From contig CAZHOI010000001.1 in assembly GCA_964534365.1 (NCBI GenBank), positions 55,560-119,559 on the forward strand: a DNA stretch of 64,000 bases. The letters run 5' to 3'. Positions 1 to 64,000 of the stretch are shown here, one piece after another. The notes under the pieces were generated by a model. The model saw only the letters and a list, made by a program, of their open reading frames with translations, was not told the DNA's origin and made no database searches. Each line of letters opens with the position of its first letter. Within the stretch, counting starts at the first letter, position 1. The translations under genes and the position numbers were made by a program. This DNA comes from an uncultured Candidatus Saccharibacteria bacterium. GTDB taxonomy: Bacteria > Patescibacteriota > Minisyncoccia > Phycocordibacterales > SW-6-46-9.

Positions 1-603
1 CACTTTCGCCGTCCTCAATATGACCTTTGGGTAGGGTCCAGCGGCCGAATACATCATGAATCAGCGCAACCTTGATCATCCCATCATCATTAGCGTAAAT
101 TAATGATCCGACCAGCGTCTGAACCGGCATTTTAGAATACGGAATATTTTTGATTTTATTACTAGCTTGATCTTTGCCTGGCTCGCCCAGCTCGCGATAC
201 ACTGATCCCAATACCCCATTAATGAATCTACCCGATGCATCACCACCGAATCCTTTACCCAGCTCGATCGCTTCGTTAATAGCGACTTTAGGCGGTGCTT
301 CATCATGATCGCCAAACAATAGCTCGTAAAGTCCAATCCGCAAAATATTACGATCAACGGTGGCTATTTTTTCCAGTGGCCAGTCGGGGGCGGCTTTTTC
401 GATGACCTGGTTAATTGCCTCTAGATTTTGTAATACCCCAGATAACAACACATCCATATACTCTCTATCGCCAGCGTCGTCGGCAAATTCAGTCGCGTTA
501 TTTGCTAGTGTGGTGGTTATACTAGGTAGTGATTTGTGATTGAAATCCCATTCAAAAAGAGTTTGTAAAACTACTGATCGTGATAAGTGTCGATTAGCCA
601 TAT
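1..603 (-). CDS. nusB: NusB antitermination factor with in-frame C-terminal Nudix-hydrolase domain (partial; C-terminus runs off window start)
   Basis: Reverse-strand translation from ATG at 603-601: MANRHLSRSVVLQTLFEWDF...DRNILRIGLYELLFGD...AINEAIELGKGFGG (NusB fold). The frame stays open across a ~25-aa linker into ...KVALIHDVFGRWTLPKGHIEDGES (beta strand plus start of Nudix box G-x5-E). No stop before position 1, so it is absent from the ORF track. Confidence 0.7.
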
Positions 604-755
604 GGTTTTAAAGAACAAGCCTCGTCCAACTTCTGCTATAGAAATATTGAGGATATGTGGAATCAAGCTCGTTTATCTAGATTATACAAAACAAAATAAA
701 AAAAGCGGGATCTTATCCCCACGTTTAGTTAACAAGTAACAACTAACGATAACAA

Positions 756-1025
756 TTAACTAGCGGCAGCTTCTTTTTCTGCAGACTTAGTCTTGGTCTT
801 TTGATCGTCAGAATTACTTTGTTGTGGGTCGTCGGTTGTAAGTCGTGAGTTTGAATTTACGTTTAATACCTGGCGACCGCGGTACATTCCAGTTTTTAAA
901 TCGATTCGATGCCGTAAATGAGTTGATCCGGTTTCTGAATCGGTCGATAGACGTGGCAATTTCGCATGCAAATGCGCGCGTCGTTGATCACGTTGTGATT
1001 TGTTTTTTCGCATTCGTGAACCCAT
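756..1025 (-). CDS. rpmF: 50S ribosomal protein L32 with low-complexity C-terminal extension
   Basis: N-terminus KNKSQRDQRRAHLHAKLPRLSTDSETGSTHLRHRIDLKTGMYRGRQV matches the bL32 signature (SKSRRDMRRSH...GE.HLRHH....G.YRGR.V). Confidence 0.8.
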   Translation of the reverse strand: MGSRMRKNKSQRDQRRAHLHAKLPRLSTDSETGSTHLRHRIDLKTGMYRGRQVLNVNSNSRLTTDDPQQSNSDDQKTKTKSAEKEAAAS

Positions 1026-2137
1026 AGTGGCGACACTATAACTGGAATCAGGAATAAAAACAACAAAAAAATGACCCCGTCCCTCTCACTAGCGATGCTG
1101 TTGAGAGACGAGGTCGGTTGGAGGCACTGGCGCACTGTATTGTCACGCGAGTCCCTAGAGTCTTAAACCAGGTAGTCACTCCCAATTTAAGTTTCCCTAT
1201 TAGTTAAGGTACGTCTGGGAGGTCATGCCTGCTCGGCGCGAACCTGTATTCCCAGTCCTTTTTACAAATCTCACGGTCGCAGTCATCTACGGTGAGTGCC
1301 TTCCACATCTACTTGCCTGAAACGATGTCAGGTTTCGATTGGAACAACGAGCGAAATCGGTGACTAATCCCGATAGCAGCAGGCTCGTCCATTATTGAGC
1401 TTTAACCAGCGCCACTGGTGTAATCGAGAGGTTGAGAGGGCTCCTGATAGCCCTATCTTATGTTGTACGTAGCAGCCAAAGTGGTAAGCTTTGCTGCTAC
1501 GCCCTCCTTATTGAGGAATTTTGCAGCTACCAAACCAAGCTTTTATACCGTAACTTGGCAAGGTTGTTCGGATCACTTGACTCTTCTCATTGAGCCACTT
1601 TCTCCTTACTACCCACGACCATGGATCCCAGGACGCTCGCCTCAACTCTTTTCACAATTGGATGGCGTTTTCGCTTTCACGTCTCGAATATTAAAGAAAG
1701 CAATCCAGACTCAGAGGGGTTCTATCCCGTCTGGGCATCAACAATATCACCGCTTGGTTCGTGTCATCGCGGTATGATAGCAATTGACTGGCTAGAAGCT
1801 GCTCAAATAATCCTTGAAACCAAAACTTTAAGAGTCGTATTATTAAGCTCTAGTAGATTTGGTTCTGATAAAGGCAGTGCCGCAAATGACACCCTAATGG
1901 ATTCTCTACGGCACACATTTAATAAAGGTGGGGTTGAGATCGGAGGTTTGTTCTATCATTCAAACGATTTTAACTACCTTTGGGAATTACATCTGCTAAC
2001 CATTGACGAAGATCTGGATAACTAAACTGATATCTTGTCGGCGTCGGGGGAAGAACGACATCTTCCCCACCTTATACAGTAATTAAATTATTTGATTGTT
2101 GTTAGGGTAAATCTCATTTAGAGGTCGGATGTCTAAA
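1026..2137. other. About 1.1 kb region with no convincing protein-coding frame and elevated GC; possible structured RNA or decayed gene
   Basis: Only short overlapping ATG-ORFs in different frames (1460..1777, 1621..2025) with no recognisable motifs. GC is visibly higher than in flanking genes. Several stable hairpins, e.g. gggggaagaacgacatcttcccc at ~2047-2069. Confidence 0.4.
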
Positions 2138-2767
2138 TTATTTTATCCAGGTTTTGCGATGCTGATCACACGTTCCATGTTTTCTGATTTGTAATCTGTG
2201 CCACTGCGTGCCGTAGCCAACGTGTTTATCAAAGCCATAGCCAGGAAAGCGTTGATGCACAGTATTCTTCATGTATTTATCCCGTTTCTCTTTAGCATAA
2301 ATACTAGCCAGAGCAATTACCGGGATTGTAGCATCTCCTTTTTTATAACTTTTCCAGTGAATAAAATTATTTGGAATTGGTATACCATAATCCATTAAAA
2401 ATATGGTTTTGGCTGGATCATACTGTTTAACTACTCGGTTCATCATTGTTAGGTAAGATTGCCTAATTCTGATGCGATCAACTACAGCTGCCGATATTCG
2501 TGTTGACCATATTTCTATAGAAATATGGTCTGGAAATGACTTTATATTCGATAGAATCTTTTGCCTAGAGTTTGCGGTAAGTTTTTTTGAATCATCTAGG
2601 TTTTTCATTCGTTCTAGTTCAAGTTCATCTCCTCGTCTTATGGCACAAATTCCTAATACCATCGGCCCAGCGATTGCCCCCCGCCCTACTTCGTCAATCC
2701 CCACCACCCATTTGACCGATTCAGGCAGACGTTTTATTTCGCTCAAAATGTCTTGAGGCCACTTCAT
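2138..2767 (-). CDS. rnhB: Ribonuclease HII
   Basis: VVGIDEVGRGAIAGPMVLG ... LDDSKKL ... catalytic motifs of RNase HII; 209 aa. Confidence 0.9.
   Translation of the reverse strand: MKWPQDILSEIKRLPESVKWVVGIDEVGRGAIAGPMVLGICAIRRGDELELERMKNLDDSKKLTANSRQKILSNIKSFPDHISIEIWSTRISAAVVDRIRIRQSYLTMMNRVVKQYDPAKTIFLMDYGIPIPNNFIHWKSYKKGDATIPVIALASIYAKEKRDKYMKNTVHQRFPGYGFDKHVGYGTQWHRLQIRKHGTCDQHRKTWIK
2505..2530. repeat. Perfect 26-bp palindrome GACCATATTTCTATAGAAATATGGTC inside the rnhB coding sequence (copy 1 of a shared 22-bp core)
   Basis: Self-complementary by inspection. The core CCATATTTCTATAGAAATATGG is identical to the copy at 7961-7982. Both strands translate to HISIEIW, which explains the antisense ORF 2472..2756. 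Confidence 0.85.
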
Positions 2768-2788
2768 TATCCGCTACAATAACATCAA

Positions 2789-5700
2789 ATGGCCATTCAA
2801 CAGCGCGATTTTGTTCACCTGCACACTCATTCGCACTATTCCCTATTGCAGGCCGTACCCAATATTCCTGATTTGGTAGCAGCCGCAAAGTCCGATGGGC
2901 AAAGATCCCTGGCATTAACTGACGCTGGATCAATGTATGGCGCGGTCGAATTCTATCAGGAGGCCAAAAAAAATAATATTAAACCAATCATTGGCGTAGA
3001 TTTTTACGTCGCCACTGGATCACGACAAGATTCAGACACCGAAGAAGACAAACGATTCTACCGTCTAGTATTGCTGGCTAAAAATACTGAAGGCTATAAA
3101 GATTTGATGCGATTGACTAGCCAGGGATTTTTAAGCGGGTTTTATCAACATCCCAGAATCGACCATGACCTGATTTCGAAACATTCCAAACATTTAATAA
3201 CTATTTTACCGGCTAAAACCAGCGAAGTTGCTTGGCACATTGACCGCGGCAATACCAGTAAAGCCCGGCAGGTCCTTGATTTCTATCGGGAAGTCTTTGG
3301 GGATAGCGTTTATCATGAAATAACCCTTCATCCAGAAATAAATGGCCATGATCAGTTGCAGCGAAAGGTTTATTCTTTTGCCAAGGAACACAATCTAGAA
3401 CTGGTGGCCGCTAATGATGTCTATTATTTAAAGCCCGAGGATCGCGAAGTTAGGCGAATCGCCGAAACCATTGCCAGGGGTTACTATCAATTAGAAGCAG
3501 CTAGCGAGGACTATTCGTTTTTGACTACCGAGCAAATTAATAAAAAATTCAAAGACATGCCAGCGGCTATTGATAATACAATCAAAATTGCCGATGCTTG
3601 CAATGTCGAGATTGAGTTAGGTACCTTTTATTTTCCAGATTTTGAATTACCCGAAAACTCTACCGCTCAAAAAGAACTGCGAAAATTATGTTATGGAGGG
3701 TTTAATAGACGCGGATTTGAAACTGATAACCAAGAGGTAATTGATCGTCTAGAATACGAGCTTAAAATAATAAATGACAAAGGATATGACGCCTATTTTT
3801 TGATTGTTCAGGATTTACTGCATTATGCCCACCAAAATGATATTCCCACTACTATTCGTGGGTCAGTGGCTGGATCAATGGTCACCTATTTATCTGGAAT
3901 CACCAATCTAGATCCGCTGTATTACGGATTGCGATTCGAACGATTCCTAAACCCTGATCGACCCTCCGCCCCCGACATTGATATGGATTTTGCTGATAAC
4001 CGCCGGGATGAGGTAATTGAATATACCAGGGAAAAATACGGACATGACAAGGTCGCCCAAATCGGAACCTTTGGCACTATGCTAGCCAGAGGTGTAGTTC
4101 GCGATGTGGCACGGGCCATGTCATTTCCTTATGCTCTAGGAGATCAAATCGCCAAATTAATACCTCCACCTAAACAAGGTTTTCCCATGCCGATTGCCAA
4201 GGCGCTAAAAGAGGTTCCGGAACTGCAGGAGGTATATCAAAACAATCCTTCAGTAAAACAGGTTATTGATATGGGCCAACGACTGGAAGGCAACGCCCGA
4301 CATATCTCGGTTCATGCGGCTGGTGTTGTGATTGCCCCCACCACTCTAAATGACTTTACACCGATTCAACGTGATCCCAAAGGCGGTAAATTGATTACCC
4401 AATATGATATGCACGCCGTTGGCGAGGACGGGGCGGGATTAACCAAATTTGATTTCCTAGGACTAAAGAATCTGGCAATCCTGGCTGATACCGTAAAACG
4501 AATCGAATGGCGACATGATAAAAAAATTGATATCGAATCGATTCCTATTGATGACGAAAATACTTTTCAGATGTTAGCCGAGGGCAAAACCCATGGTACG
4601 TTTCAATTAAATGGATCAGGAATGACCGCATTTTTAAAAGATCTGAAACCAACCGATATATTTGATATTAATGCTATGGTTGCCCTGTATCGACCAGGTC
4701 CAATGGAGTTTATTCCTGAATACATTGCCCGTAAACATAATCCTGAATTAGTTGAATATCCCCATGAAATGTTAAAAGACGCCCTGCAGCAATCATACGG
4801 TCTACTGATATATCAAGAAGATGTTATGTATACCGCAATTCGCCTAGCTGGTTATTCATGGCTGGATGCTGATAAATTTCGAAAAGCGATGGGTAAGAAG
4901 ATCCCTGCCCTGATGGACGAGCAAGAAAAGAAGTTCAAATCAGGTTGTGTTGATAATGGAATTGATCCTAATCTAGCGAATGAATTATGGGAAAGAATCA
5001 AACCATTTGCCGCCTATGCGTTTAATAAATCCCACTCGGCCTCGTATGGTCGGGTTGCCTATCAAACCTCATACTTCAAAGCTAATTATCCAGCTGAATA
5101 CATGGCGGCTGTTTTGACTGCTGATGCTGGTAATACGGACAAGATTGCGGAATCGGTAGCCGAATGCAGCAATATGAATTTGGAAGTCTTGCCCCCTGAT
5201 ATAAATGAATCTTTTGCCAGTTTTACGGTAATTGATCAAGATAATGAAGTTCAGGTCATCCGATTTGGTTTGTATTCAATTAAAAATTTCGGCGAAGGAA
5301 TCGCTGATCAAATTATAGTTGAGCGCAAATCAAATGGTAGATTTAAATCAATTGCCGATTTGATTGAACGAGTTGGTGGAAGAGCTCTTAATCGTAAATC
5401 GCTAGAGGCGCTAATATTTTCCGGAGCTCTTGACAATCTAGAACCAGCACCAAAAACTGACGTGGTTAGGTGGCGGGCGGATTTATTTGGCAACCTTAGT
5501 GATTTGCTATTGCATCATAAACAAGTGCACTCTCAGGCTGATAATCAGGGTTCACTATTTGCTTCGACCGAATTACAATTACCTGAATTTTGCCTTAAAC
5601 GCGACATTGCTACTTTTACCAAAGAAGAAATCCTAAATAATGAAAAAGAGCTGCTGGGTGTTTATATATCCGGTCACCCCTTGGATAAATTTAAACACAA

Positions 5701-6004
5701 GTTGGATAATCGCAATCAAAATATTACTCACATAAAAACTGACGATACTTTTTTGGATCGCCAAGTGAATGTGGTAGGAATATTACAGGACCTCAGGCCC
5801 ATTCAGACTAAAAAATCTAATCGGGCAATGGCTTTTGGCGTAATGGCTGATCTGGATGACATGATAGAAGTAGTATTTTTCCCAGATACCTGGGATGAAT
5901 TAAAAGATAAACTGGAGATTGATTCCGTATACAAAATGGAGGGAAAATTGACCGAGCGCAACAGCGATCGATCAGTGCTAGTAGATCGAATATCAAAGCT
6001 ATAA
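2789..6004 (+). CDS. dnaE: DNA polymerase III alpha subunit
   Basis: PHP-domain start FVHLHTHSHYSLLQA, 1071 aa, polymerase core motifs (GLLKFDFLGLKNL, NKSHSASY). Confidence 0.95.
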   Translation: MAIQQRDFVHLHTHSHYSLLQAVPNIPDLVAAAKSDGQRSLALTDAGSMYGAVEFYQEAKKNNIKPIIGVDFYVATGSRQDSDTEEDKRFYRLVLLAKNTEGYKDLMRLTSQGFLSGFYQHPRIDHDLISKHSKHLITILPAKTSEVAWHIDRGNTSKARQVLDFYREVFGDSVYHEITLHPEINGHDQLQRKVYSFAKEHNLELVAANDVYYLKPEDREVRRIAETIARGYYQLEAASEDYSFLTTEQINKKFKDMPAAIDNTIKIADACNVEIELGTFYFPDFELPENSTAQKELRKLCYGGFNRRGFETDNQEVIDRLEYELKIINDKGYDAYFLIVQDLLHYAHQNDIPTTIRGSVAGSMVTYLSGITNLDPLYYGLRFERFLNPDRPSAPDIDMDFADNRRDEVIEYTREKYGHDKVAQIGTFGTMLARGVVRDVARAMSFPYALGDQIAKLIPPPKQGFPMPIAKALKEVPELQEVYQNNPSVKQVIDMGQRLEGNARHISVHAAGVVIAPTTLNDFTPIQRDPKGGKLITQYDMHAVGEDGAGLTKFDFLGLKNLAILADTVKRIEWRHDKKIDIESIPIDDENTFQMLAEGKTHGTFQLNGSGMTAFLKDLKPTDIFDINAMVALYRPGPMEFIPEYIARKHNPELVEYPHEMLKDALQQSYGLLIYQEDVMYTAIRLAGYSWLDADKFRKAMGKKIPALMDEQEKKFKSGCVDNGIDPNLANELWERIKPFAAYAFNKSHSASYGRVAYQTSYFKANYPAEYMAAVLTADAGNTDKIAESVAECSNMNLEVLPPDINESFASFTVIDQDNEVQVIRFGLYSIKNFGEGIADQIIVERKSNGRFKSIADLIERVGGRALNRKSLEALIFSGALDNLEPAPKTDVVRWRADLFGNLSDLLLHHKQVHSQADNQGSLFASTELQLPEFCLKRDIATFTKEEILNNEKELLGVYISGHPLDKFKHKLDNRNQNITHIKTDDTFLDRQVNVVGILQDLRPIQTKKSNRAMAFGVMADLDDMIEVVFFPDTWDELKDKLEIDSVYKMEGKLTERNSDRSVLVDRISKL

Positions 6005-6081
6005 ATTATAGTTTTTTTAATTCGAGGCAGCTGACATTCAGCTAGCTTTAAACATTTAACTATTAGAGTTAAACTAATCTC

Positions 6082-7920
6082 ATGAAACAAGTTGATTACC
6101 CAGCCGATAAACTTTATAAAATCAGACATTCGCTGACACATTTACTAGCCAAAGCGGTTACCGATTTGTGGCCTGAAGCAAAACCAACCATTGGCCCGCC
6201 GACTGATAATGGATTTTATTATGACTTTGATTTTGCTGCGTCCTCGGAAGCCTCTGGCGAAGGAGGGGCGATTTCCATTTCAAAATCAGATTTAAAAAAG
6301 ATTCAAAAACAAATGCGAAAACTCTTGGGTAAGTGGCAGCAATTTCAAGCAGTAACCGTAACTGCGGATGAAGCCAGAGCTATTTTTGCTGATAATGAGT
6401 ACAAATTAGAACTAATAGATACCATCGAAACAGAAGAATCTGATATTACAATTTACTATTCGGGCCCTGATCTACCGGAACAGCTTTCAATAGAAAACCT
6501 AGCAACTATTCCCAAGGAAGGCTTCATCGATTTGTGTCGTGGTGGTCACGTAGACAGTCCAGCCGCTGAAATTGATCCCAAAGCGTTCAAGCTAGACAGT
6601 TTGGCTGGTGCCTATTGGCGTGGTGATCAGAGCAATCAGCAATTGACAAGAATCTATGGCTTGGCGTTTGAATCCGCAGCTGGATTAGACAAATATTTAA
6701 TGCAACGTGAAGAGGCCAAGAAACGCGATCATCGCAAACTAGGGCAAAAGATGGGACTATTTACATTTTCAGATAAAGTCGGTAAAGGTTTACCAATGTT
6801 TTTACCATCTGGCAATTTAATAAGAGAGATACTTACTAAATATATTACTGATAAAAAAACCGCGTTAGGTTATCAATTTGTTCATATCCCCCACATTGCC
6901 AAGCGCGATCTGTATGAAACATCAGGTCATATGGGAAAATATGATGCCATGATGCCGGTCATGACTGACGAAGATGGCGATGAATACGTTATGAAAGCAA
7001 TGAATTGTCCACATCATTTTGAACTGTATAATTCCCTACCTCACTCGTATCGCGACCTTCCTTTGCGTTACGCTGAGAATACTACCGTATATCGAAATGA
7101 AAAATCAGGCGAGCTCCATGGCCTTACCCGAGTCAAAGCCTTAACCCAGGATGATACCCATCATTTTATTCGTCACAGCCAAATAAAAAGCGAGATAGAA
7201 ATGGTATTAAGTTTGGTAAAAGACGTATACGATTTATTTGACTTTAATTCATACAAAGTAGAAATATCGGTCCGTGATCAAGATAATAAAGACAAGTATT
7301 TTGGTGAAAACAGTATATGGACTAAAACTGAAAGCATCCTGGAAGAATCAGTTAAATTTTGGGGTGCTGACTATACCATCGAAGAAGGTGAAGCCGCTTT
7401 CTATGGTCCTAAAATAGATATTAAGGTCAAGGATTCACTAGGTCGACAATGGCAAGTAGCCACCGTACAGCTAGATTTTATTCAACCTGAGAATTTTGAT
7501 ATGATTTATATCGATGAAAATGGCGATAAACAGCGCCCGGCGGTATTACATGTAGCTGTTTTCGGATCAATCGAGCGGTTTATGGGAATTTTGATCGAGC
7601 ACTATGCCGGTAAATTTCCGTTTTGGCTATCCCCTGAACAGGTCCGTATCCTGCCAATCGCTGAAAACCATATAAACTACGCTAATAAAATAAATGATCA
7701 GCTGATTGAACAAAGCATTCGATCAACCATAATTACCAATGATTCTCTGGGTAAAAGGATTCGAGGTGCTAAAACCGATTTACTGCCATATTTTATAGTA
7801 GTCGGCGATGATGAAGTGAAAAACAATACGGCTACTTTGGAAGGGCGAAATGGTTCCGAGAACTTGACCGTCTCTGACCTGATACACAAGTTAGCTACCG
7901 AAAACACCCCTTCAGTCTAA
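6082..7920 (+). CDS. thrS: Threonyl-tRNA synthetase
   Basis: Class II aaRS motifs with zinc site ...MNCPHHFELY..., HDDTHHF, GPKIDI; 612 aa. Confidence 0.9.
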   Translation: MKQVDYPADKLYKIRHSLTHLLAKAVTDLWPEAKPTIGPPTDNGFYYDFDFAASSEASGEGGAISISKSDLKKIQKQMRKLLGKWQQFQAVTVTADEARAIFADNEYKLELIDTIETEESDITIYYSGPDLPEQLSIENLATIPKEGFIDLCRGGHVDSPAAEIDPKAFKLDSLAGAYWRGDQSNQQLTRIYGLAFESAAGLDKYLMQREEAKKRDHRKLGQKMGLFTFSDKVGKGLPMFLPSGNLIREILTKYITDKKTALGYQFVHIPHIAKRDLYETSGHMGKYDAMMPVMTDEDGDEYVMKAMNCPHHFELYNSLPHSYRDLPLRYAENTTVYRNEKSGELHGLTRVKALTQDDTHHFIRHSQIKSEIEMVLSLVKDVYDLFDFNSYKVEISVRDQDNKDKYFGENSIWTKTESILEESVKFWGADYTIEEGEAAFYGPKIDIKVKDSLGRQWQVATVQLDFIQPENFDMIYIDENGDKQRPAVLHVAVFGSIERFMGILIEHYAGKFPFWLSPEQVRILPIAENHINYANKINDQLIEQSIRSTIITNDSLGKRIRGAKTDLLPYFIVVGDDEVKNNTATLEGRNGSENLTVSDLIHKLATENTPSV

Positions 7921-7957
7921 ATTTTACTAAATTTAATTATACTCACTCGAATTTTCC

Positions 7958-7985
7958 TTACCATATTTCTATAGAAATATGGTAA
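7958..7985. repeat. Perfect 28-bp palindrome TTACCATATTTCTATAGAAATATGGTAA downstream of thrS (copy 2 of the shared 22-bp core)
   Basis: Self-complementary. The 22-bp core is identical to the copy at 2507-2528. Confidence 0.85.
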
Positions 7986-8135
7986 TATATTAATGTCATT
8001 TGAACAATTGTAACTATGTAGCTATCAATTTTCGGATCGGAACTATTTACCTAAGAAAAAACCTCATTCGCGCATGAGGTTTTATTCTGTACGATAATTA
8101 TATCAACTATCGCTACATTGTAATAATTACAATGA

Positions 8136-8402
8136 TTAGTCTTCGACTACGTTGACTGATGTGTCGGTTTCTACACGATCACCAAATTCGTCTTCGTCCA
8201 CAAATTCTTCATCGAACTCTCGTTCAACGTTAACTGCGGCATCCTCAACTTCTTCAGCTGCTTGATCTAATTCGTCAGCAACTTCAACAGCTAGGTCTTG
8301 TCCAGCGCGATTGTATGCGCTCCATGCAAGGATAAGAGCTAGGATAGCGACAACTAGTGCCAACCATGCTACTCCACTTGCAGTATTGTTATGATGTTCC
8401 AT
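8136..8402 (-). CDS. Small membrane-anchored protein with acidic C-terminal tail (hypothetical)
   Basis: One predicted TM helix (WLALVVAILALILAWSAY) followed by a D/E-rich tail; 88 aa. Confidence 0.5.
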   Translation of the reverse strand: MEHHNNTASGVAWLALVVAILALILAWSAYNRAGQDLAVEVADELDQAAEEVEDAAVNVEREFDEEFVDEDEFGDRVETDTSVNVVED

Positions 8403-8523
8403 AAACTTAAGCTTAAATTTATTCTTTTAATTTGTTCGACAGTAAAAACTGTCTTGCTGCAGTATAACCCAACCTGTACAAATCGTAAAACAATTTGTGT
8501 GGATGACAAAAGTCAATAATCTG

Positions 8524-8596
8524 TGGACCTTAGCGGATTTGAACCGCTGACCTCTTGTATGCCATACAAGCGCTCTACCAGCTGAGCTAAAGGCCC
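8524..8596 (-). tRNA. tRNA-Ala (anticodon GGC)
   Basis: Reverse complement GGGCCTTTAGCTCAGCTGGTAGAGCGCTTGTATGGCATACAAGAGGTCAGCGGTTCAAATCCGCTAAGGTCCA folds as a cloverleaf. Anticodon loop is AT-GGC-AT. The G3:U70 alanine identity pair and the GGTTCAAATCC T-loop are present. Confidence 0.85.
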
Positions 8597-8700
8597 TGTT
8601 TACGCTCAGTAGTCCCTTAACTAGGGATTACTGAACTATGGCATAGATTTTACAAAAATCTATTAGCATTAATATACAGACTTTAAATAACTTTTAAAAG

Positions 8701-8735
8701 AAAAATGCCGCGGGCCTTACGGGGCCCGGCGGCAT
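8701..8735 (-). terminator. Rho-independent terminator (minus strand)
   Basis: GC hairpin gccgcgggcc-ttac-ggggcccggcggc, followed on the minus strand by a T-run (plus-strand aaaaa at 8701-8705). Confidence 0.6.
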
Positions 8736-8749
8736 GACATGAGGGTTGC

Positions 8750-8896
8750 TCAGGTTCGTCGACTAACACTTCGCTGAGGTTCGACGTGAACCTGACGCCC
8801 AAGGTATGACTTGTGGTTCTTTCCTCGCATCATCCTTACGGCAATGATCGCTGAAGCCACAAGCAGAAAGAGCAAACCAATGGGTACGAGAGACAT
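8750..8896 (-). CDS. Possible 48-aa single-TM peptide between zupT and the terminator
   Basis: MSLVPIGLLFLLVASAIIAVRMMRGKNHKSYLGRQVHVEPQRSVSRRT (hydrophobic helix then basic tail). Not in ORF track because it is under 60 aa. Ends immediately upstream of the terminator. Confidence 0.3.
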   Translation of the reverse strand: MSLVPIGLLFLLVASAIIAVRMMRGKNHKSYLGRQVHVEPQRSVSRRT

Positions 8897-8972
8897 GACA
8901 AATGGGGGTTGGTGCTATTTAAATATGCCAGACCTAGTGGCTAACCGTCAAATACTTGTCCACATTTATTTT

Positions 8973-9728
8973 TTAAATGAGACTTGTCAGCAGAATTTGG
9001 AAGCCAATCATTAGAATAAAAGATAAGGTGGCTGCCACGGCCATCGCATCAGCGCCGATATCATCCAATGATTCTGGAATCAATTCAGCAAATACTAGCC
9101 AAATCATTGCCCCAGCTGCAAACCCCAACCCAAACGGCAATAATGGTAAAAACAAGGTTACGAAAATAAACGCCGGAATTGCTACCAGCGGTTGAGGCAA
9201 GCTGGTCAAAAATGCATACCAGGCGCTCTTGCCAGCGCTTACCCCCTTTGGCATCAAACTTAAACCTACGGCTAGGCCTTCTGGGATGTTGTGTATTGCC
9301 AGCGCTATTGTAATAAATAGTCCAAACGCTAGTCCATCACCGAATGCCACCCCAATACCGACCCCCTCGGCGAAAGAATGAATCGTTAGGATACCAATTA
9401 TCGTAACTGCCCTAACCGCATCAGCCCCTACCAGATTGCCAACTGATACCTGATCTGATCGCTTTTCAAGCCACCGATGACCCAGGGTAATAAACACTAA
9501 TCCAATGATTGCCCCTGTCAAAGTCTGCCATGATCCGTACGCAAAGCCTTCGTATGCCAATCCAACTGAAGCTGCTAACATCAAACCCCCGGCAATCGCA
9601 ACACCATATCCCTGAAATTTTTTTGATTGTCGATCTTTCAAAAACAGAATTGGCAATACTCCAATAGATGTAGCAATAGCTGTTATCAAGGCGAATAATC
9701 CAACATTAATAATTTCCATGTTTTGCAA
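8973..9728 (-). CDS. zupT: ZIP-family zinc transporter (ZupT-like)
   Basis: Multi-pass membrane protein with the HNIPEGLAVG and HSFAEGVGIG ZIP signatures; 251 aa. Confidence 0.85.
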   Translation of the reverse strand: MQNMEIINVGLFALITAIATSIGVLPILFLKDRQSKKFQGYGVAIAGGLMLAASVGLAYEGFAYGSWQTLTGAIIGLVFITLGHRWLEKRSDQVSVGNLVGADAVRAVTIIGILTIHSFAEGVGIGVAFGDGLAFGLFITIALAIHNIPEGLAVGLSLMPKGVSAGKSAWYAFLTSLPQPLVAIPAFIFVTLFLPLLPFGLGFAAGAMIWLVFAELIPESLDDIGADAMAVAATLSFILMIGFQILLTSLI

Positions 9729-9873
9729 TACTAACTACAAATACACGATAAGTCTATAATTTATTAACATCTAGATATTTCAACAAACTATTGTTATATT
9801 TACGCAAATAGATTTTATAAAATCTATGCCATAGCGAAGCAATTCCGCAATTCGGGATTTCTGAGCGTAACTA

Positions 9874-9947
9874 GGGCCCGTAGCTCATCTGGCTAGAGCG
9901 CCGGTTTTGCATACCGGAGGTGGCAGGTTCGAGTCCTGTCGGGTCCA
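9874..9947 (+). tRNA. tRNA-Ala (anticodon TGC)
   Basis: GGGCCCGTAGCTCATCTGGCTAGAGCGCCGGTTTTGCATACCGGAGGTGGCAGGTTCGAGTCCTGTCGGGTCCA. Anticodon loop is TT-TGC-AT. G3:U70 pair present. Confidence 0.9.
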
Positions 9948-9960
9948 CATATAAATTTAG

Positions 9961-9992
9961 CCCGAACACAAATGTGTTTGGGTTTTAATTTT
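9961..9992 (+). terminator. Rho-independent terminator after tRNA-Ala(TGC)
   Basis: Hairpin cccgaacaca-aa-tgtgtttggg followed by ttttaatttt. Confidence 0.6.
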
Positions 9993-10207
9993 GACGACAC
10001 TTCAGGGCTCGAAAGACGGAACACACAAAGTCGACCAAAGGTCGTGCGCAAGTCCGGCCAGGAGCCGCTTGTGATCCTGATTTATCGAGAGAACTAGCGA
10101 ACTGACACTGCGAACGGTGCCAAGAAAAGTCGCTTGTGCTCCATGAGAACTCTTTGTCTTCATAACTCTCAGCCAAAATGAAAACTATCGTTTTCAAACT
10201 TTCCGTA

Positions 10208-11470
10208 TCACGTGAATCGTTCTTTACGTTGCTTTGAACGGTGCCAAGTAATGGCAAAACGATGGGCTTCGGCATTTGATCGCAGGATTAAATCTTCGTG
10301 GTTCTGAATAATTTCATTGTCTCCAACATATCCCTTTGGTTTATGACCGACCCCTTTGGTTACTGCCACCACCGGAATAGTTACCCCATTTTTATATAAA
10401 ACTTTTGTAAAAGCGTTAAATTGCGCTTTGCCACCATCAACAACGAATAAATTTGGTAGTGGCCATTCCGTGTGATTAAGCCGTCTTTCAAGCATTTCGC
10501 GCAGTGCTCCAGGATCATTAGATTTTTTAAAACGTTTGATTTTGAATTTGCGGTAACGTGATTTATTAAACAATTGACCTTCCATAACAATCATTACCCC
10601 CACCATATTCTCGCCCATCGTATGCGCGACATCATATGATTCAATACTAAAACTATTATCGGCTTCTGTTGTGGCCTGGATAAAATCATCGTTAATCAGC
10701 GTAGTGTCGTTAATATGATTTAGCGCCCCAATTGTGTTTCGCAATTTCGCTGCTTGTTCAAAATTCATTTCTTTGGCCAGCTGTTTCATATCACGCTCAA
10801 GGCCTTTGATTAGTTTTGATTTTTTACCTTCGAAAAATAAACGCAGGTTATTAATCAGTCGCTGATATTCAGCCTTTTCAATGTCTTTGAAACTGGGGAC
10901 CAGGCCCATCTGTTCATTTAATGGGGAATGGATGCGTTTGCGCTGAACTGGGTCTTTTTTGGCCCGAAATGGAAAGATCTTACGGATCAAGCGCAATGCT
11001 CGTTTTAGGGAATTACCCGAGGTATAGGGACCAAATACATACTTGAATTCATCGGGATCAAATTTGGTAGTCAATTCCTGACCCCGAACCGTAAAAACGC
11101 GGGGAAATTCTTCATCAGTAAAAACTATGTAATTATATGATTTATCATCAACCTGCGAAGTATTACCAACTGGGCGATATTTTTTGATCAAATTTGCTTC
11201 CAGAATCAGAGCTTCCAGAGCTGAATCAGTACCCCGCCATTCTATTACATCAGCATCATCAACCGCCTTTTGCACCAGGGGGGTCCGGGTTTGCCGCAAA
11301 TCACTATTAAAATACGACCTAACCCGATCCCGCAATGATGTAGCCTTGCCAATATAGAGGGGTGATTCTTTTTGTAGGAATAAATACACCCCTGGACTAT
11401 CAGGTAATTTATTAAGTCCGTCCTTTTGCTTTTTTATTTTTCCACATTTATCTGTATGGTCAGTTGACAT
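10208..11470 (-). CDS. uvrC: Excinuclease ABC subunit C, short form lacking C-terminal (HhH)2
   Basis: N-terminal GIY-YIG (PGVYLFL...LYIGKATSLRDRVRSYF), RNase-H-like region (VVDGGKAQF), C-terminal ...AHRFAITWHRSKQRK matching the UvrC ...H.HAIGGHRKKR segment; 420 aa. Confidence 0.85.
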   Translation of the reverse strand: MSTDHTDKCGKIKKQKDGLNKLPDSPGVYLFLQKESPLYIGKATSLRDRVRSYFNSDLRQTRTPLVQKAVDDADVIEWRGTDSALEALILEANLIKKYRPVGNTSQVDDKSYNYIVFTDEEFPRVFTVRGQELTTKFDPDEFKYVFGPYTSGNSLKRALRLIRKIFPFRAKKDPVQRKRIHSPLNEQMGLVPSFKDIEKAEYQRLINNLRLFFEGKKSKLIKGLERDMKQLAKEMNFEQAAKLRNTIGALNHINDTTLINDDFIQATTEADNSFSIESYDVAHTMGENMVGVMIVMEGQLFNKSRYRKFKIKRFKKSNDPGALREMLERRLNHTEWPLPNLFVVDGGKAQFNAFTKVLYKNGVTIPVVAVTKGVGHKPKGYVGDNEIIQNHEDLILRSNAEAHRFAITWHRSKQRKERFT

Positions 11471-11499
11471 ATATAAATTTAATACCTATTATAACTTTT

Positions 11500-12110
11500 A
11501 CACCGAGAAGGGACAGTTGACCAATCCGAGGTCAATGCTCCACTCCGGAGCGTCCTTTCTCATCATCTACCCCCTCTATCCTAATGGCTTCTCAAGCCAA
11601 ACGCTCACGCTCCGCTACTGACCATCGCGTCCTTCGTCAGCAGAGGAAACTGCGTCGAAGGCGTGCCCGACAGCTGATCCGAGAAGGGATCGAGCTGTAC
11701 TTCAGCAAAAACGACACTTCTGCGACCTACTCAAGTGGCGCGTCTTCCGTACTCGTCTACTGCGAGTGTCGCTCGGGCGGGCTGTGCATTGGTGACGAAG
11801 AGTGCAGAGGCGCAGCTGAGCTCATGGCCCTCCAAGGTGAGATGGAGCTCACTGACGTTCTCTTGGAGGACGTCGATGTCGATCTCTACATTCTCGCCAC
11901 CGAAGACACCGAGCTCGATCATGCCTAAAGGAAAGGCTCGATCGCAGCTCAAGCGGAGCAAAAAGCTCAGGAAGCGCAAACGACGCGAAGCCGCGCAACG
12001 CTCTGCTAGTCATAACAAAAAGCGCTGATCCCACCAGCTGAGGGTCGGAGGTCAATTGCGTCTAACGCGATGCCTCCGGCCCTTGGCGGCCCTCCCTCCC
12101 TAGGAATAAA
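11500..12110. other. About 0.6 kb GC-rich compositional island between uvrC and uvrA
   Basis: Abrupt GC rise. Multiple overlapping ORFs on both strands typical of GC-rich DNA. Stable hairpin cggaggtca...tgcctccg near 12040-12075. Confidence 0.5.
11584..11928 (+). CDS. Hypothetical protein in GC-rich island, followed by an overlapping 35-aa highly basic peptide (11921..12028)
   Basis: 114-aa ORF with an Arg-rich N-terminus and acidic C-terminus. Downstream ATG at 11921 gives MPKGKARSQLKRSKKLRKRKRREAAQRSASHNKKR. No recognisable family; coding status uncertain. Confidence 0.25.
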   Translation: MASQAKRSRSATDHRVLRQQRKLRRRRARQLIREGIELYFSKNDTSATYSSGASSVLVYCECRSGGLCIGDEECRGAAELMALQGEMELTDVLLEDVDVDLYILATEDTELDHA

Positions 12111-12141
12111 GATGACGAACCTAACCCATCTACGGATGCGG

Positions 12142-14793
12142 TTATTTTTTTGCTTTGATTTTCCGTGATTTAGATTTGGAAAGCATTTTGGACAAGTATT
12201 TACCGGTATAACTACCATCAGTATCTGCCACTTCCTCGGGAGTCCCAGTGGCAATTACCTGGCCGCCGTTTTTACCACCTTCCGGCCCCATATCAATTAC
12301 GTAATCAGCGCATTTAATCAAATCAAGGTTGTGCTCGATCACAACTACCGTATTACCCTGCTGGACTAGCTTGTCCAAAATTTGAATTAGTTTTCGAACG
12401 TCTTCGTAATGTAATCCAACCGTAGGCTCGTCAAGTAAATAGATAGTTTTTTCAGTATGACGACGATATAACTCGGACGATATTTTTATTCGCTGGGCTT
12501 CCCCACCAGATAGTGTTGTAGCCGACTGACCTAGCTTCAAATAACCCAATCCGGTTTGATCCAATACACGCAGGCGATCATGAATTGCCGGAATATCATT
12601 AAAGAATTCAAGGGCTTCTTCGATAGTCATTTCTAATACATCGTAGATATTTTTATTCTTATAGGTCACTTCTAATGTTTCGGATTGGTAGCGCTTTCCT
12701 CCACATACATCACACGGTACATAAACTGTCGGTAAAAAATGCATTTCAATTGCTTGAACCCCTTTTCCTTGACACGCTTCACATCTTCCGCCTTTGACAT
12801 TAAATGAAAATCGGCCAACAGACCAACCACGCACCTTGGCTTCACTAGTTGAGGCAAATAAATCGCGAATGTGATTGAAAGCACCCGTATAGGTAGCTGG
12901 ATTTGATCGACTAGTTCGACCAATTGGAGATTGATCAATTGTGACCATCCGTGACATATATTCCGAACCACTAAACTTTGCTGCGTTAATGACTTCGGTA
13001 GATTTATCACGACGATCAAGCGAACGCTTTAAATTTTTCTCGACCACGTCATAAAGCATGGTAGATTTTCCTGACCCTGATACCCCAGTGACACAAACAA
13101 ATCGGCCCAACGGAATTTCTAGATTGACATTCTCTAGGTTATGTTTATTAGCTCCAACCACTTTAATTGCGCCTTTGGTAGAACTACGACGTTTGTCAGG
13201 GATAGGTATTTCAACTTCACCCCGTAAGTAAGATAATGTAAGTGAATCTGAAGTATTAGTTTCAGCGTCCATTAGTTTGTTCAAGTCATCAGCCACAATA
13301 ACTTCTCCACCATGTCGTCCGGCACCAGGTCCGATATCAATCAAATAGTCGGCGGCCGCAATGGTGTCTTCATCGTGCTCAACCACTAAAATTGTATTAC
13401 CCAAATCTCGTAGATCCAGCAGAGTTTTAATTAACCGATCGTTATCGCGTTGATGCAGGCCAATGGTTGGTTCGTCCAAAACATATAATGCACCTACCAG
13501 TTTAGACCCCAATTGTGATGCCAGTCTAATTCGTTGAGCCTCGCCGCCAGATAAGGTATTAGCCCTACGATCCAGGGTTAAGTATTCAATGCCGACATTC
13601 GACATAAATTTCAGACGTTCTTCGATTTCTCGCAAAATAGGTTCAGCAATTTCTGCGTTTTTTTCATTTAGTTTCAGACCTATCAACCATTCTTCGGCGT
13701 CTTCGACCGACATCGCCACAAAATCCGCGATGTTTGATCGACCGCCTTTTTCGTGATGCAGGAATACGTATAGCGCTTCTTCGCGCAATCTGGCACCCCC
13801 ACAGGTAGCACAAGGTTCTGTTCCCTTGAAGTGTTTGGTTCCTAAACCACGGCAAATTGGACACGCACCATATGGTGAATTGAATGAGAACAACCTTGGT
13901 TCGACCTCAGGAAACGAGTACCCTGAATAAGGGTCGGTAAAGCTAGTCGAGAACAACGAACCATATCGGGCCTGTTCCGGTCCTTTTTCATCATCTGACA
14001 GCTCTTCACCTTCCCGGGCTGTGCGTTGGGGCATTTCGTCACCGGGAAATACTACCCGCACTAACCCATCTGCTTCGTTCAATGCGTTTTCGATTGCTTC
14101 GGACAGTCGTTCTTCAGCAAATTTTTGGTCAGAATGAAATTCTGACACATCTACTGCGTCGATAAATAAATCAATATTATGAGTTTTTTTCTTGTCGAGG
14201 ATAATTTGGTCGCGCAGAGACTGCTCGTGACCATCAATCAACACGTTCGAATAGCCTTTACCCAACAGGTCATATAGCATTTGATAATATTCACCCTTAC
14301 GACCCCTTACGATCGGAGCATATATTTTTACCAAGCCGTCATCTTTGTTATCCAGCTGGGTGATTTTATCAATAATGATATTTTTGATTTCCTCGTTAGT
14401 CAGTCTAACTATTGGTTCACCAGACACGGGTGAATAAGGCGTCCCTACCCTGGCATATAGAACCCGCAAATAGTCATAAATTTCTGTAATCGTGGCTACA
14501 GTTGATCGGGGATTTCGAGAGCCGGTTTTTTGATCAATCGATATCGCTGGTGATAGTCCAGTAATTTCGTCCACATCAGGTTTTTGCATTTGATCCAAAA
14601 ATTGCCGGGCATATGATGACAGTGATTCAACATAACGACGTTGACCTTCGGCAAATATAGTATCAAAGGCCAGTGATGATTTGCCAGAACCAGATAGACC
14701 GGTAACAACTACCATTTTGTTTCGTGGCATCTCGACTGAAATATTTTTTAAATTGTGAGTGCGTGCCCCGGTTACTTTGATTTTATCTTCCAT
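12142..14793 (-). CDS. uvrA: Excinuclease ABC subunit A
   Basis: Tandem ABC ATPase with two Walker A sites ([12 protein letters not shown]; [10 protein letters not shown]), zinc-finger cysteines, LSGGEAQR signatures; 883 aa. Confidence 0.95.
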
Positions 14794-14849
14794 AATACAA
14801 AAAGTGCAGAAATTTGATTATAATGCGAACGATCAGACACTTCAATCGA

Positions 14850-16922
14850 CTATTTATTTTTTCGTCGTGGTCCTCCTTTTTCTAGTCGGTCCATTTCTTT
14901 CTTTAGCGCTATTAATTCGTCGCGCAATACCGCCGCTGTTTCAAAGTCTAATTCCTTGACCGCTTCAGACATCTGTTTTTCTTTTTGTCGAATAAACTTC
15001 AGCGGATTTTTTGCAAATAAAGCATTATCGACAGTCAGTAATTCTTGAACCGCTTTATCGTGACGAGACTGCAACTGTTGAGTAATATCAGATATTTTCT
15101 TGGCAATTGTTTTTGGCGTAATGCCGTGTTTTTTGTTGTAAGCTAACTGAATTTCACGCCGGCGTTCTGTTTCCTCGATAGCAGCTTTCAAAGATGTGTC
15201 TTCGCCTACCGTATCGGCATATAACAGAACACGCCCATTCGCGTTACGGGCTGCCCGTCCGATGGTTTGAATTAGTGACGTTTCAGATCGCAGAAATCCT
15301 TCTTTATCAGCATCCAATATACCGATCAAAGCAACCTCGGGTAGATCGAGGCCTTCACGAAGCAAGTTTACACCTACCAATACATCAAAATCGCCTTTAC
15401 GCAATTCAGTCAGGATTTCGATCCGTTCCAATGTATCAATTTCGGAATGTAAATATTTAGTATTCATGCCCCGTTCATTTAAAAATTCAGACATGTCTTC
15501 AGCCATGCGTTTAGTTAAAGTAGTAGCCAAGACTCGATAACCAGCATCAATTGTTTTTTTCGCTTCGGCAATAAAATGCTTGACCTGTCCTGGATAATCA
15601 TCACCTTTCTGTTCGTTCACAGGCAGAACATCGATGACTGGGTCTACTAATCCAGTTGGCCTGATGATTTGCTCGACTACTTGAGTTGATTTTTCCTTCT
15701 CGTAATCTTTTGGAGTAGCAGAAACATAGATAGTCTGGCCAGTACGTTCAATAAATTCATCATAAGTTAATGGTCGGTTATCTAGCGCTGACGGCAGCCG
15801 GAAACCATGATCTACCAGGGTCTCCTTGCGAGCCCGATCACCTGCATACATTCCGCCAATTTGCGGAACGGTTACGTGCGATTCATCAATAACAGTCAAA
15901 AAATCAGGTTGACCATTTTTCTTTCTATTTTTTTTGGGAAAAAAAGACAATAATGAATTTGACGGCTCTCCAGCGACCCTGCCATCAAAGTGTCGTGAAT
16001 AATTTTCAATCCCGTTACAAAAACCAATTTCGCGAATTAGTGCTAAATCATATTGAGTTCGCCGTTTTAGTCGTTGATATTCCAAAATGGCTCCTTCTTC
16101 TTCTAATTCTTTGAGTCGCTCTTGCAATTCATGTTCGATATCTTTTAATGCCCGCTGACGATCGTCTTCGGAAGTCACATAGTGTTTTGCGGGAAAGAAA
16201 AATAAGGCGTCACGTTCACCAATCTCCTCACGAGTTATCGCATTGATTTCGATAATTTTATCAATTGTACCGACGCCAAATTCCATTCGAAAAACTGTTT
16301 TTTCATTTACTGGCATGATTTCAACTGCGTTTCCTACCGCTCGAAATAATCCTGGCTTCAAATCAGCGTTGGTGCGCTCGTAATATATATCAACTAATTT
16401 TCTAATAAATAGTCCTCGTGTAAGTTTTTCGCCAACCACTGCTTTGATATTTTGTCGCTCGTACTCTTCGGGTGATCCCAGACCATAAATACATGATACT
16501 GATGCTACAATTATTACATCTTTACGAGTAAGTAGAGCCTGAGTGGAAGCATGACGTAGGCGCTCGATTTCTTCGTTAATTTGCGATTCCTTTTCAATAT
16601 AAGTATCGCTGGTTGGTACATACGCTTCGGGTTGGTAGTAATCGTAATAAGATACAAAGTAATGCACTGCATTATTGGGAAATAACTCGCGAAACTCCTG
16701 GGCCAATTGCGCGGCCAAGGTTTTATTGTGCGCAATCACCAAAGTCGGTTTTTGTACTTTTTGAATTACATTAGCTATCGTAAAGGTTTTACCGGTACCG
16801 GTAGCCCCCAGCAAGGTTTGATAATCGTCCCCTCGCCGCAATCCTTTAACTAAATTTTCAATTGCCTTTGGTTGATCACCAGCTGGTGAAAATTCTGTTT
16901 TTAGTTCAAATTTTTTTGACAT
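14850..16922 (-). CDS. uvrB: Excinuclease ABC subunit B
   Basis: GATGTGKTFT Walker A, helicase motifs, C-terminal UVR coiled-coil domain; 690 aa. Confidence 0.95.
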   Translation of the reverse strand: MSKKFELKTEFSPAGDQPKAIENLVKGLRRGDDYQTLLGATGTGKTFTIANVIQKVQKPTLVIAHNKTLAAQLAQEFRELFPNNAVHYFVSYYDYYQPEAYVPTSDTYIEKESQINEEIERLRHASTQALLTRKDVIIVASVSCIYGLGSPEEYERQNIKAVVGEKLTRGLFIRKLVDIYYERTNADLKPGLFRAVGNAVEIMPVNEKTVFRMEFGVGTIDKIIEINAITREEIGERDALFFFPAKHYVTSEDDRQRALKDIEHELQERLKELEEEGAILEYQRLKRRTQYDLALIREIGFCNGIENYSRHFDGRVAGEPSNSLLSFFPKKNRKKNGQPDFLTVIDESHVTVPQIGGMYAGDRARKETLVDHGFRLPSALDNRPLTYDEFIERTGQTIYVSATPKDYEKEKSTQVVEQIIRPTGLVDPVIDVLPVNEQKGDDYPGQVKHFIAEAKKTIDAGYRVLATTLTKRMAEDMSEFLNERGMNTKYLHSEIDTLERIEILTELRKGDFDVLVGVNLLREGLDLPEVALIGILDADKEGFLRSETSLIQTIGRAARNANGRVLLYADTVGEDTSLKAAIEETERRREIQLAYNKKHGITPKTIAKKISDITQQLQSRHDKAVQELLTVDNALFAKNPLKFIRQKEKQMSEAVKELDFETAAVLRDELIALKKEMDRLEKGGPRRKNK

Positions 16923-17050
16923 TTAATTTTATGATGAGGTTTTACTCAATTATTAAAAATTTACCAAGACATAAATATGATTTCAGCCTCCTTGCGACAC
17001 CTGGCCGATCATAATGAAATTGTTAGTTATTTACTGTCAATGCAATTCGT

Positions 17051-17275
17051 TTAATCTACGTCTGATTTTTCACTTGTTATTTTTACCTCGCCTTCGGTTG
17101 GTAATACCCAAGCCAGTATCAAATACAATAGTAATCCTGGGAAAAAGCTAGTTATTAAAATAAATAAAAACCAGATGATTCGCGAAATTGTTACGTCAAT
17201 TCCTAAATAATTAGCAGTTCCAGCAGCAACTCCAAAAATTTTTTTATCGCTAGTTGATTTATACAGTTTTTTCAT
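17051..17275 (-). CDS. PspC-domain membrane protein
   Basis: DKKIFGVAAGTANYLGIDVTISRIIWFLF matches the PspC N-terminal domain; 74 aa. Confidence 0.7.
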   Translation of the reverse strand: MKKLYKSTSDKKIFGVAAGTANYLGIDVTISRIIWFLFILITSFFPGLLLYLILAWVLPTEGEVKITSEKSDVD

Positions 17276-17421
17276 CCTCGTTATTTTAACAAATATTGAT
17301 CGATATTATAAGTCGTAAATCTACCAGGAACATTTAAATCTTCTTGTCTAATGATCTTTTACAATAATAATGTATTGATGAGGAAGTTGGTGTTGTGAAA
17401 GGTCCACTATTTTAGTAATTA

Positions 17422-18651
17422 CTAGCTAGTATATTTATTCAGAAATCCGTCTCTAAAGTCTTTGTAAATGTTGTTATTAATTGAATCACGAATATTTTTA
17501 GTCAATTTCAGCAGAAAGTAAACATTGGCTTCAGATAACAGCATTGAACCTAATATTTCGCGGGCTTTGAATAAATGGTGAATATAACCGGCGGTATAGG
17601 TTGTATTTTTAAACCAATTATTGTGCTTGGACATTGGGTCAGTGCTACCTTTAGCCCAAGATTTGGTAAAGTCCATTTTGCCTTGATCAGTGTATAAAGT
17701 ACCGACGCGACCCAATCTGGTCGGTGCCACACAATCAAATGTATCAATTCCCTGCTCGACGGCCGCAAAAATATCCTCGGGCTCGCCAATTCCTAGTAAA
17801 TGTCGCGGTTTATTATCTGGCAAAATTTCATTCACTACCCGCAAACTTTCACCTAAGTCTTCTTTAGAAAATGATCCACCAATGCCATAACCAGCAAATC
17901 CTTTAGCTGCAAAGTAACTTGCGGATTTTTGCCGCAGGTCTGCAAAACGACCACCTTGTATTACTCCATATAAGCCTTGTTTTTGCGAAGCTTTTACATT
18001 CTGTAAATGAGCCTTCAGTGATCGATCGGCCCAATTATGGGTTCTCTCTAATGCTTCTAGCTGATAGTCGTACTTGGCAGTAGGTGATGTGCATTCGTCA
18101 AAAGCGACTATAATATCCGCCCCTAATTCATGCTGAATCTCGACTGATCGCTCGGCACTAAATCTATGCAGCGAGCCATCGATGTGCGACGTAAAGGTTA
18201 CACCTTCGTTATCGACAATACATAACTGTCCGTGCTGGGCTGCTTGTTCCCTTGCATATACGTTTAAACCTGTGCGCTGATCTGAATTATTTACATCACC
18301 CTTGGCAAATTTTGTAACTCCTTTGCCAAACGCTGCCCCCAAGGAAAAAACTTGGAATCCTCCTGAATCTGTCATGATGGGACCATCAAAATTCATAAAA
18401 TTATGCAACCCACCATGCTCGGCTACAATTTTTGATCCCGGTTGTAAAAATAAGTGGTAAGTATTAGATAGCAAACCTTGTAAGCCTAGATTACTGAATT
18501 TATCGGATCCAATTCCCTTTAAAGTTGCTTTGGTTCCAACTGGTAAAAAAGCTGGTGTTTCGATTTTGCCATGTGGGGTATGTAAAATACCGGACCTTCC
18601 CAGTCCGGTATTAATCCGATTTATAATCTCAAATTTTATAGGGTCAATCAC
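17422..18651 (-). CDS. tgt: Queuine tRNA-ribosyltransferase (tRNA-guanine transglycosylase)
   Basis: TPHGKIETPAFLPVGTKATLKG, DCV/zinc-site region, 409 aa. Confidence 0.9.
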   Translation of the reverse strand: MIDPIKFEIINRINTGLGRSGILHTPHGKIETPAFLPVGTKATLKGIGSDKFSNLGLQGLLSNTYHLFLQPGSKIVAEHGGLHNFMNFDGPIMTDSGGFQVFSLGAAFGKGVTKFAKGDVNNSDQRTGLNVYAREQAAQHGQLCIVDNEGVTFTSHIDGSLHRFSAERSVEIQHELGADIIVAFDECTSPTAKYDYQLEALERTHNWADRSLKAHLQNVKASQKQGLYGVIQGGRFADLRQKSASYFAAKGFAGYGIGGSFSKEDLGESLRVVNEILPDNKPRHLLGIGEPEDIFAAVEQGIDTFDCVAPTRLGRVGTLYTDQGKMDFTKSWAKGSTDPMSKHNNWFKNTTYTAGYIHHLFKAREILGSMLLSEANVYFLLKLTKNIRDSINNNIYKDFRDGFLNKYTS

Positions 18652-19193
18652 TATTGTTGCGGTAAAGCCTGGAGTTGCTCGGCGGTAATTACTTCTACTA
18701 CCTCGACCCCAAATACCAAATCAGCGTTGGCGGGAATCGGACCGCCAGGCGTACCTACTTCTCCGTATGCCAAATCAGATGGAATTACTAGCAAACGCAG
18801 CTCGCCTGGTTGGACACCAATTAATCCTTGCTCCCAACCTTGAATAACTTGTCCTTGTCCTAACTGAACCGGAAATGGTTGACCGCGATCGTATGAAGTG
18901 TCGAATTGCTCGCCAGTTTCTTGCAACCAGCCACGATAATGAACAATTACTACATCACCGACCTCGGCAGCTTCGCCCTCACCTGGCTCCAAGGTAATAA
19001 CTTGTAGTTCATCGCTAGCCTCAACGGCTGGTATATCTTCATCAATTCTGGTTTCATCAGTCATTGGTTCTTGATTATTAGTAACTTCATCCGTTTGTAA
19101 TAAACCGCCTGTTAGTCCGTAAAATAGCGCTGCCACTACTAGTGCAAGACCAACCACTACGGCTACCCACTCTTCTGTTTGTAATTTTTTCAT
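18651..19193 (-). CDS. Membrane-anchored FKBP-type peptidyl-prolyl cis-trans isomerase
   Basis: N-terminal TM helix then GDVVIVHYRGWL...GQPFPVQLGQGQVIQGWEQGL...LVIPSDLAYG FKBP fold. Confidence 0.85.
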   Translation of the reverse strand: MKKLQTEEWVAVVVGLALVVAALFYGLTGGLLQTDEVTNNQEPMTDETRIDEDIPAVEASDELQVITLEPGEGEAAEVGDVVIVHYRGWLQETGEQFDTSYDRGQPFPVQLGQGQVIQGWEQGLIGVQPGELRLLVIPSDLAYGEVGTPGGPIPANADLVFGVEVVEVITAEQLQALPQQ

Positions 19194-19227
19194 ACTGTTG
19201 TTAAGTGTAACCTAAAAGCTCGGTATT

Positions 19228-19761
19228 CTACAACTGATTGTGTCGAATCCAGTTTTGCTTCATTGCCAGGATAAATTCTTTATTCTTGATTGGATTAGGA
19301 GTTAAGGGAAAAATGAACTCTTGCTCGGTTCCAGCGGTTTGCACGGTAATAGTGCCAAAATTAAGCAGTGTCGCAACTACCCCCACGCTCTCGACAGTTG
19401 CATCTTGTATTTTTGGGTACCTGGCTGATGAGACTTCACGCGAAAAGAAATCTCGCTGATCAACATCGATAATGCGTTTATTTGTAATAACCCATTTATC
19501 TAAATAATAATCAGTAAATCTGGTGAATAAAATAATCCACAAAAATAATAGCCATAACAGATACCAAAAAGCCTGCAAATTGGGGTCAAAAGTGAAGTTA
19601 AAATCAAAATTGGCCGGTAGCAAGTTAAAAACCCAATCCATCAAAATGAGAATTAAATTAGGCGAGATAGCCAATATTAAAATTAAGGTGGCTTGTAAAA
19701 TAATATAAAACGGATGTTTTCGAATCACTTTAATAATCTGCTCGCCATTCTCTAATTTCAT
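19228..19761 (-). CDS. Membrane protein with bacterial PH-like (YdbS/YdbT-type) domain
   Basis: Two TM helices followed by WVITNKRIIDVDQR...GTITVQTAG, as in bPH_2 proteins. Confidence 0.5.
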   Translation of the reverse strand: MKLENGEQIIKVIRKHPFYIILQATLILILAISPNLILILMDWVFNLLPANFDFNFTFDPNLQAFWYLLWLLFLWIILFTRFTDYYLDKWVITNKRIIDVDQRDFFSREVSSARYPKIQDATVESVGVVATLLNFGTITVQTAGTEQEFIFPLTPNPIKNKEFILAMKQNWIRHNQL

Positions 19762-19767
19762 AATAGT

Positions 19768-20028
19768 TTAAGCCGTTATTAGGTAATTGCTCAGCAAATT
19801 TGCCGCACCTCCAATTAATAAAGTTAATACTATTGCATTGACTGATATTATAATCGGGGTTAATTTGTTTTGAGTTTCATAACGCAGCCAATGATAGCTG
19901 ATGGTTAGAAAAAAAATGGCGGCTATAATTCCTAAACCAGCTAATAAATACCATAAAAAACCCTCCATCCCGGGCCAAGTAATAAATTGATTATTCGAAA
20001 GTGAATTTGGTAATTCAATTGGATTCAT
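19768..20028 (-). CDS. Small membrane protein (hypothetical)
   Basis: 86 aa, two hydrophobic helices; in an operon context with neighbours. Confidence 0.4.
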   Translation of the reverse strand: MNPIELPNSLSNNQFITWPGMEGFLWYLLAGLGIIAAIFFLTISYHWLRYETQNKLTPIIISVNAIVLTLLIGGAANLLSNYLITA

Positions 20029-20309
20029 GATCGGTTATGATGTCGTCCCCCGACCAACATTTCAGCCGCTGTTTTCAAAGCCCGACGCCGTCCCACCAGT
20101 CCTAGCATTAGCATAAATAACGAGCTCTTACCCTTTAGTTTTGTTTTAACAACATCATAGTCGGATCGTAATTTATCGATGTCATAATGTAGTGACTCCA
20201 TAAAGGCGCGAAGTTCACGAAAAAATCGGTAGGCAATAAATAGTGCTGCCACTAGAATAATGTTTAAAATCAGTAGCAGTCCTATTAATACCATCAACAA
20301 GGTTTCCAT
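20025..20309 (-). CDS. Small membrane protein (hypothetical)
   Basis: 94 aa, N-terminal TM; 4-nt overlap with the downstream gene. Confidence 0.4.
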   Translation of the reverse strand: METLLMVLIGLLLILNIILVAALFIAYRFFRELRAFMESLHYDIDKLRSDYDVVKTKLKGKSSLFMLMLGLVGRRRALKTAAEMLVGGRHHNRS

Positions 20310-20323
20310 AAATATATTATAAC

Positions 20324-21217
20324 TTAATTTTTTAGAACTTCTTTTATCGCCTTTTCAATTGAACCGTATTTAAATTTGAAATTTGATGACAACATTTTAG
20401 ACTTTACACACTGGCTAAGAGATAATTCTGAAACAAAGTCGCCTAAAAAAAGTTTGGATACCTCAACTGGGACCGGAATAACTTTTGATTTAGTTTGACG
20501 AGCAATTTCGCGGCTAAACTCTCCATAAGTAGAGATTCGGGGAGCAACGGCATTGATAACCGGCGGCGCCAGCGGTTCTGCCATCGCTTCCAGATAAATT
20601 TTTACAGCATCATATTGATGAATCCAAGAAAAACACACTTGTCCATTTATTGGTCGAGGCACAATACGTAAACCAGTAGTCGATTTAAAAACTTTCATCA
20701 AGCCGCCCAAACCTATGATGTGGCCATTTCGAATGATAGTTGTTCTAACTCCATATGACTCGGCCTCGCGAGCGGAAGCTTCCCAATCTCGAGCCACTCG
20801 AGCCAAGAAATTGTCGCCTAGGTCAGAGCGTTCATCAACGTTAACCGTTCCGGAATCGCCATAAATTCCAATTGCCGAGGCTGATACCAAGGCTTCAGGT
20901 CGAAATATGGGATTTTTGAAAAACTTTACTAGATTTCTGGTACCGTCAATTCGTGAATTGTAAATAAGCTCTTTTTTACTGGTATTCCAACGTCCAAATA
21001 TTGGCTCGCCAGCCAGATTGATTACATAATTTGGTTTTTCTAAATAGTGATGTTCAGGAATACCCTCTGCCAAATCAGCCTCGACAAACATCATCTGACC
21101 ACGTTGAGGTGGCGCAATGTCTAGCGAAACTACATCAAAGCCAGAACTTAGTAACTGCTCGCCAATTAACGTCCCTAAAAATCCAGATCCGCCTGTTATT
21201 ACTACCTTTTTATTCAT
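20324..21217 (-). CDS. NAD-dependent epimerase/dehydratase-like SDR (YfcH/TIGR01777 type)
   Basis: VVITGGSGFLGTLIGEQL Rossmann motif; 297 aa with a DUF1731-like C-terminal part. Confidence 0.7.
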   Translation of the reverse strand: MNKKVVITGGSGFLGTLIGEQLLSSGFDVVSLDIAPPQRGQMMFVEADLAEGIPEHHYLEKPNYVINLAGEPIFGRWNTSKKELIYNSRIDGTRNLVKFFKNPIFRPEALVSASAIGIYGDSGTVNVDERSDLGDNFLARVARDWEASAREAESYGVRTTIIRNGHIIGLGGLMKVFKSTTGLRIVPRPINGQVCFSWIHQYDAVKIYLEAMAEPLAPPVINAVAPRISTYGEFSREIARQTKSKVIPVPVEVSKLFLGDFVSELSLSQCVKSKMLSSNFKFKYGSIEKAIKEVLKN

Positions 21218-21291
21218 TTAAATCAGTATAACAAATAGTTTAGCGCCTAAATCTAGCAGCGAAATACATTATTTATTGCTAATCTAGATCA

Positions 21292-22140
21292 ATGAGAATA
21301 TCCAGACTATTAAAAATAAGTCGACCAAGATTTTGGTTATATGAATTTGGTACTTATTTAGTTGGGTTGGTAATTGGCGCTAGCTTTATAAATTCAAATG
21401 ACTATATAGCTCTGTTTATATTTGGATTATTTTTTTTAATTCCAGCAAATATTTACATTTACGCAATTAACGATATCTATGATTATGAAACGGATAAGCT
21501 TAATGTAAAAAAGGGCGATTATGAAGCTTTGGTAACTCCCATTGAACAGTCAAAATTATGGCAATGGATCTTAGCGACTAATTTACCGTTTGTGATTGCA
21601 GGATTTATGCTAGAGCTAAGTCTACCAGCTTGGTTTTGGCTAATAGCATTTTGGTTTTTTGCCGGCTTTTATTCTGCGCCCCCAATACGAGCTAAAACTA
21701 AACCAATTATTGATTCGTTATTTTCAGGAGCCCATTATGTAGCGACGGGTGTTTTTGCCTATGTCCTAGTCTCTGGTCTGGATCCAAACTGGCTTGCTAT
21801 TACTGGCGCGATGCTGTGGACGACAGCAATGCATATTTATTCAGCTATCCCCGATATTCAGGCTGACAAAGAGGCAGGGATGAAAACTTTTGCCATTTTA
21901 CTGGGGGCAAGAAATACTATATTACTGTGTACTATTTGCTATGGTTTATCGGCCGCGATATTAGCACTGTTCACCCATCCAGTTATCGGTATCATTTTAT
22001 TCTTGCCATATGTATGGTTAATGTATCAATCTGATTTAGCCAGATCTGATTATAAAAAACTGTTCGCCCTGTATAAAAAATTCCCTTTACTTAATGCAAT
22101 CGTTGGTATGACCCTTTTCTTTATATTCCTTTTATACTGA
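21292..22140 (+). CDS. UbiA-family prenyltransferase (possibly carotenoid/isoprenoid modifying)
   Basis: Polytopic membrane protein with the NDIYDYETDKLN (NDxxDxxxD) motif. Located next to crtI/crtB. Confidence 0.7.
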   Translation: MRISRLLKISRPRFWLYEFGTYLVGLVIGASFINSNDYIALFIFGLFFLIPANIYIYAINDIYDYETDKLNVKKGDYEALVTPIEQSKLWQWILATNLPFVIAGFMLELSLPAWFWLIAFWFFAGFYSAPPIRAKTKPIIDSLFSGAHYVATGVFAYVLVSGLDPNWLAITGAMLWTTAMHIYSAIPDIQADKEAGMKTFAILLGARNTILLCTICYGLSAAILALFTHPVIGIILFLPYVWLMYQSDLARSDYKKLFALYKKFPLLNAIVGMTLFFIFLLY

Positions 22141-22366
22141 TTACACCACAGATTTAACAACCCATTGGGTAACTGTCACCCACCCCACCATAGTATTCAT
22201 TATGGCGATATATCACCATACAATCTCCGCGGTGTAAAGCTATCTATCATTTAGTGATTCTAGTCCTTTGTGGCTATAAACTTGCTTTATCATCTATCAT
22301 TAAACTCTCTTCCCTTTGTAGTCCCATCCATTACTTTTGGTATTATATATAACACTAGAGTTGTCT

Positions 22367-22410
22367 TATTGAATGTAGAATGTAGATGTAAATTGAATGT
22401 AGAATGTCAA
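22367..22410. repeat. Direct repeat TTGAATGTAGAATGT x2 in non-coding region
   Basis: ttgaatgtagaatgt agatgtaaa ttgaatgtagaatgt, read from the sequence. Confidence 0.7.
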
Positions 22411-22525
22411 TTAATAAATTGGTTACTGCAAAGTCTTCCAACATAACAGAAAATCCCATCGTAAAACAGAATTTTCTGCGAGGGATTACGTTTATTTCAA
22501 CACCCTTATTTGTAAAATGCCAAGC

Positions 22526-22971
22526 CTACTCCCCGGCCAATGTTTTTAAGAGGCTTGGACCAACAATTGCGTTGGGGACCTCAAAACTTAGGACCATTTG
22601 CGCTAGCTGATAATCATTGCCATAAGAGCCTTTACGCCAAATTACCAGCCCAGAGCTGCGGAAGCGTCCATAAGCCTCGCTATTTAGCATCTGGAAAAAA
22701 GTGTAGAAGCACCTTTGACCAGGTACCAAATGCTCTATCACTGACGTGCAACGATCTGGCTCAATTTCCATCCAGAATCAGATTCACGCAGAAGTTTTCG
22801 CACCTCTTGAATGTCCCACACTTCACCCTCGTCGGTTCCAATCCATTCTGCATACGGTTCAGATATATAATTCAGCATTAAATCATCCTTTTCTGCGAGG
22901 ATTTGCCAGTGCCATTTTAGAAATCTATTCACGTCTTGAAAAGCCTTATCAACAGGAGTAAGGTGCTTCAT
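22526..22971 (-). pseudogene. Possible frameshifted remnant gene (two adjacent minus-strand ORFs in different frames)
   Basis: ORFs 22738..22971 and 22526..22771 abut in different frames. No recognisable family. Sits within a ~0.9 kb poorly coding stretch downstream of crtI. Confidence 0.2.
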
Positions 22972-23082
22972 TTTATTAAGGGCTTGGAAGAACCTGGGCG
23001 ATCCAGGCTTCCGTTTATTGTCATGAATTTATGAAAACAAACAGAAACCTAGCAGCATCTATTTTGTTTTATACAACAAATC

Positions 23083-24633
23083 TTATCGATTAACGAGATC
23101 CGAAACCTTTAAGGGTCTAGGATGATTGATGTTTCGAATGCGTTTATAAGCGTTCTGTCCGGATATGGCAGCAATTGACGTGCCGATACCAGGATTGGTT
23201 CCCGCACCACAAAAATACAAATTGGAGATGTTTTTGTGAACGTTATTGGGACGAAATACGGTTGATTGCATCATGGTATGCGCCAATCCCAACCCAGTTC
23301 CCTGCGGGGCGTGATAGCGAGCTTTGAAATCGGAATAGGTAAAAACCCTTTCGAATTCAATTCTTTTTTTAAAATTCTCTATACCCATTTCAGCTTCGAT
23401 CAACTGATAAATTCTATCTTTAAACTCTTCCTTAAATTCGGGCGTCATCGATAATCCAGGAGCCACAGGACATAATATGTATAGATTCTCCTTGCCCGGC
23501 GGTGCCACATCGGGATCGGTTTTCGAAGTAACACATACATAAAAAGACGGGTCTTCTGGCCAAATTCGCTCTGTAAAAATTTCCGAAAATCCTTTTTCCC
23601 AATCTTTTTGAAATCGAAAATTATGATGGATTAATTCAGGGACATCGCCATCTATACCTAGATAGATTAGGAATGCACTAGGGGCATAAACTCGTTTGTC
23701 CCAGTACTTATCAGAATATTGCTGATATTTTTTCGGTAGTAATTGCTGGTCAGTCCAAGTGATATCAGCGTTCGAGATTACATTTTTGGCCTGGATCACT
23801 TCCCCATTAATTAGTCGTACTCCAGTAGCCTGGTGGTTTTTAATCAAGATTTCCCCTACTTCGCTGTTAACAAGATATTTAGCGCCATAACTTTCTCCAA
23901 TTTTTTTATATAGTTTTATTAGCTCGTAGTAACCACCTTGTGGGTAGTACACTCCACCAGCAAAATCTATGTGATTCATCAACGTGTAGAGCGCGGGGGT
24001 GTTTTTTGGGTCTGAACCAATAAAAATCAAAACGTACTCTAGAATCTTGATTAGTTCTGGGGAATTAAATTCCCGCTTTACAACAGAATGAACTGATTTT
24101 ACTAAATCGCTCAGATTACCCAGGTTTTTACCACGATTGACTAGGTCGCGGTTGAAAAAGTCGCCAAGACCCTGATAATTTCGGTACATAAATAAATCAT
24201 AACCAAGCTGATATTTTTCTTTTGCTTCTTCAAGCCAGGTTTTTAATTTATTACTTGATCCTGGTTCCAGTTCTTCAAATAGTTCATATATTCGGTTCAG
24301 ATCACCACTAGGGACATCGATAAATTCTCGATCTGATCCAGCGTCAAATACTCGATAAGCAGGGTCAAGCGGTACCAAATTCAGTTCATTATGTATATCA
24401 ACATCAAACAACTTAAAAGTTTGTTCCCATACATCCAATTGCATAAACCAACTAGGCCCCATGTCAAAAAAATACCCGTCAGTTTCAAAATAACTAGCCC
24501 GACCGCCAACATGGTCATTTTTCTCGAGCACTAAAACCGAATCCCCATTACGAGCCAGTAAATTGGCCAAAGTTAATCCGGCGATACCTGAACCAATAAT
24601 TAAGTGATCATAGACTAGTTTATAATCGGTCAT
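23083..24633 (-). CDS. crtI: Phytoene desaturase family protein (CrtI/CrtN-like)
   Basis: FAD-binding N-terminus HLIIGSGIAGLTLANLLARNGDSVLVLEKNDHVGGRA; 516 aa; typical CrtI-family length and C-terminal region. Confidence 0.8.
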   Translation of the reverse strand: MTDYKLVYDHLIIGSGIAGLTLANLLARNGDSVLVLEKNDHVGGRASYFETDGYFFDMGPSWFMQLDVWEQTFKLFDVDIHNELNLVPLDPAYRVFDAGSDREFIDVPSGDLNRIYELFEELEPGSSNKLKTWLEEAKEKYQLGYDLFMYRNYQGLGDFFNRDLVNRGKNLGNLSDLVKSVHSVVKREFNSPELIKILEYVLIFIGSDPKNTPALYTLMNHIDFAGGVYYPQGGYYELIKLYKKIGESYGAKYLVNSEVGEILIKNHQATGVRLINGEVIQAKNVISNADITWTDQQLLPKKYQQYSDKYWDKRVYAPSAFLIYLGIDGDVPELIHHNFRFQKDWEKGFSEIFTERIWPEDPSFYVCVTSKTDPDVAPPGKENLYILCPVAPGLSMTPEFKEEFKDRIYQLIEAEMGIENFKKRIEFERVFTYSDFKARYHAPQGTGLGLAHTMMQSTVFRPNNVHKNISNLYFCGAGTNPGIGTSIAAISGQNAYKRIRNINHPRPLKVSDLVNR

Positions 24634-25504
24634 ATTTGCGGTTGTAATACCAAACGTTTTTCATGGTTTTGATTTTTTCCAGCTTGGCAGGTTCAAATTG
24701 CGGTGCGGTAAAAACATCATAATCATTCCTCTCTATTTGACCTAGAATATCCTCGTATATTTCGGCCGCCATTCTGATTGGCAATCGTGACGAATGTGGC
24801 AAGAAATTAATATACGGTATCGCCTCTTCATACCACGTATGAGCAATTTCTATATAGTATTTGATTAATGCCCTAATATTTTCAGTGGTTCTCAGTTCAA
24901 GCAAATCCTCCTCGTTAACACCAAACTTTTTCATATCCTCATTAGCCAAATAGATACGATTACGAATTGTAATATCCTCGCGCACGTCACGTATGAAATT
25001 TGTTAACTGCATTGCATCACCTAATAATTTGGCGCCCCGCAATGTTTCGTCACCGCCTCGATACCCAACAATATGCGAGACTATCAACCCGATGACCGAA
25101 GCTGATCCATACATATAATCTTTTAATTCAGCAAATGTTTCATATCGGGGTTTCTCTAAATCTTGAGCCATCGCGGCTAAAAAATCCTCGGAATAGGAAA
25201 AAGGAATATTATATCGTTGCCACACATGTGCCGCTGCTCGCAGAACTGGCGAATCAGATGGCTGACCCTGATACGTATCAATCCAATCTTGTGCCCATTG
25301 CCCTAGTTTTAAAATAGGTTTTTCTACAGTTGGATCATCTACAATTTGATCAGAAACTCTGACAAAAGCATAAATTATCCATATTGCTTTGCGAATTTCG
25401 CGCGGGTAAAATCTTGAGGCATTGTAATAATTAAAACTATACTGTTTGACTATATTACGACAATATTCGACATCTTGATCTTTAAATTCGCTAATAAAAT
25501 CCAT
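24620..25504 (-). CDS. crtB: Phytoene/squalene (dehydrosqualene) synthase (CrtB/CrtM-like)
   Basis: Trans-isoprenyl diphosphate synthase head-to-head family: YAFVRVSDQIVDD (DxxxD) and a second aspartate-rich region; 294 aa. Overlaps crtI by 14 nt. Confidence 0.8.
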   Translation of the reverse strand: MDFISEFKDQDVEYCRNIVKQYSFNYYNASRFYPREIRKAIWIIYAFVRVSDQIVDDPTVEKPILKLGQWAQDWIDTYQGQPSDSPVLRAAAHVWQRYNIPFSYSEDFLAAMAQDLEKPRYETFAELKDYMYGSASVIGLIVSHIVGYRGGDETLRGAKLLGDAMQLTNFIRDVREDITIRNRIYLANEDMKKFGVNEEDLLELRTTENIRALIKYYIEIAHTWYEEAIPYINFLPHSSRLPIRMAAEIYEDILGQIERNDYDVFTAPQFEPAKLEKIKTMKNVWYYNRKYDRL

Positions 25505-25615
25505 TTGAAATAGTATAACAATTATTTTGTTTAATTAGGTAGTTTTTATTGATTTGCAGATAACTAGTACTAGAACTAATTTATTGACCGTTACTAAATG
25601 ATGAATTTGTCATAA

Positions 25616-27169
25616 TCAAGTGTGGCGACACAAAATTTCGTTTTTATCGTTCGCAGAATAATAAGGCTGCAATTTTGTCAGTCGCGATAATTCTGCTGTA
25701 GCCAAAGCCAATTTTTGGTCCAAGCCAGACATTCGATCCAAGTGTGATGTGGTACGTGACATACGAGCGTTTTGTTCCATAAAATCTCGATGCAGGTGCA
25801 TAAATCGCCAGTACATCGCATCCCATTTGGCTGACCAATGATCAGGATCACTTTGATCACGGCGATAATTGCTCATCTTGGCAATATAATTCGAGCTAGA
25901 GATATATGGTTTGGTAGCCATGATTCCTCCATCTGCAAATAGTCCCATTGAATAAACATTTGGCACCATCACCCAATCATAGGCATCTATAAACATTTCC
26001 ATAAACCACCCGTACACGTGATCTGGATCAAATTCTGCCAAAACACAAAAATTAGCAACTATCATCAAACGCTCAATATGATGAGTATAGGCAGTTTTTC
26101 TAACTTTTTTTATTACTTGATCAATTGGTTTAATTCCAATCTTCTCGCCATTCCAAAAATTAATTGGTAGTGGTTGAGAATGTTTGAAAAAGTTTTTATT
26201 CCTCATCTCAACCCCGCGGTGTAAATACAACCCGTGCATAAATTCGCGCCAACCAATCAATTGCCTAATAAACCCCTCGACTGAATTGATCGGTATATTA
26301 TTTGTTTCCGCATATTGTAGAGATCGATTAATAACATATTTTACTTCTAATAATCCGGTGTTGATTAATGGCGACAAGGCTGAATGAAATAAAATAGATT
26401 CTGATTCCTTTTGAATCGCATCTTCATAAGGGCCAAAATCTTGAAATCGGTTACTAAGGAATTCTTCAAACCAATTAATAGCTGCAACATGATCGGCTGG
26501 AAACCAAAACTGATCAGCTTGACCTGGATGATCCGAGAATTCAGCCCTTACATAATTTATCGCTTGCTTGACGTATTCGCTAGAATTTGATTTTGGATTG
26601 TTGGGCAAAATTATATTTTTGGGTAGAGGTTTACGATTAAGTTGATCGTAATTCCATTGATTACCAACAGGCTGATTATCATCAGTCATTAAAAACCCGC
26701 GCTTAATTCGTTCACTGCGGTACCAGCTCTCCATTCGGAAATTCTTGACGTCTCGATTGAAATAATCTGCTAGTTCTGACCTAGTATTCAAGAATAATGG
26801 AGATTCAAGCCATTTAAAGTTGCAATGATTATCACTTTTAACCCAGGCGTTAATTCTTCTTTCAAGTAAATAATCAGATGGATAATAGGCTTTTATATCA
26901 GTGTACCCAGCCTTTATAGCCTGGTCGAGTACGGTGATACTATTATCCAGTTCACTATGATTTAAATAGCGAACCTGATAGGTTCCATAATCATTCAATT
27001 TGTCATACAAGGCCTTCATAGACGCTCGATGTAAAACTAGTTTTTGCTGATGATATTTAAAATGAGAGAAAAATAAAGGCTCCTCGACAAACCAAATAGC
27101 CGACACTCCCTGGTAATGCCGTTTATCAAAAAATACTGAATTTGGATAAACCAGATGCAGCGTTGACAT
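25616..27169 (-). CDS. Cryptochrome/photolyase-family protein of the FeS-BCP / (6-4) photolyase-related (COG3046) type
   Basis: C-terminal FAD-binding photolyase helical domain (WREFMHGLY, FMEMFIDAYDWVMVPNVY...MATKPYISSSNYI). ORF track start 27217 overlaps cls; the Met at 27169 (MSTLHLVYPNS...) is the more likely start. Confidence 0.7.
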   Translation of the reverse strand: MSTLHLVYPNSVFFDKRHYQGVSAIWFVEEPLFFSHFKYHQQKLVLHRASMKALYDKLNDYGTYQVRYLNHSELDNSITVLDQAIKAGYTDIKAYYPSDYLLERRINAWVKSDNHCNFKWLESPLFLNTRSELADYFNRDVKNFRMESWYRSERIKRGFLMTDDNQPVGNQWNYDQLNRKPLPKNIILPNNPKSNSSEYVKQAINYVRAEFSDHPGQADQFWFPADHVAAINWFEEFLSNRFQDFGPYEDAIQKESESILFHSALSPLINTGLLEVKYVINRSLQYAETNNIPINSVEGFIRQLIGWREFMHGLYLHRGVEMRNKNFFKHSQPLPINFWNGEKIGIKPIDQVIKKVRKTAYTHHIERLMIVANFCVLAEFDPDHVYGWFMEMFIDAYDWVMVPNVYSMGLFADGGIMATKPYISSSNYIAKMSNYRRDQSDPDHWSAKWDAMYWRFMHLHRDFMEQNARMSRTTSHLDRMSGLDQKLALATAELSRLTKLQPYYSANDKNEILCRHT

Positions 27170-27171
27170 AT

Positions 27172-28260
27172 TTAGGTAATGAACACTAAAATCCGACCCA
27201 GGAATCGCTGCCACCAAGACGGGCGAACATCTTGCAGCATCTCTTCATCAACATAATAATAATCACCCCCCAACCATCGATTCACTTGTGAATTTATTAA
27301 CTCGACTTTGGAACCTTCTTCAAAGTCAATATTAAGTTCGTGATTAAATACCAGGCTAAGGTAATCAAGGTTGGTAGAACCAAAACTGGCCCAATTATCA
27401 GCCGTAACAATTTTGGCGTGGTTCATATGATCGGTGAAATAGATTTTGAGTCCCAGGGGTTGAAGCTGTTTTAAATACCACCACCGAGCCCAATCAGCCA
27501 AGCCATGATCGGTTTGTTTAGGAGTCAGTAATTTTATCTCTAATCCATCCTTTAATTTTTCTTTTAATACTCGATACAAACGAAGCGGAGGGGTAAAATA
27601 TGGTGTAACTAAGCATACTTTATTTTTGGCTACTAAAATATGTTCTGATATTTGCTCATAAACATGTCGATTACCAATACCTGGCGAGTTACCAACCAGC
27701 CTAATTTCAGGTGATAATTTGGAAAACGGTGCAATAGACCTTTTTCCGGTGACCAAGCGTTCATGCTGTTTAATTAATTCAGAATGCAGCTCTTCTCCAA
27801 ACTGATTTGAATCAATCCGCCAGTTATAATCTTGCCAATCACGAAACTCTTCTTTCATTACCGTACCACCAATCCAGCTAATTTGCTGATCAATTAATAG
27901 AACTTTGCGGTGATTCCTTACAAAAAAACGGATTGGAGTAGTGGCATTTCGCAACGGAATAGTTTGATAAAAATTCAGCTCTACTCCACTGTTTCGGAGC
28001 CGCTTTTTCAAACCTTTATTTTTCAACAAAGAAATACTGCCTACCGCGTCCAGATTAAGCGCCACATCTACTCCCTTTTCGGCCGCGGCGATAAATGCCT
28101 TCACAAATTCTAAACCAATTTGACCTTCACTAAATGACAAGAAAATAAATTGCTCGAACACTATTGATTTATTGGCTGCATTAATATCATCAAGCATTTT
28201 TTGCCAAGTTTCTTCAGCAAGATTAAAAACTTTTATTTGTGAATTAAGTAACTCGGACAT
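27172..28260 (-). CDS. cls: Phospholipase D-family protein (cardiolipin synthase-like)
   Basis: Two HKD motifs: HRKVLLID and HAKIVTADNWASFGSTNLD; 362 aa. Confidence 0.8.
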   Translation of the reverse strand: MSELLNSQIKVFNLAEETWQKMLDDINAANKSIVFEQFIFLSFSEGQIGLEFVKAFIAAAEKGVDVALNLDAVGSISLLKNKGLKKRLRNSGVELNFYQTIPLRNATTPIRFFVRNHRKVLLIDQQISWIGGTVMKEEFRDWQDYNWRIDSNQFGEELHSELIKQHERLVTGKRSIAPFSKLSPEIRLVGNSPGIGNRHVYEQISEHILVAKNKVCLVTPYFTPPLRLYRVLKEKLKDGLEIKLLTPKQTDHGLADWARWWYLKQLQPLGLKIYFTDHMNHAKIVTADNWASFGSTNLDYLSLVFNHELNIDFEEGSKVELINSQVNRWLGGDYYYVDEEMLQDVRPSWWQRFLGRILVFIT

Positions 28261-28261
28261 A

Positions 28262-29665
28262 TTAATTAATTAGTCTAAACCAACGAGCTATGATGGATTT
28301 TACGCGTGGAGTTAAGGATTGCTCGCTTTGGTCGTGTAGTAAAACTGACTGCCACACCTGACCCATGGTGGGATAAGCATAAAATTTATTGCGCAAACTA
28401 GCAATAGATAAATTATTTTCCTGGGCCAGCATTAACTCCTGAATTAATTCTCCAGCCTTGGGGGCTACTACCGTACCACCGCACATTCGCTCTCTGCGTG
28501 AGTAGGGTTTTTTAGCGACTAACAACTGGTAAGCGGCGTCTTGATAATCATCAGTCATAGCTCGATCATTATCAGCAAAATCACCTTTAATGATTCTAAA
28601 CTTAACACCTTGTTTGCGCAGTTGCTTGATCGAATAACCGAACGTGGCTACTTCATAATTTGTAAAAGTAATCCAAGGTACTATTTTTTTACGCGGTTGG
28701 CAGGTTTTAAATGGGTTCAGCCAGTTGCGTAAATTGGTACGAGCGTGCTCTTCGGCCATGTGCGAAAACAAAGGGTCACGACTGGCATCTCCGGCAAATA
28801 TAATTGAGCTATTAGATTCGGACCGTCGAGCTGAATCTAAAATCGGCTGACCCTGATTATCAGTTTTTATTTGTGCAGCTGCTAAATTTAATTCTTTATA
28901 ATCATAAACCCGACCTACCGCCATTAGTAGATGACTTACTGATTCAGAAAGTTTGGTGGTTTCATTTTTATCAGCTTGTTTAATATGCAGCCGGTTGCCG
29001 TAATCAATTTTTTCAACCTCACTATTCAAACATACTACTACCCCAGCCTGGGCAAGCTTTTTGCAAATTAAATTACCCGCAAAATCTGGATCTTTGTCCA
29101 GCAAATGAGGACCTCGCTCTAACAGAGTCACTTTGATACCTAGATTTATAAATGCCTGCGCCATTTCGCAACCAATGGGACCACCGCCAATAATTGCCAA
29201 ATGAGTTGGATTTTTAATATCAAACAGCTGTTCATTAGTAACTACTATCGTACTACCATGATTTTCAACCTCGATCGTTCGCGGCCGAGATCCAGTGGCA
29301 ACTACAATTTTGTGACTAGTATATTCATTACCAGCCACTTTAATCTGATTTCTGCCAATAAATTGGGCAGTTCCAAATATTAAATCAACTCCTTTGGCTT
29401 GAAGTTGACCAGGTGATTCCTGGAGCAATACCTTCTGCTGCACGCTCTTAACATATTTAATTGCCTGATCAAATTTAGAATAATTGCGCGAGGCATATAA
29501 TAATGCCTTCGAAGGAATGCAGCCAGTATGCACACACTCACCACCAATTTTATTTTTGTTTTTATCTATAATTAAAACCTTTAAACCCAGTTCAGCGGCT
29601 GCCAATCCGGTAGCCAAACCGCCCGAGCCCGCTCCTATGCAGATAACATCGTAGCGGTTTTTCAT
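28262..29665 (-). CDS. FAD-dependent pyridine nucleotide-disulfide oxidoreductase (dihydrolipoamide dehydrogenase-like)
   Basis: ICIGAGSGGLATG FAD site, redox CVHTGCIPSK disulfide motif, NAD site IIGGGPIGCEMA; 467 aa. Confidence 0.75.
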   Translation of the reverse strand: MKNRYDVICIGAGSGGLATGLAAAELGLKVLIIDKNKNKIGGECVHTGCIPSKALLYASRNYSKFDQAIKYVKSVQQKVLLQESPGQLQAKGVDLIFGTAQFIGRNQIKVAGNEYTSHKIVVATGSRPRTIEVENHGSTIVVTNEQLFDIKNPTHLAIIGGGPIGCEMAQAFINLGIKVTLLERGPHLLDKDPDFAGNLICKKLAQAGVVVCLNSEVEKIDYGNRLHIKQADKNETTKLSESVSHLLMAVGRVYDYKELNLAAAQIKTDNQGQPILDSARRSESNSSIIFAGDASRDPLFSHMAEEHARTNLRNWLNPFKTCQPRKKIVPWITFTNYEVATFGYSIKQLRKQGVKFRIIKGDFADNDRAMTDDYQDAAYQLLVAKKPYSRRERMCGGTVVAPKAGELIQELMLAQENNLSIASLRNKFYAYPTMGQVWQSVLLHDQSEQSLTPRVKSIIARWFRLIN

Positions 29666-29732
29666 CCTTAATATTATAGCCTAGATTAACTAATTCTAAA
29701 TATTACCAATTTGTTATATAATTTAATTTGTA

Positions 29733-30710
29733 ATGGTTTTCGAAATACTAAAAAGTATCAAGGGTAAAAACCCTGCCCCACATCAATTAGATAGCAACTC
29801 TCAGTTGAAAGTTTCTGATTGTCAAAATGTTAAAGGAATTAAATTGCATTTCGAGGGAGTTCCAAATAATCGCGATGTCTACAACATTAGTGCCCCGTTT
29901 AATTATCAAGGGCGAACTTACTTAGCCGGTCGAGTTGAATCCCGCCAGGCCCAAGATTCAATATCAGGATTTTTTCGTCGAACTCAGCCTGGTATTTATA
30001 ATTTTTGTTCCGAGTTCCCCTTTTATAAATTAGAAGACCCATTTTTTACCTGGGTTGGTGATACGTTTATATTCGGCGGCGTAGAAATTGAAAAAAAGGG
30101 CGAGAGCTTGTCTTATCGCACCTTATTTCACCGCGGTTCTGGGCCTGATGATTTAGAAGACGAGCCGTTTGCTAAAGGTCCTGAAAATATGAAAGACATC
30201 CGAATCAAGCAGTTGCCTGACGGTCACATAATTGTGTTTACCAGACCACAAGGATTTATTGGCGGTCGCGGCAAAATTGGTATCACGATGCTTGACTCGC
30301 TAGAAGAATTAAAACCTGGAGTATTAGACAATGCCACTTTGCTCTATACAGGAATTGGCCAAGACGATTGGGGTGGCGTAAATGAAATCCATGTACTAGA
30401 CGATCAGTGGTTAGGACTGTTGGCCCATCAGGCAGAATTCAGAGATTGCAATAATGATGGCAATGACGATTGTCGGCGTTATGTAGCGACTACCTTTAAA
30501 TACAATTGGAAAACCGGACAGGTTACCCAGATGAAGAAAATTGCCAGTCGTGAACAATTTCCTACTGGACCTTCAAAACGACCAGATTTAGAAGACGTTA
30601 TTTTTGCCGGGGGGATAGTTAGACGCGATGATGGCATGGCGGAATTGTATTGTGGATTATCTGATACCGAAGCAGGCTATTTAGTTATTCCAGACCCTTT
30701 CAACGATTAG
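29733..30710 (+). CDS. Hypothetical protein, possibly GH130-like beta-propeller (DUF1861-type)
   Basis: 325 aa, no catalytic motif recognisable by eye. The family call is a weak similarity impression only. Confidence 0.35.
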   Translation: MVFEILKSIKGKNPAPHQLDSNSQLKVSDCQNVKGIKLHFEGVPNNRDVYNISAPFNYQGRTYLAGRVESRQAQDSISGFFRRTQPGIYNFCSEFPFYKLEDPFFTWVGDTFIFGGVEIEKKGESLSYRTLFHRGSGPDDLEDEPFAKGPENMKDIRIKQLPDGHIIVFTRPQGFIGGRGKIGITMLDSLEELKPGVLDNATLLYTGIGQDDWGGVNEIHVLDDQWLGLLAHQAEFRDCNNDGNDDCRRYVATTFKYNWKTGQVTQMKKIASREQFPTGPSKRPDLEDVIFAGGIVRRDDGMAELYCGLSDTEAGYLVIPDPFND

Positions 30711-30726
30711 CTGCTGGTAAATCTTT

Positions 30727-32979
30727 ATGTTAAAAACTCTATATCTAGTTTCCACCGCCCCTCCAACATCTTGTGGGTTAGCCACCTTTTCTAATCACGT
30801 TAAAAAATCACTTGAAACGGTATGGAATCAAAATCAAATGCAAGTCTCGCGAATAATTGTTCACGATGAATCAGATCAAGAGCTATTTGCTGATTCAGAT
30901 GAATTAAAAATTAGAAAAAACGTGGCCCATGATTATATACAAGTGGCCCAGACTATAAATTCAGACCCAGATTGTATTGGTGTATTATTACAACACGAAT
31001 TTGGTATATTTGGGGGTCGAAATGGTGAAATGGTAGCTAGTTTAGTTGAAACATTATCAAAGCCTTTATTTACTACCCTGCATACGGTACTTGAAACCCC
31101 TCAATCTAATCAAATAAAAATTGTCCAGGATCTAGCTAGTCGATCAGAAAAAATAATTGTTATGATCGATAGTGCCAAACAAATATTGCAAGACGTATAC
31201 CAAATATCACCGCGTCAGATCGAGGTTGTTCCTCACGGAATTCCTTTTGTCGAATTCGAGACCCCTTATGAGATTAGGTCGTTACTAAAATTGCCCAAAG
31301 AGGCTAAAATTATGTGCACATTTGGATTGCTTGGGCCAGGTAAAGGACTGGAGTATGGAATCAAAGCGCTAGCCGAGGCCCTCAAGCAGATAAAGGACCT
31401 TCATTATTTTATTATTGGGAGAACTCATCCAAATGAGTCAAGGCAAAATGGCGAAAATTATCGTAGGCATTTGCAAGAGCTAGCTAATGAATTAGAAGTG
31501 TCAGAACAAGTCCACTTTGTCGATAAATTTTTACCGGAATCAGAGCTACTACAATGGTTACAAAGCGCTGACTTATATATTTGTCCGCCGCAGAATCCTG
31601 AACAAGCCTCGTCGGGAACACTCTCATATGCACTGGGGTCGGGTCGGGCGGTTGTTGCTACCGAATTCTTGCACGCCAAAGACGTTATAAATGATGATAT
31701 CGGGTGGTTGATTCCCTTTGAAGATCATAATCACCTAGCCACCATTTTAATTAAAGCTTTTGCAGAACCTCATAGCCTTTATCGCAAGGGTAAAAACGCT
31801 TACTATCAAACACGTGAATGGTTATGGGATAATACCGCCCTTAAATTAGGTGAGATTATTGGCCTTGACAGTGTTCTATCACACCCCTATCGACTACCTG
31901 ATCCTTCTATAGAGCCGCTATTTAAACGTAGTGATGAATTTGGATTATGGCAATTTGGCACCTTGCACCAACCTGATGTTGTCAATGGATATACCCTTGA
32001 CGACAACGCCCGAGCGTTAATATTAATTACCAAATTATTACAAAACGAAACAGATATTCAGACTTTGACCCTGGACTCAATGCAGCAAACCTATCTTAAA
32101 TTGGTAATACGTTCATACACCAGCCCAAATCATGTCCATAATTATTTTAACCTTCATCATGAACCAGATCACGAACAGAATTCTATCGAGGAATTATCAG
32201 ATGCCAGGGCACGCGGTATTTGGGCGCTAGGCACTTATTTAGGATCTACCAAAACCGATCATAATGAATTAAAGGAAAAAGCGATAAACTTGTGGCAGGA
32301 GATCATTAATTCCAGCAGCTTTAATACTGCCGAGCTCTCGCCACGGGCATGTTCATTTGTAGGATTAGGTATCCTTCAACGGTTGAAGCTACCTGATTTA
32401 ATAAAATCCGAAAAACACTGTCTACATATTGCATTGCAAAATCGCCTAACTTATATTTCGGATCTGTTAACTAATACCAGCGATGAAAGCTGGTATTGGT
32501 ATGAAGATATTCTGGCATATGCTAATGGAATGTTGCCAGAATTTCATTTGTATGCAAGCGCTTATTTCAAAAACAATCCAGAGACCTCGCGCGCTTTACA
32601 GACTTTAGAATTTCTGTACCAACAATCAATTCTGGTATCGAATAATGAAACAACCATAATACCGATTGGCCAGAACGGATGGTTTAAAAAAGGGCATGAA
32701 AAAGCGCTGTTTGACCAGCAGCCTGAAGAACCAGCGCATTTGGTTTTAGCTTGTGCGGCAGCGGCCAAGATTAACAAAGATAGTATCTGGCAGGATCGAG
32801 CTTATGACGTCCTGAGCTGGTTTTACGGTAACAATGTTCATAATATGCACGTATACAACCGCCAAACCAATTCAACCTATGATGGATTACACGAATCCAG
32901 TGTTAACCTCAATAGTGGTGCAGAATCATTGATAATGCATGAATTAGCACTATTAGCCTATAAGAATTTAGAAGCATGA
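30727..32979 (+). CDS. Family-1/GT4-type glycosyltransferase fused to a large C-terminal domain of unknown function
   Basis: N-terminal half has a GT-B fold with ...LGSGRAVVATEF...; the C-terminal ~350 aa is alpha-helical-rich. 750 aa. Confidence 0.55.
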   Translation: MLKTLYLVSTAPPTSCGLATFSNHVKKSLETVWNQNQMQVSRIIVHDESDQELFADSDELKIRKNVAHDYIQVAQTINSDPDCIGVLLQHEFGIFGGRNGEMVASLVETLSKPLFTTLHTVLETPQSNQIKIVQDLASRSEKIIVMIDSAKQILQDVYQISPRQIEVVPHGIPFVEFETPYEIRSLLKLPKEAKIMCTFGLLGPGKGLEYGIKALAEALKQIKDLHYFIIGRTHPNESRQNGENYRRHLQELANELEVSEQVHFVDKFLPESELLQWLQSADLYICPPQNPEQASSGTLSYALGSGRAVVATEFLHAKDVINDDIGWLIPFEDHNHLATILIKAFAEPHSLYRKGKNAYYQTREWLWDNTALKLGEIIGLDSVLSHPYRLPDPSIEPLFKRSDEFGLWQFGTLHQPDVVNGYTLDDNARALILITKLLQNETDIQTLTLDSMQQTYLKLVIRSYTSPNHVHNYFNLHHEPDHEQNSIEELSDARARGIWALGTYLGSTKTDHNELKEKAINLWQEIINSSSFNTAELSPRACSFVGLGILQRLKLPDLIKSEKHCLHIALQNRLTYISDLLTNTSDESWYWYEDILAYANGMLPEFHLYASAYFKNNPETSRALQTLEFLYQQSILVSNNETTIIPIGQNGWFKKGHEKALFDQQPEEPAHLVLACAAAAKINKDSIWQDRAYDVLSWFYGNNVHNMHVYNRQTNSTYDGLHESSVNLNSGAESLIMHELALLAYKNLEA

Positions 32980-34016
32980 AGTTTTTAATCCTCGCCGGTG
33001 GTTCGGGTACTAGACTTTGGCCCCTAAGTACCGCTAAAAAGCCAAAACAATTTCAAACTTTTTTAGGTAATCGAACCCTATTGCAAATGGCATATGATCG
33101 ATTATCATTTTGTAATCCAGGCAATATATATATTTCTACCAATCAAACCTATCGCAGAATTGTTAAAGAACAGCTGCCCGAACTAGCGGATAAAAATATT
33201 ATTGCTGAACCAGCTCGAAGAGACACGGGCCCTGGTATTGCCTATGCGATGAAATATATTGCTTCTACTAGCAGCGATCTAAATGAAGTAGTAACCATAA
33301 TCAATGCAGATCAGCTAATCACCTATAATGACGAGTTCGAAAATGTAGTTAAAGCGGCCCAAAAAATTGCGTCCGAGGATGAAAAGTTTGTTTTGGTAGC
33401 AGTTAAAACCAAATCCCCTAACCCAAATTTGGGATATATAAAAGTTGATTCGTTGATAAAAAGAATAGATAATATTCAGGTATATCAACTTGATAAATTT
33501 GTTGAAAAACCTAATAAACAATTAGCCAAAACATTTCATAATTCATATAAATTCCTGTGGAACACAGCTATTTTCACCTGGCAAATCAAAACTTTCTTCG
33601 AGAAATTAGAAACTCACGCCAAAGAGTTGGCTGATAATCTATTACAAGTTAATGACTTTAATAATTCCCAGACTATATATAATAATTTCCCCAAAATTTC
33701 ATTAGATTATGCCCTGATCGAGAAAATTCCCGTAGGTGATGTATTAGTTATTGCTACTGATTTGGGTTGGAGCGATATTGGAACTTGGAAAACCTTGTAT
33801 GAAGAGTTAGACAAAGACGATAATGACAACGTAATTCAGGGCCATTTTAAAATTCATAATGTTCAACACTGTTTGCTGGTTAATAAAACCAGCTCAGAAG
33901 CGATTTTATATAATTTAAATAATAAAGTGGTTATTAAAACTGCCGAGCAATTACTGGTTGGCGACCTTAATGATTCAGCGACCCTGAAATCTTTAGTTAA
34001 TAAACTGGGCAACTAA
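32976..34016 (+). CDS. Sugar-phosphate nucleotidyltransferase (mannose-1-phosphate guanylyltransferase-like)
   Basis: MKFLILAGGSGTRLWPLS N-terminal NTP-transferase motif; 346 aa. 4-nt overlap with the upstream GT gene. Confidence 0.75.
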   Translation: MKFLILAGGSGTRLWPLSTAKKPKQFQTFLGNRTLLQMAYDRLSFCNPGNIYISTNQTYRRIVKEQLPELADKNIIAEPARRDTGPGIAYAMKYIASTSSDLNEVVTIINADQLITYNDEFENVVKAAQKIASEDEKFVLVAVKTKSPNPNLGYIKVDSLIKRIDNIQVYQLDKFVEKPNKQLAKTFHNSYKFLWNTAIFTWQIKTFFEKLETHAKELADNLLQVNDFNNSQTIYNNFPKISLDYALIEKIPVGDVLVIATDLGWSDIGTWKTLYEELDKDDNDNVIQGHFKIHNVQHCLLVNKTSSEAILYNLNNKVVIKTAEQLLVGDLNDSATLKSLVNKLGN

Positions 34017-34780
34017 TTTAAGTGCTCGCGTAAGATTTTTTCAGTTTCGTGATGAGATCTAACTGCCACCGTGTCCAGACCAGCAATATTTTTAACAACT
34101 TCATCATTACCACCAGGTTCTAATGAATCACCAAAATAAACTGCATTATCAGAATCTTTTTTTAAATACTCTAACACATTTCGAACGCCAAACTCTTTAT
34201 TAATCCCTTTTTTAGTAATATCAATCGAGGTCGAGCCACCGACCTTAACATCAAATTTTGGTAGCTGTGGTCGCAACCATAATGCCATTTTTTGTCGTTT
34301 ATCCCTGGTCGGGTCCCAAGCAACTTTTTCATTTCGTGGAGCTTGTTGTCCTAATGCTGACAAAGTGATTTGACCAACACGATTTTCAATTTGACCTGAG
34401 TATACTTTTTTTGGTTTTTCACTGTCATTTAATCTGGTAAAAGAATCTAAAAGTAGTTTTTTGATTGTCTCGAAATTCTGTTGATCTATCGAGTGATCAT
34501 AAAGTTGATTGTATTTGCCATTTTGAAAGTTAAACATCTGACTGCCACTAGCTGGCAGAAAAAACCATTTAGATAGATTAGTATTCTCGGGTGATAAATA
34601 TTGTAAAATTTGATCCTCGAATATGTACCAGGCAGAACCGGAAATAATCACAATATAATTATCTGCGGAAAGACTTTCTAATAACCGGCTCATTTCTGCC
34701 GTTATTGCAGTTTTAGTGTCCGTGATAGTATCGTCTTTATCAAAGATAAAAACTGATTTTTGGTCCAGGTCTATATTCAT
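34013..34780 (-). CDS. HAD-superfamily phosphatase
   Basis: Motif I FIFDKDDTITD (DxDxT); 255 aa. Adjacent to sugar-nucleotide genes. Confidence 0.6.
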   Translation of the reverse strand: MNIDLDQKSVFIFDKDDTITDTKTAITAEMSRLLESLSADNYIVIISGSAWYIFEDQILQYLSPENTNLSKWFFLPASGSQMFNFQNGKYNQLYDHSIDQQNFETIKKLLLDSFTRLNDSEKPKKVYSGQIENRVGQITLSALGQQAPRNEKVAWDPTRDKRQKMALWLRPQLPKFDVKVGGSTSIDITKKGINKEFGVRNVLEYLKKDSDNAVYFGDSLEPGGNDEVVKNIAGLDTVAVRSHHETEKILREHLN

Positions 34781-35382
34781 GATTGTAGCAGTTTATCCGG
34801 TACCGGATATTGGGCGTAATCCGGCAGCAAGTTTTTACCATAAAGCAATCGGCTAAAGCACTCGGCCTCCCATTTAGCATCAGTCAAAGCATTATGCGGT
34901 TTAGGAATGGTTGGTAATCCACAGTATTTTTGAATGAAGTTACCGTAAATATCAGTGTGATTATTTTTAATTGTATAAAGATCACGATTATATACATGAA
35001 GGTGGGCAAAAACTAAACTATGTAGATCAACCGATCGTTTACCTAATGGCCAAGCTAGATTCTCGCGATTTGCCGCGATCTCCAAAAATTGCAAATCAAA
35101 CCCGCCGATATGCAGACCAGCAGGAGTGTGATCCTCTATTGAGGCAAACCAGTCAATAAATGATTTAAGCAAAATATATTGACTTTCTTTGGTTTTGTCA
35201 GTGATTTCAGCGATGGAAAATCCATGAATTGGCAGTGACTCTTCGTCAATTTTTGCCCCCTCCCAAACCTTGGCTTCAGAATAAAATTGATTGTCTGGAT
35301 TCTCAAACTCGATAGCACCAATTGTGATAATGGCATGTTGTCTGGGATTAGTACCGGTGGTTTCAATATCAATTACAATCAT
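34777..35382 (-). CDS. DnaQ-like 3'-5' exonuclease (DEDDh family)
   Basis: Exo I motif VIDIETTGT, Exo III H...D (HNALTDAKWE); 201 aa. Confidence 0.75.
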   Translation of the reverse strand: MIVIDIETTGTNPRQHAIITIGAIEFENPDNQFYSEAKVWEGAKIDEESLPIHGFSIAEITDKTKESQYILLKSFIDWFASIEDHTPAGLHIGGFDLQFLEIAANRENLAWPLGKRSVDLHSLVFAHLHVYNRDLYTIKNNHTDIYGNFIQKYCGLPTIPKPHNALTDAKWEAECFSRLLYGKNLLPDYAQYPVPDKLLQS

Positions 35383-35384
35383 AG

Positions 35385-35837
35385 TTAAAAATTACAATTT
35401 TTGGCTGGTTCATAACCTGCCTGTTGAGCAATATCAGTTGATTCAAAGTAAATTCGGTTTTCTAACTTTATCCGATCACCACTTTTGCAACCATGATTAT
35501 AATACTTGGTACCATTAACCGATCCGAATACAATCGACTGATTCTCATTCGGGTGTGATTCGACTGGTAAATTATTTGTATTAATTACTGGTTCACTGAT
35601 TACCCCAATAGCTTGGCTGTTAATACTAGCTAAACTAGCCTCTAGTCGAGCTAACTCACGATTTAAATTACCCTCTTTTGTCTGGCTTGTCTGGACCAAG
35701 GTTGCATTTAATGGTTCGGCTTGATCGGACAGCGCCGACTGCTTGCCCAATTCATAGCCGGTCGAGCCCGATACTAGTATTAAAAGTAATATCAAGCTAG
35801 CTTCAAGCCAGTTATTTTTGAGTGTTGCGATTAACAT
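35385..35837 (-). CDS. Membrane-anchored hypothetical protein
   Basis: N-terminal TM, coiled-coil segment, conserved-looking C-terminal FGSVNGTKYYNHGC...C region; 150 aa. Confidence 0.4.
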   Translation of the reverse strand: MLIATLKNNWLEASLILLLILVSGSTGYELGKQSALSDQAEPLNATLVQTSQTKEGNLNRELARLEASLASINSQAIGVISEPVINTNNLPVESHPNENQSIVFGSVNGTKYYNHGCKSGDRIKLENRIYFESTDIAQQAGYEPAKNCNF

Positions 35838-35916
35838 AGTTATAAACTATAATCTGCGGGTATCAGGCGCAAGCCATCTACAACAAAATTATAGCAAAAA
35901 ATATCTCTAGATTACT

Positions 35917-36195
35917 ATGGCAAAAAGAAAAGCAGCTGGTAAAGCTTCCAATTTAACTGATTCCAATCCTAAATATTTAGGCATTAAAGCCAATCAAGGC
36001 CAAGAGGTTACAACAGGCTCAATTATCGTGCGACAACGTGGTTCAAAATACCTACCAGGCAGTAATGTTGGTGTTGGCAAAGATTATACTTTATTTGCCA
36101 TGGTGGACGGCGTAGTTTCATTTACCGAAAAGCGCAAAAAGAGTTTCACCGGTTCAACTTCAAAAAAGAAGGTAGTAAACGTTACTACTAGATAG
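35917..36195 (+). CDS. rpmA: 50S ribosomal protein L27
   Basis: ...[36 protein letters not shown] matches the bL27 core ([25 protein letters not shown]). Confidence 0.9.
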
Positions 36196-36219
36196 ATAAA
36201 TAATTTATTTATAAAATTT

Positions 36220-36250
36220 AAAAAACCTCTAAATGTAGAGGCTTTTTTTA
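36220..36250. terminator. Bidirectional rho-independent terminator between rpmA and rplI
   Basis: aaaaaa-cctctaaatgtagagg-cttttttt: hairpin flanked by an A-run and a T-run. Confidence 0.7.
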
Positions 36251-36261
36251 TTATAAAATTC

Positions 36262-36741
36262 CTAGATTTGATTAGCAGTGACATTAAGCATTGCTGAACC
36301 GACTACTTCATCATTATGTTGCAGTGACACCTCGTATTCACCAGTTTGTTTAATAGATCCTTCTGAGAGAGCTAGCTCGGCTGGTTGTAGTTCTTTACCA
36401 GTAATCAAGCTAATCATTCGTGATAACTTTTCCTCGTTCAAACTAGCAAATAAAACTCCGGAATCATTTGCCTCTACCGGTAAGTTAAATTGCTGGCCTG
36501 TCAATTCTTTCAGAGCAGTTACACGATCAGCGGCATCTTTGGCTTTGTTAGAGGCACTAGATTCTACCTTGGCAATTAATTGCTGACCCTGTGGTGAATC
36601 AGATTTATAAGCCAAACCATGGGGAATTAAAAAGTTTATTCCATAACCATTGGACACTTGTACTACGTCACCTTTTTGCCCAACATGAGCAACATCTTGT
36701 GTTAATACTATTTGCATATGGACTATATTACCAAGTCCCAA
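36262..36741 (-). CDS. rplI: 50S ribosomal protein L9
   Basis: MQIVLTQDVAHVGQKGDVVQVSNGYGINFLIPHGLA matches the bL9 N-terminus; 159 aa. Confidence 0.9.
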   Translation of the reverse strand: MGLGNIVHMQIVLTQDVAHVGQKGDVVQVSNGYGINFLIPHGLAYKSDSPQGQQLIAKVESSASNKAKDAADRVTALKELTGQQFNLPVEANDSGVLFASLNEEKLSRMISLITGKELQPAELALSEGSIKQTGEYEVSLQHNDEVVGSAMLNVTANQI

Positions 36742-36750
36742 TCTTGATTG

Positions 36751-38109
36751 CTAGTTAGATTTTAGTAGATCCAAGGCTTTATCCAGCTGCTCATCAATTT
36801 CAACGGTTTCTTGATCATCCTCGATTATAACATCAGGTTCTAGCCCTCCATCAGAGATTGACCGACCATTAGGCGTTAGCCATCTAGCGGTTGTAATCTT
36901 GATAGCAGTATCGCCGCGTAATGGAATCAGTTCTTGGACTGACCCCTTTCCAAAAGTGTTTTCACCAATTACTACGCCCAGATCATAATCTTGAATAATA
37001 CCGGCAAATATCTCGGAAGCTGAAGCTGAACCCTGATTGACCAATACCGCCAGTGGTTCAGTGCGAAGTTTTTCTAGATAATATCCTTTACTGCGATACA
37101 ATCTATTGTCTTGCGAGGAACTACTACCCAGTCTTTCGCGAACCAAAACCTCTCCGGCATCAGCAAACCAAGAACCCAGCTCAACTGCCGACATCAAATA
37201 ACCGCCGGGATTATTACGTAAATCAATAATCAAACTGTCTGCACTACTGTCCTGATATTCGCGCAATGCACCCCTAAAACGATCATCTAGATCAGCGCTA
37301 AATGAATAGATCGAGATAATAAAGACACCATCTTCCACTTTAGTTCGTAAAACTGGTATGTCGATTTCGGCTCGTTCTACCGATATTTCCAAAGTTTCTT
37401 CAGCTGATTCGCGCGCAACTTGCAACTGAACAATAGTTCCTGATTCTCCTCTGATCAAACTAAGGGCTTGATTTAGACTGATGTCCAGGGTGGAAGTATC
37501 ATCGATTTTTAAAATTATATCCCCTGATTTAATGCCAGCAGCCTCGGCAGGAGATTCTTTGAGTGGCGCTACCACCCGCAATAAACCATCTTTGCTTAGA
37601 CCAATCTCCATGCCTACTCCGCTAAATGAACCCCCTTCAACACTTTCATTAAAACGCTCTAATTCGGTTGGCGTAAAGAATTCCGTATAAGGATCGTCAT
37701 AACTCTCGGCTAAACCTTCGATCAAACCATATAATTTCATCTGATTAGTGACAGCTTCGCTATCAGAAACAAATTTTGATTCTAAAAGCGACCAGGCTTC
37801 CCATAGCGGTTTCAAGTCAATCCCCTGATCTATATTAGTGTCAGATTCAACTCCAGGATTAATATTTTGCATTATTGGAGCCGCTGATATGTCCCGATAA
37901 TTAGCTAGTACAAAACCAAGGGAAAAAGCTAATAATAGCGTTATTGAATTAAGGATTAATCGACGGGACTGATTAGGCTTCTGATCATGTTGGATAGCAG
38001 GAATTGATTTAGACAAATTATTGCTCGCGCGTAAACTGCTTTGTCTGTGATTTGCAGTTTTATTTACCGAGCTATTTATATCTTGATTATTAGAGGATTT
38101 TGAGTGCAT
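36751..38109 (-). CDS. ctpA: Carboxyl-terminal processing protease (S41 family) with PDZ domain
   Basis: PDZ (GVGMEIGL...AGIKSGDIILKIDD) and S41 catalytic region (GSASASEIFAG, ...K); 452 aa. Confidence 0.85.
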   Translation of the reverse strand: MHSKSSNNQDINSSVNKTANHRQSSLRASNNLSKSIPAIQHDQKPNQSRRLILNSITLLLAFSLGFVLANYRDISAAPIMQNINPGVESDTNIDQGIDLKPLWEAWSLLESKFVSDSEAVTNQMKLYGLIEGLAESYDDPYTEFFTPTELERFNESVEGGSFSGVGMEIGLSKDGLLRVVAPLKESPAEAAGIKSGDIILKIDDTSTLDISLNQALSLIRGESGTIVQLQVARESAEETLEISVERAEIDIPVLRTKVEDGVFIISIYSFSADLDDRFRGALREYQDSSADSLIIDLRNNPGGYLMSAVELGSWFADAGEVLVRERLGSSSSQDNRLYRSKGYYLEKLRTEPLAVLVNQGSASASEIFAGIIQDYDLGVVIGENTFGKGSVQELIPLRGDTAIKITTARWLTPNGRSISDGGLEPDVIIEDDQETVEIDEQLDKALDLLKSN

Positions 38110-39084
38110 AACTACTATTTTATATTATACACTTTTATTAATAGCTACGAAACAATTAGGAGGTCAATTTGCTACAATAAACCAGTGATTGTTCAGTACG
38201 AATTTAAACAGTTTCAATGGTTAGATGTCCAAAAACCGACCAAAGACGAGCTAATGTTGTTGCAAACTAATTATGGTATTGATAGCCAGATAATTAACGA
38301 TCTGATCCAACCACTATCCGATACACGAGTCACCCAAATATCGGATCAAATTTATTTTACTTTTCACACGGTCACAAGTTTATCGCTGAACTCCCAGCCG
38401 AGCTGGTATGAACTTGATGTCATTATAACTGACCAAACTATTATCACTGTTATCTACGAACCTCTTAACGCCATAAATGAATTGCGTGACGAACTAGAGA
38501 TTGAAACAAGCCTTAACAGACAGAAAAAAATCACTTCGGCCGATTTCCTGGGCGGTTTGATGATGAAAGTTCATCAAGACCTTCGAAATTTATTGGCAGT
38601 TATCAATTCAGAACAACAAAAAATCGATGAGCGAATATTTGGCGGGTCTGAACGAGCAATGGTGCGATCAATTTCGAATATTGGTCGCAATTTGTTTCGT
38701 TTAAACCAAACAATCGCCGAACAAAGGCACGTCTTGAAATTCTTCCCCACCACAGATCAACCACTTGAAAAATTTCTACATTTCTGGGATCGAGAACTTG
38801 ACCACACCACCGATCAAACATCTGCTCAATATCAGTTGTACCATGATCTGCGCAAAACTAACGAGGAGTTGTTAGCGACAAAACAAAATGAGGTGATGCG
38901 AAAATTGACCTTGGTCGCCTTTATTACCTCCCCCCTTACAATTTTGGCGGGTATTTTTGGAATGAACACTCAATCAGTACCTTTTGTTGGCAGCGCAAAT
39001 GATTTCTGGGTAGTTTTGGGAATTATGGCTGCAGTGGTAGTAATAACGGTAGTAATCCTTAATATAAAGGGGTGGTTTGAATAA
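38104..39084 (+). CDS. corA: CorA-family magnesium/cobalt transporter
   Basis: C-terminal two TM helices with the GMN signature (IFGMNTQSVPF); 326 aa. Confidence 0.8.
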   Translation: MHNYYFILYTFINSYETIRRSICYNKPVIVQYEFKQFQWLDVQKPTKDELMLLQTNYGIDSQIINDLIQPLSDTRVTQISDQIYFTFHTVTSLSLNSQPSWYELDVIITDQTIITVIYEPLNAINELRDELEIETSLNRQKKITSADFLGGLMMKVHQDLRNLLAVINSEQQKIDERIFGGSERAMVRSISNIGRNLFRLNQTIAEQRHVLKFFPTTDQPLEKFLHFWDRELDHTTDQTSAQYQLYHDLRKTNEELLATKQNEVMRKLTLVAFITSPLTILAGIFGMNTQSVPFVGSANDFWVVLGIMAAVVVITVVILNIKGWFE

Positions 39085-40519
39085 TATGAAACTTTATTTC
39101 CACAACACGAAAACCAGAGTCTTGGAACCCTTTAATCCGATCTCGCCAAACCAGGTGGGTATATATCATTGCGGACCTACGGTTTATGATAACGCTCATG
39201 TCGGAAATTTATGCCCTTATATATATTGGGACGTCATGCGACGCCAATTTGAGGTCTGGGGATATCAGGTAACGCAGGTAATGAATTTTACGGACATTGG
39301 CCACATTTTTGCGGATCAAGATCAAGGAGACGACAAAATGGTATCAGCCCTGCAGAATGAGGGTTTGAAATTGACAATTGAAAACCTTCACATACTAGGA
39401 AAAAAATATGCGCGCAGTTATTTAAATGATTTAGCCGCTCTAAATATCAAACAACCACATCATTTGCCATACGCATCAAAGCATATCGAAGAAGATATTA
39501 AAATCATAAAACGATTAATCGAGCGCGGCTTTGCTTATGTAATTGAACATGATGCTATTTATTTTGATACCGGAAAGCTTAAAAATTATGATTATTTTGA
39601 TATCCATGGTGATTTAGATGTTACCCATGCGCGTGTAAAAAATAATACTCAGAAGCGCTCGCCTCGGGACTTTTCGTTATGGAAATTTGCTGATTCAGGC
39701 AGCTCAATCGGCTGGGAAAGTCCTTGGGGGATCGGTTTTCCCGGGTGGCATATTGAATGTTCGGCCATGGCCTGGCGTTATTTAGGCGAGAGTTTTGACA
39801 TTCATACCGGTGGAATCGAACATATAGCGGTTCACCACACCAATGAAATAGCTCAATCAGAAACAGCCTTTGATTCGGCAATGGCCAACTATTGGCTTCA
39901 CAATAATCACCTGCATTTAAACGGACAAAAAATTTCTAAATCAGTGGGTAACGTGATGTATCTAGATGAACTAGAAGCTAATGGTTATCATCCGGCTGAT
40001 TTTCGATACTTAATCTTGACTTCGCATTATCGCAGCGAACAAAATTTAACCACGCAAAGTTTAAACGCATCACGATCGGCCCGGCGCAGCTTATGGGAAA
40101 AATTTAAAAATCTGGATTCTAGTACGCCAGGCAATCAAAGCAATAACTCAAATATTGACTTAAATATCGACACTGGCAACACAATCATTGCCGATTTATT
40201 AGAAACCTTGTCCAAAGACCTCGATACCCCAAATACTCTAGCGGGGCTTAGAAAGACACTTAACTCGCCCGACTTATCAACTGATGAACTAAAACAACTA
40301 TATATATTTAGTACCGATATATTGGGAATTGATTTTAGTGATTTAGAAGCTGCTGCAGAGGACATTCCGGCTGCTATTATGGCCCTAGTCGCCCAGCGCG
40401 ATACTGCTAAAAAATCTCGAAATTATGACCAAGCTGATGAAATTCGCAAGCAAATATACCAGCACGGATTTAATATCATAGATACGCCAGATGGCACCAA
40501 ACTGCACAAGCGAACCTAG
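39077..40519 (+). CDS. cysS: Cysteinyl-tRNA synthetase
   Basis: HIGH-type motif [14 protein letters not shown], zinc-site cysteines, KMSKS-type KISKSVGN; 480 aa. Confidence 0.9.
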
Positions 40520-40599
40520 TTTATACACAGGTTCTCCAGCAATCTTTAACCAAATCACAGCCGGATTTAATTTATAAGTGATACAATCTAGATAGAAAG

Positions 40600-42054
40600 A
40601 TGTCAGATAACCATAAAAAAAATAAAGCCGGCAGCACCAAAAAAACACCGGCCGGATCTAATAGTATTCCCTCGCCAATATCCGACCTGAGGGTTCCCCC
40701 ACAATCAATTCATGCCGAACAAGCACTACTGGGATCAATTATGATCCGACCGGATTGTTTGCACGACATTATTGATTTAGTCCGACCTGAATCGTTTTAC
40801 TTGCCCAAACATGAATGGATATATTCTGCGGTTCTAAATTTATTTTCCAAATCCGAGCCTATTGATGCCCTAACCTTGACCAACTGCCTGACTGAACGCA
40901 AACATCTGGATAAATGCGGCGGCATTGACTATATTGCCGATTTATCCCAAGCAGTTCCATCATCAGCCAATGCCATCTACTATGCCGAAATTATACAGAA
41001 AAAACACATTGCTCGATCTTTGATTAAAGCGGCTCATGATATCGCCAGTAATTCGTATGAAGAGTTGCTGGAAATTGCCGATTTAATAGATTCGGCAGAA
41101 AAAAGGTTGTTCGAAGTTTCTGGACTAATGAAAACATCTGATGTGACCTCACTACCTGATGAACTGTCAGGTGCATTCGAGCGGCTAGAGCAATTATCTA
41201 ATTCTGATAAATCTCTGAGAGGCGTATCAACTGGCTTTAAATCGCTGGACAACAAACTATCTGGCCTACAGCGGTCAGATCTAGTTATTTTGGCAGCTCG
41301 ACCATCGGTCGGAAAGACGGCCCTTGCCCTTGATATTGCCCGACAAACTGCGCTACAACACGATTCCAGCGTCTTAATATTCTCGCTAGAAATGAGTTCG
41401 GGACAATTGGTAGATCGAATGTTGGCTGCTGAATCACGAGTTGACGCCTGGCGTTTGCGAACCGGAAAAGTCCAAGCCGATTCTGATTTTGCCAAATTGC
41501 GCGAGGCACTAGGGCGATTGTCTAAAGCCCAAATTAATATTGATGACCAAGCCGGTAATACCGTTCTGAATATGCGATCGGTAGCTAGGCGGGTGAAACG
41601 TGAATCAGGACTGGATTTAGTAATTGTTGATTATTTGCAATTAATGTCGCCGTCTGGTCGCTTTAAAAATTCGGACAATATGGTTCAACAGGTATCAGAA
41701 ATCTCTCGATCGCTAAAAATTCTGGCCCGTGAATTAGATGTACCTGTATTGGCCCTATCACAGCTATCACGTGCGGTCGAACAACGCGGTGGCAAACCCA
41801 GGTTGTCTGATTTGCGCGATTCTGGATCAATCGAGCAAGATGCTGATGTAGTAATGTTTATTCATCGCGAACGCGAAGAAGTTGGCCGATCTCAAAATGC
41901 GGAAATCTTAATCGAAAAACACCGTAATGGTCCGGTTGGACGAGTTGAGCTGATGTTTGATCCCGACAAATCATGCTATTTGGATATTGAACAAAGTGAT
42001 TATGACACCTTTGCCAATGGGCCCGAGAGCCAGTATGATGGCAATTTTGAATAA
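40600..42054 (+). CDS. dnaB: Replicative DNA helicase
   Basis: DnaB N-terminal domain (HAEQALLGSIM), Walker A ARPSVGKTALAL, RecA-like C-terminus; 484 aa. Confidence 0.9.
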   Translation: MSDNHKKNKAGSTKKTPAGSNSIPSPISDLRVPPQSIHAEQALLGSIMIRPDCLHDIIDLVRPESFYLPKHEWIYSAVLNLFSKSEPIDALTLTNCLTERKHLDKCGGIDYIADLSQAVPSSANAIYYAEIIQKKHIARSLIKAAHDIASNSYEELLEIADLIDSAEKRLFEVSGLMKTSDVTSLPDELSGAFERLEQLSNSDKSLRGVSTGFKSLDNKLSGLQRSDLVILAARPSVGKTALALDIARQTALQHDSSVLIFSLEMSSGQLVDRMLAAESRVDAWRLRTGKVQADSDFAKLREALGRLSKAQINIDDQAGNTVLNMRSVARRVKRESGLDLVIVDYLQLMSPSGRFKNSDNMVQQVSEISRSLKILARELDVPVLALSQLSRAVEQRGGKPRLSDLRDSGSIEQDADVVMFIHREREEVGRSQNAEILIEKHRNGPVGRVELMFDPDKSCYLDIEQSDYDTFANGPESQYDGNFE

Positions 42055-42690
42055 ATGGACCAAAATCAAGAACTACAGCGCTATCTATCATCATTGCCCG
42101 GTATCGGACCTCGTCAGGCTCGCCGAATAGTGTATTACTTATTGCGAAAAGAACCGAGCTACAGTCGCCGATTAGGAGAATTATTATTAACTGTTAGGTC
42201 AAACACTAAATTATGCCAGGAAACCTTTCATTATTTTTACAGCGATGATGGTCAATCACTATCCCCTATTGCTAGTGATCAAAATCGTGATCATAGCAAA
42301 ATTTTGGTAGTAGAAACTGATTCCGACTTAGAAAATGTTGAATCCCTGGGTCAATGGCAAGGTACCTATTTTGTCTTGGGTGGTGTATTGCGCCCTGATT
42401 TGGATCAGATTAAATATGAATCTTATATCAAATTATCAGATTTTAAACGATTAATTCAAAGAAAGGTCTCCGAGAACAAATTAACTGAAGTCATCTTTGC
42501 CCTTAGTCCCACTGTTAATGGTGATTTTACTACTGAAATTCTAGAAGAAACCTTGGTTAACCTATTAAGTGAATCAATTCATAATATCGCTATCTCTAGA
42601 CTAGCGAGAGGTCTATCTACCGGGTCATCGCTAGAATACATTGACGGCAGTACTTTCTCCCAAGCCCTTAGTCATCGAGATAAAAAGTAG
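42055..42690 (+). CDS. recR: Recombination protein RecR
   Basis: LSSLPGIGPRQARRIVYYLL HhH motif, Toprim domain; 211 aa. Start abuts the dnaB stop. Confidence 0.85.
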   Translation: MDQNQELQRYLSSLPGIGPRQARRIVYYLLRKEPSYSRRLGELLLTVRSNTKLCQETFHYFYSDDGQSLSPIASDQNRDHSKILVVETDSDLENVESLGQWQGTYFVLGGVLRPDLDQIKYESYIKLSDFKRLIQRKVSENKLTEVIFALSPTVNGDFTTEILEETLVNLLSESIHNIAISRLARGLSTGSSLEYIDGSTFSQALSHRDKK

Positions 42691-42714
42691 ATTAAAAAAA
42701 CTCCCTAAGGGGTT

Positions 42715-43068
42715 TTACAACGATGTAATTTGAAGAGTAGTATGGGGTTGGCGGTGTCCGGTTTTTTTGCGATAGTTTGATTTTGGTTTGAAACGCAGAA
42801 CAGTTATTTTTTTATCTTTACCGTGATCCAATACTTGAGCCTCGACTTGTTTGCCGCTGACAGTTGGTGTCCCGACTGAGACCTTATCACCATCCGAGTG
42901 CATCAAAATTTCATCAAATACCACCTTGTCACCTTCGTTAACATTGGCAATCTTTTCCACTTTTAATATTTGGTCTTTGGCAACTTTGTATTGTTTGCCT
43001 CCGGTTTTAATTACTGCAAAACTAGACATAGTGTTCTGCATTCTGCCAGAAGTTAGGCTTTTTTTCAA
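42715..43068 (-). CDS. rplU: 50S ribosomal protein L21 (true start possibly at Met 43029)
   Basis: MSSFAVIKTGGKQYKVAKDQILKVEK matches the bL21 N-terminus (AVIKTGGKQY.V). Confidence 0.85.
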   Translation of the reverse strand: MKKSLTSGRMQNTMSSFAVIKTGGKQYKVAKDQILKVEKIANVNEGDKVVFDEILMHSDGDKVSVGTPTVSGKQVEAQVLDHGKDKKITVLRFKPKSNYRKKTGHRQPHTTLQITSL

Positions 43069-43177
43069 CCATATTAACAGTACTGGTAATTTTCAAGATA
43101 TTGTTCCTTTGAATCATAATCATATTTTTCAAAAAATTCATTCTCTGGCATATAGTAAGTTACATGACATGTTCCTT

Positions 43178-43768
43178 TTAAATACCAATTTCCATCCCGT
43201 TTGTTAGAACCTGTCCCATGTAACCTATCTCAATTTTTAAATCATCAGTTCCTAAAGGAATAGGTTTAGATCCATCGTATATATTGCCATTGTATAGACC
43301 AAATACGGCAGTTTTTTGAGGTTCAGTCCTAGATTCTTCTGAATAATACTTAGTTTTTGTTTTTTCAACCTCAATAAAACCAAACCCTTCGGGAGACACA
43401 CCCTCCAGTACTCTACCATGGTAATAAATTCCATTTTTGTCTCTAGCCCAAGCTCCATCAATAATCTCAAAAGATTCTTGGTCTAAGTGATCATAAAATT
43501 CAGGACTTGCTATTGGTTCAATCACGTACCACTTATCATCATAATTCCAGTAATATCTATTATTATACGGGCCGCTACTTTGATAGATCGAAGCTAATTC
43601 ATAATTTTCATGTATTACCACATCATTTGGCTTTTCAATAATCTGATTGTTTCGATCAGTTGAGACAAAACCAATACTAGCTGTAATTATTAATAGTATA
43701 ACTAATAAGACAGTTAGGAGTATGGATTTGGTTTTCATAATTAACACAGGCAATAATACCACACACAC
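43178..43768 (-). CDS. Membrane-anchored DKNYY-repeat protein (hypothetical)
   Basis: N-terminal TM, repeated DKNGIYY / KW(Y) motifs characteristic of DKNYY-family proteins; 196 aa. Confidence 0.5.
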   Translation of the reverse strand: MCVVLLPVLIMKTKSILLTVLLVILLIITASIGFVSTDRNNQIIEKPNDVVIHENYELASIYQSSGPYNNRYYWNYDDKWYVIEPIASPEFYDHLDQESFEIIDGAWARDKNGIYYHGRVLEGVSPEGFGFIEVEKTKTKYYSEESRTEPQKTAVFGLYNGNIYDGSKPIPLGTDDLKIEIGYMGQVLTNGMEIGI

Positions 43769-43893
43769 TATTAGTGTTAGGCATTTTAAATCTATACCAC
43801 TACGTTAAACTTCGGGGCACCGTCACTTTGCACACTTCTTGTGCTGCGCGCCGCGAAGCTAAAACAACCCGCAAGGCGAGTTGTTTAGCGAAG

Positions 43894-43914
43894 TGGTGAC
43901 CCTACGGGGAATCG
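43894..43914. repeat. attL-like direct repeat: 21-bp copy of the tRNA-Glu 3' end (TGGTGACCCTACGGGGAATCG)
   Basis: Identical to 56866-56886, which is the 3' end of the intact tRNA-Glu; flanking sequence diverges immediately on both sides. Confidence 0.8.
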
Positions 43915-44236
43915 GTGTCAGCTCACTAATTCGCTAGGCTCATAAGTGGCTCCTACCCGGTCTCGAAAGCTGGGCTTTCTCCGACTTTTGATTATTACCA
44001 CTGGTAATTCACTTAAAACTAAAACAGCTTCAGATAAACTGAAACTGTTGTTAGCTTTTGTGAGCCTATAGCAGGTAGAACTTATTGTTCACCTTGTCAG
44101 GTAAGGCTATTTTAGCACCAAAACATAGATCATATACAACCCTTCAACAGCCCTAGTAAAAAGTGACAAAAGTTACACATATCGCGCTTGTGTCACAAAG
44201 TTACACAGCCCTGTAACAAACGAGTCTTTTTGCCAA

Positions 44237-47200
44237 TTATTTTTTAGCCTTACGAACAGTTCCTTTGACCACTTTCTTGACAGCAGTCTTTTTAGCGACA
44301 GCTTCCTTGGACTTATTTGTTGAGGTAGCTGGAATGTACTTTGTACAGTCAAGAGAAATCGCTGAGACACCATCTATCTTCATGAATGTATACTTAACAG
44401 TATCAAGTGTTTTTAGTTCTTCATTTACAATAATAAGAAAAATCCCGTGGGATGCACCATATCCATCCATGTACCTCTGTAAACTTTTGTATGATTTTGA
44501 TTCTTCAACTTTTCGTCCTCTGATGTCTTTGTTTGAAGTTAATTTTATTTCAACAATAACTGGACCTACAAATCCATATCGAATGATGAGATCCACACGT
44601 TTGTCGTCGAGTAAATCAGGTTCTCTTAAAACTTCAGATTCTATACCTCTTTTGAGAAGCGCATTTTCAATCTGAGTCGTTATTGTTTTTTGTATTAGCT
44701 TTTCGTATTCTTGCTTTTTAGAATCAAGAACTCTACCACCCAGTATCAATTCATAAGCACCTTCTCCTTCAATCCACTTTCGTAAGTCAGAGTCAAAAAC
44801 ATCTTGCAGCTCTCTAGTCAAATCAGCTGATGTTGTTATGCGTGAGTCTACATACTTTCGAGCAGCATTGTATCTCCGTATAGCCTCAGCATATCGAATT
44901 GGTTTTCCTATAGCGTTCAGATAAGCAAGTCGTAGCTTCACAATGTGTCCAGCAAGCCAATTTGCACCTTTCTTCTTTGTACCAATTGCTGCAATTTTTT
45001 CCTCTAAAATCTTTAATGGCTTATAGTCACCAAATTCTTTCAGGTTTTCAAAGTAGGCAAATGTAATCTCCCATAGGTATTGAGCATATGAACGATGGTT
45101 CTCTCCCATGGCCCAAACCTCCAGTGCTCTGTCCAATAATAATAAGTATTCATCTTCGAAACCTTGGTATTTCAAGTCCATAAGTGGCTTTGCAAACTCT
45201 TTACCAAATCGAATTTCATCCTCCATAGGTGTGACAGTATGTGCAAATCTTGACCTTCGTCTCGTCGGGGTAGCTGCCACTCTTGATTTAACTTGATCTA
45301 GCCTCCAATTAACAGCATCACGATTAGCATGTTTAGTGATAAGAAGTGAATTGGCTGCAATAGCAATCTCTCTTTCATCTTCCTGAGTACTCTCTTTGTA
45401 CATTCCAAACACACTCATTAAATAGTTTTCGTCTGAATGTAGGGTTTCTGAAACATTTAGTGCCTTAATTCGGTCTCGTGAGCGAAAGTCGCTTTGATGA
45501 ATAAAGTCTTTTAAAATAGGCAACGCCTTGGTCAGACTGTATTGTTCAACTGAGTCGACAAACGCATCAGGTTGCCATTTCCATAAATCATTATCTCTAG
45601 AAGAATAAATCTCAACTACTGGATCAAGTTCTTCCTCAGTAAAATCAGGAATCAGTTCAAATACCGTTTGTAGCTGTTCGGTGTGAGCAAAAGGTATGAA
45701 CTTAGCGATGTTAGATCTATAAGGGGTGATTTCTATCTTTCTAAGCTGAGCTGATTTTAGAGCATCTCCAAATATTATTGCTGCGCCACTAGCAGTATAG
45801 TTGCGACTTGCACCATCGTCAGTTTCTGAGTTTATGGTGAGGCCGTGTGAAGAAGGATCATGTCGCAAAGCTTCCTGTATTATCAAAGTATCAAATCGAT
45901 ATTTGTCATCGGAACTCATAAGTTTTTCAAGCTTTTCTGCATTTGAGTTGTAATCGTAAAACACTCGATTCATGTACATGTTTTCTGCTGGACAAAGAGA
46001 AGTTTTGAATGCCTCTAAAATCCGATCATCGTTAGCATCATCATGATTTACTTGCTGTTGACTCCTTGCTTCTTCATATTCCTGATATAAGGTTGGCAAT
46101 TTACTTCTACCTGCTTCGTATATCAATTCTGCGTCTTGACCACCCTTTAGTTTAATGCGCGTAAGTGTATGCATTACAACATTTTGCTGTTCGTCAGCAG
46201 CCAACATTGCATCTATAAAGGTTGCAACATCTTCTACTCTCAATAAATCTTCAAAGAAGTCCTGAGCAAAATATAATCCGTGGGCACCTTCCTCATCGCT
46301 GTTGAGCTGATTAATAAGTACAACAAAGAAGTCATCATTTTTATCTCGCAATAACTTCATTATTCCTCTTACAAAAGTCGATTTGCCTCTAGTAGAAGAT
46401 ACGGAGTAGTGGACGGATTTAACAATTGCTTGAAATAACAAATCTTGCATCTCATCGTCAAAACCGTCTTTGATATGATCAACGATTTTCAAGTCTTTAT
46501 CCTTAAAAATTGAAGTATCGTCTAAAAATTCTTTACGGAACTGCTCATCTTCAATATATATTTGCAAGAATTTTTTAATTGCTTGTGGCTCGGTGATTTC
46601 ATATATGCCGTACCGTCCGTGTAAATCATTAGCTCTAATCAGCTTTACAAACGCATTAATACTCCTGTCACTATTAGGATCAAGTGAAGTGCATAGTGAA
46701 ACATACTCGCGCATCACGAGTTCATCAGGAGTGTCTGTGATGTCAGGAAGATCATTAACAATAGTTTTATCACCAAACTCAGCTAGAGCGTACAATGCAT
46801 GTCGAGGCAAAACACCATTCTCATACGCATCTGATGAGTAACTTATTAGTTTTTCCCTCCAGTATTCTTTATCGATTGATACTTTTGATTTCAATAAATA
46901 TGCCAAAATATATGACACGTTTCCTAAGGGTACATAATATTTTGTTGAATCTTTCTGTTCTGTTTCAGCTTTCTCAACAATCTGCTTAAGGAACTTTTCG
47001 AGATCTGAACTAAAGAAAGCAGGTAGTGCCGATGTTAGCTGTCCAGGTATCCACTGAAGCCTATTGTTGTGATAATTTATTACGTCTTTAAACAATCTTT
47101 TTTTAACTTCTAGAGGAGTAAGACTTGGATTAATCCTGCCCAAAAAATTAATAAAAGATTCGTCAACAATTTTGAATGCTGTTCCGCTTATTCCAGAAAA

Positions 47201-48340
47201 GTCGATTAGTTGACCGAGCATCTCAGTGTCCATATCTGTGTAAAAACTAAGAGTATTATACCAAGCCGGATATATCTCTTTCATAACTGGATCAGTGGCG
47301 AATTCAAATATAGCTTTTCGGGGTTCAGCTAAACGAGTTATCTCTTTAGCGGCAAGATATTCTTGAAACTCTACGTTTTCAAACTCAATCTTACCCGTAT
47401 CGTATTTGCTAGTTTGGAGCACTGTGTTCTCTAATAAAATATCTATACCAACTTGAGCAAGTACCATCAGTTTCAGATCGGAACAAATCTCGTCAAAAAA
47501 TGTCACTAGTTCATCACGAGTAATATTATTACTCTGATAAATTTCCATAGTCAGCGCTAGTTTCTCAAGCAATCTTTTTATAACAGGCTCTAAATCACGA
47601 ATTTGTTCATTTCGTCCTGACTCAAGAGATAACTTTGAATAGATAAAGTGTTCAAACAGATCATTACGAGAGAAGTTGGAAATATTTGTAACCCCTTTTG
47701 CTTTAACAAAATCTTCAAATAAAAATAGATAGCGTGGAATTTGGATTATACTCTGGCCATGAAAACGTAACGATCTATTAAGTAAATCTTCGACTTCACC
47801 CTCACTTAGACCGCCTTTTTCAAGGTATTCACTGATTTGACCAGGCGTAAATGGTTTAATTATTATAAATCTGTATGTAGGGAAAGAGCTTGCGTACTTA
47901 TCCATAAACACCCACCGACTTGATATATAGATATTGATTTTTGGATATTTCTCAGATATTTCTTGTATTTTTTTCAGCACGGAATTGAATTCTGAGCGAG
48001 GTACTTCATCTAAAGCATCTAGAAAAAGTGACTTGGTCTTTTTTGATGATTTACCAACAAACTTATCAATTTCATTAATAGCAGTGCGAGAGCTTAAAGG
48101 AATAAAACTTGTTGTATGTCCATCATGCTTAAGATGATTCTCCATCTTTTTAACCAATTCAGTTTTTCCTATACCTGGCTCACCAACCACAACAGTTCTC
48201 CTACCTTGAGCCAAACTACCTATAGGAGTTGGTTTTGCATCATAAAAAACAAAGTGGCCAAACTTATTGTATTGCTCTTTTGCCTCCCTAAAGGAAGATG
48301 AAACTTCAGTGATAGGAATTATGTATCTGTTGTCACTCAT
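44237..48340 (-). CDS. 1367-aa STAND/NACHT-like P-loop NTPase with C-terminal PD-(D/E)xK nuclease-like domain (candidate defence protein)
   Basis: Walker A VVVGEPGIGKTEL (aa ~50-62), Walker B SLFLDALDEV, followed by IYISSRW (the hhhSR element seen in NACHT NTPases). ~900-aa helical middle. C-terminal ...KRVDLIIRYGFVGPVIVEIKL... fits D-x12-E-x-K. Lys-rich tail. Confidence 0.6.
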   Translation of the reverse strand: MSDNRYIIPITEVSSSFREAKEQYNKFGHFVFYDAKPTPIGSLAQGRRTVVVGEPGIGKTELVKKMENHLKHDGHTTSFIPLSSRTAINEIDKFVGKSSKKTKSLFLDALDEVPRSEFNSVLKKIQEISEKYPKINIYISSRWVFMDKYASSFPTYRFIIIKPFTPGQISEYLEKGGLSEGEVEDLLNRSLRFHGQSIIQIPRYLFLFEDFVKAKGVTNISNFSRNDLFEHFIYSKLSLESGRNEQIRDLEPVIKRLLEKLALTMEIYQSNNITRDELVTFFDEICSDLKLMVLAQVGIDILLENTVLQTSKYDTGKIEFENVEFQEYLAAKEITRLAEPRKAIFEFATDPVMKEIYPAWYNTLSFYTDMDTEMLGQLIDFSGISGTAFKIVDESFINFLGRINPSLTPLEVKKRLFKDVINYHNNRLQWIPGQLTSALPAFFSSDLEKFLKQIVEKAETEQKDSTKYYVPLGNVSYILAYLLKSKVSIDKEYWREKLISYSSDAYENGVLPRHALYALAEFGDKTIVNDLPDITDTPDELVMREYVSLCTSLDPNSDRSINAFVKLIRANDLHGRYGIYEITEPQAIKKFLQIYIEDEQFRKEFLDDTSIFKDKDLKIVDHIKDGFDDEMQDLLFQAIVKSVHYSVSSTRGKSTFVRGIMKLLRDKNDDFFVVLINQLNSDEEGAHGLYFAQDFFEDLLRVEDVATFIDAMLAADEQQNVVMHTLTRIKLKGGQDAELIYEAGRSKLPTLYQEYEEARSQQQVNHDDANDDRILEAFKTSLCPAENMYMNRVFYDYNSNAEKLEKLMSSDDKYRFDTLIIQEALRHDPSSHGLTINSETDDGASRNYTASGAAIIFGDALKSAQLRKIEITPYRSNIAKFIPFAHTEQLQTVFELIPDFTEEELDPVVEIYSSRDNDLWKWQPDAFVDSVEQYSLTKALPILKDFIHQSDFRSRDRIKALNVSETLHSDENYLMSVFGMYKESTQEDEREIAIAANSLLITKHANRDAVNWRLDQVKSRVAATPTRRRSRFAHTVTPMEDEIRFGKEFAKPLMDLKYQGFEDEYLLLLDRALEVWAMGENHRSYAQYLWEITFAYFENLKEFGDYKPLKILEEKIAAIGTKKKGANWLAGHIVKLRLAYLNAIGKPIRYAEAIRRYNAARKYVDSRITTSADLTRELQDVFDSDLRKWIEGEGAYELILGGRVLDSKKQEYEKLIQKTITTQIENALLKRGIESEVLREPDLLDDKRVDLIIRYGFVGPVIVEIKLTSNKDIRGRKVEESKSYKSLQRYMDGYGASHGIFLIIVNEELKTLDTVKYTFMKIDGVSAISLDCTKYIPATSTNKSKEAVAKKTAVKKVVKGTVRKAKK

Positions 48341-48349
48341 GTATGCAAG

Positions 48350-48380
48350 TATACTAAAATCCCATGTTTTATACTAAAAT
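48350..48380. promoter_or_regulatory. Divergent promoter/operator region with 11-bp direct repeat TATACTAAAAT x2 (20-bp spacing)
   Basis: The 49-bp gap between the NTPase gene (minus) and the 146-aa gene (plus) contains tatactaaaat at 48350-48360 and 48370-48380. Confidence 0.45.
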
Positions 48381-48389
48381 AAGCTTGTT

Positions 48390-48830
48390 ATGGACATTAA
48401 ACTCTTTGATTTAGAACTCAATCAAGTCAATCCAGCTGATATGGATAAAAATGTTAAGTACGAAGTACTTCGTATCACTGATATAAACCTGCACGGTAAC
48501 CAAAAGCGCCCGACCCAGAACCAAGGCAAGAAAATTGTAAAAGCACTCGAACGATCTGAACCAGTCAGAACCTACCATAAACATAAAAATATTACCCAGG
48601 TAGACGAGAATACCATCACGTCAACACTAGATATGCTGGGTTTTTTGCATAATGATCCGCACTTTGATGCGTATATTAAAAAAGCTCAAGCAGCTGGTAA
48701 AGAAGTGCTGCTCGCATTCCCAGCAGACGGCGTACCCATCTTTCTTGGTAAAGATGCTGCTGAATTTATGGAGGGTACACCTGCTTATAGAAAAACTAGG
48801 TTTGCACAAAAGAAAGACAATGATGTATAA
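48390..48830 (+). CDS. Hypothetical 146-aa protein divergently transcribed from the NTPase-nuclease
   Basis: No recognisable motifs; mixed-charge soluble protein. Position suggests a partner or regulator of the neighbouring gene. Confidence 0.45.
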   Translation: MDIKLFDLELNQVNPADMDKNVKYEVLRITDINLHGNQKRPTQNQGKKIVKALERSEPVRTYHKHKNITQVDENTITSTLDMLGFLHNDPHFDAYIKKAQAAGKEVLLAFPADGVPIFLGKDAAEFMEGTPAYRKTRFAQKKDNDV

Positions 48831-48905
48831 TTGGGGCATCAATCAATAGATTGCTTGTGTACAAAAGCAAGTAGTGTATCGTCTCACGACCATGCCTATT
48901 TCGCA

Positions 48906-48977
48906 CAAGAAATAGTTAACCAATTCGGTTCTGCTATTTCGTGTGTGAGATAGGTATTTTCTATTTCATGCATTTTA
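48906..48977. promoter_or_regulatory. Three CTATTTC boxes (one perfect palindrome CTATTTCGCACAAGAAATAG) upstream of the ParB-methyltransferase operon
   Basis: ctatttcgcacaagaaatag (48906-48925), ctatttcgtgtgtgagatag (48944-48963, imperfect inverted), ctatttc (48971-48977). Confidence 0.45.
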
Positions 48978-48997
48978 TAACTTAAACAAGTTTTAAA

Positions 48998-50281
48998 ATG
49001 ACGAAAAAACTAATATGGCACAACGCCACCAAAACAGTGGATGAACTCATTCCGCAAACTATCAACCCTCGCACCATTACCAACAAACAAATGGACGATC
49101 TCAAGAAGAGTCTAAAGAAATTTGGACTGGCTGAGATACCAGCGATTGATGCCGACGGTACTATACTGGCTGGACATCAGAGAATTAAGGCACTTCAGCT
49201 TCTTGGTCGGGGTAGCGAAGAAATCGACATTCGTGTCCCTAATCGTAAGCTCACCAAAGCTGAAGCAAAGCAGTATCTCATTTCATCAAACAAGCTGGGC
49301 GGTGACTGGGATTTTGAAGCTCTTAAAAGCTTCGATATCGACCTGCTTGCCAACTCTGGCTTCGATGATCTTGAGTTAGCTGAATTTTGGGATAAGGACT
49401 TATCAACTGAAGACGACGAATTTGACGAAGATAAAGAAGTAGATAAAGCCAAGGATACCGATATTGAATCTGGTGATCTTTTGGTACTTGGGAAACATAA
49501 GTTGTTATGCGCAGATTGCACTGATACAAGTGCCGTACAAGCTCTCTTTGGTGATGACCGCACCAGCTTCATCTATTCAGACCCACCGTACAACATCAAC
49601 CTCGACTATGACAAAGGCGTTGGTAACAAAAGCTCGTACGGCGGTAAGGTCGACGACGACAAAAAACCAGAACAATACAAAATGTTTATCAAGCAGACAC
49701 TCGAGGCTGCCTTGTCTGTATCGACCAAAGATACTCATGTGATGTATTGGTGCGATGAAGCGTGGGTTTGGGTATTTCAGACACTGTATAACGAACTTGG
49801 AATTAAAAATCGACGCCTGAACCTATGGTTAAAAAATAATGCCAGCCCGACACCTCAAGTAGCATTTAACAAAGTCGTTGAATTTTGTGTATATGGCACA
49901 CTCGGCAGTCCATATCTATCCAAACAAACCAGAGACGTGACTGAGGTGCAAAACAAAGAACTGGGTACTGGCAATCAGCTACTCGAAGATGTATCTAATG
50001 TCTGGACAGCCAAGCGGCTAAAAGCCAGTGAATACGAACACCCAACTTCTAAGCCGCCGACACTGCATGAAAAAGCAATCAAACGTTGCACAAAATCAAA
50101 TGACATTATTTTCGATTCGTTTGCTGGTTCGGGCAGTACTTTGATTGCCGCTGAAGCACTTAAACGTCGAGTGTATACCATCGAGCAAAGTCCGATATTT
50201 TGTGAAGTTGTTCGTCGGCGATATGAGAAATTAACTGGGAAAAAGGTGCAGCTAATCAAACACTTCTATGAAAAAACCTAG
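48998..50281 (+). CDS. ParB-like nuclease domain fused to beta-class N6-adenine (DPPY) DNA methyltransferase
   Basis: N-terminal ParB/Srx motif ILAGHQRIKAL. MTase motif IV SDPPYNI precedes motif I FDSFAGSGST (beta-class permutation); 427 aa. Confidence 0.8.
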   Translation: MTKKLIWHNATKTVDELIPQTINPRTITNKQMDDLKKSLKKFGLAEIPAIDADGTILAGHQRIKALQLLGRGSEEIDIRVPNRKLTKAEAKQYLISSNKLGGDWDFEALKSFDIDLLANSGFDDLELAEFWDKDLSTEDDEFDEDKEVDKAKDTDIESGDLLVLGKHKLLCADCTDTSAVQALFGDDRTSFIYSDPPYNINLDYDKGVGNKSSYGGKVDDDKKPEQYKMFIKQTLEAALSVSTKDTHVMYWCDEAWVWVFQTLYNELGIKNRRLNLWLKNNASPTPQVAFNKVVEFCVYGTLGSPYLSKQTRDVTEVQNKELGTGNQLLEDVSNVWTAKRLKASEYEHPTSKPPTLHEKAIKRCTKSNDIIFDSFAGSGSTLIAAEALKRRVYTIEQSPIFCEVVRRRYEKLTGKKVQLIKHFYEKT

Positions 50282-50654
50282 ATATTCCAAACAGTTCCTT
50301 GAGGAACTAAAGAAGGTGCCAATTGTGCAAGTGGCGTGCGAGAAGACTGGAGTCTCTAGAAATACTGTCTATCGCTGGAAACGGGACGACAAAGACTTTG
50401 CCGCTGAATTTGATGACGCTTTAGCTGAAGGAGTTAATTACGTCAACGATATGAGTGAAAGTCAGCTATTACAGCTGATCAAAGATCAAAACTTCTCAGC
50501 GGTGCGTTTTTGGCTCAATAAACGCCATCCAGCATACAAGGAGAAGCTTGAAGTAGTGAACAAACATGAGGTTATTGAACTAACAGATAGTCAGAAGAAA
50601 ACTATCAAACAAGCTTTGCAATTAACCAATCCTAAGACAAAAGAACATGACTAA
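50268..50654 (+). CDS. Terminase small-subunit-like HTH protein
   Basis: HTH VACEKTGVSRNTVYRWKRDD near the N-terminus; 128 aa. Overlaps upstream gene by 14 nt and the terminase large subunit by 8 nt (coupled operon). Confidence 0.6.
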   Translation: MKKPRYSKQFLEELKKVPIVQVACEKTGVSRNTVYRWKRDDKDFAAEFDDALAEGVNYVNDMSESQLLQLIKDQNFSAVRFWLNKRHPAYKEKLEVVNKHEVIELTDSQKKTIKQALQLTNPKTKEHD

Positions 50655-52083
50655 CATTCCTAATCATCTCATAGAAAAGATTACTAATGACATCGCCGTT
50701 CGTCGTGAAATCACTAAAGACAGCCATCGGTACTTTATGGCGATTTATCTGCATGAATACATCAAGTATCCAAGTGCTTCATTTCACTCGGAAATGATTG
50801 AATTCACCGAGCGGACAGATGAAAAGCTGTTTGCAGTAGTGTCATTTCGAGGCTCTGCCAAATCAACCATCTTTTCACTGTCGTATCCAATTTGGGCTAT
50901 TCTCGGCAAACAACAGAAAAAGTTTGTGTTGATTATTTCTCGTACCCAAGTGCAAGCTCGACAATTGCTTCACAACATTAAGGTTGAACTAGAACGCAAC
51001 GATCTACTTAAACAAGACCTCGGACCATTTGAAGAACCACAAGATGAATGGCGCGCGGCTTCTATTGTGATACCGAAGTACGATGCTCGTATCATGGTGC
51101 TATCCGCTGATCAAAGTATGCGTGGACTGCGTCATAAGAGTCATCGTCCTGACCTTATTATCTGTGACGATATCGAAGATATCGCTTCAACCAAGACTCA
51201 AGATAATCGAGACAAGACATTCAATTGGTTTACCGGAGAAATCATCCCAGCTGGTGACTTGCATACAAAGATCATCTTGATTGGAAACCTTGTTCATGAC
51301 GACTCACTTATGGTGCGCCTACGTGAAAAAATTGAAAACAATGAAGTGTCAGGAGTGTTTAAAGCTTATCCGCTGATCAACAGTCACGGCGAGTGTTTGT
51401 GGCCAGAGAAATTTCCAGATGAAGCATCACTTGAAGCGTTACGAAAAGAGGTTATGAGCAAACAAGCATGGGAACGTGAGTATTTGCTCAAGATTATTCC
51501 AGACGATGAGCAGATCATAGATCCACTCTGGATTCGTACCTATCACGAGATACCAGCTGATATGAAGCGTCTTGGTGTATTTGTTGGCGTTGATCTAGCA
51601 ATTTCAGAGAAAACTACCGCTGATTATACCGCGATGGTTCCAGTACTAGCTTGTTCACGAAATAGTGAGTTGTATCTGTACGTCTTGCCTGAAATCGTAC
51701 ACGCTCGGATGAGTTTTCCAAAAACGTGTGAGCAGATACAGTATCTTGATCTCAAGCTTAACTCAAAATACAAAATGAATCCGGAGTTTATTATTGAGAA
51801 CGTGGCGTATCAAGATGCAGTGGTGCAGCACTTCGATAAAACATCGATTGATGTTGAGGGTGTGCGTCCGCTTGGTGACAAGCGAGAAAGACTGAACCTT
51901 GCTGCTACAGCTTTGAGTGATAAGCGAGTGTTCTTCCCGCATGAAGCTAGCGATAAACTCATTCAAGAGTTAGTCCACTTTGGCTCAGAAAAGCATGACG
52001 ACCTAGCAGATGCATTTTCGCTAGTGACACTAGAGGTGATGGTTAATAAGAAACCAGAGCGACCGGTAGTGTTTTTTGCGTAG
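50647..52083 (+). CDS. Phage terminase large subunit
   Basis: ATPase Walker A VVSFRGSAKST and Walker B DLIICDDIED, C-terminal RNase-H-like nuclease region (GVDLAISEKTTADYTA ... D residues); 478 aa. Confidence 0.8.
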   Translation: MTNIPNHLIEKITNDIAVRREITKDSHRYFMAIYLHEYIKYPSASFHSEMIEFTERTDEKLFAVVSFRGSAKSTIFSLSYPIWAILGKQQKKFVLIISRTQVQARQLLHNIKVELERNDLLKQDLGPFEEPQDEWRAASIVIPKYDARIMVLSADQSMRGLRHKSHRPDLIICDDIEDIASTKTQDNRDKTFNWFTGEIIPAGDLHTKIILIGNLVHDDSLMVRLREKIENNEVSGVFKAYPLINSHGECLWPEKFPDEASLEALRKEVMSKQAWEREYLLKIIPDDEQIIDPLWIRTYHEIPADMKRLGVFVGVDLAISEKTTADYTAMVPVLACSRNSELYLYVLPEIVHARMSFPKTCEQIQYLDLKLNSKYKMNPEFIIENVAYQDAVVQHFDKTSIDVEGVRPLGDKRERLNLAATALSDKRVFFPHEASDKLIQELVHFGSEKHDDLADAFSLVTLEVMVNKKPERPVVFFA

Positions 52084-52151
52084 CGAGTATGTGACGCTTT
52101 TAATACCCTGCATAGCTATGCAGGGTATTTTGGTCTGTCATTAATATAGAT

Positions 52152-53447
52152 ATGGAAGGAGATATATCTCTATCAGAAGCAAGAGTCAGATACTGTCTAT
52201 ACGCTAGAAAATCGACCGAATCAGACGAACAACAGGCGCTGTCGATAGATTCCCAGATTAAAGAAATGCAGGCCATTGCAGAGCGCTTGAAACTCAATGT
52301 GGTGGATGTGAAGCGTGAGTCACACTCTGCTAAAGAGTCTGGCAAGCGACCAGTCTTTAAAGAGTTGCTCGGAGATATCGCAAACGAAAAATACAACGGT
52401 ATTCTCACCTGGGCACCAGATCGTCTGTCTCGAAACGCTGGTGACCTTGGTACTGTGGTTGACCTCATGGACGCAGGGAAACTGATTCATATTCAAACGT
52501 ATGGACAAACCTTCTCAAACTCACCAAACGAGAAGTTCTTACTGATGATTTTGTGCTCCCAAGCCAAGCTCGAAAACGACAACAAGAGCATTAATGTGAA
52601 GCGTGGTATGCGAGCTAGGGTTGAAATGGGCCTATGGCCCTGCAAGCCACCGACTGGCTATACTAGATTTAAACGCATTGACCAGAAGTGCGAAGCAATC
52701 CTTGATCCTGAACGCGCACCAATGATTAAACAAATGTTTGAGAAGATAGGCTATGATGGCTGGACAGGAAGAAAGCTACACTTATGGCTGAGAGATGAGA
52801 TTGATTTTAGAACTGAAAACGGCAAACATCTTTGCCTCGGCAACCTCTATCGCATAATCCAAAACCACTTTTACTACGGCAGATTTGAGTATCCCAAGAA
52901 TTCTGGCAACTGGTATGACGGTGTCCATGAACCAATCATCACCAAGGAGCTGTTTAATATCGTGCAAGAACAGATCAAAAGCCAAATCCTCGAACCACGT
53001 TCAGCCCAAAAAGAGTTCGCTTTCACTAAAACCATGACCTGCGGTCTCTGTGGCTCAGGCATTACCGCTGATGAGAAGTTTAAAAAGCAAAAGAATGGCA
53101 ATATCCACCGCTACGTTTACTACAAATGTACCCGCACCCGCGATCCTCACTGTGACTGTGGGTTTATCAATGAAAATGACCTGATAACCCAACTACAAGC
53201 CCTCTTGGATGATATAGATATCAAAGTGGTACCGATGCGAGACAAGATCACCAACGAAGTTCGCCGCTACAAGCAATTTCAGCAGATGCTCTTAGGAAAT
53301 GAGACCAAGATTTCGGTCAAAGATATTGATATCCGCAATTACTGTAAGTTTATCTTGCAAGAAGGAGACCTAGAAGAAAAGCGTGATTTTCTTAGATGTT
53401 TGAAGAGTAACGTCTATCTAAACAAAAAAGTAATCAAACTTCAGTAG
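52152..53447 (+). CDS. Large serine recombinase (integrase)
   Basis: Resolvase catalytic domain YARKSTESDEQQALSIDSQ with the nucleophile Ser, recombinase domain, C-terminal zinc ribbon CGLCGSG...YYKCTRTRDPHCDC; 431 aa. Confidence 0.85.
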   Translation: MEGDISLSEARVRYCLYARKSTESDEQQALSIDSQIKEMQAIAERLKLNVVDVKRESHSAKESGKRPVFKELLGDIANEKYNGILTWAPDRLSRNAGDLGTVVDLMDAGKLIHIQTYGQTFSNSPNEKFLLMILCSQAKLENDNKSINVKRGMRARVEMGLWPCKPPTGYTRFKRIDQKCEAILDPERAPMIKQMFEKIGYDGWTGRKLHLWLRDEIDFRTENGKHLCLGNLYRIIQNHFYYGRFEYPKNSGNWYDGVHEPIITKELFNIVQEQIKSQILEPRSAQKEFAFTKTMTCGLCGSGITADEKFKKQKNGNIHRYVYYKCTRTRDPHCDCGFINENDLITQLQALLDDIDIKVVPMRDKITNEVRRYKQFQQMLLGNETKISVKDIDIRNYCKFILQEGDLEEKRDFLRCLKSNVYLNKKVIKLQ

Positions 53448-53482
53448 TTGCGACAAAGAGTAAGTATGATATATTCAACTAT

Positions 53483-53806
53483 ATGGTTGAACAAAGTATT
53501 AATTTAGACACTGTCTTTCAGGCTCTCGCCGACCAAACACGGCGGGATATCTTAAAGCGGGTGTCACAAGCCGAGCTTTCCATAAGCAAGCTCGCTGAAC
53601 CATACAAAATGTCCTTTGCAGCAATTGCTAAACATGTGGGTGTGCTCGAGCGTGCCAATTTGGTTGCTAAACGTCGTGAAGGCAAACAACAAATTATCAG
53701 TGTTGTGCCAAAGACCGTTGCCGTCGCCACGACCCATCTTGAGTTGTATGAAAAGATGTGGAATGAACGCTTCAATGCATTGGAGGTACTCCTTAATGAA
53801 AAATAA
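53483..53806 (+). CDS. ArsR-family transcriptional regulator
   Basis: ALADQTRRDILKRVSQAELSISKLAEPYKMSFAAIAKHVGVLERANLV = ArsR/SmtB winged HTH; 107 aa. Confidence 0.85.
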   Translation: MVEQSINLDTVFQALADQTRRDILKRVSQAELSISKLAEPYKMSFAAIAKHVGVLERANLVAKRREGKQQIISVVPKTVAVATTHLELYEKMWNERFNALEVLLNEK

Positions 53807-54251
53807 TATGAAAACACTTACCTATTCAATTCAAATCAACAAACCACAAGAGTTTGTTTTTAATAAGCTTATAGACAAGTCTGTATATCCAGGCTGGTCC
53901 AAAGCCTGGGGTGAAGGAATGATTTACGATGGTGACTGGAAAGAGGGCGGTCACATTTCCTTTTTTGATAAAGAAAGAGGCGGTACGAAGGTAGTGATAG
54001 AAGAATATAAACCATACCAGTGTATCAAAACCAAGCACATAGCGATGGTCAATCCTCAAAACGAAGAAATATCTCTAACTGACGATATGATGAAGAAATG
54101 GATGGGTACGCGAGAGGATTACTATTTTATAGCCAACGACGATAGAACCACCACATTTGAAGTCATTATGGTTACCGATGAGGCTTTTGAAGAGATGATG
54201 AATGCGTGGTCACAAGCGCTCGTGTATTTCAAAGAAATTTGTGAAGCCTAA
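53796..54251 (+). CDS. SRPBCC (AHSA1/Aha1-like) domain protein
   Basis: Track ORF 53616..54251 overlaps arsR; the in-frame Met at 53796 (MKNNMKTLTYSIQINKPQEFVFNKL...) gives a ~151-aa SRPBCC-sized protein. Confidence 0.6.
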   Translation: MKNNMKTLTYSIQINKPQEFVFNKLIDKSVYPGWSKAWGEGMIYDGDWKEGGHISFFDKERGGTKVVIEEYKPYQCIKTKHIAMVNPQNEEISLTDDMMKKWMGTREDYYFIANDDRTTTFEVIMVTDEAFEEMMNAWSQALVYFKEICEA

Positions 54252-54289
54252 AGTAAAAATTATTAAACCCTAAGTTAAGTACAAAATAT

Positions 54290-54766
54290 ATGGCAACACT
54301 AAAAGTAACTGCTCCAGAACACTCACAAGACATTATTGGTGAGGTCGAAATTAACGCCCCTTTAGAGAAAGTATTTGAAGCCTTTATTAACAAAGATTTA
54401 TTCATTAAATGGTTTTGTCGTGGCAACACTGTCACAGTTAACCAGTTTGAAGGTAAGGACGGTGGCACGTGGGATATTGCTGAGCGAGACCCTGAAGGAA
54501 ATGAATGGGGCTTCTACGGTGTTTTTCACGAAATTGCTCCAAGTGAACGAATCATTTGGACGTTTGAGTTTATGGGTATACAAGAGCGAGGTCATGTCTC
54601 ACTCGAACGTATGGAGTTCACCGACGCCGGTGACGGCACGACTAAAATGAAAAGTATTTCTACCTTCCTCACCAAAGAAGACCGTGATGGCATGGTCGCC
54701 AGTGGTATGGAGGCTGGCTGGCGACAGTCAATTGAAGCCTTAGAAGAGGTGGTAAATGAGAAATAA
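54290..54766 (+). CDS. SRPBCC (AHSA1-like) domain protein
   Basis: INAPLEKVFEAFINKDLFIKWF... typical Aha1/SRPBCC start; 158 aa. Confidence 0.65.
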   Translation: MATLKVTAPEHSQDIIGEVEINAPLEKVFEAFINKDLFIKWFCRGNTVTVNQFEGKDGGTWDIAERDPEGNEWGFYGVFHEIAPSERIIWTFEFMGIQERGHVSLERMEFTDAGDGTTKMKSISTFLTKEDRDGMVASGMEAGWRQSIEALEEVVNEK

Positions 54767-55244
54767 TAAATCTATGAAAAAACTAACTATCGAACGAACC
54801 TTTAATCATCCAATTGAAAAAGTCTGGGCAGCCTGGACAACTCCTGAGCTACTAGCACAGTGGTTCACCCCAACCGGAATGACCAATACGCTTGCTACCG
54901 CTGACGTGGAAGTCGGCGGCCTCTTTCGGTACTGCTTTAAGAGCGTTGAAGATGGGAAAGAGTACTATGGTCGTGGACGTTACCACACCATCACACCGAT
55001 GACGCGCCTCTCATACTACGACTCATTTACTGATGAGACCGGTGCTGACGTGCCAGCTTCACATTATGGAGCGGGTAGCGACCAGATTGAAGAGACGTTG
55101 GTAGATATTAGGTTTGAAGATTTAGGTGAACAAACTAAGATGACGATTGAGATGGAAAATCCATATGCTGACAACCCAGAAATGGCTGCACAAATGATGG
55201 CTGGCTGGAACAGTATGTTTGATAAGCTTGCAAACCTTCAATAA
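54756..55244 (+). CDS. SRPBCC (AHSA1-like) domain protein
   Basis: ERTFNHPIEKVWAAWTTPELLAQWF; 162 aa. Confidence 0.65.
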   Translation: MRNNKSMKKLTIERTFNHPIEKVWAAWTTPELLAQWFTPTGMTNTLATADVEVGGLFRYCFKSVEDGKEYYGRGRYHTITPMTRLSYYDSFTDETGADVPASHYGAGSDQIEETLVDIRFEDLGEQTKMTIEMENPYADNPEMAAQMMAGWNSMFDKLANLQ

Positions 55245-55743
55245 TATGTTTTTGTTCGGGAAAGAAAAAACTCTGCAATTTGAAAGAGAGTTTAATGCTC
55301 CAGTTGAAAAGGTCTGGGATGCCTTTACTATCCCGACAATCCTAACACAGTGGTGGGGACCAGAAGGAACGACGATTCCAGAGTGCGAGATGGATGTAAA
55401 AGTTGGAGGTAAAATTAGAATTGTAATGGAAGCTGGTAAAAGTATGGGTTCGTATGCTGGTACCCGCTGGCCACTTGAGGGTCACTTCACGTTAGTAAAG
55501 CAACATGAACAATTACAATATGAAGCACTCGCTTGGACTGAAGGAAGGAAAGACACTACTACGATAGATCAAATAAATGATGTAACTCTTACAATAAATG
55601 GCGAAAAAACTAATATGGTTTTCATTGTCACTATTAAGAAGACGGGTATTAAAGCCAGTATGGCAGCTTTTGGTATGAAAATGGGGTATGCATCGCAATT
55701 CAAGAAATTAGAGCAATTATTTAATGCAGACAATAATCAATAA
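55219..55743 (+). CDS. SRPBCC (AHSA1-like) domain protein
   Basis: EREFNAPVEKVWDAFTIPTILTQWW; 174 aa (start possibly at internal Met). Confidence 0.65.
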   Translation: MISLQTFNNMFLFGKEKTLQFEREFNAPVEKVWDAFTIPTILTQWWGPEGTTIPECEMDVKVGGKIRIVMEAGKSMGSYAGTRWPLEGHFTLVKQHEQLQYEALAWTEGRKDTTTIDQINDVTLTINGEKTNMVFIVTIKKTGIKASMAAFGMKMGYASQFKKLEQLFNADNNQ

Positions 55744-55746
55744 TAT

Positions 55747-56103
55747 ATGAAAATTACTACAAAAATTATTCAGATACTTCTTGCGCTGTGGTTTATAGCT
55801 GGAGCGATGTATATGATGGGAAATTTCGAGTTCTTAGCCAGTGAAGCCGCCAGTACCTGGTCACAGTTGTTTTGGGTAACGCTTGGTGTGGTTCAAATAT
55901 TACTCGCACTCACTTTACTAATTGGAGCATTTTGGAAGAAAGCGCAGTCGTATGTTCCTGTGGTTGGACTGGGACTGATAATCATTACGCTTGGTGGATT
56001 ATATTGGTACAGTGCGTATAAAGGCTTTTCAGGGTCACTCTGGGCAATAGTTCCAGCCTTACTACTAGGTTGGGTAGTATACTTTTATAAAGCTAAATCA
56101 TAA
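55747..56103 (+). CDS. DoxX-like membrane protein
   Basis: Four hydrophobic helices, 118 aa, typical DoxX size and pattern. Confidence 0.55.
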   Translation: MKITTKIIQILLALWFIAGAMYMMGNFEFLASEAASTWSQLFWVTLGVVQILLALTLLIGAFWKKAQSYVPVVGLGLIIITLGGLYWYSAYKGFSGSLWAIVPALLLGWVVYFYKAKS

Positions 56104-56390
56104 TGACAAAGACAATCACTAAAACCACCGCCTATCACGACGTTCCAAAAACTGTGTTAGCTGTACTGAAGAAAGATATGCAGCTCACTGAGATTTGGAA
56201 CGGTTTGACCGATATCCAACGCAACGAGTGGTGTTGTTACGCTGAGACTGGCAAGAAAGAAGAAACTCGAGCAGAACACCTCCGCCGGTTTGAGAGCGAC
56301 ATGAAAGCCGGTAAAAAGACGCCATGTTGTTGGCCTGGTTGTCCACATCGCAGGCCGAAAGCCGCTAAGTGGTTTGGTACTAAAAAATAA
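56103..56390 (+). CDS. YdeI/OmpD-associated family protein
   Basis: LTDIQRNEWCCYAETGKKEETRAEHLRRFESDMKAGKK resembles the YdeI-family conserved core; 95 aa. Confidence 0.55.
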   Translation: MTKTITKTTAYHDVPKTVLAVLKKDMQLTEIWNGLTDIQRNEWCCYAETGKKEETRAEHLRRFESDMKAGKKTPCCWPGCPHRRPKAAKWFGTKK

Positions 56391-56392
56391 CT

Positions 56393-56758
56393 ATGACAAA
56401 TCACAATGTAAAGACTGTAAATGAGTTTATAAAAGAATCTGCAAAAGATGCACGACCTCACCTCAAAGAGCTTCAAGCGCTAATACAAGCAACAGTGAAG
56501 GGTGTTGAAGAGACAATTAGTTATGGTAAGCCTTACTACAAACTAAACGGTCATTTGGTTGGTTTTGATGCCTATAAGCAACATATTGGTTTTGAAATAT
56601 ATGAAGGTCAACTCGATGAGGAACATAGGTCTAAACTCGAAGAGAAAGGGTATAAAACCGGGAGCAAAGGATTTCAGATAAGTTTTGATCAAAAGGTGCC
56701 AGTTGCTATAGTAAAGAAAGTCGTTAAGCGTCAGGTCTCTGTAAATAAAAACAAATAA
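56393..56758 (+). CDS. DUF1801 (YdhG-like) domain protein
   Basis: VNEFIKESAKDARPHLKELQALIQATVKGVEETISYGKPYYKLNGHLVGFDAYKQHIGF pattern of DUF1801; 121 aa. Confidence 0.6.
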   Translation: MTNHNVKTVNEFIKESAKDARPHLKELQALIQATVKGVEETISYGKPYYKLNGHLVGFDAYKQHIGFEIYEGQLDEEHRSKLEEKGYKTGSKGFQISFDQKVPVAIVKKVVKRQVSVNKNK

Positions 56759-56777
56759 CAACATTTTCACCCAACAC

Positions 56778-56808
56778 AAAAAACAGCCTCAAGTGAGGCT
56801 GTTTTTTG
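56778..56808 (+). terminator. Rho-independent terminator ending the island operon
   Basis: aaaaa-cagcctca-agtg-aggctg-tttttt. Confidence 0.75.
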
Positions 56809-56865
56809 TGTTGTTTGAGCTAGTGTTTTTGAGTCTAATTACGACCCATAAACAGCTAGCTGTCA

Positions 56866-56940
56866 ATGGTGACCCTACGGGGAATCGAACCCCGGTTTTC
56901 GCCGTGAGAGGGCGATGTCCTAGCCGCTAGACGATAGGGC
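56866..56940 (-). tRNA. tRNA-Glu (anticodon CTC), with encoded CCA
   Basis: Reverse complement GGCCCTATCGTCTAGCGGCTAGGACATCGCCCTCTCACGGCGAAAACCGGGGTTCGATTCCCCGTAGGGTCACCA. Anticodon stem TCGCC/GGCGA, loop CT-CTC-AC, T-loop GGTTCGATTCC. Confidence 0.85.
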
Positions 56941-57080
56941 CGTCTTTTATCATAAATAATTTTAGAAAATTATTTATTTTGGGCATAGATTTGCCACCAA
57001 ATCTATTAGCCTTGTGTAGAAATTTTAGTTTACCAAAGTATAAATATCAAATATTAAACACTGAAAGTTTGTGGCAATAC

Positions 57081-57122
57081 CAAATACCAAATACCAAATA
57101 CCAAATACCAAATACCAAATAC
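57081..57122. repeat. Heptanucleotide microsatellite (CAAATAC)6 with degenerate flanking copies
   Basis: caaatac repeated six times exactly, preceded by caatac and followed by caataaa. Intergenic between tRNA-Glu and the ftsI stop. Confidence 0.9.
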
Positions 57123-57136
57123 CAAATACCAATAAA

Positions 57137-58882
57137 TTATCGATCTGGTTCGATGTTTTGATAATTAATCATAAATTTGGTTAATGACATAAACGGGTCG
57201 GTCAGAGTTTCGGACGCATATCGGGCACCTACTGGTTCTTCGTTCATTAAAAATACTACATATTTAGGTTGATAGGCTGGAAAATAACCAAAGAACGTGT
57301 GTAAATAGGCGTCTTCGCGATACGATCCGGTTGAATTGGCAATCTGAGCCGTTCCGGTTTTTGCTGCAATCGAATAATTACGCAATGACTCATCACCATT
57401 ACGCAATGCTTCATCCACTACCTTTACCAGCATATCGGTAGTGGTATTGGCAGCCTCGGCCGAAATAACTTGCACTTGATTTTGTCGCCGGGAATCTGAC
57501 CAGGTCCCTAATTCGTGCTGGACCCGCTCGACAATATAAGGTTGGGTTAATTTACCTTGATTGGCCAATATTCCTAGTGCGCGCGTTACTGCAATGGGCG
57601 ATACAGCAAATCCCTGGCCAAATGATGCGGTCACATATTCAATTTGACGCGGGGATGATAGCAATGAATTAGTCAGCGGTATTGCCTCGTTTGGTAATTC
57701 AATATTGGTCAGTTGATCTAATTGTGATTTAATAAAATAATCTTTGAAACTATCACTACCCATTTTAGTTAATAAAAATGCTGTGCCGACGTTCAGCGAT
57801 TGACTCAAAATTTCTTGCACCGCAACATTACCTCTGGCTCTACCATCGAAATTTGAAATGGTTGATTTATCAACCGTTAATTTTCCCGTATCCTCATAAT
57901 GGGTATTTTTTGTCACGACCCCTTTATCCAGCGCATATGCCATCGTCAGAGGCTTGATAATTGACCCCATTTCATAGACATTCTCGACCAGTGGATTTAC
58001 ATACACTGATGAATCAGAAACGTTGCCAAAATTATTTAGGTCAAATTTAGGGGTTGAGGCCATCGCGACAATTGCACCGGTACTGGCTTCCATCACAATT
58101 CCAGCACTACTCTTTGTAGACCAATAATTAGATGTTTGTTGAATTATCTTTTCCAACTCCGCTTGGGCTGATCGGTCAATGGTCAGATATAGATCTGACG
58201 CCAAACTGTCAGCCACTGCGTCTTTGGCTGTCATAAAGGCTTCGGCAAAAAAGTTAGTGAAAATTGAAGTTTCGCCGCGACTAAGGCTGCTTTCAAATTC
58301 TCGCTCTAGACCATAAGTTCCCACAATTTCGTCATCACTATTATAGGAAGTAAACCCAATTACGTGGGCCAGCAGATCATCGGCCGGGTAATTTCGCCAA
58401 CGCTGAGCATATACCTGGAGCCCAGCTATGCCTAGATCCTGAATCTCAATTGCTGCTGATTCAGGTAGATGCTGCAACACTTCTTCATAAGTGTCTTCCG
58501 AATCAGATATTTTATCTTTGAATCTTTCACTAAATCTAGCAAAATCTAGTTTTTGTTTCGTACCTTTGTCCAGAGCTTGGTAAATTAATTCAATATCAGA
58601 ATCAGTAATATTATTATTCAAAATACTGGGATTAACAATCAGCACATAACCTGAAGCCACATTAGCTACCGGAAAGGATTGATTGTTGCGATCGGTTACA
58701 TAAATTGAGCCCCGATCATATTCCACTACACTGGTTCGCACATATTGTGATCCGGCTTGATGGCGCAATTCGTCTCCATTTACAATTTGTACCTGATACA
58801 GCCGATAACTAATTAAAATTAAGCAGATGCTGAATACGGTAGCTAGTAATTTTATTCTTCTAGCCGACTCTCGCCTAGTCAT
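57137..58882 (-). CDS. ftsI: Penicillin-binding protein 2/3-type transpeptidase
   Basis: N-terminal TM, dimerisation domain, transpeptidase motifs (SIIKP = SxxK, SLN = SxN, KTGTA = KTG); 581 aa. dcw-cluster context. Confidence 0.85.
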   Translation of the reverse strand: MTRRESARRIKLLATVFSICLILISYRLYQVQIVNGDELRHQAGSQYVRTSVVEYDRGSIYVTDRNNQSFPVANVASGYVLIVNPSILNNNITDSDIELIYQALDKGTKQKLDFARFSERFKDKISDSEDTYEEVLQHLPESAAIEIQDLGIAGLQVYAQRWRNYPADDLLAHVIGFTSYNSDDEIVGTYGLEREFESSLSRGETSIFTNFFAEAFMTAKDAVADSLASDLYLTIDRSAQAELEKIIQQTSNYWSTKSSAGIVMEASTGAIVAMASTPKFDLNNFGNVSDSSVYVNPLVENVYEMGSIIKPLTMAYALDKGVVTKNTHYEDTGKLTVDKSTISNFDGRARGNVAVQEILSQSLNVGTAFLLTKMGSDSFKDYFIKSQLDQLTNIELPNEAIPLTNSLLSSPRQIEYVTASFGQGFAVSPIAVTRALGILANQGKLTQPYIVERVQHELGTWSDSRRQNQVQVISAEAANTTTDMLVKVVDEALRNGDESLRNYSIAAKTGTAQIANSTGSYREDAYLHTFFGYFPAYQPKYVVFLMNEEPVGARYASETLTDPFMSLTKFMINYQNIEPDR

Positions 58883-59325
58883 TAGTCGGTTTGATAACTA
58901 AGTACGGTGCTAACATCACGCGATACAAATCCAGTCGGTTCGGTTTCCTGCAGGGTTTGACCTTGGTACTGCCCAACACTGTTGCGTAATTGTTCTTCGA
59001 TATTGGTAATTCTGGTGGTTACTGACGATAGTTTATTGTTAGCTTGAATCAGATCACTTTCCAGCTGTGAATACTCGGCCGTGACCGAAACCGTTTTATT
59101 AACTAAAAATCCATAGGTAAAAGCTAACATCAACACCATAGCGACTGATAATTTCAGATAAAAATTAAACTTTTTGGGTATAGCCAAATTAATTGCATGA
59201 TAGCCTTGAACCCAGTTTCTAGATAACCACTGACTATAATTATTGGCCAAATAACTGGCCTGCGCCGACGTCCTGGTCCGGGGCTGTCGTGATGTTCTAG
59301 AAACTGTTTTCAAATTTTTGTTCAT
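58882..59325 (-). CDS. ftsL: Cell-division protein FtsL-like (septum formation initiator family)
   Basis: Single TM plus coiled coil; position between rsmH and ftsI; 147 aa. Confidence 0.55.
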   Translation of the reverse strand: MNKNLKTVSRTSRQPRTRTSAQASYLANNYSQWLSRNWVQGYHAINLAIPKKFNFYLKLSVAMVLMLAFTYGFLVNKTVSVTAEYSQLESDLIQANNKLSSVTTRITNIEEQLRNSVGQYQGQTLQETEPTGFVSRDVSTVLSYQTD

Positions 59326-59328
59326 TTT

Positions 59329-60255
59329 TTAATTTTTTATTACGGTACGCAACGTCGCACTGCGTGATAGTCGATTGTTAATAATTTCTTTGCGACTGGG
59401 TTTGGTGGGTTTTTTATTTAGTCTTGTCAGCAAACTACGGCGTTCTAATTGGCGAAATTGCTGTTTGACCTGTCGATCTTCTATTGAATGAAAGGTTATG
59501 ACAGAGATTCGCCCCCCGGCCGGTAGTAGCTCTAGCCCTGTGTTTATTGCACGATCCAGAACTTCCAATTCCTGGTTAACTGTCATTCGCAGGGCTTGAA
59601 ATACTTTGGTAGCGGATGATTTTTCAGGTCGTTTAGCGCGTTTAGGAGTCGCTGCCTCAATTATCTGAACCAAATCGGCAACAGTGCTAAATTCTTGTTT
59701 GTCTCGATGGACCACAATTGCCCTCGCATATCGTCTTGATAATCGCTCGTCGGCCAGATGGTAGAAAATATCGGCCAACACTTCTTCCGAGAAACTGTTA
59801 AGGATCTGAGCCGCGGTTAGGGTATTTGCCTGATTGGGATCAAATCGCATGTCCAGCGGTTCGTTTAACTGCTGAAACGAGAATCCCCGGCCGCTATCTT
59901 CTAATGAACCACGTCGCAGACCTAGATCCAGCAAAATTCTATCTATTTGATCGATTCCTTGTTCCTGCACTATAGATCGAATTTGACCAAAATTTGCCTG
60001 AACTAATGTAGTTCTAGTTTGCAGATTTAGTCTCTCGAGTATTTCCCTGGATTCAGTAATTGCTAGCGGGTCAGCATCCAAGCCGATTAAGTGACCTGTG
60101 GGCGAAATTGCTTTCAAAATCGCTTGTGCATGGCCAGCATTTCCTACCGTACCGTCGACCACTATGTTTCCAGGTTTCGGATCTAGTTCGGCCACTACTT
60201 CGTCTAACAGAACTGGTTGGTGACGATTGCTCTTAGTGTCAATTGAATCAACCAT
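59329..60255 (-). CDS. rsmH: 16S rRNA (cytosine1402-N4)-methyltransferase
   Basis: HQPVLLDEVVAEL...VDGTVGNAGHAQAIL matches the RsmH/MraW start; 308 aa. Confidence 0.9.
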   Translation of the reverse strand: MVDSIDTKSNRHQPVLLDEVVAELDPKPGNIVVDGTVGNAGHAQAILKAISPTGHLIGLDADPLAITESREILERLNLQTRTTLVQANFGQIRSIVQEQGIDQIDRILLDLGLRRGSLEDSGRGFSFQQLNEPLDMRFDPNQANTLTAAQILNSFSEEVLADIFYHLADERLSRRYARAIVVHRDKQEFSTVADLVQIIEAATPKRAKRPEKSSATKVFQALRMTVNQELEVLDRAINTGLELLPAGGRISVITFHSIEDRQVKQQFRQLERRSLLTRLNKKPTKPSRKEIINNRLSRSATLRTVIKN

Positions 60256-60389
60256 TAATTTCTCCTGGTTTGAACCGCATGATCAGGGTCGGACAATAAT
60301 GCGTTCGCGCAAGTCTTCTTTGGTAATTGGTGACACCCGAGGTACGTATGGTGATGGTTTTAATTTACGATCAAACATATGAATATAGT

Positions 60390-60830
60390 TTATATAGCCC
60401 CCAAATCAGATAGCTGCTCTGCCATCTGATCAACACTGTCATCCAGCTGTTGCAGTTGATTTTGCCAAGTTGCCGGCTGCCATAATTCCAGATGATTGCC
60501 CACCCCAGCGATAATTACCTCGGAATCAATGTCTGTATGATTGCGCAGATTCTCGGGCAGTAAAATGCGTCCAGATTTATCCACTGTTATTTCAGTGGCA
60601 CTAGATTGTACAAATCGGTTAAATGCCCGCGCTGATCGACTACCTAATGATAAAGAGCTTAATTTGGCAGTAATTTCTTCCCAGGCTGGTTGTGAATATA
60701 CATAAGAACATCCATCCAAACCCTTGGTGACTATTACCACTTCCCCAATTGTGGCGCGGATTTTACTGGGCAGCGAAAATCGATTTTTACTATCGAGCTT
60801 ATGCTGATATTCGCCAATAAATTGATCCAT
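60390..60830 (-). CDS. mraZ: Transcriptional regulator MraZ
   Basis: Two SpoVT/AbrB-like repeats with DSKNRFSLPSKIR and DKSGRILLPENLR; 146 aa. Confidence 0.9.
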   Translation of the reverse strand: MDQFIGEYQHKLDSKNRFSLPSKIRATIGEVVIVTKGLDGCSYVYSQPAWEEITAKLSSLSLGSRSARAFNRFVQSSATEITVDKSGRILLPENLRNHTDIDSEVIIAGVGNHLELWQPATWQNQLQQLDDSVDQMAEQLSDLGAI

Positions 60831-60990
60831 AATTGGTTACCAATTAGGATTTACTGGTAGTTATCCACATTTCCTACAGTTGTGAATTCATCCCACTTTA
60901 TCCCACTTGGTATTCATATTGTAGCACTAGGGTTAATAGCGATGCATTAGTTATCCCCTTTTATAAGTTTAGTTATGAAAAACCGCCGCA

Positions 60991-61125
60991 TCAGGAGATA
61001 CGGCGATTGGTGGGTGGCGGCGGGTTCTCGCTCTCGCAGCTCTCGTCCCGGCGGGCAAAGCCCATCACAAGCATGAGAAGCAGAAAAAGAACAATTACCA
61101 ACACGAGGAGGATTTCGGGGATCAT
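60991..61125 (-). CDS. 44-aa single-TM peptide (GC-rich block)
   Basis: MIPEILLVLVIVLFLLLMLVMGFARRDESCESENPPPPTNRRIS; below the ORF-track size cutoff. Confidence 0.3.
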   Translation of the reverse strand: MIPEILLVLVIVLFLLLMLVMGFARRDESCESENPPPPTNRRIS

Positions 61126-61185
61126 CGCGGTTGGGGTCTAGTGTAGTTTTAATCTAGCATACTTCTAAAGGATTTATTTTTGTTG

Positions 61186-61230
61186 AAAAAGAAAAACCCG
61201 CCGGTTGCTGGAGTGGCAACACGACGGGTA
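61186..61230 (-). terminator. Rho-independent terminator (minus strand) after the 41-aa peptide gene
   Basis: Minus-strand acccgtcg-tgttgccactccagcaac-cggcgggt followed by tttttc. Confidence 0.5.
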
Positions 61231-61248
61231 GGTGGTAGGAAGGAAGAA

Positions 61249-61374
61249 TCATTCGTACATTCTTCCGGTCGGATCCAACTCATCCAATGCTCTATTGGTG
61301 TGGTGGATCACTATACTCCACATGGTTAGGAACGCTCCCACGGCAAGGGTGCCAATAACAGTGGCTAATTTCAT
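61249..61374 (-). CDS. 41-aa single-TM peptide (GC-rich block)
   Basis: MKLATVIGTLAVGAFLTMWSIVIHHTNRALDELDPTGRMYE. Confidence 0.3.
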   Translation of the reverse strand: MKLATVIGTLAVGAFLTMWSIVIHHTNRALDELDPTGRMYE

Positions 61375-61530
61375 AGCGAGGGTCAGGTTGTGAAGCTTAA
61401 TTATGCCATAAATTGTATAGTATGTAAAAAAAACCCCGGCGGCGCTGTGCGTCGTCGGGGACCGTGGCAGTTCGTAAACTCCAAGGTATTACGTGATTTT
61501 ACGCTCACGTTAAGCGTTTTCAGTTGCGGA

Positions 61531-62619
61531 CTACTGTCTCCAAGGAAAGAACGTCGCTCCCACCTGCACATACGGTCCACCAGTGGGGGCGGCGTAGTAC
61601 AGCGAAGTGACGTGGCGGTACCCCGCCCCAATTGTGAAGTCCACGTCAGGCAGGGTTTCTACACCAACTTGCCCTCCGAGAGAGAAACTCACGTGGGTAC
61701 GACCGATGCCGTCACGAACGGACTCGGTACGGGTTCCGCCGATGCCGACGCTCGGTCCAGCGCTAATCTCGGAGTTGGCGAAGTGGTCGAGCAAATCGTA
61801 GGTGAGATTCACCTCAACGCTCAACAACTCCTCTGCGAACTCTGTGTTGCACTGTCCCGCAGAGGCGGGGTATGCACCCAGCTCGCCGCCGCAGGTTTCG
61901 GCGTAACCGATACCTACGGCATCGTATGCCAGGGACTTGAGCCCGCCATATCCGAACTGGACACCGCCGCCGAAGTTGTTGTACCACGGGGCAACCTCTT
62001 TCGCCTCTTGCGGCTTGGGAGCCGGCGGAGGCGGGGTCGGACGCGGCTGGCGACGCTCGGCGACAAGCGCCGGGCGAACCATCACAAGGTCGCAGTCTTC
62101 TCTCGCACAGGTCTGGGGGATCAAATCCACCCGACGTTGCCTAGCGTGCTCGAATTGAAACCCTTCGCGGTCCTTGGCGATTTTAGCGTCCTCAGGCTCG
62201 AGGAAGCCGGTGACCGGCTCGTCGACGTTTACGTCGACGTTGCAGTTACGCACGCCGAGCTTGTACAGCTCGTTGCGCACGAACTCGGCGCGGTCGCGGG
62301 CCAGCTGCTGAGCGTTTACGCTACGCAGCTCAACCTCCGACAGGCGGGGCGAGATGATGTAGCTGGTCTGGGGGCAAGCCCGCAAGATCTCAGCCACATC
62401 CTCAAGAACGTATGGGTTCTCTGCTGTGGAGTTTCCTTCGCTGAAGAAAAGCTCCTCCAGCTCGATGATCTGCCGGCATTGTGCCGAAGTCATCACAACG
62501 TTCTCGATCACGTCAGCCTGAGGCTGGCGCGGGACTATCTGGTCCGTCTGCGCCGTCGCAGGAACGGCGGTCAGGAGGACGGCGCAGAGCGCCAGGAAAA
62601 ACAGGTTGAGGTGGTTCAT
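61531..62619 (-). CDS. Secreted OmpA-like domain protein with Gly-rich C-terminal beta-rich region
   Basis: Signal peptide MNHLNLFFLALCAVLLTAVPATAQT. OmpA-family peptidoglycan-binding motif NAQQLARDRAEFVRNELYKLGV (N..LS..RA..V...L...G). Pro-rich linker, then a G/alternating-hydrophobic C-terminus ending in F-P-W. The antisense 419-aa ORF is Arg-rich nonsense. Confidence 0.5.
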   Translation of the reverse strand: MNHLNLFFLALCAVLLTAVPATAQTDQIVPRQPQADVIENVVMTSAQCRQIIELEELFFSEGNSTAENPYVLEDVAEILRACPQTSYIISPRLSEVELRSVNAQQLARDRAEFVRNELYKLGVRNCNVDVNVDEPVTGFLEPEDAKIAKDREGFQFEHARQRRVDLIPQTCAREDCDLVMVRPALVAERRQPRPTPPPPAPKPQEAKEVAPWYNNFGGGVQFGYGGLKSLAYDAVGIGYAETCGGELGAYPASAGQCNTEFAEELLSVEVNLTYDLLDHFANSEISAGPSVGIGGTRTESVRDGIGRTHVSFSLGGQVGVETLPDVDFTIGAGYRHVTSLYYAAPTGGPYVQVGATFFPWRQ

Positions 62620-62991
62620 GAGGGGGCGCCGCGGGGGCGCGGGGTATGAGTGATGACGAGGTTAGGCCAGTCACAAGTGACGAGCCGACCCTGGTTCACT
62701 GACCTCTAGCACTAGTCTATTTCTAGACAGCAACTGAAAAGTCAAAGAACTGGGGTCGAGTTGCATTATTGCAACCGACTCTATCCATAATAATACATTA
62801 GAATCTGTATTTTGTCAAATAGCTTTACCTCTTTTATTACCACTATTACTACGTTAATGAAGTATGAGAAAAGCCTGCTGGAACGTGTATCGAAAACCAG
62901 GCAGGCTAGAATCCGCAGTGTTCACCGCGAATCAGAAGGAACATTATTTTCGACTTTAGTTTCCCTCTTCTCTGGGCGCCTTACAGGACGC

Positions 62992-63462
62992 CTAATCGGT
63001 GATGATCTGGATTCCCCAGACCTTATCACCTATCTTAATCCGGCCGATCTCCTCACCAGGCTGTGCCCGGTGAGTGCGAGTAGCGGTCCAGTAGTAGAGC
63101 TGGTCATCCTTGGAGGTTGACCAGTTACCGATCCCATAGAGAGTTACCTCTCCGGTGAGGCCGGTAATCTTCTGGACGGCATCGCGGCTGAGCTCCACGT
63201 ACTGAGGGTCGCCCAGCGGTTGGGCCACTTTGATGTTGCCCTCAGTCACTGCCGGAGGGCCGTCAGGCGGAGGCGTATCAGTCGAGTCGGTCGGAGCCGG
63301 CTCGTCGTCACAGCACTGCTGCATGTCCGGCCCAGCGATGGTGTCGCTGCAGCCGGTCAGAAGGCCGCCGAGGGCGAGCATCCACCAGAAAGCGCCGAAA
63401 GCGATCACCCGGTAGATGGTGCGGCTTCCGAAGAGGCCTTTTTTGTCGATGACGTGTGCCAT
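62992..63462 (-). CDS. Predicted lipoprotein (GC-rich block)
   Basis: Signal peptide with lipobox LLTGC, Pro/Asp-rich linker; 156 aa. Confidence 0.45.
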   Translation of the reverse strand: MAHVIDKKGLFGSRTIYRVIAFGAFWWMLALGGLLTGCSDTIAGPDMQQCCDDEPAPTDSTDTPPPDGPPAVTEGNIKVAQPLGDPQYVELSRDAVQKITGLTGEVTLYGIGNWSTSKDDQLYYWTATRTHRAQPGEEIGRIKIGDKVWGIQIITD

Positions 63463-63723
63463 GATCGTATATGCCGGCTTTGTCTGAAGAGACTATCCGG
63501 CAGCGTATGAGAAAAGAGAGACTTGTCGAGGTGCGTTTGCACTTGATGGGCCACTATGGATGGCGGGCTGTAGACAGCGGTTTAACGGCTATCTAGAGCG
63601 TGCCACCAGTGGTCACCTCTAACTACTAATATACCAGATTTAGAATATTTGTCAAGTTATTTAGTATTAAAAAACCACCATTGCTGGCAGCTTTTTAAAG
63701 GTTCTTTTATTAAATAACCTTGT

Positions 63724-63999
63724 TTAATTGGTTTTTGTAGGTACCGCTGGTTCATCAGCTACTACTACAACATCCGTTTCATCCTTTTTAGCCTTGCGAT
63801 CCTTGATTACTTCATAAATCAACAGCAATACTAGCAATCCAAGAACGGTAAGCAGAAACGGTAGCGAGAAGATAAAGGACAGGATTCCGCCAGCCGCGCT
63901 AGCAGCCAGTGATTTCTGTGCTATTTCGGCTTCGGCAGACAATTCATCGTCTGATACTGTATCCAGGAAGAATTCGTCATCGGCAATAGTCTCACCCAC
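63724..63999 (-). CDS. Membrane-anchored hypothetical protein (N-terminus may extend beyond the window)
   Basis: Acidic N-terminus, one TM helix, Lys-rich tail. The Met at 63999 is at the window edge. Confidence 0.35.
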   Translation of the reverse strand: MGETIADDEFFLDTVSDDELSAEAEIAQKSLAASAAGGILSFIFSLPFLLTVLGLLVLLLIYEVIKDRKAKKDETDVVVVADEPAVPTKTN

Positions 64000-64000
64000 A

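Follow-up and report, generated by a model that had tools for sequence, protein, structure and literature searches.

Within the window, the 64,000-nucleotide stretch of DNA analysed here, rnhB encodes a 209-aa RNase HII (2138-2767, minus strand; PF01351, exact protein match P0001) and lies divergent from dnaE, which encodes the 1071-aa DNA polymerase III alpha subunit (2789-6004, plus strand). The start codons of the two genes have 21 bp between them. Downstream on the plus strand is thrS, encoding a 612-aa threonyl-tRNA synthetase (6082-7920), which converges with an 88-aa ORF; a bidirectional terminator-type hairpin, AAAACCTCATTCGCGCATGAGGTTTT, is found between the two at 8058-8083. Two perfect palindromes flank the dnaE-thrS segment, one of 26 bp inside rnhB (GACCATATTTCTATAGAAATATGGTC, 2505-2530) and one of 28 bp in the thrS 3' spacer (TTACCATATTTCTATAGAAATATGGTAA, 7958-7985).

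Both palindromes contain the exact 22-mer CCATATTTCTATAGAAATATGG (2507-2528 and 7961-7982, 5.4 kb apart). A previous sequence-only reading of this DNA had reported the duplicate and the two dyads, and its coordinates are confirmed; the identity common to both copies is in fact 24 bp long, ACCATATTTCTATAGAAATATGGT, at 2506-2529 and 7960-7983, and the rnhB and intergenic cores have 0 differences over these 24 bp. The same reading held that such a repeat is not due to chance, and our counts agree: with up to three mismatches allowed, these two are the only matches to CCATATTTCTATAGAAATATGG in the 64-kb window, against 0.00 expected, and the longest palindrome in 20 shuffles of the window never exceeds 18 bp. 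Three JGI samples and one Logan run supplied four contigs with the rnhB copy. Two of these, L001 and L002, of the same strain as the window, extend into the thrS spacer and contain both copies, matching the window at 100% identity along 12,767 and 9,227 nt, respectively; the two shorter contigs contain the rnhB copy only and show no break at the palindrome. The match counts, the shuffles and these contigs rule out chance and assembly artefact, and the duplicate palindrome is real.

Outside the core, the dyad is extended by unlike flanks, G..C in the rnhB copy and TT..AA in the intergenic copy, as is expected if symmetry arises locally at each copy. By our own estimate, the chance of both copies extending their symmetry with unlike flanks is about 0.02-0.03. 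The shared unit stops where the palindrome stops and the flanks outside it are without significant similarity, which speaks for copying by template switching (see below); alignments of 60 nt of flank in all four orientations are at chance level (P = 0.52-0.98). In inverted orientation, CTGGAAA at 2531-2536 pairs with TTTCCTT at 7953-7959 and the match grows to 31 nt (29/31), a weak extension that is not significant once corrected (binomial estimate about 0.03 for one flank and about 0.1 for four).

The rnhB palindrome corresponds to nt 238-263 of the ORF and encodes D80-H-I-S-I-E-I-W-S88, part of a core beta-strand. HISIEIW aligns gap-free, residue by residue, with the beta-strand of rnhB orthologues, and deleting the 24 bp from rnhB would remove that strand. 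Both arms, in an intact ORF, encode sequence homologous to that of the orthologues, as is required of a coding palindrome. Judged by these alignments, the rnhB copy is native, homologous coding sequence and involves no insertion. The sequence-only reading had called a perfect palindrome inside a coding sequence unusual, which is borne out, and had proposed a check of rnhB orthologues; the relatives have imperfect palindromes in place, within an uninterrupted homologous beta-strand. The sequence-only reading also called this ORF essential, which RNase HII genes are not generally known to be. A role as a promoter element was considered and rejected: the nearest promoter-like hexamers, near the rnhB and dnaE starts (2753-2780 on the plus strand and 2795-2766 on the minus strand, hence 2753-2795 overall), are about 230 bp from the rnhB palindrome.

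Between the thrS stop codon (7918-7920) and the start of the intergenic copy are 37 nt, and another 72 nt separate its end from the terminator hairpin. The copy is contained in a 137-nt spacer (7921-8057, plus strand) that runs from the stop codon to the terminator and is specific to the window's lineage. The hairpin at 8058-8083 is kept in all relatives and marks the end of the ancestral spacer; in four relatives the same spacer is no longer than about 15-33 nt, and in the sister species, where it holds another palindrome, it measures about 76 nt. When the 137-nt spacer is compared with the window by blastn, it matches only via the palindrome. The intergenic copy is specific to the lineage. 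The RNA model folds it into a stem of 11-12 bp capped by a UAUA loop. Two identities for it were tried and discarded. An intrinsic terminator at 7958-7985 is contradicted by the missing T-run (aatatattaatg follows) and by its absence from the terminator scan list; a relic of an rnhB fragment is contradicted by flanks that align at chance and by the rest of the spacer, which matches nothing in the window.

The roughly 72 kb of this genome that were searched contain the palindrome in two copies and no more, whether exact or degenerate matches are counted, and nothing in this sequence points to a dispersed family; degenerate ATTTC..GAAAT, TATTTC-N4-GAAATA and CCATAT..ATATGG variants were not found either. 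One genome per GTDB species and viral contigs contain no exact copy, phage and plasmid records give nothing below E = 0.1, and a metagenome scan with a free 2-nt centre returned four unrelated sequences with other centres, none of them a copy. The half-site that the sequence-only reading saw near position 636 is present (636-647, 12/12 identical), but at chance level (blastn, E = 5.3). With one mismatch allowed, four half-sites are found beyond the palindromes' own four, with 2.1 expected for all matches, and the window shows no excess of half-sites. Covariance models of the known RNA families (Rfam 15) gave sub-threshold chance matches only, and neither dnaA nor a replication origin was found in the 64-kb window, where the local GC skew gives no indication of one. 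Finally, a profile scan of species-representative contigs with the rnhB alignment recovered only relatives of at most 40% identity; hence, the species representatives do not include this clade. The closest named homologues belong to Patescibacteria.

Within the clade, the best dyad centre of the whole rnhB gene falls at the palindrome spot in six of eight orthologues. Only 5 of 74 distant rnhB genes have their best dyad there (2.2 expected), which rules out the dyad as a general property of RNase HII genes. The clade dyads occupy one of two registers, 8 nt apart: L015 (ATTCTATAGAAT) and L009 (ATTTTATAAAAT) have imperfect palindromes with the same centre as the window's, while the centre is 8 nt downstream in L012 (14/16 pairs) and L016 (12/13). 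Symmetry in rnhB is weak or none in L013, L014 and L017. Against shuffles of synonymous codons, the dyad is in excess in the window (P=0.003), L012 (P<0.0005) and L016 (P=0.001). Both sides have changed in 7 of 13 arm pairs, at times altering amino acids; for example, a concerted change from C:G to T:A in L009 turns S..E into F..K. The arm covariation score is 0.399 versus 0.174 in shuffles, and none of 500 shuffles scores as high. Taken together, the rnhB dyad is conserved in this clade at the DNA level, beyond what codon usage would lead one to expect.

Neither copy is present in the sister species (DnaE 83% identical to the window's), and with 0/24 differences between the cores both copies are young or lineage-specific. 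When the window is compared with this sister (L013), the right arm is identical at 3 of 13 positions and the left arm at 8 of 10, with 65% identity in the rest of rnhB; the mutation cluster is thus limited to one arm, and it equals the complement of the other arm. Together with imperfect repeats at the orthologous spot and changes in both arms, a substitution cluster of this kind is what quasi-palindrome correction leaves behind.

The explanation that we favour, with a probability of roughly 0.4, is a hairpin-prone coding palindrome that is kept symmetric by arm-to-arm template switching and has undergone one recent short-patch copying. The palindrome would be native rnhB sequence in a small Patescibacteria-like clade, with arms that evolve in concert: a change in one arm would be reverted, or copied to the other arm, by intrastrand template switching during replication. 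Because the arms copy each other, the symmetry of the DNA would stay while the encoded beta-strand varies within tolerable limits. In the window's lineage, arm correction may have yielded the perfect 26-bp version, and a single recent event may then have copied the 24-bp core as a short patch into the expanded thrS spacer, probably when replication switched template from one locus to the other, entering and leaving where the hairpin dictated. The spacer copy could subsequently have grown by itself to 28 bp of perfect symmetry. We infer from the sequences both that template switching maintains and copies the palindrome and that the copying went from rnhB to the spacer. The palindrome would then probably have no dedicated function, and any role of the intergenic copy would be limited to that of a 3' stem-loop in the thrS mRNA.

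The template switches usually described are short-range, and an inter-locus switch over 5.4 kb is longer. Template switching is known to correct imperfect inverted repeats preferentially to perfect ones, hence their apparent conservation (Lavi et al. 2018, PMC5941160). The present case resembles such correction in its imperfect orthologues, its concerted arms and its perfection in single lineages, and it likewise needs no trans-acting element. It differs in the repeat's lack of a spacer, in its position within a stretch that encodes a beta-strand and in its two registers, which different species read in different frames; in addition, the exact second copy 5.4 kb away is unexplained by arm-to-arm correction alone. 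Coding palindromes are already known from the mitochondria of Nematomorpha (Mikhailov et al. 2019, PMC6649704), where, as here, a perfect repeat sits in a functional gene and its arms code for conserved protein; those palindromes are numerous, up to 284 bp long and mitochondrial, whereas the window holds a single 26-bp bacterial case with a non-coding twin.

Next in standing is the possibility, which we consider somewhat unlikely, that the palindrome is the putative site of a homodimeric DNA-binding protein (an operator, a roadblock or a ParB/Noc-type centromere-like element), embedded in rnhB throughout the clade and with a second, ideal site after thrS, so that the two bracket dnaE-thrS. A dimeric-protein site had also been among the suggestions of the sequence-only reading. 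What stands of it is the conservation of the dyad in the clade, kept at one rnhB spot in six of eight species; neither a protein that binds it, nor a regulon, nor a further site turned up. The half-site consensus is (G/T)AGAAn(T/A)A, and AGAA is kept in 53 of 56 half-site cells even though these span two reading frames. This conservation counts against arm correction, since correction predicts no conservation of sequence. Matrices built from a single register retrieve the site of the other register at ranks 1/21,756, 1/2,715 and 3/13,889 (loci of 2.7-22 kb), and with a matrix from the four species of the 30-nt register, the best of 63,974 positions is the intergenic copy in the window. A relatives-only matrix scores the intergenic copy, which is free of coding constraint, at 26.0 bits versus 18.0 for the coding copy. 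Furthermore, pair 7 of the dyad is unpaired in five of seven species and never "corrected", which fits a spacer without protein contact. Species of one register and of the other are intermingled in the species tree, which calls for repeated remodelling or short-patch recombination. Cross-register recovery by the matrices, the uncorrected pair 7 and the interleaved registers all run against template switching.

On the other side, the maximum in matrix shuffles is 19.6 bits versus a cross-register score of 17.8, and T-rich followed by A-rich DNA is expected for a hydrophobic strand followed by a polar turn. L013, L014 and L017 lack clear symmetry, no regulator gene lies near either copy, and the promoter-like hexamers are distant, as noted. 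No third or degenerate site was seen in 64 kb, and the relatives' loci have the rnhB site and no further one. The 24/24 identity of the copies requires a copying event even if a protein binds them.

A more specific form of this proposal, which we regard as unlikely, is a clade-specific putative dimer site, possibly ParB/Noc-like, laid over rnhB, with constraint on the DNA strong enough for the protein to have been re-framed around it (HISIEIW in some species, TIVLEKY in others). Sites of the parS type are commonly found inside genes and in a few identical copies. Consensus parS is TGTTTCAC-GTGAAACA and the consensus Noc-binding site, NBS, is TATTTCCC-GGGAAATA (PMC7383237). The palindrome is similarly spacerless and AT-rich, with the form TnTTTCnn-nnGAAAnA, and agrees with NBS at 12/16 positions and with parS at 10/16; its core TATTTC-TATA-GAAATA is set against TATTTC-CCGG-GAAATA in the Noc site. 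The central four bases differ, however, including a specificity-determining position of that family and a C conserved in both consensus sites, and the identity between the copies, at 24 bp, is longer than a 16-bp site requires. The likeness to NBS is also common to AT-rich GAAA-type motifs, an ad hoc CodY-like half-site giving P=0.0015 versus 0.0013. In 1.33 Mb of loci, no parS occurs within two mismatches, and no NBS within two in this clade. The scan of window ORFs, which from 12 kb on took in every ORF of at least 110 aa, gave no match to ParB-like families, and a ParB-family protein was found neither in the 64-kb window nor among those listed for the relatives' loci.

A function as RNA hairpins, with a pause or processing stem-loop on the rnhB mRNA and a 3' stabiliser on the thrS mRNA, seems improbable to us, and that judgement covers jointly the variant in which a long transcript through dnaE and thrS lets the copies pair with each other, much as in the processing stalk of rRNA. 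Both copies do fold stably (the stretches around them give z = -3.7 and -2.7), another hairpin occupies the thrS 3' slot of the sister species, an RNase III gene is nearby, and the 29/31 inverted complementarity lies on the inner side of both copies. Against this, the thrS slot of four relatives contains no hairpin, there is no promoter-like site upstream of 2505 on the plus strand, Rfam holds no match and the flank extension is not significant. The mismatches, read by hand, are without strand bias; neither transcript is favoured, since G:T and A:C types are mixed.

The sequence-only reading had also raised a miniature mobile or homing sequence and a recombination hotspot, and neither idea found support. 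A miniature palindromic element of the REP/RAYT, RPE or PARCEL kind that landed in rnhB and after thrS is very improbable and largely refuted. The duplicated unit does coincide with the palindrome, the intergenic copy sits within extra DNA missing from relatives, and it is preceded by TTAC, which we take to be the IS608 target. As with REP/RAYT and the Rickettsia RPEs, the repeat is short and palindromic, with one copy genic and one outside. But rnhB has no insertion relative to its orthologues, the palindrome codes for the homologous beta-strand and relatives keep imperfect versions there; only two copies exist in about 72 kb, one of them genic, and none elsewhere in the collections searched. 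The flanks (gttG-ACCAT and cctT-ACCAT) bear no GTAG or CGTC tag of the REP type, and the window ORFs include no Y1 transposase, RAYT or homing endonuclease.

The least probable reading makes the copies a pair of recombinase sites, hix-like (Hin-type, 12+2+12 for the 26 bp) or dif-like (single-Xer, 11+6+11 for the 28 bp), between which the 5.4-kb dnaE-thrS segment is inverted or excised and rnhB switched off; the lengths fit both architectures, a segment lies between the two sites, an inverted segment would leave rnhB ending at ...HISIEIW-stop and the window does encode a large serine recombinase (52152-53447). This recombinase, the only one, is 44 kb away within a tRNA-Glu island that has 21-bp repeats of its own, and the symmetry of the core is perfect where asymmetry is called for; a fully palindromic core gives such sites no polarity, one site is in a conserved gene, the flanked segment holds two housekeeping genes, and there is no sign of rearrangement, gene order being unchanged where the repeat is missing, as the synteny of the relatives L009, L017 and L098 shows, L001 and L002 being colinear with the window and the shorter contigs being unbroken at the palindrome.

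Whether mutation or function is the cause, the duplicated palindrome is neither a mobile element nor an assembly error. If the mutational explanation by template switching is true, this is a clean natural example of a hairpin-prone coding site that can keep its symmetry over long divergence, and the same site can reshape a core strand of the protein and seed an exact copy elsewhere; the interpretation of clustered substitutions in bacterial genes, and of "compensatory" amino-acid changes, would be affected. If a bound protein is the true explanation, the palindrome would reveal a new DNA-binding system in a poorly known Patescibacteria-like lineage, and a rare case in which a DNA element overrides the reading frame of its host gene. 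Two observations go beyond the sequence-only reading: the relatives carry imperfect palindromes, and the intergenic copy lies within lineage-specific extra DNA.

The 22-mer CCATATTTCTATAGAAATATGG reported by the sequence-only reading is present at 2507-2528 and again at 7961-7982, and no other match to it, with up to three mismatches, occurs in the 64-kb window (0.00 expected). The identical core of the two copies extends to 24 bp (2506-2529 and 7960-7983), and the perfect dyads, both spacerless, are 26 and 28 bp long as claimed (2505-2530 and 7958-7985); no shuffled window gave a palindrome above 18 bp. The first copy lies in rnhB (RNase HII, 209 aa; 2138-2767, minus strand) and the second begins 37 nt past the thrS stop codon, with dnaE (2789-6004) and thrS (6082-7920) between them. 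The divergent genes rnhB and dnaE have start codons just 21 bp apart (2767-2789; 5 bp in the sister species, L098 5805-5811), so each promoter must fall within the coding sequence of the other gene. An assembly artefact is ruled out, since the rnhB copy is present in all four contigs (three JGI samples and one Logan run) and the thrS-spacer copy in both contigs long enough to reach it, which match the window at 100% identity over 12.8 and 9.2 kb. The half-site noted near 636 does exist, although only at chance level.

Neither degenerate copies nor an excess of half-sites were found in the window, and no further copy occurs in the 7.9 kb that L001, a contig of the same strain, adds to it. No exact copy was found in one genome per GTDB species or in viral contigs; phage and plasmid records gave no match below E = 0.1, and scanning metagenomes with the centre left free returned only four sequences, unrelated and with different centres. 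Within the window, these 7.9 kb and the collections searched, the copies number just two.

The coding copy encodes HISIEIW, as proposed (D80-HISIEIW-S88), and this stretch aligns gap-free to the beta-strand preceding the catalytic Asp of RNase HII orthologues, where relatives have HYFIKLW, DSIELWS and NISIILK. The suggestion of a mobile or homing-type insertion fails against these orthologues: no residues are inserted, HISIEIW is the homologous beta-strand, and taking the 24 bp out of rnhB would remove that strand. Judging by the alignment, the palindrome in rnhB is native coding sequence and not an insertion.

Dyad symmetry recurs at the same spot in relatives. When the whole rnhB gene was scanned with 13-bp arms and the best centre taken per orthologue, the gene-wide best centre fell here in six of eight orthologues. 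Its register, the distance of the dyad centre before the catalytic-Asp codon, is 38 nt in the window and L009, and 30 nt in the sister species (L013) and three other relatives (L014, L012 and L016); L015 has a 12-bp perfect palindrome centred on the 38-nt register. For L012, the rnhB dyad is the sole strong palindrome in 13.9 kb. The symmetry exceeds the expectation from protein sequence and codon usage (P = 0.003 for the window, P < 0.0005 for L012, P = 0.001 for L016). As a general trait of RNase HII genes the dyad was rejected, 5 of 74 distant genes having it there against 2.2 expected. With seven elements aligned on their centres, 83.5% of cells are paired; both sides have changed in 7 of 13 pairs, and covariation is well above that of shuffles, the centres themselves having been picked by symmetry. 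In several cases such a double change replaces the two amino acids concerned.

A well-supported DnaE tree does not separate the two registers, which are interleaved along it (window 38, L098 30, L009 38, L012 30). A frame-free alignment places palindrome upon palindrome with an 8-nt indel directly after, and the window element in the other register's frame reads TIFL*KYG, compared with TIVLEKYS in L012; hence, different species seem to read one DNA element in two frames. When matrices of one register were run on loci of the other, the site ranked 1 to 3 in three loci out of four (2.7 to 22 kb) and 4th of 1,629 in the remaining one, L014; with the opposite-direction matrix, the L009 site is only 58th of 19,232. 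The left arm of the window version is kept relative to L013 (8/10). The right arm shares only 3-5 of 13 positions with the nearest relatives, against 58-65% identity gene-wide, and is closer to the more distant L009 and L015 (9-10 of 13).

A terminator-type hairpin 3' of thrS is common to all relatives. It follows the stop codon by about 15-33 nt in L104, L105, L009 and L017 and by 137 nt in the window, and elsewhere in the window the 137-nt spacer has no match; on this comparison, the intergenic copy sits in DNA specific to the window's lineage. The sister species (L098, L102, L103; sharing 83% identity with the window in DnaE and 76% in ThrS) has a 76-nt thrS spacer with a different palindrome, ATAGATTTTGC-N7-GCAAAATCTAT, and the window's palindrome is absent there at both the rnhB site and the thrS spacer. 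The shared unit stops at the palindrome: the 60-nt flanks are at chance in all four orientations, a 31-nt inverted extension of the match (29/31) is not significant after correction, and the symmetry is extended by different bases in the two copies (G..C and TT..AA). Because the cores differ at 0 of 24 bp and the sister species lacks them, the data point to recent copying or to maintenance of the copies.

The best-supported explanation, with a probability of roughly 0.4, is that the coding palindrome in rnhB is hairpin-prone and its arms evolve in concert by intrastrand template switching; a perfect version would have arisen in the window's lineage, and a single short, hairpin-bounded patch would then have been copied into the expanded thrS spacer. 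Template switching is reported to turn imperfect repeats perfect, making repeats look conserved (PMC5941160), and palindromes in coding sequence are already known (PMC6649704). Template switching explains the relatives' dyad, the window's version and the copying event, except for conservation of the sequence itself between the two registers and a pair left unpaired in five of seven species. Both the conserved half-site (G/T)AGAAn(T/A)A and a match at 12 of 16 positions to the 16-bp Noc site of the ParB/Noc family (consensus from PMC7383237) would fit a putative site for a dimeric DNA-binding protein, which we consider a possible but doubtful alternative: such likeness is common to other AT-rich GAAA motifs, neither a candidate protein in the window nor further sites were found, and the nearest promoter-like hexamers are about 230 bp off. 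That the copies act as RNA hairpins is improbable; both are predicted to fold well, but the dyad mismatches have no strand bias, the thrS slot lacks a hairpin in four relatives, and there is no Rfam match. A mobile element is very unlikely and recombination sites are marginally more so, as the defining tests of each failed. The feature is real, unusual and small, a variant of the already known conserved coding inverted repeats, and any function is putative.

Each of the window's three tRNA genes has, about 45 nt upstream, a second palindromic motif, GCnAATAGATTT-N4-6-AAATCTATGCC (8643-8663, 9808-9827 and 56985-57006; 3 matches, 0.00 expected). In the sister species this motif lies after the thrS stop codon and ahead of the terminator (L098 11813-11841), filling the slot of the window's 28-bp palindrome. 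Just past a small ORF downstream of thrS, L098 carries large serine recombinase and AbiEii genes (12625-14154), a place taken in the window by tRNA-Ala and Zip genes. There the Zip-family transporter gene is enclosed by 80-nt inverted arms (8578-8657 and 9813-9892; 76% complementary), each made up of a tRNA-Ala gene, one with anticodon GGC and one with UGC, together with its upstream region.

Phytoene-synthase-like, amine-oxidase or phytoene-desaturase-like and photolyase-related genes at 23083-27217 form a set unusual for Patescibacteria, the genome's nearest named relatives. Over 60000-64000, GC climbs from about 0.40 to 0.48-0.54, and two long ORFs that overlap on opposite strands (61390-62649 and 61531-62619) lack any Pfam match. 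A 21-bp direct repeat identical to the tRNA-Glu 3' end marks both borders of a probable integrated island (43894-56887), which carries genes for a STAND-like NTPase (1367 aa), an N6/N4 DNA methylase, an HTH protein and a large serine recombinase, together with a weak terminase-like ORF and three AHSA1-family genes. Another 28-bp perfect palindrome, AATACCCTGCATAGCTATGCAGGGTATT (52102-52129), lies 22 nt upstream of the recombinase gene, equal in length to the thrS-spacer palindrome and unrelated in sequence. A 23-nt direct repeat within the island (22/23 identical) has one copy at the methylase gene start and the other within an AHSA1-family gene (48996-49018 and 55596-55618). Finally, the heptamer AATACCA is repeated in tandem (about 8 units) at 57076-57131, between the tRNA-Glu upstream region and a penicillin-binding-protein gene.

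Follow-up and report, generated by a model that had tools for sequence, protein, structure and literature searches.

The 64,000-nt stretch of DNA analyzed here (the window) contains a 12.95-kb segment (43915-56866) lying between two exact copies of a 21-nt direct repeat, TGGTGACCCTACGGGGAATCG, at 43894-43914 and 56867-56887. An earlier note on this DNA had pointed out both copies, with the second placed one nucleotide off (56866-56886). Identity between the copies is exactly 21 nt and both sides diverge at once, as had been stated; no such match was expected by chance (100 shuffles of the window), and no third copy was present on either strand of the window at ≤3 mismatches. The proximal copy comprises the last 21 nt of an intact tRNA-Glu(CTC) gene (56867-56941, minus strand; ARAGORN and Rfam agree), spanning the 3′ half of the T-loop, the 3′ strands of the T-stem and acceptor stem, and the CCA, which bears out its description as the 3′ half of this tRNA. 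We refer to it as the putative attR core, and to the distal copy of the tRNA-Glu 3′ end as the putative attL core. With the exact repeat bounding the segment and the tRNA intact, the target gene is restored. The flanks are of housekeeping type, as previously proposed, with recR, rplU, and a DKNYY gene on one side and ftsI, rsmH, and mraZ on the other, and they cap the insertion at 13 kb.

Just outside the distal repeat lies a hairpin, AAACAACTCGC-CTT-GCGGGTTGTTT (43862-43886, minus strand), which was read from the sequence and had been missed by our terminator scan. In related loci (designated below by L numbers), a terminator hairpin sits directly 3′ of tRNA-Glu, and the hairpin of the window is probably the original terminator of the tRNA, hence host flank (B′). 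At the other end, a bidirectional terminator hairpin with 25-nt arms (56767-56818; inverted repeat I2, 92% complementary) terminates the cargo operon and, on the opposite strand, the tRNA; this hairpin is kept in L082, L029, and L083. The tRNA-proximal arm of the element (P′; 56819-56866, minus strand), which begins TTGACAGCTAGCTGTTTATGGGTCGTAATTAGACTC and includes the palindrome ACAGCTAGCTGT (56852-56863), is near-identical across divergent hosts, with 40 nt identical in L082 and two mismatches over 44 nt in L029, despite host FtsI proteins of only 43-52% identity.

Five core genes are transcribed from the plus strand. The first (orf146, 48390-48830) encodes a 146-a.a. protein that keeps its syntenic position in most family loci, with identities of 30-94%; it had no Pfam, PHROG, PADLOC, or PDB match, and its AlphaFold model (pLDDT 64.6) gave no Foldseek match below E = 0.8. 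The second (48998-50281) encodes a ParB-N-like domain fused to an N6/N4 DNA methyltransferase (PF01555, 1.4e-27; phrog_498, 1e-79; ParB-like phrog_620), with PF02195 (ParB_N) found in a homologue. These are followed by a TerS-like HTH protein (50268-50654; PHROG terminase-small families down to 1.2e-10; PF13022) and a full-length TerL (50647-52083; phrog_38 at 3e-76), the latter sharing 23-26% identity with the TerL of cultured phages across ~90% of its length. The TerL motifs GSAKST, LIICDD, VDLA, and HDDLADA, corresponding to Walker A/B and the nuclease acidic motifs, are invariant. The last core gene (52152-53447) encodes a 431-a.a. large serine recombinase, the presumed integrase, comprising Resolvase (PF00239), Recombinase (PF07508), and Zn_ribbon_recom (PF13408) domains with the catalytic motif YARKST; it matches the phrog_95 integrase family at 8e-60, as well as the SPbeta YokA/SprA, TP901-1, and A118 integrases.

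Two blocks of cargo flank this core. Upstream, on the minus strand, a 1367-a.a. protein (44237-48340) carries an N-terminal P-loop (STAND/KAP-like) NTPase domain, assigned from weak P-loop family matches only, and had no PADLOC, PHROG, or PDB match. Downstream, a plus-strand operon (53483-56758) was assigned by domain searches to an ArsR-type regulator, a 151-a.a. protein, three AHSA1/SRPBCC proteins, and DoxX-like, OmdA/YdeI, and DUF1801 proteins. Neither the NTPase gene nor the operon was found in other family members. The mobile-element gene content listed in the earlier note thus stands as regards the serine recombinase, the terminase subunits, the ParB-methyltransferase, and the cargo, but not as regards its "nuclease" label on the NTPase, of which the N-terminal P-loop alone was detectable; given nothing detectable past this P-loop, we dropped a nuclease or defense role for the protein. 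A conserved noncoding end region (44050-44225, minus strand) with operator-like GTGACAC/GTGTCAC palindromes is found family-wide, sharing 90% identity with L082 (3859-4029) and matching 10 more family loci. It is a candidate pac site to which TerS may bind.

Capsid, portal, and tail families were absent from the proteins of the window, L081, L082, L083, L084, L097, and L115, and the precomputed annotation of L117-L120 held no such genes. No portal, capsid, tail, or lysis set lies beside the terminase, the recombinase following TerL in all loci. Replication genes (primase, helicase, or rep) occur neither in the conserved core nor in the window cargo, and none were seen in any family locus examined. 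No directionality factor, helper phage, or gene for capsid-size redirection was identified.

The core order (small ORF, ParB-methyltransferase, TerS, TerL, large serine recombinase) recurs in 26 metagenome loci and one IMG/VR locus at 67-99% TerL identity, and is kept on chromosome-sized contigs at 49-69%, bringing the five-gene core without structural genes to >30 independent loci; TerL homologues at E ≤ 1e-10 numbered 3457. TerS and TerL adjoin and overlap in every case. Around the core, the cargo varies and includes Shedu, Druantia, type ISP R-M, CBASS, NurA/DUF87, multicopper oxidase, and HMA-ATPase genes, such that the core is flanked by exchangeable defense, metal-resistance, or stress cargo. 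All five core genes are under strong purifying selection, with dN/dS between the window and L082 (at a dS of 0.44-2.0) lowest in TerL (0.007), followed by the recombinase (0.018), TerS (0.049), orf146 (0.059), and the methyltransferase (0.082). The single IMG/VR relative found is a chromosomal region, and IMG/VR held no exact match to the proximal-arm sequence. Within 10 kb of TerL in L117-L120 (49-69% identity), there were no direct repeats or tRNAs, the ends lying farther out, and whole family contigs showed no terminal overlaps indicative of circularity. The family is large, widespread in Patescibacteria, and apparently undescribed; literature searches turned up no account of it or of the module detailed below.

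The distal repeat forms the 3′ strand of a conserved structured module (43896-44019, minus strand), a placement that the earlier note had overlooked. The module was delineated by a sequence profile, a covariance model (R1), and covariation. A profile built without the window matches 43993-43896 at E = 2.8e-9 (E = 0.0068 for the tRNA core alone), and R1 scores the window module, which was part of its seed, at 86 bits. The module covaries and is strand-specific. In the window, the inner three-way-junction core is kept and the outer helix, in which the antisense of the tRNA end takes part, is lost (-6 kcal/mol). A terminator-like hairpin (44023-44049, minus strand; terminator scan) precedes the module, and hairpin, module, and core form a discrete unit, which family members either have whole or lack altogether. 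In L097, L092, L103, L084, L090, and L107, the unit lies inside the element and is matched to a different tRNA, and in three of these (L084, L090, and L107) it abuts the proximal arm. Solo and tandem units also occur behind chromosomal tRNA-Glu genes. Judged by exact repeat, 10 loci have a solo unit in which the tRNA 3′ end recurs 159-230 nt downstream, and by covariance model or inspection solo units follow tRNA-Glu in ~16 of 80 related loci. One solo unit lies at 13271-13405 of L003. A type-2 module is represented by three complete sequences.

Several known RNA classes were considered for the module and set aside. Rfam 15 yielded no family for it at gathering score in the window and six related loci. 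A permissive search gave c-di-GMP-I-GGC at 26.7 bits (threshold 59 bits), in one variable hairpin of L003 only. Self-cleaving ribozymes, group I/II introns, tmRNA, and T-boxes were rejected given the lack of any motif required by their consensus or of an Rfam match. A tRNA-Glu intron was likewise rejected; the tRNA-like 5′ parts in L024 and L004 are interrupted by modules, but the acceptor 3′ strand is missing, and these are decayed copies rather than genes that could be spliced. Finally, a bridge-RNA-like choice of target by the module found no support: recombinase clades follow the type of tRNA, and a single recombinase clade includes both types of module.

Site-specific insertion at the tRNA-Glu 3′ end, as proposed in the earlier note, is supported by four independent lines of evidence. 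The ancestral synteny is visible in distant Paceibacteria, where ftsI and tRNA-Glu(CTC) are followed by a variable 0-7 kb and then by rplU and recR. Of the empty site that the earlier note had suggested looking for, only an empty-like order was seen, in the distant L076 (rplU 57 nt after tRNA-Glu), and none among conspecific contigs. Transfer to another host is seen in L082, whose tRNA-Glu(CTC) is directly adjoined by an element copy (TerL 99%; 5 kb at 89% nucleotide identity), the host FtsI being 52% identical and the tRNA differing at three of the 21 repeat positions; the proximal arm moves with the element into this host, and the module and distal repeat are both missing. A second bounded member, the 19.26-kb element of L097 (TerL 71% and recombinase 62% identical to those of the window), lies in tRNA-Gln(TTG) and has its own 21-nt repeat of the 3′ end of that tRNA. 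Lastly, element ends are joined in L084, L090, and L107, where the module, tRNA-like core, and proximal-arm hairpin are contiguous in an attP-like arrangement, on contigs without terminal overlaps. Joined ends without the module occur in L094, L083, and L104, the L083 junction being quasi-palindromic and attP-like.

Recombinase clades follow the type of tRNA that the core derives from, which lends indirect support to attP × attB recombination by the presumed integrase at this site. The recombinases of the window, L082, and L099 (85-95% identity) go with the Glu core, those of L083-L093 (86-100%) with cores ending CTCCGCA, and that of L097 with Gln. Decayed or truncated recombinase fragments are found at the same locus in L018, L015, and L020. 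For the window species, exact look-ups of FtsI, RecR, and DUF1801 returned neither an empty attB nor a circular junction; the island is in place in all conspecific contigs recovered, from at least five samples, and these contigs break at an AATACCA tandem repeat rather than at the element. The source samples include JGI 3300040787-801, SRR7428105, and SRR7428122.

We therefore propose, with a probability of roughly 0.7, that 43915-56866 is an integrative mobile island in the 3′ end of tRNA-Glu(CTC) of a Patescibacteria (Paceibacteria-like, candidate phyla radiation) chromosome, which is phage-satellite-like and was integrated by its serine recombinase. The recombinase would have joined the attP of the element, composed of the structured module, the copy of the tRNA 3′ end, and the proximal arm, to the tRNA end serving as attB. 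The reconstructed attP would read ...GAGCTGACAC-core-TTGACAGCTAGC... and the attB would be the tRNA-Glu end followed by CTTCGCTAAACAAC...; as synthetic junctions, these would correspond to the tRNA-Glu end plus CTTCGCTAAACAACTCGCC for attB and ...GAGCTGACAC-CGATTCCCCGTAGGGTCACCA-TTGACAGCTAGCTG for attP. The 21-nt repeat would be the sequence common to both sites, and for this reason the tRNA would stay intact and gain the terminator of the element. The folded distal module belongs to the putative attachment region. A 2-bp crossover suffices for serine integrases, and the chemistry does not call for an identity as long as 21 bp, which we count against this explanation. Also counting against it are the presence of the island in all conspecific contigs, the lack of any identified helper phage, replication gene, or gene for capsid-size redirection, the absence of the module and distal repeat from L082 and of the module from the joined ends of L094, L083, and L104, the lost outer helix of the window module, and the lack of terminal overlaps in the attP-like contigs. 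Phage-satellite behavior is most likely, since both terminase subunits are under very strong purifying selection without capsid genes. Once excised, the island may use its own TerS and TerL to load its 13-19 kb genome into helper-phage procapsids, a step we infer solely from terminase conservation. The methyltransferase may protect the element DNA, and the cargo may pay for the upkeep of the island.

Three other explanations were weighed against this reading. It is possible, but in our view unlikely, that the terminase is not used for transfer and that the locus is a defense or stress island that the serine recombinase moves, its spread depending on transformation, vesicles, or host recombination, with TerS, TerL, and the ParB-methyltransferase serving another role, such as blocking the packaging of infecting phages or processing excised DNA. 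The dominance of defense and resistance genes in the cargo, the lack of any helper phage, capsid gene, or replication gene seen, and the fixation of the island in every conspecific sample would all fit such an island. However, TerL has the lowest dN/dS of the core, with the ATPase and nuclease motifs all retained; the genes for TerS and TerL adjoin and overlap in every case, which is the arrangement of phage packaging operons; the 13-19 kb sizes fit small or partial capsid filling; and no precedent is known for interference by a complete terminase without self-packaging. A decayed tailed prophage, stripped of its structural, lysis, and replication genes, is far less probable still. Genes for TerS, TerL, a ParB-methyltransferase, and an integrase are typical of prophages, one relative was binned as viral in IMG/VR, and the truncated recombinase fragments at the locus in other genomes point the same way. 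Random decay would nevertheless not be expected to produce the same architecture repeatedly, whereas this core recurs without structural genes at >30 independent loci down to 49% TerL identity, all five of its genes are under strong purifying selection, and both ends are defined for two complete members, of 13 and 19 kb.

The remaining alternative concerns the repeat itself, which may predate the insertion; a solo hairpin-module-core unit would have resided behind tRNA-Glu, with the island arriving between the tRNA and the unit, and integration would not have made the repeat. The solo units noted above lend this some credence, as does the behavior of the unit as a discrete presence/absence block and the fact that homology between the window and L082, which lacks the unit, ends at 44050, exactly before it. 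We nonetheless regard this as improbable: had the island integrated ahead of a unit already in place, the core would be present three times, and only two copies exist (≤3 mismatches). Moreover, a comparison taking in every other member with a visible regulatory-region end and unit (L097, L092, L103, L084, L090, and L107) placed the unit inside the element, matched to another tRNA, with the three joined to the proximal arm among them.

A satellite with its own TerS/TerL and a serine recombinase is best read as a variant of already known satellite islands. PICIs (including SaPIs) and capsid-forming PICIs are islands of 10-20 kb that encode a site-specific integrase and packaging genes of phage origin, along with defense or accessory cargo; classical PICIs carry TerS and capsid-forming PICIs carry both TerS and TerL, with no tail genes and a requirement for a helper phage. 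The window element resembles these in being a small integrated element with its own integrase, TerS/TerL, and cargo but no full virion gene set. It differs in that the PICI integrase is a tyrosine recombinase whereas its own is a large serine recombinase, in having TerL without a capsid, portal, or protease gene, in lacking a primase/replicase module, in the ParB-methyltransferase fusion of its core, and in its Patescibacteria host. Given the lack of a replication module, unlike PICI, P4, and PLE, we have not filed it as PICI, P4-like, or PLE. PLE is not known to carry terminase genes, and its insertion site is a repeat element rather than a tRNA; the comparison with the window element covered the recombinase class common to both. 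PLE is a phage satellite of Vibrio cholerae in which a large serine recombinase carries out integration and excision, with a directionality factor from the helper phage (PMC6002521). Closer in setting are the tycheposons of Prochlorococcus, tRNA-targeting 10-20 kb islands of streamlined genomes that leave partial tRNA copies, carry niche-adaptive cargo, and build up in tandem at hotspots (10.1101/2020.12.28.424599). These are mostly tyrosine-recombinase elements with primase/helicase replication modules, a minority using large serine recombinases, and their PICI-like members carry terS or a capsid gene (10.1101/2020.12.28.424599). By published description, a TerL/ParB-methyltransferase core and a structured attachment module are not reported for tycheposons.

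The genomes of Patescibacteria are tiny, and little is known of the mobile elements and phages of these bacteria. The window provides a clean, bounded example of what is apparently one of their main vehicles for defense and metal-resistance genes, with a fixed five-gene core and, around it, swappable cargo that includes CBASS, Shedu, Druantia-like, and R-M genes. Keeping a complete terminase under extreme purifying selection without capsid genes would be an unusual satellite design, and predicts unseen helper phages. Serine integrases that are 85-100% identical within a clade and linked to defined tRNA targets may also prove useful in the discovery of integrase tools. The integrase shares its three-domain architecture with the serine integrases of SPbeta (SprA), TP901-1, A118, and phiC31, the SPbeta YokA/SprA alignment extending over residues 17-402. 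In the temperate-phage systems, att sites are 40-50 bp with few bases in common, in contrast to the 21 nt of tRNA end shared here, and, unlike in those systems, the window-type attP would be set in a ~125-nt structured module.

This module, as a covarying tRNA-like structure not in Rfam, is a candidate new functional RNA or type of recombination site. One tentative and rather doubtful suggestion is that the hairpin-core-tRNA-end unit is a structure-dependent attachment cassette, a strand-specific tRNA mimic (as RNA or folded ssDNA) in whose outer helix an element-encoded antisense strand pairs with the tRNA 3′ end, and which moves as a block and plays a part in site choice, directionality, or processing. 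Such movement would be between serine-recombinase islands (L084, L090, L107, L097, and the window, but not L094 or L082) and chromosomal tRNA genes, and, if the suggestion held, it would represent a tRNA-targeted mini-element system of Patescibacteria without a described counterpart. The integron attC site offers an analogy for the module only, being an imperfect, strand-specific inverted repeat that ends discrete cassettes, which can be arrayed in tandem beside a fixed site. attC sites recombine as folded single strands through a tyrosine recombinase, whereas the module goes with a serine-class recombinase, and its conserved three-way-junction core is not a feature of attC sites.

A 21-nt sequence (TGGTGACCCTACGGGGAATCG) occurs exactly twice when both strands of the window are searched, at 43894-43914 (distal repeat) and 56867-56887 (proximal repeat); chance alone would be expected to give no match, and neither strand holds a near-copy. 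The identity ends at 21 nt, the flanking sequence diverging immediately on both sides of both copies. Given that ARAGORN and Rfam place a tRNA-Glu(CTC) at 56867-56941 (minus strand), the proximal repeat comprises the T-loop's 3′ portion, the 3′ strands of the T-stem and acceptor stem, and the CCA. The earlier note had recognized both copies and the tRNA-Glu 3′ end, with its second interval (56866-56886) shifted by one base. Between ftsI and the tRNA-Glu, the heptamer AATACCA is repeated perfectly in tandem 8.1 times (57076-57132); in other samples, conspecific contigs stop at this array, indicating that it, and not the element, breaks those assemblies.

The ~13 kb between the repeats (43915-56866) encodes a large serine recombinase (431 aa, YARKST motif present) alignable with the integrases of SPbeta, TP901-1, and A118, a full-length terminase large subunit (TerL; phrog_38, 3e-76) sharing only 23-26% identity with known phage TerLs, a TerS-like HTH protein, a ParB-N/N6_N4 methyltransferase fusion, a 146-aa ORF, and an operon of ArsR, three AHSA1, DoxX-like, OmdA, and DUF1801 genes. 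This content agrees with that assigned from sequence inspection, except that in the supposed NTPase-nuclease (1367 aa, minus strand) only an N-terminal P-loop was detected, and a nuclease domain could not be confirmed. The flanks are likewise as described: recR, rplU, and a DKNYY gene border the distal repeat, and ftsI with the dcw-type rsmH and mraZ lies beyond the tRNA-Glu. The DKNYY gene (43178-43768), situated with the stretch behind it (43769-43893) between rplU and the distal repeat, has no counterpart at this position in any of 80 related loci; it may be what remains of a previous insertion into this hotspot. Positions 61000-63000 show a G+C content of 55-60% (~40% for the genome) and may be foreign DNA; an ORF here (61531-62619, minus strand) encodes a 362-aa product with a signal peptide, a proline-rich linker, a glycine-rich C-terminal part, and no Pfam family on record.

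Matches to FtsI came only from Patescibacteria/Paceibacteria genomes, at ≤45% identity. The usual order in 80 FtsI loci is mraZ, rsmH, ftsI, one gene, tRNA-Glu(CTC), a variable region of 0-7 kb, rplU, recR, and dnaB, and the tRNA-Glu is the end point of many of these contigs. In a distant relative (L076), rplU starts 57 nt past the tRNA-Glu. The synteny of the relatives, including L076, thus identifies the 13 kb as extra DNA at a variable hotspot. L076 (tRNA, then rplU) is also the only empty-like site obtained in the suggested search; conspecifics yielded neither an empty site nor a circular junction. All conspecific contigs recovered hold the island in place, which counts against recent mobility here.

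Besides synteny, several related loci support the proposed site-specific insertion at the tRNA-Glu 3′ end. The copy in L082 (89% nucleotide identity over 5 kb, TerL 99%) adjoins a tRNA-Glu(CTC) that deviates at 3 repeat positions, in a host with 52% identity in the FtsI fragment; the 40 nt after the CCA of this tRNA are identical to window positions 56866-56827. A 19.26-kb member (L097) resides in tRNA-Gln(TTG), with a 21-nt repeat of the tRNA-Gln end marking its two boundaries. In L084, L090, and L107, distal-end sequences, a tRNA-like core, and a proximal-arm hairpin (GAGCTAGCACGAGAC...) are contiguous, the arrangement expected of an attP. The same hairpin lies behind tRNA-Ser in L100, and the recombinase clade tracks the tRNA type of the core. 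In a distant genome (L029 19594-19694), the proximal arm and terminator lie directly behind tRNA-Glu (2 mismatches in 44 nt) without element genes; the tRNA-Glu there is inverted relative to ftsI, and an IS200-like transposase gene as well as a scaffold gap lie close by. Truncated recombinases retaining only the C-terminal 100-125 residues downstream of ftsI (L018 14633-14944, 79% identity; L015, L020, and L078, 38-42%) look like decayed former insertions.

These comparisons show a conserved integrase-plus-terminase island family that inserts at tRNA 3′ ends and has moved between distant hosts. TerL searches yielded one IMG/VR and 26 metagenome loci with the common order small ORF, ParB-methyltransferase, TerS, TerL, and recombinase (TerL identity 67-99%). 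A database search gave 3457 TerL homologues at E≤1e-10, and the same core is kept at 49-69% identity in three sampled contexts on contigs of 98-253 kb. The family is mosaic (L083: TerL 92% but recombinase 63%; L099: TerL 70% but recombinase 85%). Cargo varies by locus, including defence-type genes (CBASS, Shedu, DruA, type ISP R-M, NurA/DUF87, IetA-like AAA) and Hsp70-like, DUF6119, LexA/S24 or XRE repressor, multicopper oxidase, HMA ATPase, DtxR, APH, and glyoxalase genes; no capsid, portal, tail, or replication genes occur in any family locus examined. The dN/dS values between the window and L082 (TerL 0.007, recombinase 0.018, TerS 0.049, small ORF 0.059, methyltransferase 0.082) are low, which argues for a functional terminase rather than a relic. 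Two diverged ParB-methyltransferase/TerS/TerL/recombinase cores lie ~12 kb apart in opposite orientation on one 159-kb contig (L115 717-5997; L104 8352-12956), a region counted by IMG/VR as a single virus.

Judging from sequence comparison, the distal repeat belongs to a structured module (43896-44019, minus strand). In 10 FtsI-anchored loci, the local tRNA-Glu 3′ end recurs 159-230 nt downstream, each copy fitting the tRNA variant of its own genome, with a terminator hairpin and then a conserved element in between. Three parts make up the module: a 5′ strand in antisense to the end of the tRNA, a core (consensus AUCGAAAG-N-CGGAG[hairpin]CGAG-N'-C-GGGGUCGCGAGC[hairpin]GACUUGUGACC), and the copy of the tRNA end. 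A profile made without the window matches 43993-43896 at E=2.8e-9 (tRNA core alone, E=0.0068), and a covariance model found 18 copies, in whose alignment, fitted to the model itself and thereby biased toward structure, 93.7% of cells pair vs. 70.7% when shuffled and 28-45% with slid partners. Double changes occur in 21 of the 24 pairs, and conserved G-U pairs indicate a strand-specific fold. The same outer helix accompanies a second type of core (...CUGUAAG...). In 7 of 10 modules, the best pairing partner of the outer 5′ strand is the tRNA end of its own locus; the window module has lost this helix (-6 kcal/mol). Modules are also matched to their own tRNA-like cores in L097 (Gln), L092, L103, L084, L090, and L107, while the hairpin-module-core block is precisely missing from L094 and absent from L082. 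L038, L024, L004, and L053 hold tandem and degenerate copies. In L024 (7280-7700) and L004 (15100-15270), modules occupy the D-loop and T-loop positions of degenerate tRNA-Glu-like sequences; these were rejected as intron-bearing tRNAs and are pseudogenes, given the missing acceptor 3′ strand. No Rfam family matched the module.

We propose that the serine recombinase would join an attP (module, core, and proximal arm) to the tRNA end, the 21 nt presumably being the half-site common to both. The tRNA would receive a new trailer and terminator from the element, its native hairpin probably staying behind at 43862-43886. Two candidate crossover positions result: near the CCA, from the host-type tRNA end beside an identical arm in L082, or near the T-loop, from solo copies that match each local tRNA perfectly. 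Possible roles for the module are a tRNA-like processing signal, an architectural component of attP, and a self-mobile cassette; targeting guided by RNA is less likely, since recombinase clades track tRNA type.

The island probably works like phage satellites (PICI, cfPICI, PLE) and resembles tycheposons in tRNA targeting and cargo carriage. Unlike PICI, P4, and PLE, it has no replication module of its own. Its integrase is of the serine, not the tyrosine, class, and its TerL comes without capsid genes; the islands probably spread when their own terminase packages them into capsids of a putative helper phage. No published description of the family or module was found in the literature searched, and the structured attachment module could be more than a variation on known satellites.

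The motif GCACGAGAC(GCGTC), often in a palindromic hairpin, recurs close to the two ends of the element and immediately behind the target tRNA (L097 454-469 and 19427-19442; L100 3165-3215; also L107, L090, and L094), and may be a binding site for the recombinase or a regulator. In L083 (2238-2283), a 46-nt quasi-palindrome (ATACTGaagcAATCGG-gtctg-CCGATaaccAGTAT) links the two end regions, with neither tRNA-like core nor module; on its sequence, it resembles a classical serine-integrase attP whose target would not be a tRNA.

Follow-up and report, generated by a model that had tools for sequence, protein, structure and literature searches.

A NACHT-HEAT-nuclease protein on a tRNA-Glu island of a Patescibacteria genome as a probable single-protein NLR-like anti-phage sensor-effector

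Within a window of 64,000 nucleotides, the whole stretch of DNA that was analysed, we find a gene for a 1,367-aa protein. Most likely it makes up, by itself, an anti-phage system whose general kind is known but whose family is uncharacterised. Probably, sensor and effector are joined here in one NLR-like polypeptide. The features observed directly are the domain architecture, the conservation of catalytic and NTPase residues, a 13-kb island at a tRNA-Glu gene, and the recurrent mobile or defence-rich neighbourhoods of the homologues (Table 1); from these we infer the defence function.

The open reading frame starts with ATG, and its extent and product length agree with the first-pass annotation of this DNA. 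More than 120 full-length homologues were found in public data (1,320-1,390 aa; 37-64% identity), so it is a real gene and not a chance reading frame. At 50% identity the homologues fall into about 350 clusters, which form a well-defined, compact family with its own family-specific nuclease domain. Culturable hosts are represented among them by Chitinophaga arvensicola DSM 3695 (L012, 9914-13840) and by the Arcobacter plasmid CP129951.1 (92472-96518). All four sequence motifs quoted in the first-pass annotation are present at verified coordinates and kept across homologues. Residue conservation was scored in two alignments, of 45 and 117 sequences, and AF2 structure models were built in two pieces, aa 1-1200 and aa 1140-1367. 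A tblastn search of 50,697 phage genomes with the protein gave no match.

Table 1. Features of the NACHT-HEAT-nuclease gene and its carrier island; positions are those of the window.
Feature	Position	Strand	Basis
Left att repeat, 21 nt identical to tRNA-Glu 3' end	43894..43914	.	exact direct repeat D6
Terminator-like hairpin, 11 pairs + T-run, ~190 nt past stop codon	44023..44049	-	consensus scan
Whole gene, NACHT-HEAT-nuclease protein, 1,367 aa (incl. stop codon)	44237..48340	-	ORF list + translation
Lys/Arg-rich disordered tail, aa 1336-1367	44240..44335	-	composition + pLDDT
PD-(D/E)xK (restriction-endonuclease-like) domain, aa 1206-1335	44336..44725	-	
Nuclease motif RVDLIIRYGFVGPVIVEIKL, aa 1248-1267	44540-44599	-	
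Candidate catalytic residues E1213; D1250; E1264; K1266	44702-44704; 44591-44593; 44549-44551; 44543-44545		
All-alpha HEAT-like solenoid, aa 337-1205, presumed sensor	44726..47332	-	AF2, Foldseek, weak Pfam
Helical domain 1 + winged-helix domain, aa 166-336	47333..47845	-	conservation, secondary structure, Foldseek
Winged-helix block F320-x-N322-x-EFQEYLAAKE333	47342-47383	-	
NACHT nucleotide-binding domain, aa 46-165	47846..48205	-	invariant motif residues; five-stranded P-loop core in AF2 model
Sensor-1 IYISSRW (R142), aa 137-143	47912-47932	-	
Walker B LFLDALDEV, aa 105-113	48002-48028	-	
Walker A GEPGIGKT, aa 53-60	48161-48184	-	
N-terminal extension, aa 1-45	48206..48340	-	alignment + AF2 model
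Divergent 146-aa ORF, unknown function	48390..48830	+	
Island backbone: ParB-N6/N4 DNA methylase, TerS, TerL, large serine integrase	48998..53447	+	Pfam, PHROGs
ParB-N6/N4 DNA methylase	48998-50281	+	
TerS	50268-50654	+	PHROGs
TerL	50647-52083	+	PHROGs
Large serine integrase	52152-53447	+	
tRNA-Glu(CTC); its 3' 21 nt (56867-56887) = right att repeat	56867..56941	-	ARAGORN + Rfam; repeat

Both motif and fold place the NTPase in the NACHT clade of STAND proteins. Its Walker A follows the pattern GxxGxGK[ST], and its Walker B has the NACHT-type form hhhhD[GAS]hDE with the second acidic pair, a motif definition said to go back to Koonin and Aravind in 2000. The sensor-1 arginine (hhhoSR) is found as R142, placed in the model directly after the strand 136-141. 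Residues G53, K59, D108, D111, E112 and R142 are invariant in both alignments, as is G58 of Walker A among the 117 sequences; the P-loop NTPase proposed earlier on the grounds of these three motifs is supported. In Pfam, the region gives weak matches to NACHT, NPHP3_N and KAP. NACHT itself (PF05729) scores 21.5 bits, below the gathering cutoff of 26.7, and has a precomputed match in about a third of the homologues, among the matches listed. A further Pfam entry with precomputed matches in most family members, PF28130 (DUF8371), gives no functional information on the protein, since the function of this domain is itself unknown and its match here is faint.

Conservation along the protein is highest in the adjoining helical and winged-helix domains (column identity 0.70-0.78), whose winged-helix block is invariant. 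The model of aa 1-1200 is confident (pLDDT 87); among solved structures it matches NLRC4, NLRP and NOD2 best, with HEAT-repeat solenoids next. The top 18 Foldseek matches comprise NLRC4, NLRP2/3/7/9, NOD2 and two chains of 9xrl (E 2e-7 to 3e-6, probability 1.00); the latter are cytoplasmic-lattice chains, for which the table gives no protein identity. With aa 166-336 matching the NACHT modules of NLRC4, NOD2 and NLRP3, the modelled NBD-HD1-WHD fold resembles solved NLR NACHT modules. A winged-helix histidine is typical of NLRs. In the corresponding pattern FxHxxxQE(F/Y)hAA this histidine is absent from both alignments, and its position, equated by the motif pattern alone, is held by the invariant asparagine N322. 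Ahead of the NACHT module, the N-terminal extension carries conserved Y6 and P9 and consists of one short strand and one helix.

The helical region of about 900 aa that had been expected to follow the NTPase is borne out by the structure model. With pLDDT mostly between 85 and 96, AF2 places an all-alpha solenoid there, interrupted by a single beta-hairpin (aa 834-850). Foldseek relates it to SF3B1, karyopherins and CAND1, and Pfam HEAT_2 matches weakly at aa 508-570. We presume this solenoid to be the sensor. Its column identity of 0.50-0.60 is not hypervariable, a weaker signal than the arms-race signature of some sensors.

The 3' end of tRNA-Glu is repeated exactly over 21 nt at the two ends of a 13-kb island, with the gene at one edge; this confirms the earlier suggestion of a tRNA-integrated element. 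The nearby terminase genes were likewise recovered, as TerS and TerL by PHROGs; the backbone matches are phrog_498 (1e-79), phrog_38 (3e-76) and phrog_95 (8e-60). The island thus combines packaging genes and an integrase, without capsid or other structural genes. At the left att site, a structured non-coding stretch was sought as an RNA gene and matched no Rfam family. The terminator-like hairpin downstream of the gene is weak evidence, as such sites are no more numerous in the region than chance predicts; a promoter scan likewise did not exceed chance level and was uninformative. The small divergent gene pointed out by the first-pass annotation is present. Its 146-aa product has no match in Pfam, PADLOC, PHROGs or NCBIfam, and since no homologue of it was found beside NTPase homologues or in the L020 and L023 backbones, we rejected it as a partner (antitoxin or regulator).

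Backbone genes recur in three related loci. In L020 the NTPase, methylase, TerS and TerL occur together at similar divergence (45-53% identity), in L018 the NTPase is found with the integrase (54-55% identity), and in L023 the backbone stands without the NTPase. Conversely, most contexts have the NTPase but no backbone (L005, L019, L021, L012, L014, L015, L024). As each occurs without the other, the association is cargo-like and not obligate, and the carrier element holds different cargo in different genomes. These observations bear on the possibility that the protein serves the satellite-like element and not the host, as a weapon or checkpoint: it might cut the DNA of a sensed helper or competing phage to bias packaging, or work as an addiction module, lethal to cells from which the element is lost. 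The position of the gene beside packaging genes on an island free of structural genes, the co-occurrence in L020 and L018, and the known ability of terminase to trigger STAND and Upx sensors (PMC13601566) would suit such a role. It is nevertheless unlikely, given that NTPase and backbone so often occur apart, and it overlaps functionally with defence, because defence cargo borne by an element also protects the host.

A setting of the homologues away from defence islands and mobile elements had been named beforehand as grounds for giving up the defence reading. In a qualitative count, 10 of the 13 independent contexts are mobile or defence-rich, with integrases, transposases, RM, TIR, SIR2, OLD, Cas1 or dGTPase genes, or location on plasmid or viral contigs; the other three (L005/L006, L019, L010) hold no mobile or defence genes. 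We regard this as a qualitative enrichment. No conserved regulon or operon partner of the gene was found.

At the C-terminus, the last ~130 folded residues are modelled as a restriction-endonuclease-like fold with the catalytic residues at canonical positions. The alpha-beta-beta-beta-alpha-beta core of the PD-(D/E)xK superfamily is found, with E1213 on helix 1, D1250 directly before strand 2, and E1264-I-K1266 within strand 3 of the model. All four residues are invariant among 45 sequences and conserved to at least 90% among 117. The fold proposed by the first-pass annotation is supported; its spacing D-x12-E was wrong by one residue, the actual arrangement being D1250-x13-E1264-x-K1266. Sequence comparison by itself did not classify the C-terminus: Pfam reports PDDEXK_3 alone, marginally and in 3 of 33 members (best E 0.053), and searches against PDB sequences by phmmer and profile hmmsearch gave no match. 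The nuclease domain of Avs4 is among the weak Foldseek matches. The protein ends in a disordered tail (pLDDT about 50) whose last 30 aa contain on average 36% Lys and Arg, compared with 13% in whole proteins; at least 30% is reached in 38 of 45 homologues.

Instead of a killing effector, one could see in this domain a module that binds DNA or senses DNA ends; the protein would then act as an NTPase switch triggered by DNA, with a role in repair, recombination or regulation. This appears very unlikely to us: the E...D...ExK set is invariant or nearly so in 117 sequences, which favours predicted catalysis; the domain is found at the C-terminus of this NACHT-HEAT-nuclease family only (347 representatives); and the genes of the family lie in mobile or defence-rich surroundings and not in repair operons. 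It is most improbable that the protein is a STAND NTPase outside immunity, for example a scaffold or a regulator like MalT/AfsR, that came to the island by chance, even though 391 of 589 STAND clades are non-defence (PMC13581612) and the best Pfam matches include NPHP3_N and KAP, which are not defence-specific, for the protein has no DNA-binding HTH output domain, its sole enzymatic output is a predicted nuclease with intact active-site residues, its contexts are mobile or defence-rich, and the closest curated families are antiphage.

The preferred reading, an anti-phage sensor-effector, suggests a mechanism modelled on that of Avs and bNACHT proteins, in which ligand, oligomerisation, nuclease activity, substrate and defence phenotype are all presumed. 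The protein consists of the NACHT module (NBD, helical domain, winged helix), the ~870-residue solenoid, the PD-(D/E)xK nuclease domain and the basic tail. At rest, the NACHT module would keep the protein closed and monomeric. Binding of a phage-derived protein or another infection cue by the solenoid could then lead to nucleotide-dependent opening and to oligomerisation via the NACHT module, which may draw the C-terminal nuclease domains close to each other and thereby start DNA cleavage. Phage DNA would be destroyed, and probably host DNA too, in the manner of abortive infection. Several findings weigh against this reading: the absence of a PADLOC match, the scores far under the HyoA and EruA cutoffs, the three contexts free of mobile or defence genes, a sensor region that is not hypervariable, and the asparagine at the position of the winged-helix histidine.

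Patescibacteria (CPR) are ultra-small episymbionts, most of them uncultured, and to our knowledge studies have covered few of their defence systems. The NLR-like sensor-nuclease described here, modelled with confidence and located on a mobile island, is a concrete candidate for phage resistance in this group, and its interest lies in the host as well as in the satellite-like carrier. Having packaging genes and an integrase but no capsid genes, the element itself offers a starting point for finding phage satellites among CPR bacteria. A more specific scenario, which we hold to be quite unlikely, would make the family a NACHT lineage of its own, found chiefly in Patescibacteria, with a HEAT-like sensor for a phage packaging protein, terminase for instance; it would travel as cargo that can be exchanged on a TerS/TerL/serine-integrase element lacking a capsid. 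In that case no earlier pairing of a defence gene with a satellite-like element would have been described for CPR bacteria, and the element's own terminase would need to have evolved so as to escape or tune the sensor.

Among named systems, PADLOC-DB v2 gave no defence match for the protein, in line with the earlier statement that it resembles no named system. That statement has to be qualified, because HyoA (NCBIfam NF058534, NACHT domain-containing antiphage protein) aligns with both the NACHT and the nuclease part, although far below its cutoff. The profile is of similar size (1,430 positions) and matches collinearly at aa 43-146 (profile 36-152, E 9e-11) and in the nuclease core at aa 1211-1310 (profile 1287-1383 of 1430, E 2e-5). 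EruA (NF058535; 1,318 positions, again of similar size) matches the N-terminal region only (aa 42-216 to profile 20-189, E 3e-8). Whole-protein scores of 55.6 and 35.3 bits lie roughly 20-fold below the equivalog cutoffs of 1200 and 1000, and neither profile has detectable similarity to the ~870-residue middle region. Matches split in this way are also seen in distant relatives from Bacteroidia and Arcobacter; the architecture of both families is judged here from profile coordinates only. The origin of the two names was not found in a literature search or in the DefensePredictor supplements.

Upx (PDB 9wuf) is likewise a single-protein PD-(D/E)xK defence; it differs by lacking an NTPase module and by a second, N-terminal nuclease (PMC13099982), and no sequence similarity to our protein was detected. 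Avs families such as Avs2, Avs3 and Avs4 are large single-polypeptide STAND NTPases that combine an extensive sensor of alpha-helical repeats with a nuclease effector and are activated by binding of conserved phage proteins and oligomerisation (PMC13601566, PMC13581612); the Avs models of PADLOC-DB v2 gave no match at E<=1. The bNACHT proteins are single-gene antiphage systems, their effectors include restriction-endonuclease-fold nucleases (bNACHT25), and their sensors include HEAT repeats (Kibby et al., bioRxiv 10.1101/2022.07.19.500537). Our protein shares with them the NACHT module, the NACHT-type Walker B and the winged-helix QE(F/Y)LAA block; it differs in the asparagine that replaces the winged-helix histidine, in having no PADLOC match, and in carrying just a 45-aa N-terminal extension where tested bNACHT proteins have their effector, e.g., the Mrr-like REase of bNACHT25. 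The inverted domain order stressed by the first-pass annotation holds against Avs, with STAND-sensor-effector here and effector-STAND-sensor there. Its novelty was overstated, since C-terminal effectors on bacterial NACHT proteins have already been described, some bNACHT effectors lying at the extreme C-terminus after the repeats (bioRxiv 10.1101/2022.07.19.500537). The family thus adds to the STAND proteins with the effector after the sensor, a set with which one can ask if activation geometry depends on where the effector lies.

The NTPase encoded at the left edge of the island is, in our judgement, likely to be a defence sensor-nuclease. The open reading frame proposed in the first-pass annotation is real, and the four motifs quoted there were all found in the translation. 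The sole correction needed concerns the spacing of the nuclease motif, which reads D1250-x13-E1264-x-K1266 instead of D-x12-E-x-K. From 5.8 billion proteins, a word-seeded search retrieved 270 relatives, of which more than 120 are full-length (1,320-1,390 aa, 37-64% identity). In two homologue alignments of 45 and 117 sequences, the residues G53, K59, D108, D111, E112 and R142 as well as the block F320-x-N322-x-EFQEYLAAKE333 are invariant. Judged by these sequences, the NTPase is a member of a conserved protein family and a chance ORF is excluded. Homologues occur patchily in Patescibacteria, Nitrospirae, Gammaproteobacteria, Bacteroidota, Campylobacterota and one MAG labelled Nitrosopumilus, which fits horizontal transfer. 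The G+C content of the gene is 0.367, versus 0.403 for the island and 0.39-0.41 for the flanks.

Full-length distant relatives (23-25% identity) are present in two strain-collection organisms, Chitinophaga arvensicola DSM 3695 (locus L012, 9914-13840) and Arcobacter sp. DSM 115972, where the gene resides on a plasmid (L024, 8917-12963). With their cultured hosts, these would be much easier experimental subjects than the Patescibacteria protein. One Patescibacteria homologue of 1,451 aa (P0030; L019, 8001-12356) has about 110 extra residues beyond the nuclease domain, with a DFDGT motif typical of HAD-type phosphatases; the extension reflects a fusion, or else read-through in the gene call.

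Features of the NTPase and its island (window coordinates unless marked aa)
Feature	Position	Strand	Remark
NTPase ORF	44237-48340	-	1,367 aa; ORF call and translation
N-terminal extension			45 residues; model of 1-1200
Walker A	aa 53-60		GEPGIGKT
Walker B	aa 105-113		LFLDALDEV
Sensor-1	aa 137-143		IYISSRW
P-loop core, five strands	aa 48-52, 76-81, 103-108, 136-141, 157-161		model of 1-1200
Helical domain	aa 166-268		model of 1-1200
Winged helix	aa 272-334		model of 1-1200
All-alpha solenoid	uninterrupted to aa 1200		one beta-hairpin, 834-850; model of 1-1200
Nuclease motif	aa 1248-1267		RVDLIIRYGFVGPVIVEIKL
Lys/Arg-rich tail	aa 1336-1367 (44240-44335)		low model confidence, last ~30 residues
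Island	43894-56887		13.0 kb, in tRNA-Glu
21-nt direct repeat	43894-43914, 56867-56887		TGGTGACCCTACGGGGAATCG
Accessory block	53483-56758		downstream of integrase
Three tandem AHSA1/SRPBCC paralogues	54290-55743		within accessory block

To the left of the NTPase lie housekeeping genes (S41 peptidase, CorA, CysS, DnaB, RecR, L21, DKNYY protein). To its right follow a 146-aa ORF, a ParB-N6/N4 DNA methylase, TerS, TerL and a large serine integrase, then ArsR, the AHSA1 paralogues, a weak DoxX-like ORF, DUF1801, tRNA-Glu(CTC) and PBP2. An exact direct repeat, whose right copy coincides with the tRNA-Glu 3' terminus, CCA included, bounds the island; we estimate the chance expectation of such a repeat in 14.7 kb at about 2e-5. 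Thus the NTPase is indeed cargo of a tRNA-integrated element that also holds the terminase genes, as the first-pass annotation had it. The host belongs to the Patescibacteria (Paceibacteria/Parcubacteria-type): the relatives of its DnaB at 58-64% identity are all so labelled where named, bar two labelled only 'bacterium'. No portal, capsid or tail genes were found in the 13 kb; possible identities of the island are a phage-satellite-like element and a decayed Patescibacteria prophage. The block with the ArsR-type regulator, DoxX-like ORF and DUF1801 is unrelated to the packaging genes.

The surroundings show further peculiarities. A GC-rich non-coding stretch (43790-43990) spans the left att repeat, and its minus strand has a more stable fold (-69.4 kcal/mol) than shuffled sequences (z = -2.9); no Rfam family matched there (best E 0.098). 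Between tRNA-Glu and the PBP2 gene, the heptamer AATACCA is perfectly repeated eight times in tandem (57076-57131). The segment 61000-64000 has a G+C content of 0.54-0.55, versus 0.41 for the window, and overlapping long ORFs (61390-62649 (+) against 61531-62619 (-)). Rfam detected no rRNA in it; a foreign origin or some other peculiarity of this DNA is possible.

The island backbone recurs at related loci with different cargo. In L020 (1854-12098), on a 514-kb MAG contig, the NTPase is 45% identical and, as in the window, diverges from an operon that comprises an unknown ORF, ParB-methylase (53%), TerS (52%) and TerL (46%). An IMG/VR contig (L023, 1-16598) keeps the backbone order of the window (methylase 68%, TerS 55%, TerL 71%, integrase 62%) without an NTPase; that side carries an IrrE/M78 peptidase and unknown ORFs, and on the far side of the integrase are two more methylases with unknown partners. 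The backbone is thus conserved, and the NTPase a variable cargo on it. In L018, NTPase (55%) and serine integrase (54%) are separated by one 226-aa ORF, followed by a C5-methylase, MutH, an OLD-TOPRIM ATPase, a UvrD helicase and a transposase. At 90% identity, the cluster that includes the window TerL comprises 93 sequences, the NTPase cluster having one member. The small divergent gene noticed earlier is present as the 146-aa ORF; without a family match or a homologue in any related locus, it was rejected as a conserved partner. The main rival to a defence function is a role centred on the element, namely interference between satellite and helper, or addiction. Such a role is difficult to tell apart from defence, and the loose association of NTPase gene and backbone weakens the case for it.

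Pfam gave only sub-threshold or marginal P-loop matches at aa 44-148 (AAA_7, NPHP3_N, KAP and NACHT, the last with 21.5 bits versus a cutoff of 26.7), and in its latest release the family carries the label PF28130 (DUF8371), a domain without known function. Profiles of sequence alone were little informative on the anatomy, and the structure was therefore predicted as two pieces. The model of residues 1-1200 (117 sequences; pLDDT 87.1, pTM 0.76) bears out the long helical, sensor-like region expected at first reading as an all-alpha solenoid. Its top Foldseek matches in the PDB are NLRC4, NLRP2, NLRP7, NLRP9, NOD2 and NLRP3 (E 2e-7 to 3e-6, probability 1.00), then the HEAT-repeat proteins SF3B1, karyopherins and CAND1. 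Because Walker B (D-A-L-D-E) and sensor-1 (SSR) are also both of NACHT type, we assign the NTPase to the NACHT clade of STAND proteins. As a deviation from NLRs, the invariant N322 replaces the winged-helix His, a position equated by motif pattern.

The second model (residues 1140-1367, 33 sequences; pLDDT 79.7 overall, 86-97 in the core) follows the order helix, three strands, helix, strand, helix, strand. This predicts a restriction-endonuclease-like core, in line with the PD-(D/E)xK fold claimed before, with E1213 on the first helix, D1250 at the start of strand 2 and E1264-x-K1266 inside strand 3, the canonical arrangement. That the domain merely senses DNA without catalysis is unlikely, given that these four residues are invariant in 45 sequences and at least 90% conserved in 117. 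An exhaustive search of 1.84 billion cluster representatives matched the domain profile to 347 proteins. Full-length ones measure 1,300-1,400 aa; for the shorter ones, truncation of the gene call is the most likely reason. Only these proteins match, always (347/347) at the C-terminal end, and the predicted nuclease domain is thus specific to the NTPase family. The tail contains 36% K+R, versus 13% overall, and a share of 30% or more is seen in the last 30 residues of 38 of 45 homologues; the tail is conserved by composition, not by sequence, which is consistent with non-specific DNA binding.

By a qualitative count, 10 of 13 NTPase-family contexts are mobile or defence-rich. Neighbours comprise IS110, Mrr, a TIR protein and Cas1 (L021, protein labelled Dormibacteraeota), a serine recombinase (L007, Saccharibacteria), a serine recombinase, AAA_13 ATPase and tyrosine integrase (Chitinophaga), a 1,304-aa SIR2 protein (L014), a PLD-SNF2 helicase with an Eco57I-type methylase (L015), methylase and primase on an IMG/VR contig (L022), and dGTPase, DUF3800 and a large AAA ATPase on the 133-kb Arcobacter plasmid. 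No suggestive neighbours were seen in L005/L006, L019 and L010. These contexts and the predicted nuclease output count against a non-immune STAND protein, which is unlikely. Architecture, residue conservation and genomic context, all shown in this analysis, support the abortive-infection-type defence originally proposed. Ligand, oligomerisation, catalysis and phenotype are drawn from the analogy to Avs and bNACHT: the solenoid would bind an infection-specific ligand, the NACHT module would then exchange nucleotide and oligomerise, and the clustered PD-(D/E)xK domains, assisted by the basic tails, would become active DNases and abort the infection.

Among known systems, the first-pass annotation recognised no named counterpart. 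A PADLOC-DB v2 profile search indeed gave zero matches, but NCBIfam (June 2026) holds a remote named relative. Its equivalog models 'NACHT domain-containing antiphage protein', HyoA (1,430 positions) and EruA (1,318), were compared with the NTPase in fragments. Residues 43-146 match HyoA 36-152 (E 9e-11), residues 42-216 match EruA 20-189 (E 3e-8), and the nuclease core at 1211-1310 matches HyoA 1287-1383 (E 2e-5); neither model matches the ~740 residues in between. The same two-part match is seen for the distant relatives in L010 and L024. Given these collinear matches, HyoA very probably shares the NACHT-first, nuclease-last layout, as read from profile coordinates. The NTPase scores about 20-fold below the equivalog cutoffs and so is not an orthologue of either. 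Its inverted effector order is a real minority arrangement, but not new: the bNACHT paper has a precedent and suggests that the repeat superstructure brings a C-terminal effector back to its usual spatial position (bioRxiv 10.1101/2022.07.19.500537). Avs proteins have a common logic but a different domain order, and their PADLOC profiles do not match; the overlap with Upx is limited to the nuclease fold at the C-terminus and the encoding by a single gene. The domain order has precedent and a remote relative is already named; novelty is moderate. Worth following are the host, a member of the Patescibacteria, and the capsid-less carrier, with its TerS, TerL and integrase genes and its exchangeable cargo. 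The family, as yet uncharacterised, belongs to the single-gene defence proteins of NACHT/Avs-like type, a known kind, and fits the landscape of a 2026 survey with 589 STAND clades, 198 of them defence-associated and mostly equipped with alpha-helical repeat sensors (PMC13581612).

Follow-up and report, generated by a model that had tools for sequence, protein, structure and literature searches.

Phage satellites that encode a small terminase subunit (TerS) without a large subunit (TerL) have been described as PICIs, VEIMEs and tycheposons, and those known as cfPICIs carry TerL together with capsid genes (PMC10085698, PMC9618062, 10.1101/2020.12.28.424599). PICMIs are very small marine satellites without capsid-remodelling genes, reportedly dependent on a helper for replication, and their core of integrase, AlpA and Fis is not known to include a terminase. 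The movement of genes between bacteria of the Patescibacteria (CPR), episymbionts with tiny genomes and few known mobile elements, is poorly understood. The locus analysed here lies within a window (the whole stretch of DNA under analysis, 64,000 nucleotides) and fits no described satellite family, having no primase-replicase, no capsid-remodelling gene and a TerL without capsid genes. Inferring from this architecture, we favour, with moderate confidence, the reading that TerS and TerL are the packaging module of a phage-satellite-like integrative island with its own full terminase.

Boundaries and insertion site of the island

The island is bounded by two copies of an exact 21-bp direct repeat, one of them lying within a tRNA gene.

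43894..43914, no strand: attL, a 21-bp copy of the tRNA-Glu 3' end (TGGTGACCCTACGGGGAATCG), exact repeat of 56867-56887
56767..56818, no strand: right-end 25-bp inverted repeat, a bidirectional terminator-like hairpin
56867..56941, minus strand: tRNA-Glu(CUC), found by ARAGORN and Rfam, the 3'-terminal 21 nt of which (56867-56887) are attR

The spacing of the two copies gives an island of 12,973 bp, in agreement with the 13-kb element proposed in a first-pass annotation made from sequence alone, and meets the PICI-style criterion of an integrase within an att-flanked island of ~10-15 kb. The 21-bp repeat had no match in any of 100 shuffles. The last 12 nt of the element (GCTAGCTGTCAA, 56855-56866) run up to attR, and GCTAGCTGTCAA followed by the 21-bp repeat was also found in an unrelated metagenome contig (L177). 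Positions 56773-56941 are 81% conserved in locus L020. Rfam searches at gathering and E-value thresholds returned the tRNA as the sole match, with nothing at the leader, the left-end array or the att region.

Three other accounts of these junctions were rejected. A tyrosine integrase cannot be the source of the tRNA repeat, as none is encoded in the element; a third, internal att copy, which would point to tandem elements, does not exist at ≤3 mismatches; and the candidate alternative junctions L175 and L176 are short contigs that end near 43.26-43.30 kb and are identical to the window. Separately, what appears to be the displaced original terminator hairpin of the tRNA, judged by eye only, lies to the left of attL.

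Housekeeping genes make up the flanks, namely DnaB, RecR and L21 to the one side and tRNA-Glu, FtsI, FtsL, RsmH and MraZ to the other. Structural genes just outside the att repeats would have counted against the first-pass annotation, and there are none. Portal, capsid, tail and lysis families have no match among the 16 genes between the repeats; four of these genes match no family of any kind, each being merely 118-174 aa. No primase, helicase or Rep gene was found in the island with Pfam, PHROG or NCBIfam, nor any other replication module.

An overlapping operon for a complete terminase

48998..50281, plus strand: ParB-MTase, an N6/N4 DNA methyltransferase fused to a ParB-like N-terminal domain, with which the packaging operon begins
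50268..50654, plus strand: TerS, a 128-aa HTH protein, assigned from PHROG TerS families and Pfam HTH
50647..52083, plus strand: TerL, 478 aa, N-terminal ASCE ATPase and C-terminal RNase-H-like nuclease, distantly T7-like
52103..52131, plus strand: intrinsic-terminator-like hairpin, ATACCCTGCATAGCTATGCAGGGTAT then TTTT, read from the sequence, closing the packaging operon

The genes for the MTase, TerS and TerL form an overlapping operon. The stop codon of the MTase (TAG, 50279-50281) falls past the TerS ATG, an overlap of 14 nt, and the TerL ATG lies inside the end of TerS (ATGACTAA), an overlap of 8 nt. The first-pass annotation had claimed a TerS and TerL, translationally coupled through overlaps of 8 and 14 nt and without virion structural genes; both ORFs are present where it placed them, the overlaps are visible in the sequence, and the island is free of portal, capsid, tail and lysis genes. 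The ParB-MTase matches Pfam N6_N4_Mtase (1.4e-27) and PHROG families phrog_498 (1.2e-79) and phrog_620, ParB-like (5.7e-26). TerS matches six PHROG TerS families (best 1.2e-10) and Pfam HTH_Tnp_1_2 above cut-off, with a weak match to Sf6_terminase.

TerL matches phrog_38, 'terminase large subunit', with an E-value of 3e-76. The NCBIfam matches to T7-type TerL and to the psiM2_ORF9 nuclease domain stayed below cut-off, and for the nuclease part the matches to Terminase_6C and TIGR01630 are weak. For an AlphaFold model (pLDDT 84.6) the top PDB matches in Foldseek are all large terminases, led by PhiV-1 (2.5e-19) and followed by D6E, HK97 and T7, with further matches to the G20c, P74-26, RB49 and HCMV nuclease domains. 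The PDB sequence match is 8dgc_E, and the Walker motifs of TerL align to those of PhiV-1 TerL. Across 26 homologues of 47-100% identity, the Walker A motif FRGSAKST (67-74; F67-R68-G69-S70-x-K72-S73-T74), the Walker B residues D174-D175-x-E177 (within DLIICDDIED) and the acidic nuclease residues D316, E384 and D451/D452/D455 are invariant. With an ASCE ATPase bearing Walker A and B, an RNase-H-like nuclease and a TerS immediately upstream, the membership criteria for a TerL are met. The earlier claim of a bona fide TerL held on the strength of phrog_38, the invariant residues and the fold matches, and the inactivating Walker or nuclease substitutions that would have refuted it are absent.

TerL is under strong purifying selection, with dN of 0.066-0.24 and saturated dS, the lowest dN coming from comparison with a relative of 89% protein identity and 77% codon-aligned DNA identity. 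The four core ORFs (ParB-MTase, TerS, TerL and recombinase) are all full length. As sequence, TerS and TerL are a real and intact packaging enzyme pair; their enzymatic activity is inferred. Among deposited phage records 558 match TerL, at ≤26% identity in the 15 best-ranked. At the end of the operon, a 64-bp block (52082-52145) keeps its place just before the recombinase gene in loci L015 and L016, even with cargo inserted after TerL.

A family of capsid-less islands in Patescibacteria

The core of ParB-MTase, TerS, TerL and serine recombinase recurs in 104 non-redundant loci spread over many CPR classes. In 101 of the 104, TerL is immediately preceded by a TerS-like ORF; the ParB-MTase lies upstream of TerL in 96 and the serine recombinase downstream of it in 79. 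At least 554 matches to relatives of TerL were confirmed in species-representative genomes, and the best 80 are almost all from Patescibacteria. From left to right, the family backbone consists of the left-end repeat array, cargo slot 1, often a CI-like S24 repressor, p146 and a terminator-like leader, followed by the ParB-MTase, TerS, TerL, a terminator, cargo slot 2, the large serine recombinase, cargo slot 3 and the tRNA 3' end. The CI/S24 repressor is found in 33 loci of the family; it is absent from the present copy, and no remnant was detected by tblastn.

No head, portal or tail family appeared among the displayed top-25 PHROG families, either for representatives of 40 recurrent clusters or for 99 ORFs downstream of TerL, and the displayed PHROG matches for recurrent backbone clusters contained no replication genes. 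These summaries list the 25 most frequent families only, and singleton structural matches in single loci are not excluded. In the positive control, portal, MuF-like, protease and major-head genes were found immediately downstream of TerL in IMG/VR relatives whose TerL is ≤38% identical. True phages (L114-L122) share the order of ParB-MTase, TerS and TerL, and the packaging module is thus of phage origin. The 101 element TerLs in a neighbour-joining tree form one clade that excludes 46 phage TerLs, a result that rests on neighbour joining with midpoint rooting only. The nearest phage TerLs are only about 36-38% identical. That some loci are listed in IMG/VR reflects prediction and does not prove encapsidation. 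The family is large, apparently undescribed and probably specific to Patescibacteria; the literature searched contained no description of such an element in CPR.

Leader, p146 and left-end array

44160..44217, plus strand: left-end array of GT(G/T)AC repeats, AAAGTGACAAAAGTTACAC...AAAGTTACAC...TGTAAC, non-coding and conserved
48390..48830, plus strand: p146, a conserved backbone gene, in the same position in 27 of 104 loci
48848..48978, plus strand: leader, a conserved long imperfect hairpin (48894-48955) with a U-tract to about 48962

The leader resembles an intrinsic terminator ~40 nt upstream of the MTase ATG, an inference from sequence alone. In the leader alignment (A5), 96% of cells are paired and 7 of 17 pairs change on both sides, a result reached by none of 500 shuffles. 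Alternative upstream and downstream pairings exist, and RNAalifold gives an alternative fold. In 30 of 100 sources, a covariance model found exactly one plus-strand copy, placed immediately before the MTase, and the leader matches no Rfam family.

The gene p146 was observed solely in loci that also have a type-A leader (not tabulated), and may possibly encode a regulator of the packaging operon. It has no match in Pfam, PHROG, NCBIfam or PADLOC; its model is poor (pLDDT 63) and without a fold match in the PDB, and a word-based homologue search returned only nine close relatives.

Repeats in or near terS, where the first-pass annotation had advised looking for pac-like sites, amount to nothing beyond chance; the candidate lies instead at the left end. 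The array has a 61-bp match to L015, and 11 other loci have the same array at a distance of 4-6.5 kb upstream of TerL; in L021 it sits about 65 bp from the 3' end of a tRNA-Ser. It occupies the extreme left end, upstream of all cargo, and its orientation relative to TerS-TerL is mostly fixed. A pac site, a recombinase-accessory site or a set of iterons are each possible, the function being inferred only.

Recombinase and signs of mobility

52152..53447, plus strand: large serine recombinase, sole integrase of the element

The Pfam domains Resolvase, Recombinase and Zn_ribbon_recom all score above cut-off, and the protein matches phrog_95, integrase (8e-60), so that the criterion for a large serine recombinase (catalytic, recombinase and zinc-ribbon domains) is met. 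The N-terminal YARKSTESDEQ matches the catalytic-serine motif. Within the family, recombinase clades track the tRNA target: the nearest-neighbour recombinase has the same tRNA type in 12 of 20 loci, and pairs that exceed about 76% identity always share it. In 19 of 60 loci a tRNA gene is oriented with its 3' end towards the recombinase side, and L046 has an analogous 22-bp tRNA-Trp repeat with copies 18,273 bp apart.

The modules are mosaic. Locus L020 has the same recombinase (93.5% identical) and tRNA-Glu site with different cargo and a TerL of only 70% identity, and backbones of about 87% DNA identity have unrelated cargo and flanks. None of 26 complete short contigs carrying the core shows the terminal overlap of an excised circle. 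A single metagenome scan with a degenerate pattern for attB, attP, attL and attR junctions yielded just two attR-like sites, both in other organisms, and neither an empty site nor a circle junction; since it missed even the source contigs, it is silent on presence/absence polymorphism.

Cargo

44237..48340, minus strand: cargo slot 1, encoding a NACHT/STAND-like P-loop NTPase of 1367 aa that matches Pfam AAA_7, NPHP3_N, KAP_NTPase and NACHT over residues 44-148
53483..56758, plus strand: cargo slot 3, an ArsR-type regulator, SRPBCC/AHSA1 cluster and others, from Pfam

Inferred from its domain matches, the 1367-aa NTPase is probably an anti-phage gene. Its NCBIfam match to the antiphage HyoA/EruA NACHT is far below cut-off, and PADLOC gave no significant family, with one marginal match (mad8, E 0.007). 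In relatives this slot is occupied by CBASS, Shedu, Gabija-like or RM genes. Slot 3, inside the att repeats, holds the ArsR-type regulator, three SRPBCC/AHSA1 paralogues, an adjacent 151-aa ORF without a Pfam match, a small membrane protein, an OmdA/YdeI-like protein and a DUF1801 protein; relatives have Cu, Zn or P-type ATPase genes there. Across the family, the core is accompanied by variable defence and metal/stress genes (including metal resistance), the defence genes around the backbone being CBASS, Shedu, Gabija-like, Druantia DruA, RM, reverse transcriptases and NACHT. The islands can be described as a fixed phage-derived core with three cargo slots.

The satellite reading and its alternatives

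Under the satellite reading, the serine recombinase would insert and excise the element at the tRNA-Glu 3' end; the att repeats and the link between clade and target are shown, and catalysis is inferred. The terminator of the leader would silence the packaging operon, with read-through on induction or helper infection, of which the structure is shown and the regulation inferred. Phage-like regulation is likewise an inference, suggested by the CI/S24 repressor of 33 loci and the conserved leader. From the established roles of TerS and TerL, TerS is predicted to recognise a site on the element, and TerL to cut the element DNA and pump it into procapsids of a co-infecting helper phage, which are invoked because the element has no capsid genes. 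The MTase may mark the DNA. Transfer would spread the cargo, here the NACHT-like NTPase and the ArsR-SRPBCC genes, and elsewhere CBASS, Shedu, Gabija-like, RM, reverse-transcriptase and metal-resistance genes. The satellite-like character proposed by the first-pass annotation is supported, yet remains an inference from architecture: no helper phage has been identified, and neither an excised form nor encapsidated DNA was observed.

Further points stand against this reading. The origin of a concatemeric substrate is unexplained because no replication module is present; a foreign TerL would be expected to have to dock on the portal of a helper, with the nearest phage TerLs ~36-38% identical; and the CI-like repressor of relatives is missing here. 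A bolder version, which we hold to be rather more doubtful than credible and cannot exclude, takes the island as the founding example of phylum-wide CPR satellites that combine TerS and TerL, a ParB-MTase and a tRNA-targeting serine integrase without capsid or replication genes. These would package themselves into the capsids of unrelated helpers, possibly in situ from the left-end array without replicating, would be gated by an undescribed terminator/antiterminator leader RNA, and would form a major route for defence and stress genes between ultra-small, largely uncultured bacteria.

A non-capsid defence or interference island is an unlikely alternative, in which the terminase and ParB-MTase would serve against phages, for instance through cutting or mis-packaging of invading phage concatemers, with only rare movement, such as by natural competence. 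In its favour, the backbone is consistently found amid defence genes, there are no replication genes, no excised form was seen in the 26 complete short contigs, and known satellites also interfere with helper packaging. Against it, a TerS and TerL holoenzyme with selected ATPase and nuclease exceeds the needs of a nuclease-based defence, the phage-like repressor, leader control and site-specific integrase fit an inducible transfer cycle, and no PADLOC model convincingly matches TerS or TerL.

In-situ packaging, akin to lateral transduction or to a GTA, is also improbable. The terminase would start at the left-end array while the element is integrated, and capsids supplied by a helper, or by structural genes located elsewhere in the genome, would be filled with the element and neighbouring chromosome without excision or replication. 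The lack of a replication module and the placement of the conserved array (extreme left end, upstream of all cargo, mostly fixed orientation) favour this, as does the report that phages and PICIs mobilise defence genes via lateral transduction (PMC12829572). However, the role of the array is merely inferred, and the serine recombinase and exact att repeats favour a cycle of excision and integration. The search for structural clusters covers the loci only and not the rest of the genomes, which bears on both the in-situ and the GTA readings.

The first-pass alternative of a decayed prophage remnant, in which the packaging genes would be what is left of a dead prophage and on their way to loss, is all but excluded: the wider TerL family does include true phages (L114-L122) of the same gene order and the repressor is missing in this copy, but the four core ORFs are full length with invariant catalytic residues, dS is saturated with low dN, the capsid-less core is conserved in 104 loci over many CPR classes with monophyletic TerLs, the att repeats are precise, and the backbone is kept while cargo is swapped.

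Comparison with known systems

A functional prophage (Caudoviricetes) has virion and lysis genes within its att sites, a criterion that is not met. Nor is that of a gene transfer agent, a vertically inherited chromosomal structural cluster without integrase or att, as the element has att repeats, a recombinase, variable tRNA targets and no structural cluster. TerL shares with T7-like and other phage TerLs the two-domain fold, Walker A/B and acidic nuclease triad (best PDB matches PhiV-1 and T7); the TerL of the element is not followed by a portal or capsid gene.

The element shares with the PLEs of Vibrio cholerae, satellites integrated by such an enzyme, a large serine recombinase and the lack of capsid genes. 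PLEs differ in having their own replication and interference genes, an expected dependence on ICP1 factors for packaging and a restriction to Vibrio, and there is no sequence relationship. The tycheposons of Prochlorococcus are likewise tRNA-targeted cargo elements of a streamlined genome, a minority with large serine recombinases, and TerS or a major capsid protein is found in the PICI-like ones among them (10.1101/2020.12.28.424599); however, most use tyrosine recombinases and have replication modules, and no core of TerL or ParB-MTase has been reported in them.

The resemblance to PICIs of the SaPI type lies in a 10-15-kb att island with an integrase, its own TerS, accessory or defence cargo and no virion genes, with phage-like regulation in relatives (PMC10085698). 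PICIs differ in their tyrosine integrase, primase-replicase, often a capsid-remodelling gene, and use of the helper's TerL, whereas here a large serine recombinase and a ParB-MTase are present, TerL is encoded on the island, and both a replicon and a cpm-like gene are missing. The PICI criterion of an own TerS with a helper TerL is not met, as TerL is encoded too. No PICI master regulator (Stl, AlpA or MerR) lies beside the integrase in this copy, and in relatives the CI/S24 or M78-type repressor sits far from the integrase. In encoding both TerS and TerL the element resembles cfPICIs (PMC10085698), which also encode a major capsid protein, protease, portal and head-tail connectors, all absent here and from the displayed PHROG matches of recurrent genes in the 104 loci.

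Should these islands indeed travel in helper capsids, they would be the first CPR satellites on record and would represent a new satellite design, a full terminase without capsid genes or a replicon, which current PICI, cfPICI, P4 and PLE models would miss and which would widen the criteria by which satellites are found. The design has testable parts in a family of tRNA-targeting large serine integrases with predictable att sites, a conserved leader RNA and a candidate pac array.

A tRNA-inserted island carrying a packaging operon

An exact 21-bp direct repeat, TGGTGACCCTACGGGGAATCG, is present at 43894–43914 and 56867–56887; the second of these copies forms the 3' end of tRNA-Glu(CUC) (56867–56941, minus strand). 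No further copy was found with up to three mismatches allowed, and shuffled sequences gave no match. Given this repeat pair, with its right copy formed by the tRNA 3' end, the island is an att-bounded, tRNA-inserted element of 12,973 bp. A displaced tRNA terminator, judged by eye, may lie just left of the left copy. The predicted attP junction reads ...GCTAGCTGTCAA-TGGTGACCCTACGGGGAATCG-GTGTCAGCTCAC... and the predicted empty attB site ...TTTAGCGAAG-TGGTGACCCTACGGGGAATCG-AACCCCGG...; no evidence of an excised form or an empty site was found. The right end of the island contains a 25-bp inverted repeat, and its terminal sequence, GCTAGCTGTCAA, abuts attR (the right repeat copy) and also occurs in an unrelated contig.

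Features of the island (window coordinates; strand where assigned)
44160–44217, plus: array of GT(G/T)AC repeats at the extreme left end
44237–48340, minus: cargo, 1367-aa NACHT/STAND-like NTPase
48390–48830, plus: p146, a conserved small gene inside the repeats
48848–48978, plus: leader between p146 and the methyltransferase gene, directly upstream of the latter
48998–50281: ParB-domain/N6-N4 DNA methyltransferase (MTase), 427 aa, upstream of TerS (ORF map)
50268–50654: TerS-like gene, 128 aa (ORF map)
50647–52083: TerL, 478 aa (ORF map)
52152–53447: large serine recombinase, 431 aa, downstream of TerL (ORF map)
53483–55743: cargo, ArsR regulator, three SRPBCC/AHSA1 paralogues and an adjacent 151-aa ORF without Pfam match
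Inside the repeats: cargo, small membrane protein, OmdA-like protein and DUF1801 protein

The island is flanked by DnaB, RecR, L21 and a DKNYY protein on one side and by tRNA-Glu, FtsI, FtsL, RsmH and MraZ on the other, and the remainder of the window consists of housekeeping genes. The first-pass annotation had proposed a satellite-like packaging module of about 13 kb without portal, capsid, tail or lysis genes, to be refuted by structural genes just beyond its boundaries. None were found there and the size held, as did the absence of such genes: none of the 16 genes inside the island matched a structural, lysis or replication family, with four, each of at most 174 aa, lacking any family match. 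Outside the island, a tandem run of about eight copies of ACCAAAT/AATACCA occupies the spacer between tRNA-Glu and ftsI (~57078–57133). A 2.6-kb stretch at ~61000–63600 has 51–66% GC against roughly 40% for the genome and contains overlapping ORFs of 419 aa (plus) and 362 aa (minus); it had no Pfam match, nor an Rfam match even at E up to 1, and may represent a foreign gene whose family is unknown or else encode a large structured RNA.

The 1367-aa cargo protein has an N-terminal NACHT/STAND-like P-loop and weak similarity to antiphage HyoA/EruA models, while no PADLOC family matched significantly (one marginal match, E 0.007). Probably this cargo slot holds a defence gene that is so far uncharacterised. 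A motif resembling PD-(D/E)XK, DLIIRYGFVGPVIVEIKL, was seen by eye at the C-terminus of the protein. The ArsR regulator followed by the 151-aa ORF and three consecutive SRPBCC/AHSA1 paralogues forms an unusual cargo cluster, and in relatives this slot holds copper, zinc or P-type ATPase genes.

TerL is genuine and not inactivated

Read from the sequence, the MTase and TerS genes overlap by 14 nt and the TerS and TerL genes by 8 nt (ATGACTAA), and a terminator-like hairpin at 52103–52131 marks the end of the operon. PHROG searches placed TerL in phrog_38 (3e-76), the MTase in phrog_498 (1e-79) and the recombinase in phrog_95 (8e-60), and TerS matched six TerS families (top 1.2e-10). The earlier TerS/TerL call at 50268–52083, including both overlaps, was upheld by the ORF map, the sequence and PHROG.

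In an alignment of 26 TerL homologues (47–100% identity), F67, R68, S70, K72, S73 and T74 of Walker A are invariant and G69 nearly so, as are D174, D175 and E177 of Walker B and the nuclease acidic residues D316, E384 and D451/D452/D455. The TerL of the T7-like phage PhiV-1 was the sole significant PDB sequence match. The top structural matches to the AlphaFold model (pLDDT 84.6) were exclusively large terminases, PhiV-1 (2.5e-19) followed by D6E, HK97 and T7, and isolated ATPase and nuclease domains were also matched. Because of these invariant residues and the sequence and fold matches, TerL is genuine and bears no inactivating change; substitutions of the Walker or nuclease residues, the other observation that would have counted as refutation, are absent. 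Compared with two related loci, L015/L016, TerL is 89% identical in protein and only about 77% in codon-aligned DNA, with dN of 0.066–0.073 and dS too saturated for computation. The remaining core genes (MTase, TerS and recombinase) show the same pattern of low dN and saturated dS.

Conserved non-coding features

The leader contains a long imperfect hairpin (48894–48955) followed by a U-tract. Across the leader alignment 96% of cells were paired and both sides had changed in 7 of 17 pairs, which none of 500 shuffles equalled; slid controls were 35–53% paired. In an alternative fold given by RNAalifold, the 5' arm pairs with sequence upstream of it, and the partner of the 3' arm is TCCATACAT, which is conserved and lies downstream. 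Of 100 sources searched with a covariance model, 30 had a copy, in each case a single one on the plus strand immediately before the MTase gene, and hairpins of like layout and different sequence were seen by eye at other loci. No Rfam family matched the leader. It is read here as a terminator whose regulation controls the packaging operon, although regulation is inferred and a DNA-level dyad is not excluded, and it may represent a new cis-regulatory RNA motif.

At least 11 distant loci have the left-end array at the corresponding position (including L015, 5352–5412, and L021, 6262–6320, where it lies ~65 bp from the tRNA end), and in many it is preceded by CGACGCGTCTCGTGC. Its function is inferred; a pac site, a recombinase-accessory site or an iteron set are all conceivable.

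A mobile family with a conserved core

Four contigs carry this exact TerL, in identical context. Homologues with 68–80% identity (Parcubacteria and Paceibacterota contigs) retain the core with different flanks: CBASS, DUF6119, Shedu, Fic or TerB_N on the left, and Cu oxidase, P-type ATPase, CDF or ZIP genes on the right. At ~50% identity the core is still kept, beside Shedu, DruA, type ISP RM, Gabija-like OLD+UvrD and reverse transcriptase genes. TerL relatives number at least 554 confirmed matches (one genome per species), and the best 80 are almost all from Patescibacteria of many classes. TerL homologues total 3,400 or more, and CP175956.1 and JBLYPX010000001.1 are among the complete CPR genomes with the element. 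The CPR-type core was also observed in records titled Gammaproteobacteria, Bdellovibrionales or Methanosarcinales (L033, L036, L044, L048, L051, L052, L064, L069, L089, L024); these may be mis-binned or mislabelled MAGs, with real spread beyond CPR not excluded.

Among 104 non-redundant loci, TerS lies directly upstream of TerL in 101, the ParB-MTase is present in 96, and 79 have a serine recombinase within 10 kb downstream; a CI-like S24 repressor (33/104) and p146 (27/104) are less frequent. No structural cluster was present among the recurrent gene clusters of these loci. PHROG scans of 40 cluster representatives and 99 ORFs downstream of TerL listed repressors, reverse transcriptases, helicases, MTases, nucleases and ABC transporters, and no head, portal or tail families. 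Elements in tandem or with duplicated parts were observed at L014/L023 (1–1144, 13755–15074), L033 and L043: in L014 a second serine recombinase directly precedes the cargo of the next element, L033 is flanked by extra recombinase copies, and two TerL genes lie side by side in L043.

Mosaicism is evident among the modules. L020, located at the same tRNA-Glu site with different cargo, shares 93.5% identity with the island in the recombinase and only 70% in TerL. There are also locus pairs in which backbones about 87–90% identical in DNA have unrelated flanks. A minus-strand tRNA (Glu, Gln, Ser, Asn, Tyr or Trp) lies within 10 kb beyond the recombinase in 19 of 60 loci examined, and a plus-strand tRNA on the opposite side in a few; in every such case the tRNA 3' end faces the element. 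At L046, copies of a 22-bp tRNA-Trp repeat are 18,273 bp apart. For 20 loci with an adjoining tRNA, recombinase clades track target identity (Glu, Gln, Ser, Asn); the nearest-neighbour recombinase has the same tRNA type in 12, and all pairs above about 76% identity agree. Because recombinase similarity tracks the tRNA target, there is little doubt that the serine recombinase is the integrase and that the family is mobile. Targeting of tRNA 3' ends is more typical of tyrosine than of serine integrases, and these tRNA-tracking recombinases could supply programmable integrases with predictable att sites.

Phage relatives and a satellite reading

IMG/VR contigs with TerLs at most 38% identical, analysed by the same method, have genes for portal, MuF-like, protease and major-head proteins directly following TerL and are true phages. 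Some also have a ParB-MTase upstream of TerS-TerL, making the phage ancestry of the module clear. The nearest capsid-bearing relatives (36–38% identity) are in L114, L115, L117, L120 and L122, observed to carry a ParB-MTase, a ~375-aa gene, TerS (~190 aa), TerL, a portal fused to a MuF-like domain and major-head genes; these phages may resemble the ancestor or the helpers. In an NJ tree, 101 element TerLs form one clade with all 46 phage TerLs outside, and among 558 matching deposited phage records the 15 ranked best share no more than 26% identity with TerL.

The island combines an intact TerS-TerL-MTase operon, a target-correlated serine integrase, a leader hairpin and family-wide conservation with no capsid or replication genes. 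As TerS recognises DNA and TerL cuts and translocates it into portal-bearing procapsids, an element without capsid genes would have to use those of another phage. It would then work like a satellite, unusual in supplying its own full terminase, with helper dependence limited to TerL-portal compatibility. Possible roles of the MTase are protection of the transferred DNA or control of pac cleavage, the latter being exerted by Dam methylation in P1.

That the island belongs to a conserved, mobile, capsid-less terminase family is held with high confidence. Spread by hijacking helper-phage capsids is favoured by a narrower margin, given that no helper has been identified, there is no replicon, this copy has no repressor and evidence of excision or an empty site is lacking. 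The satellite-like reading is supported at the level of comparative genomics. The alternative in the first-pass annotation, a decayed prophage remnant, is rejected and virtually ruled out by the recombinase/tRNA tracking, the mosaic modules and the saturated dS with low dN.

Comparison with known satellites

PICIs encode an integrase, a regulator, a primase-replicase, often a capsid-morphogenesis gene, and TerS, and cfPICIs additionally encode capsid, connector and TerL genes (PMC10085698). Marine VEIMEs and tycheposons have TerS or a major capsid protein and not TerL, and PLEs have a serine integrase, with packaging described as expected to depend on ICP1 factors. In contrast, the element joins a ParB-MTase, TerS and TerL to a serine recombinase and lacks both capsid genes and a replicon, and so fits none of these. 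No description of such a core in CPR was found in the full-text literature searched. The element most plausibly sits within the phage-satellite or phage-derived integrative-island kind, with a core combination that appears to be undescribed.
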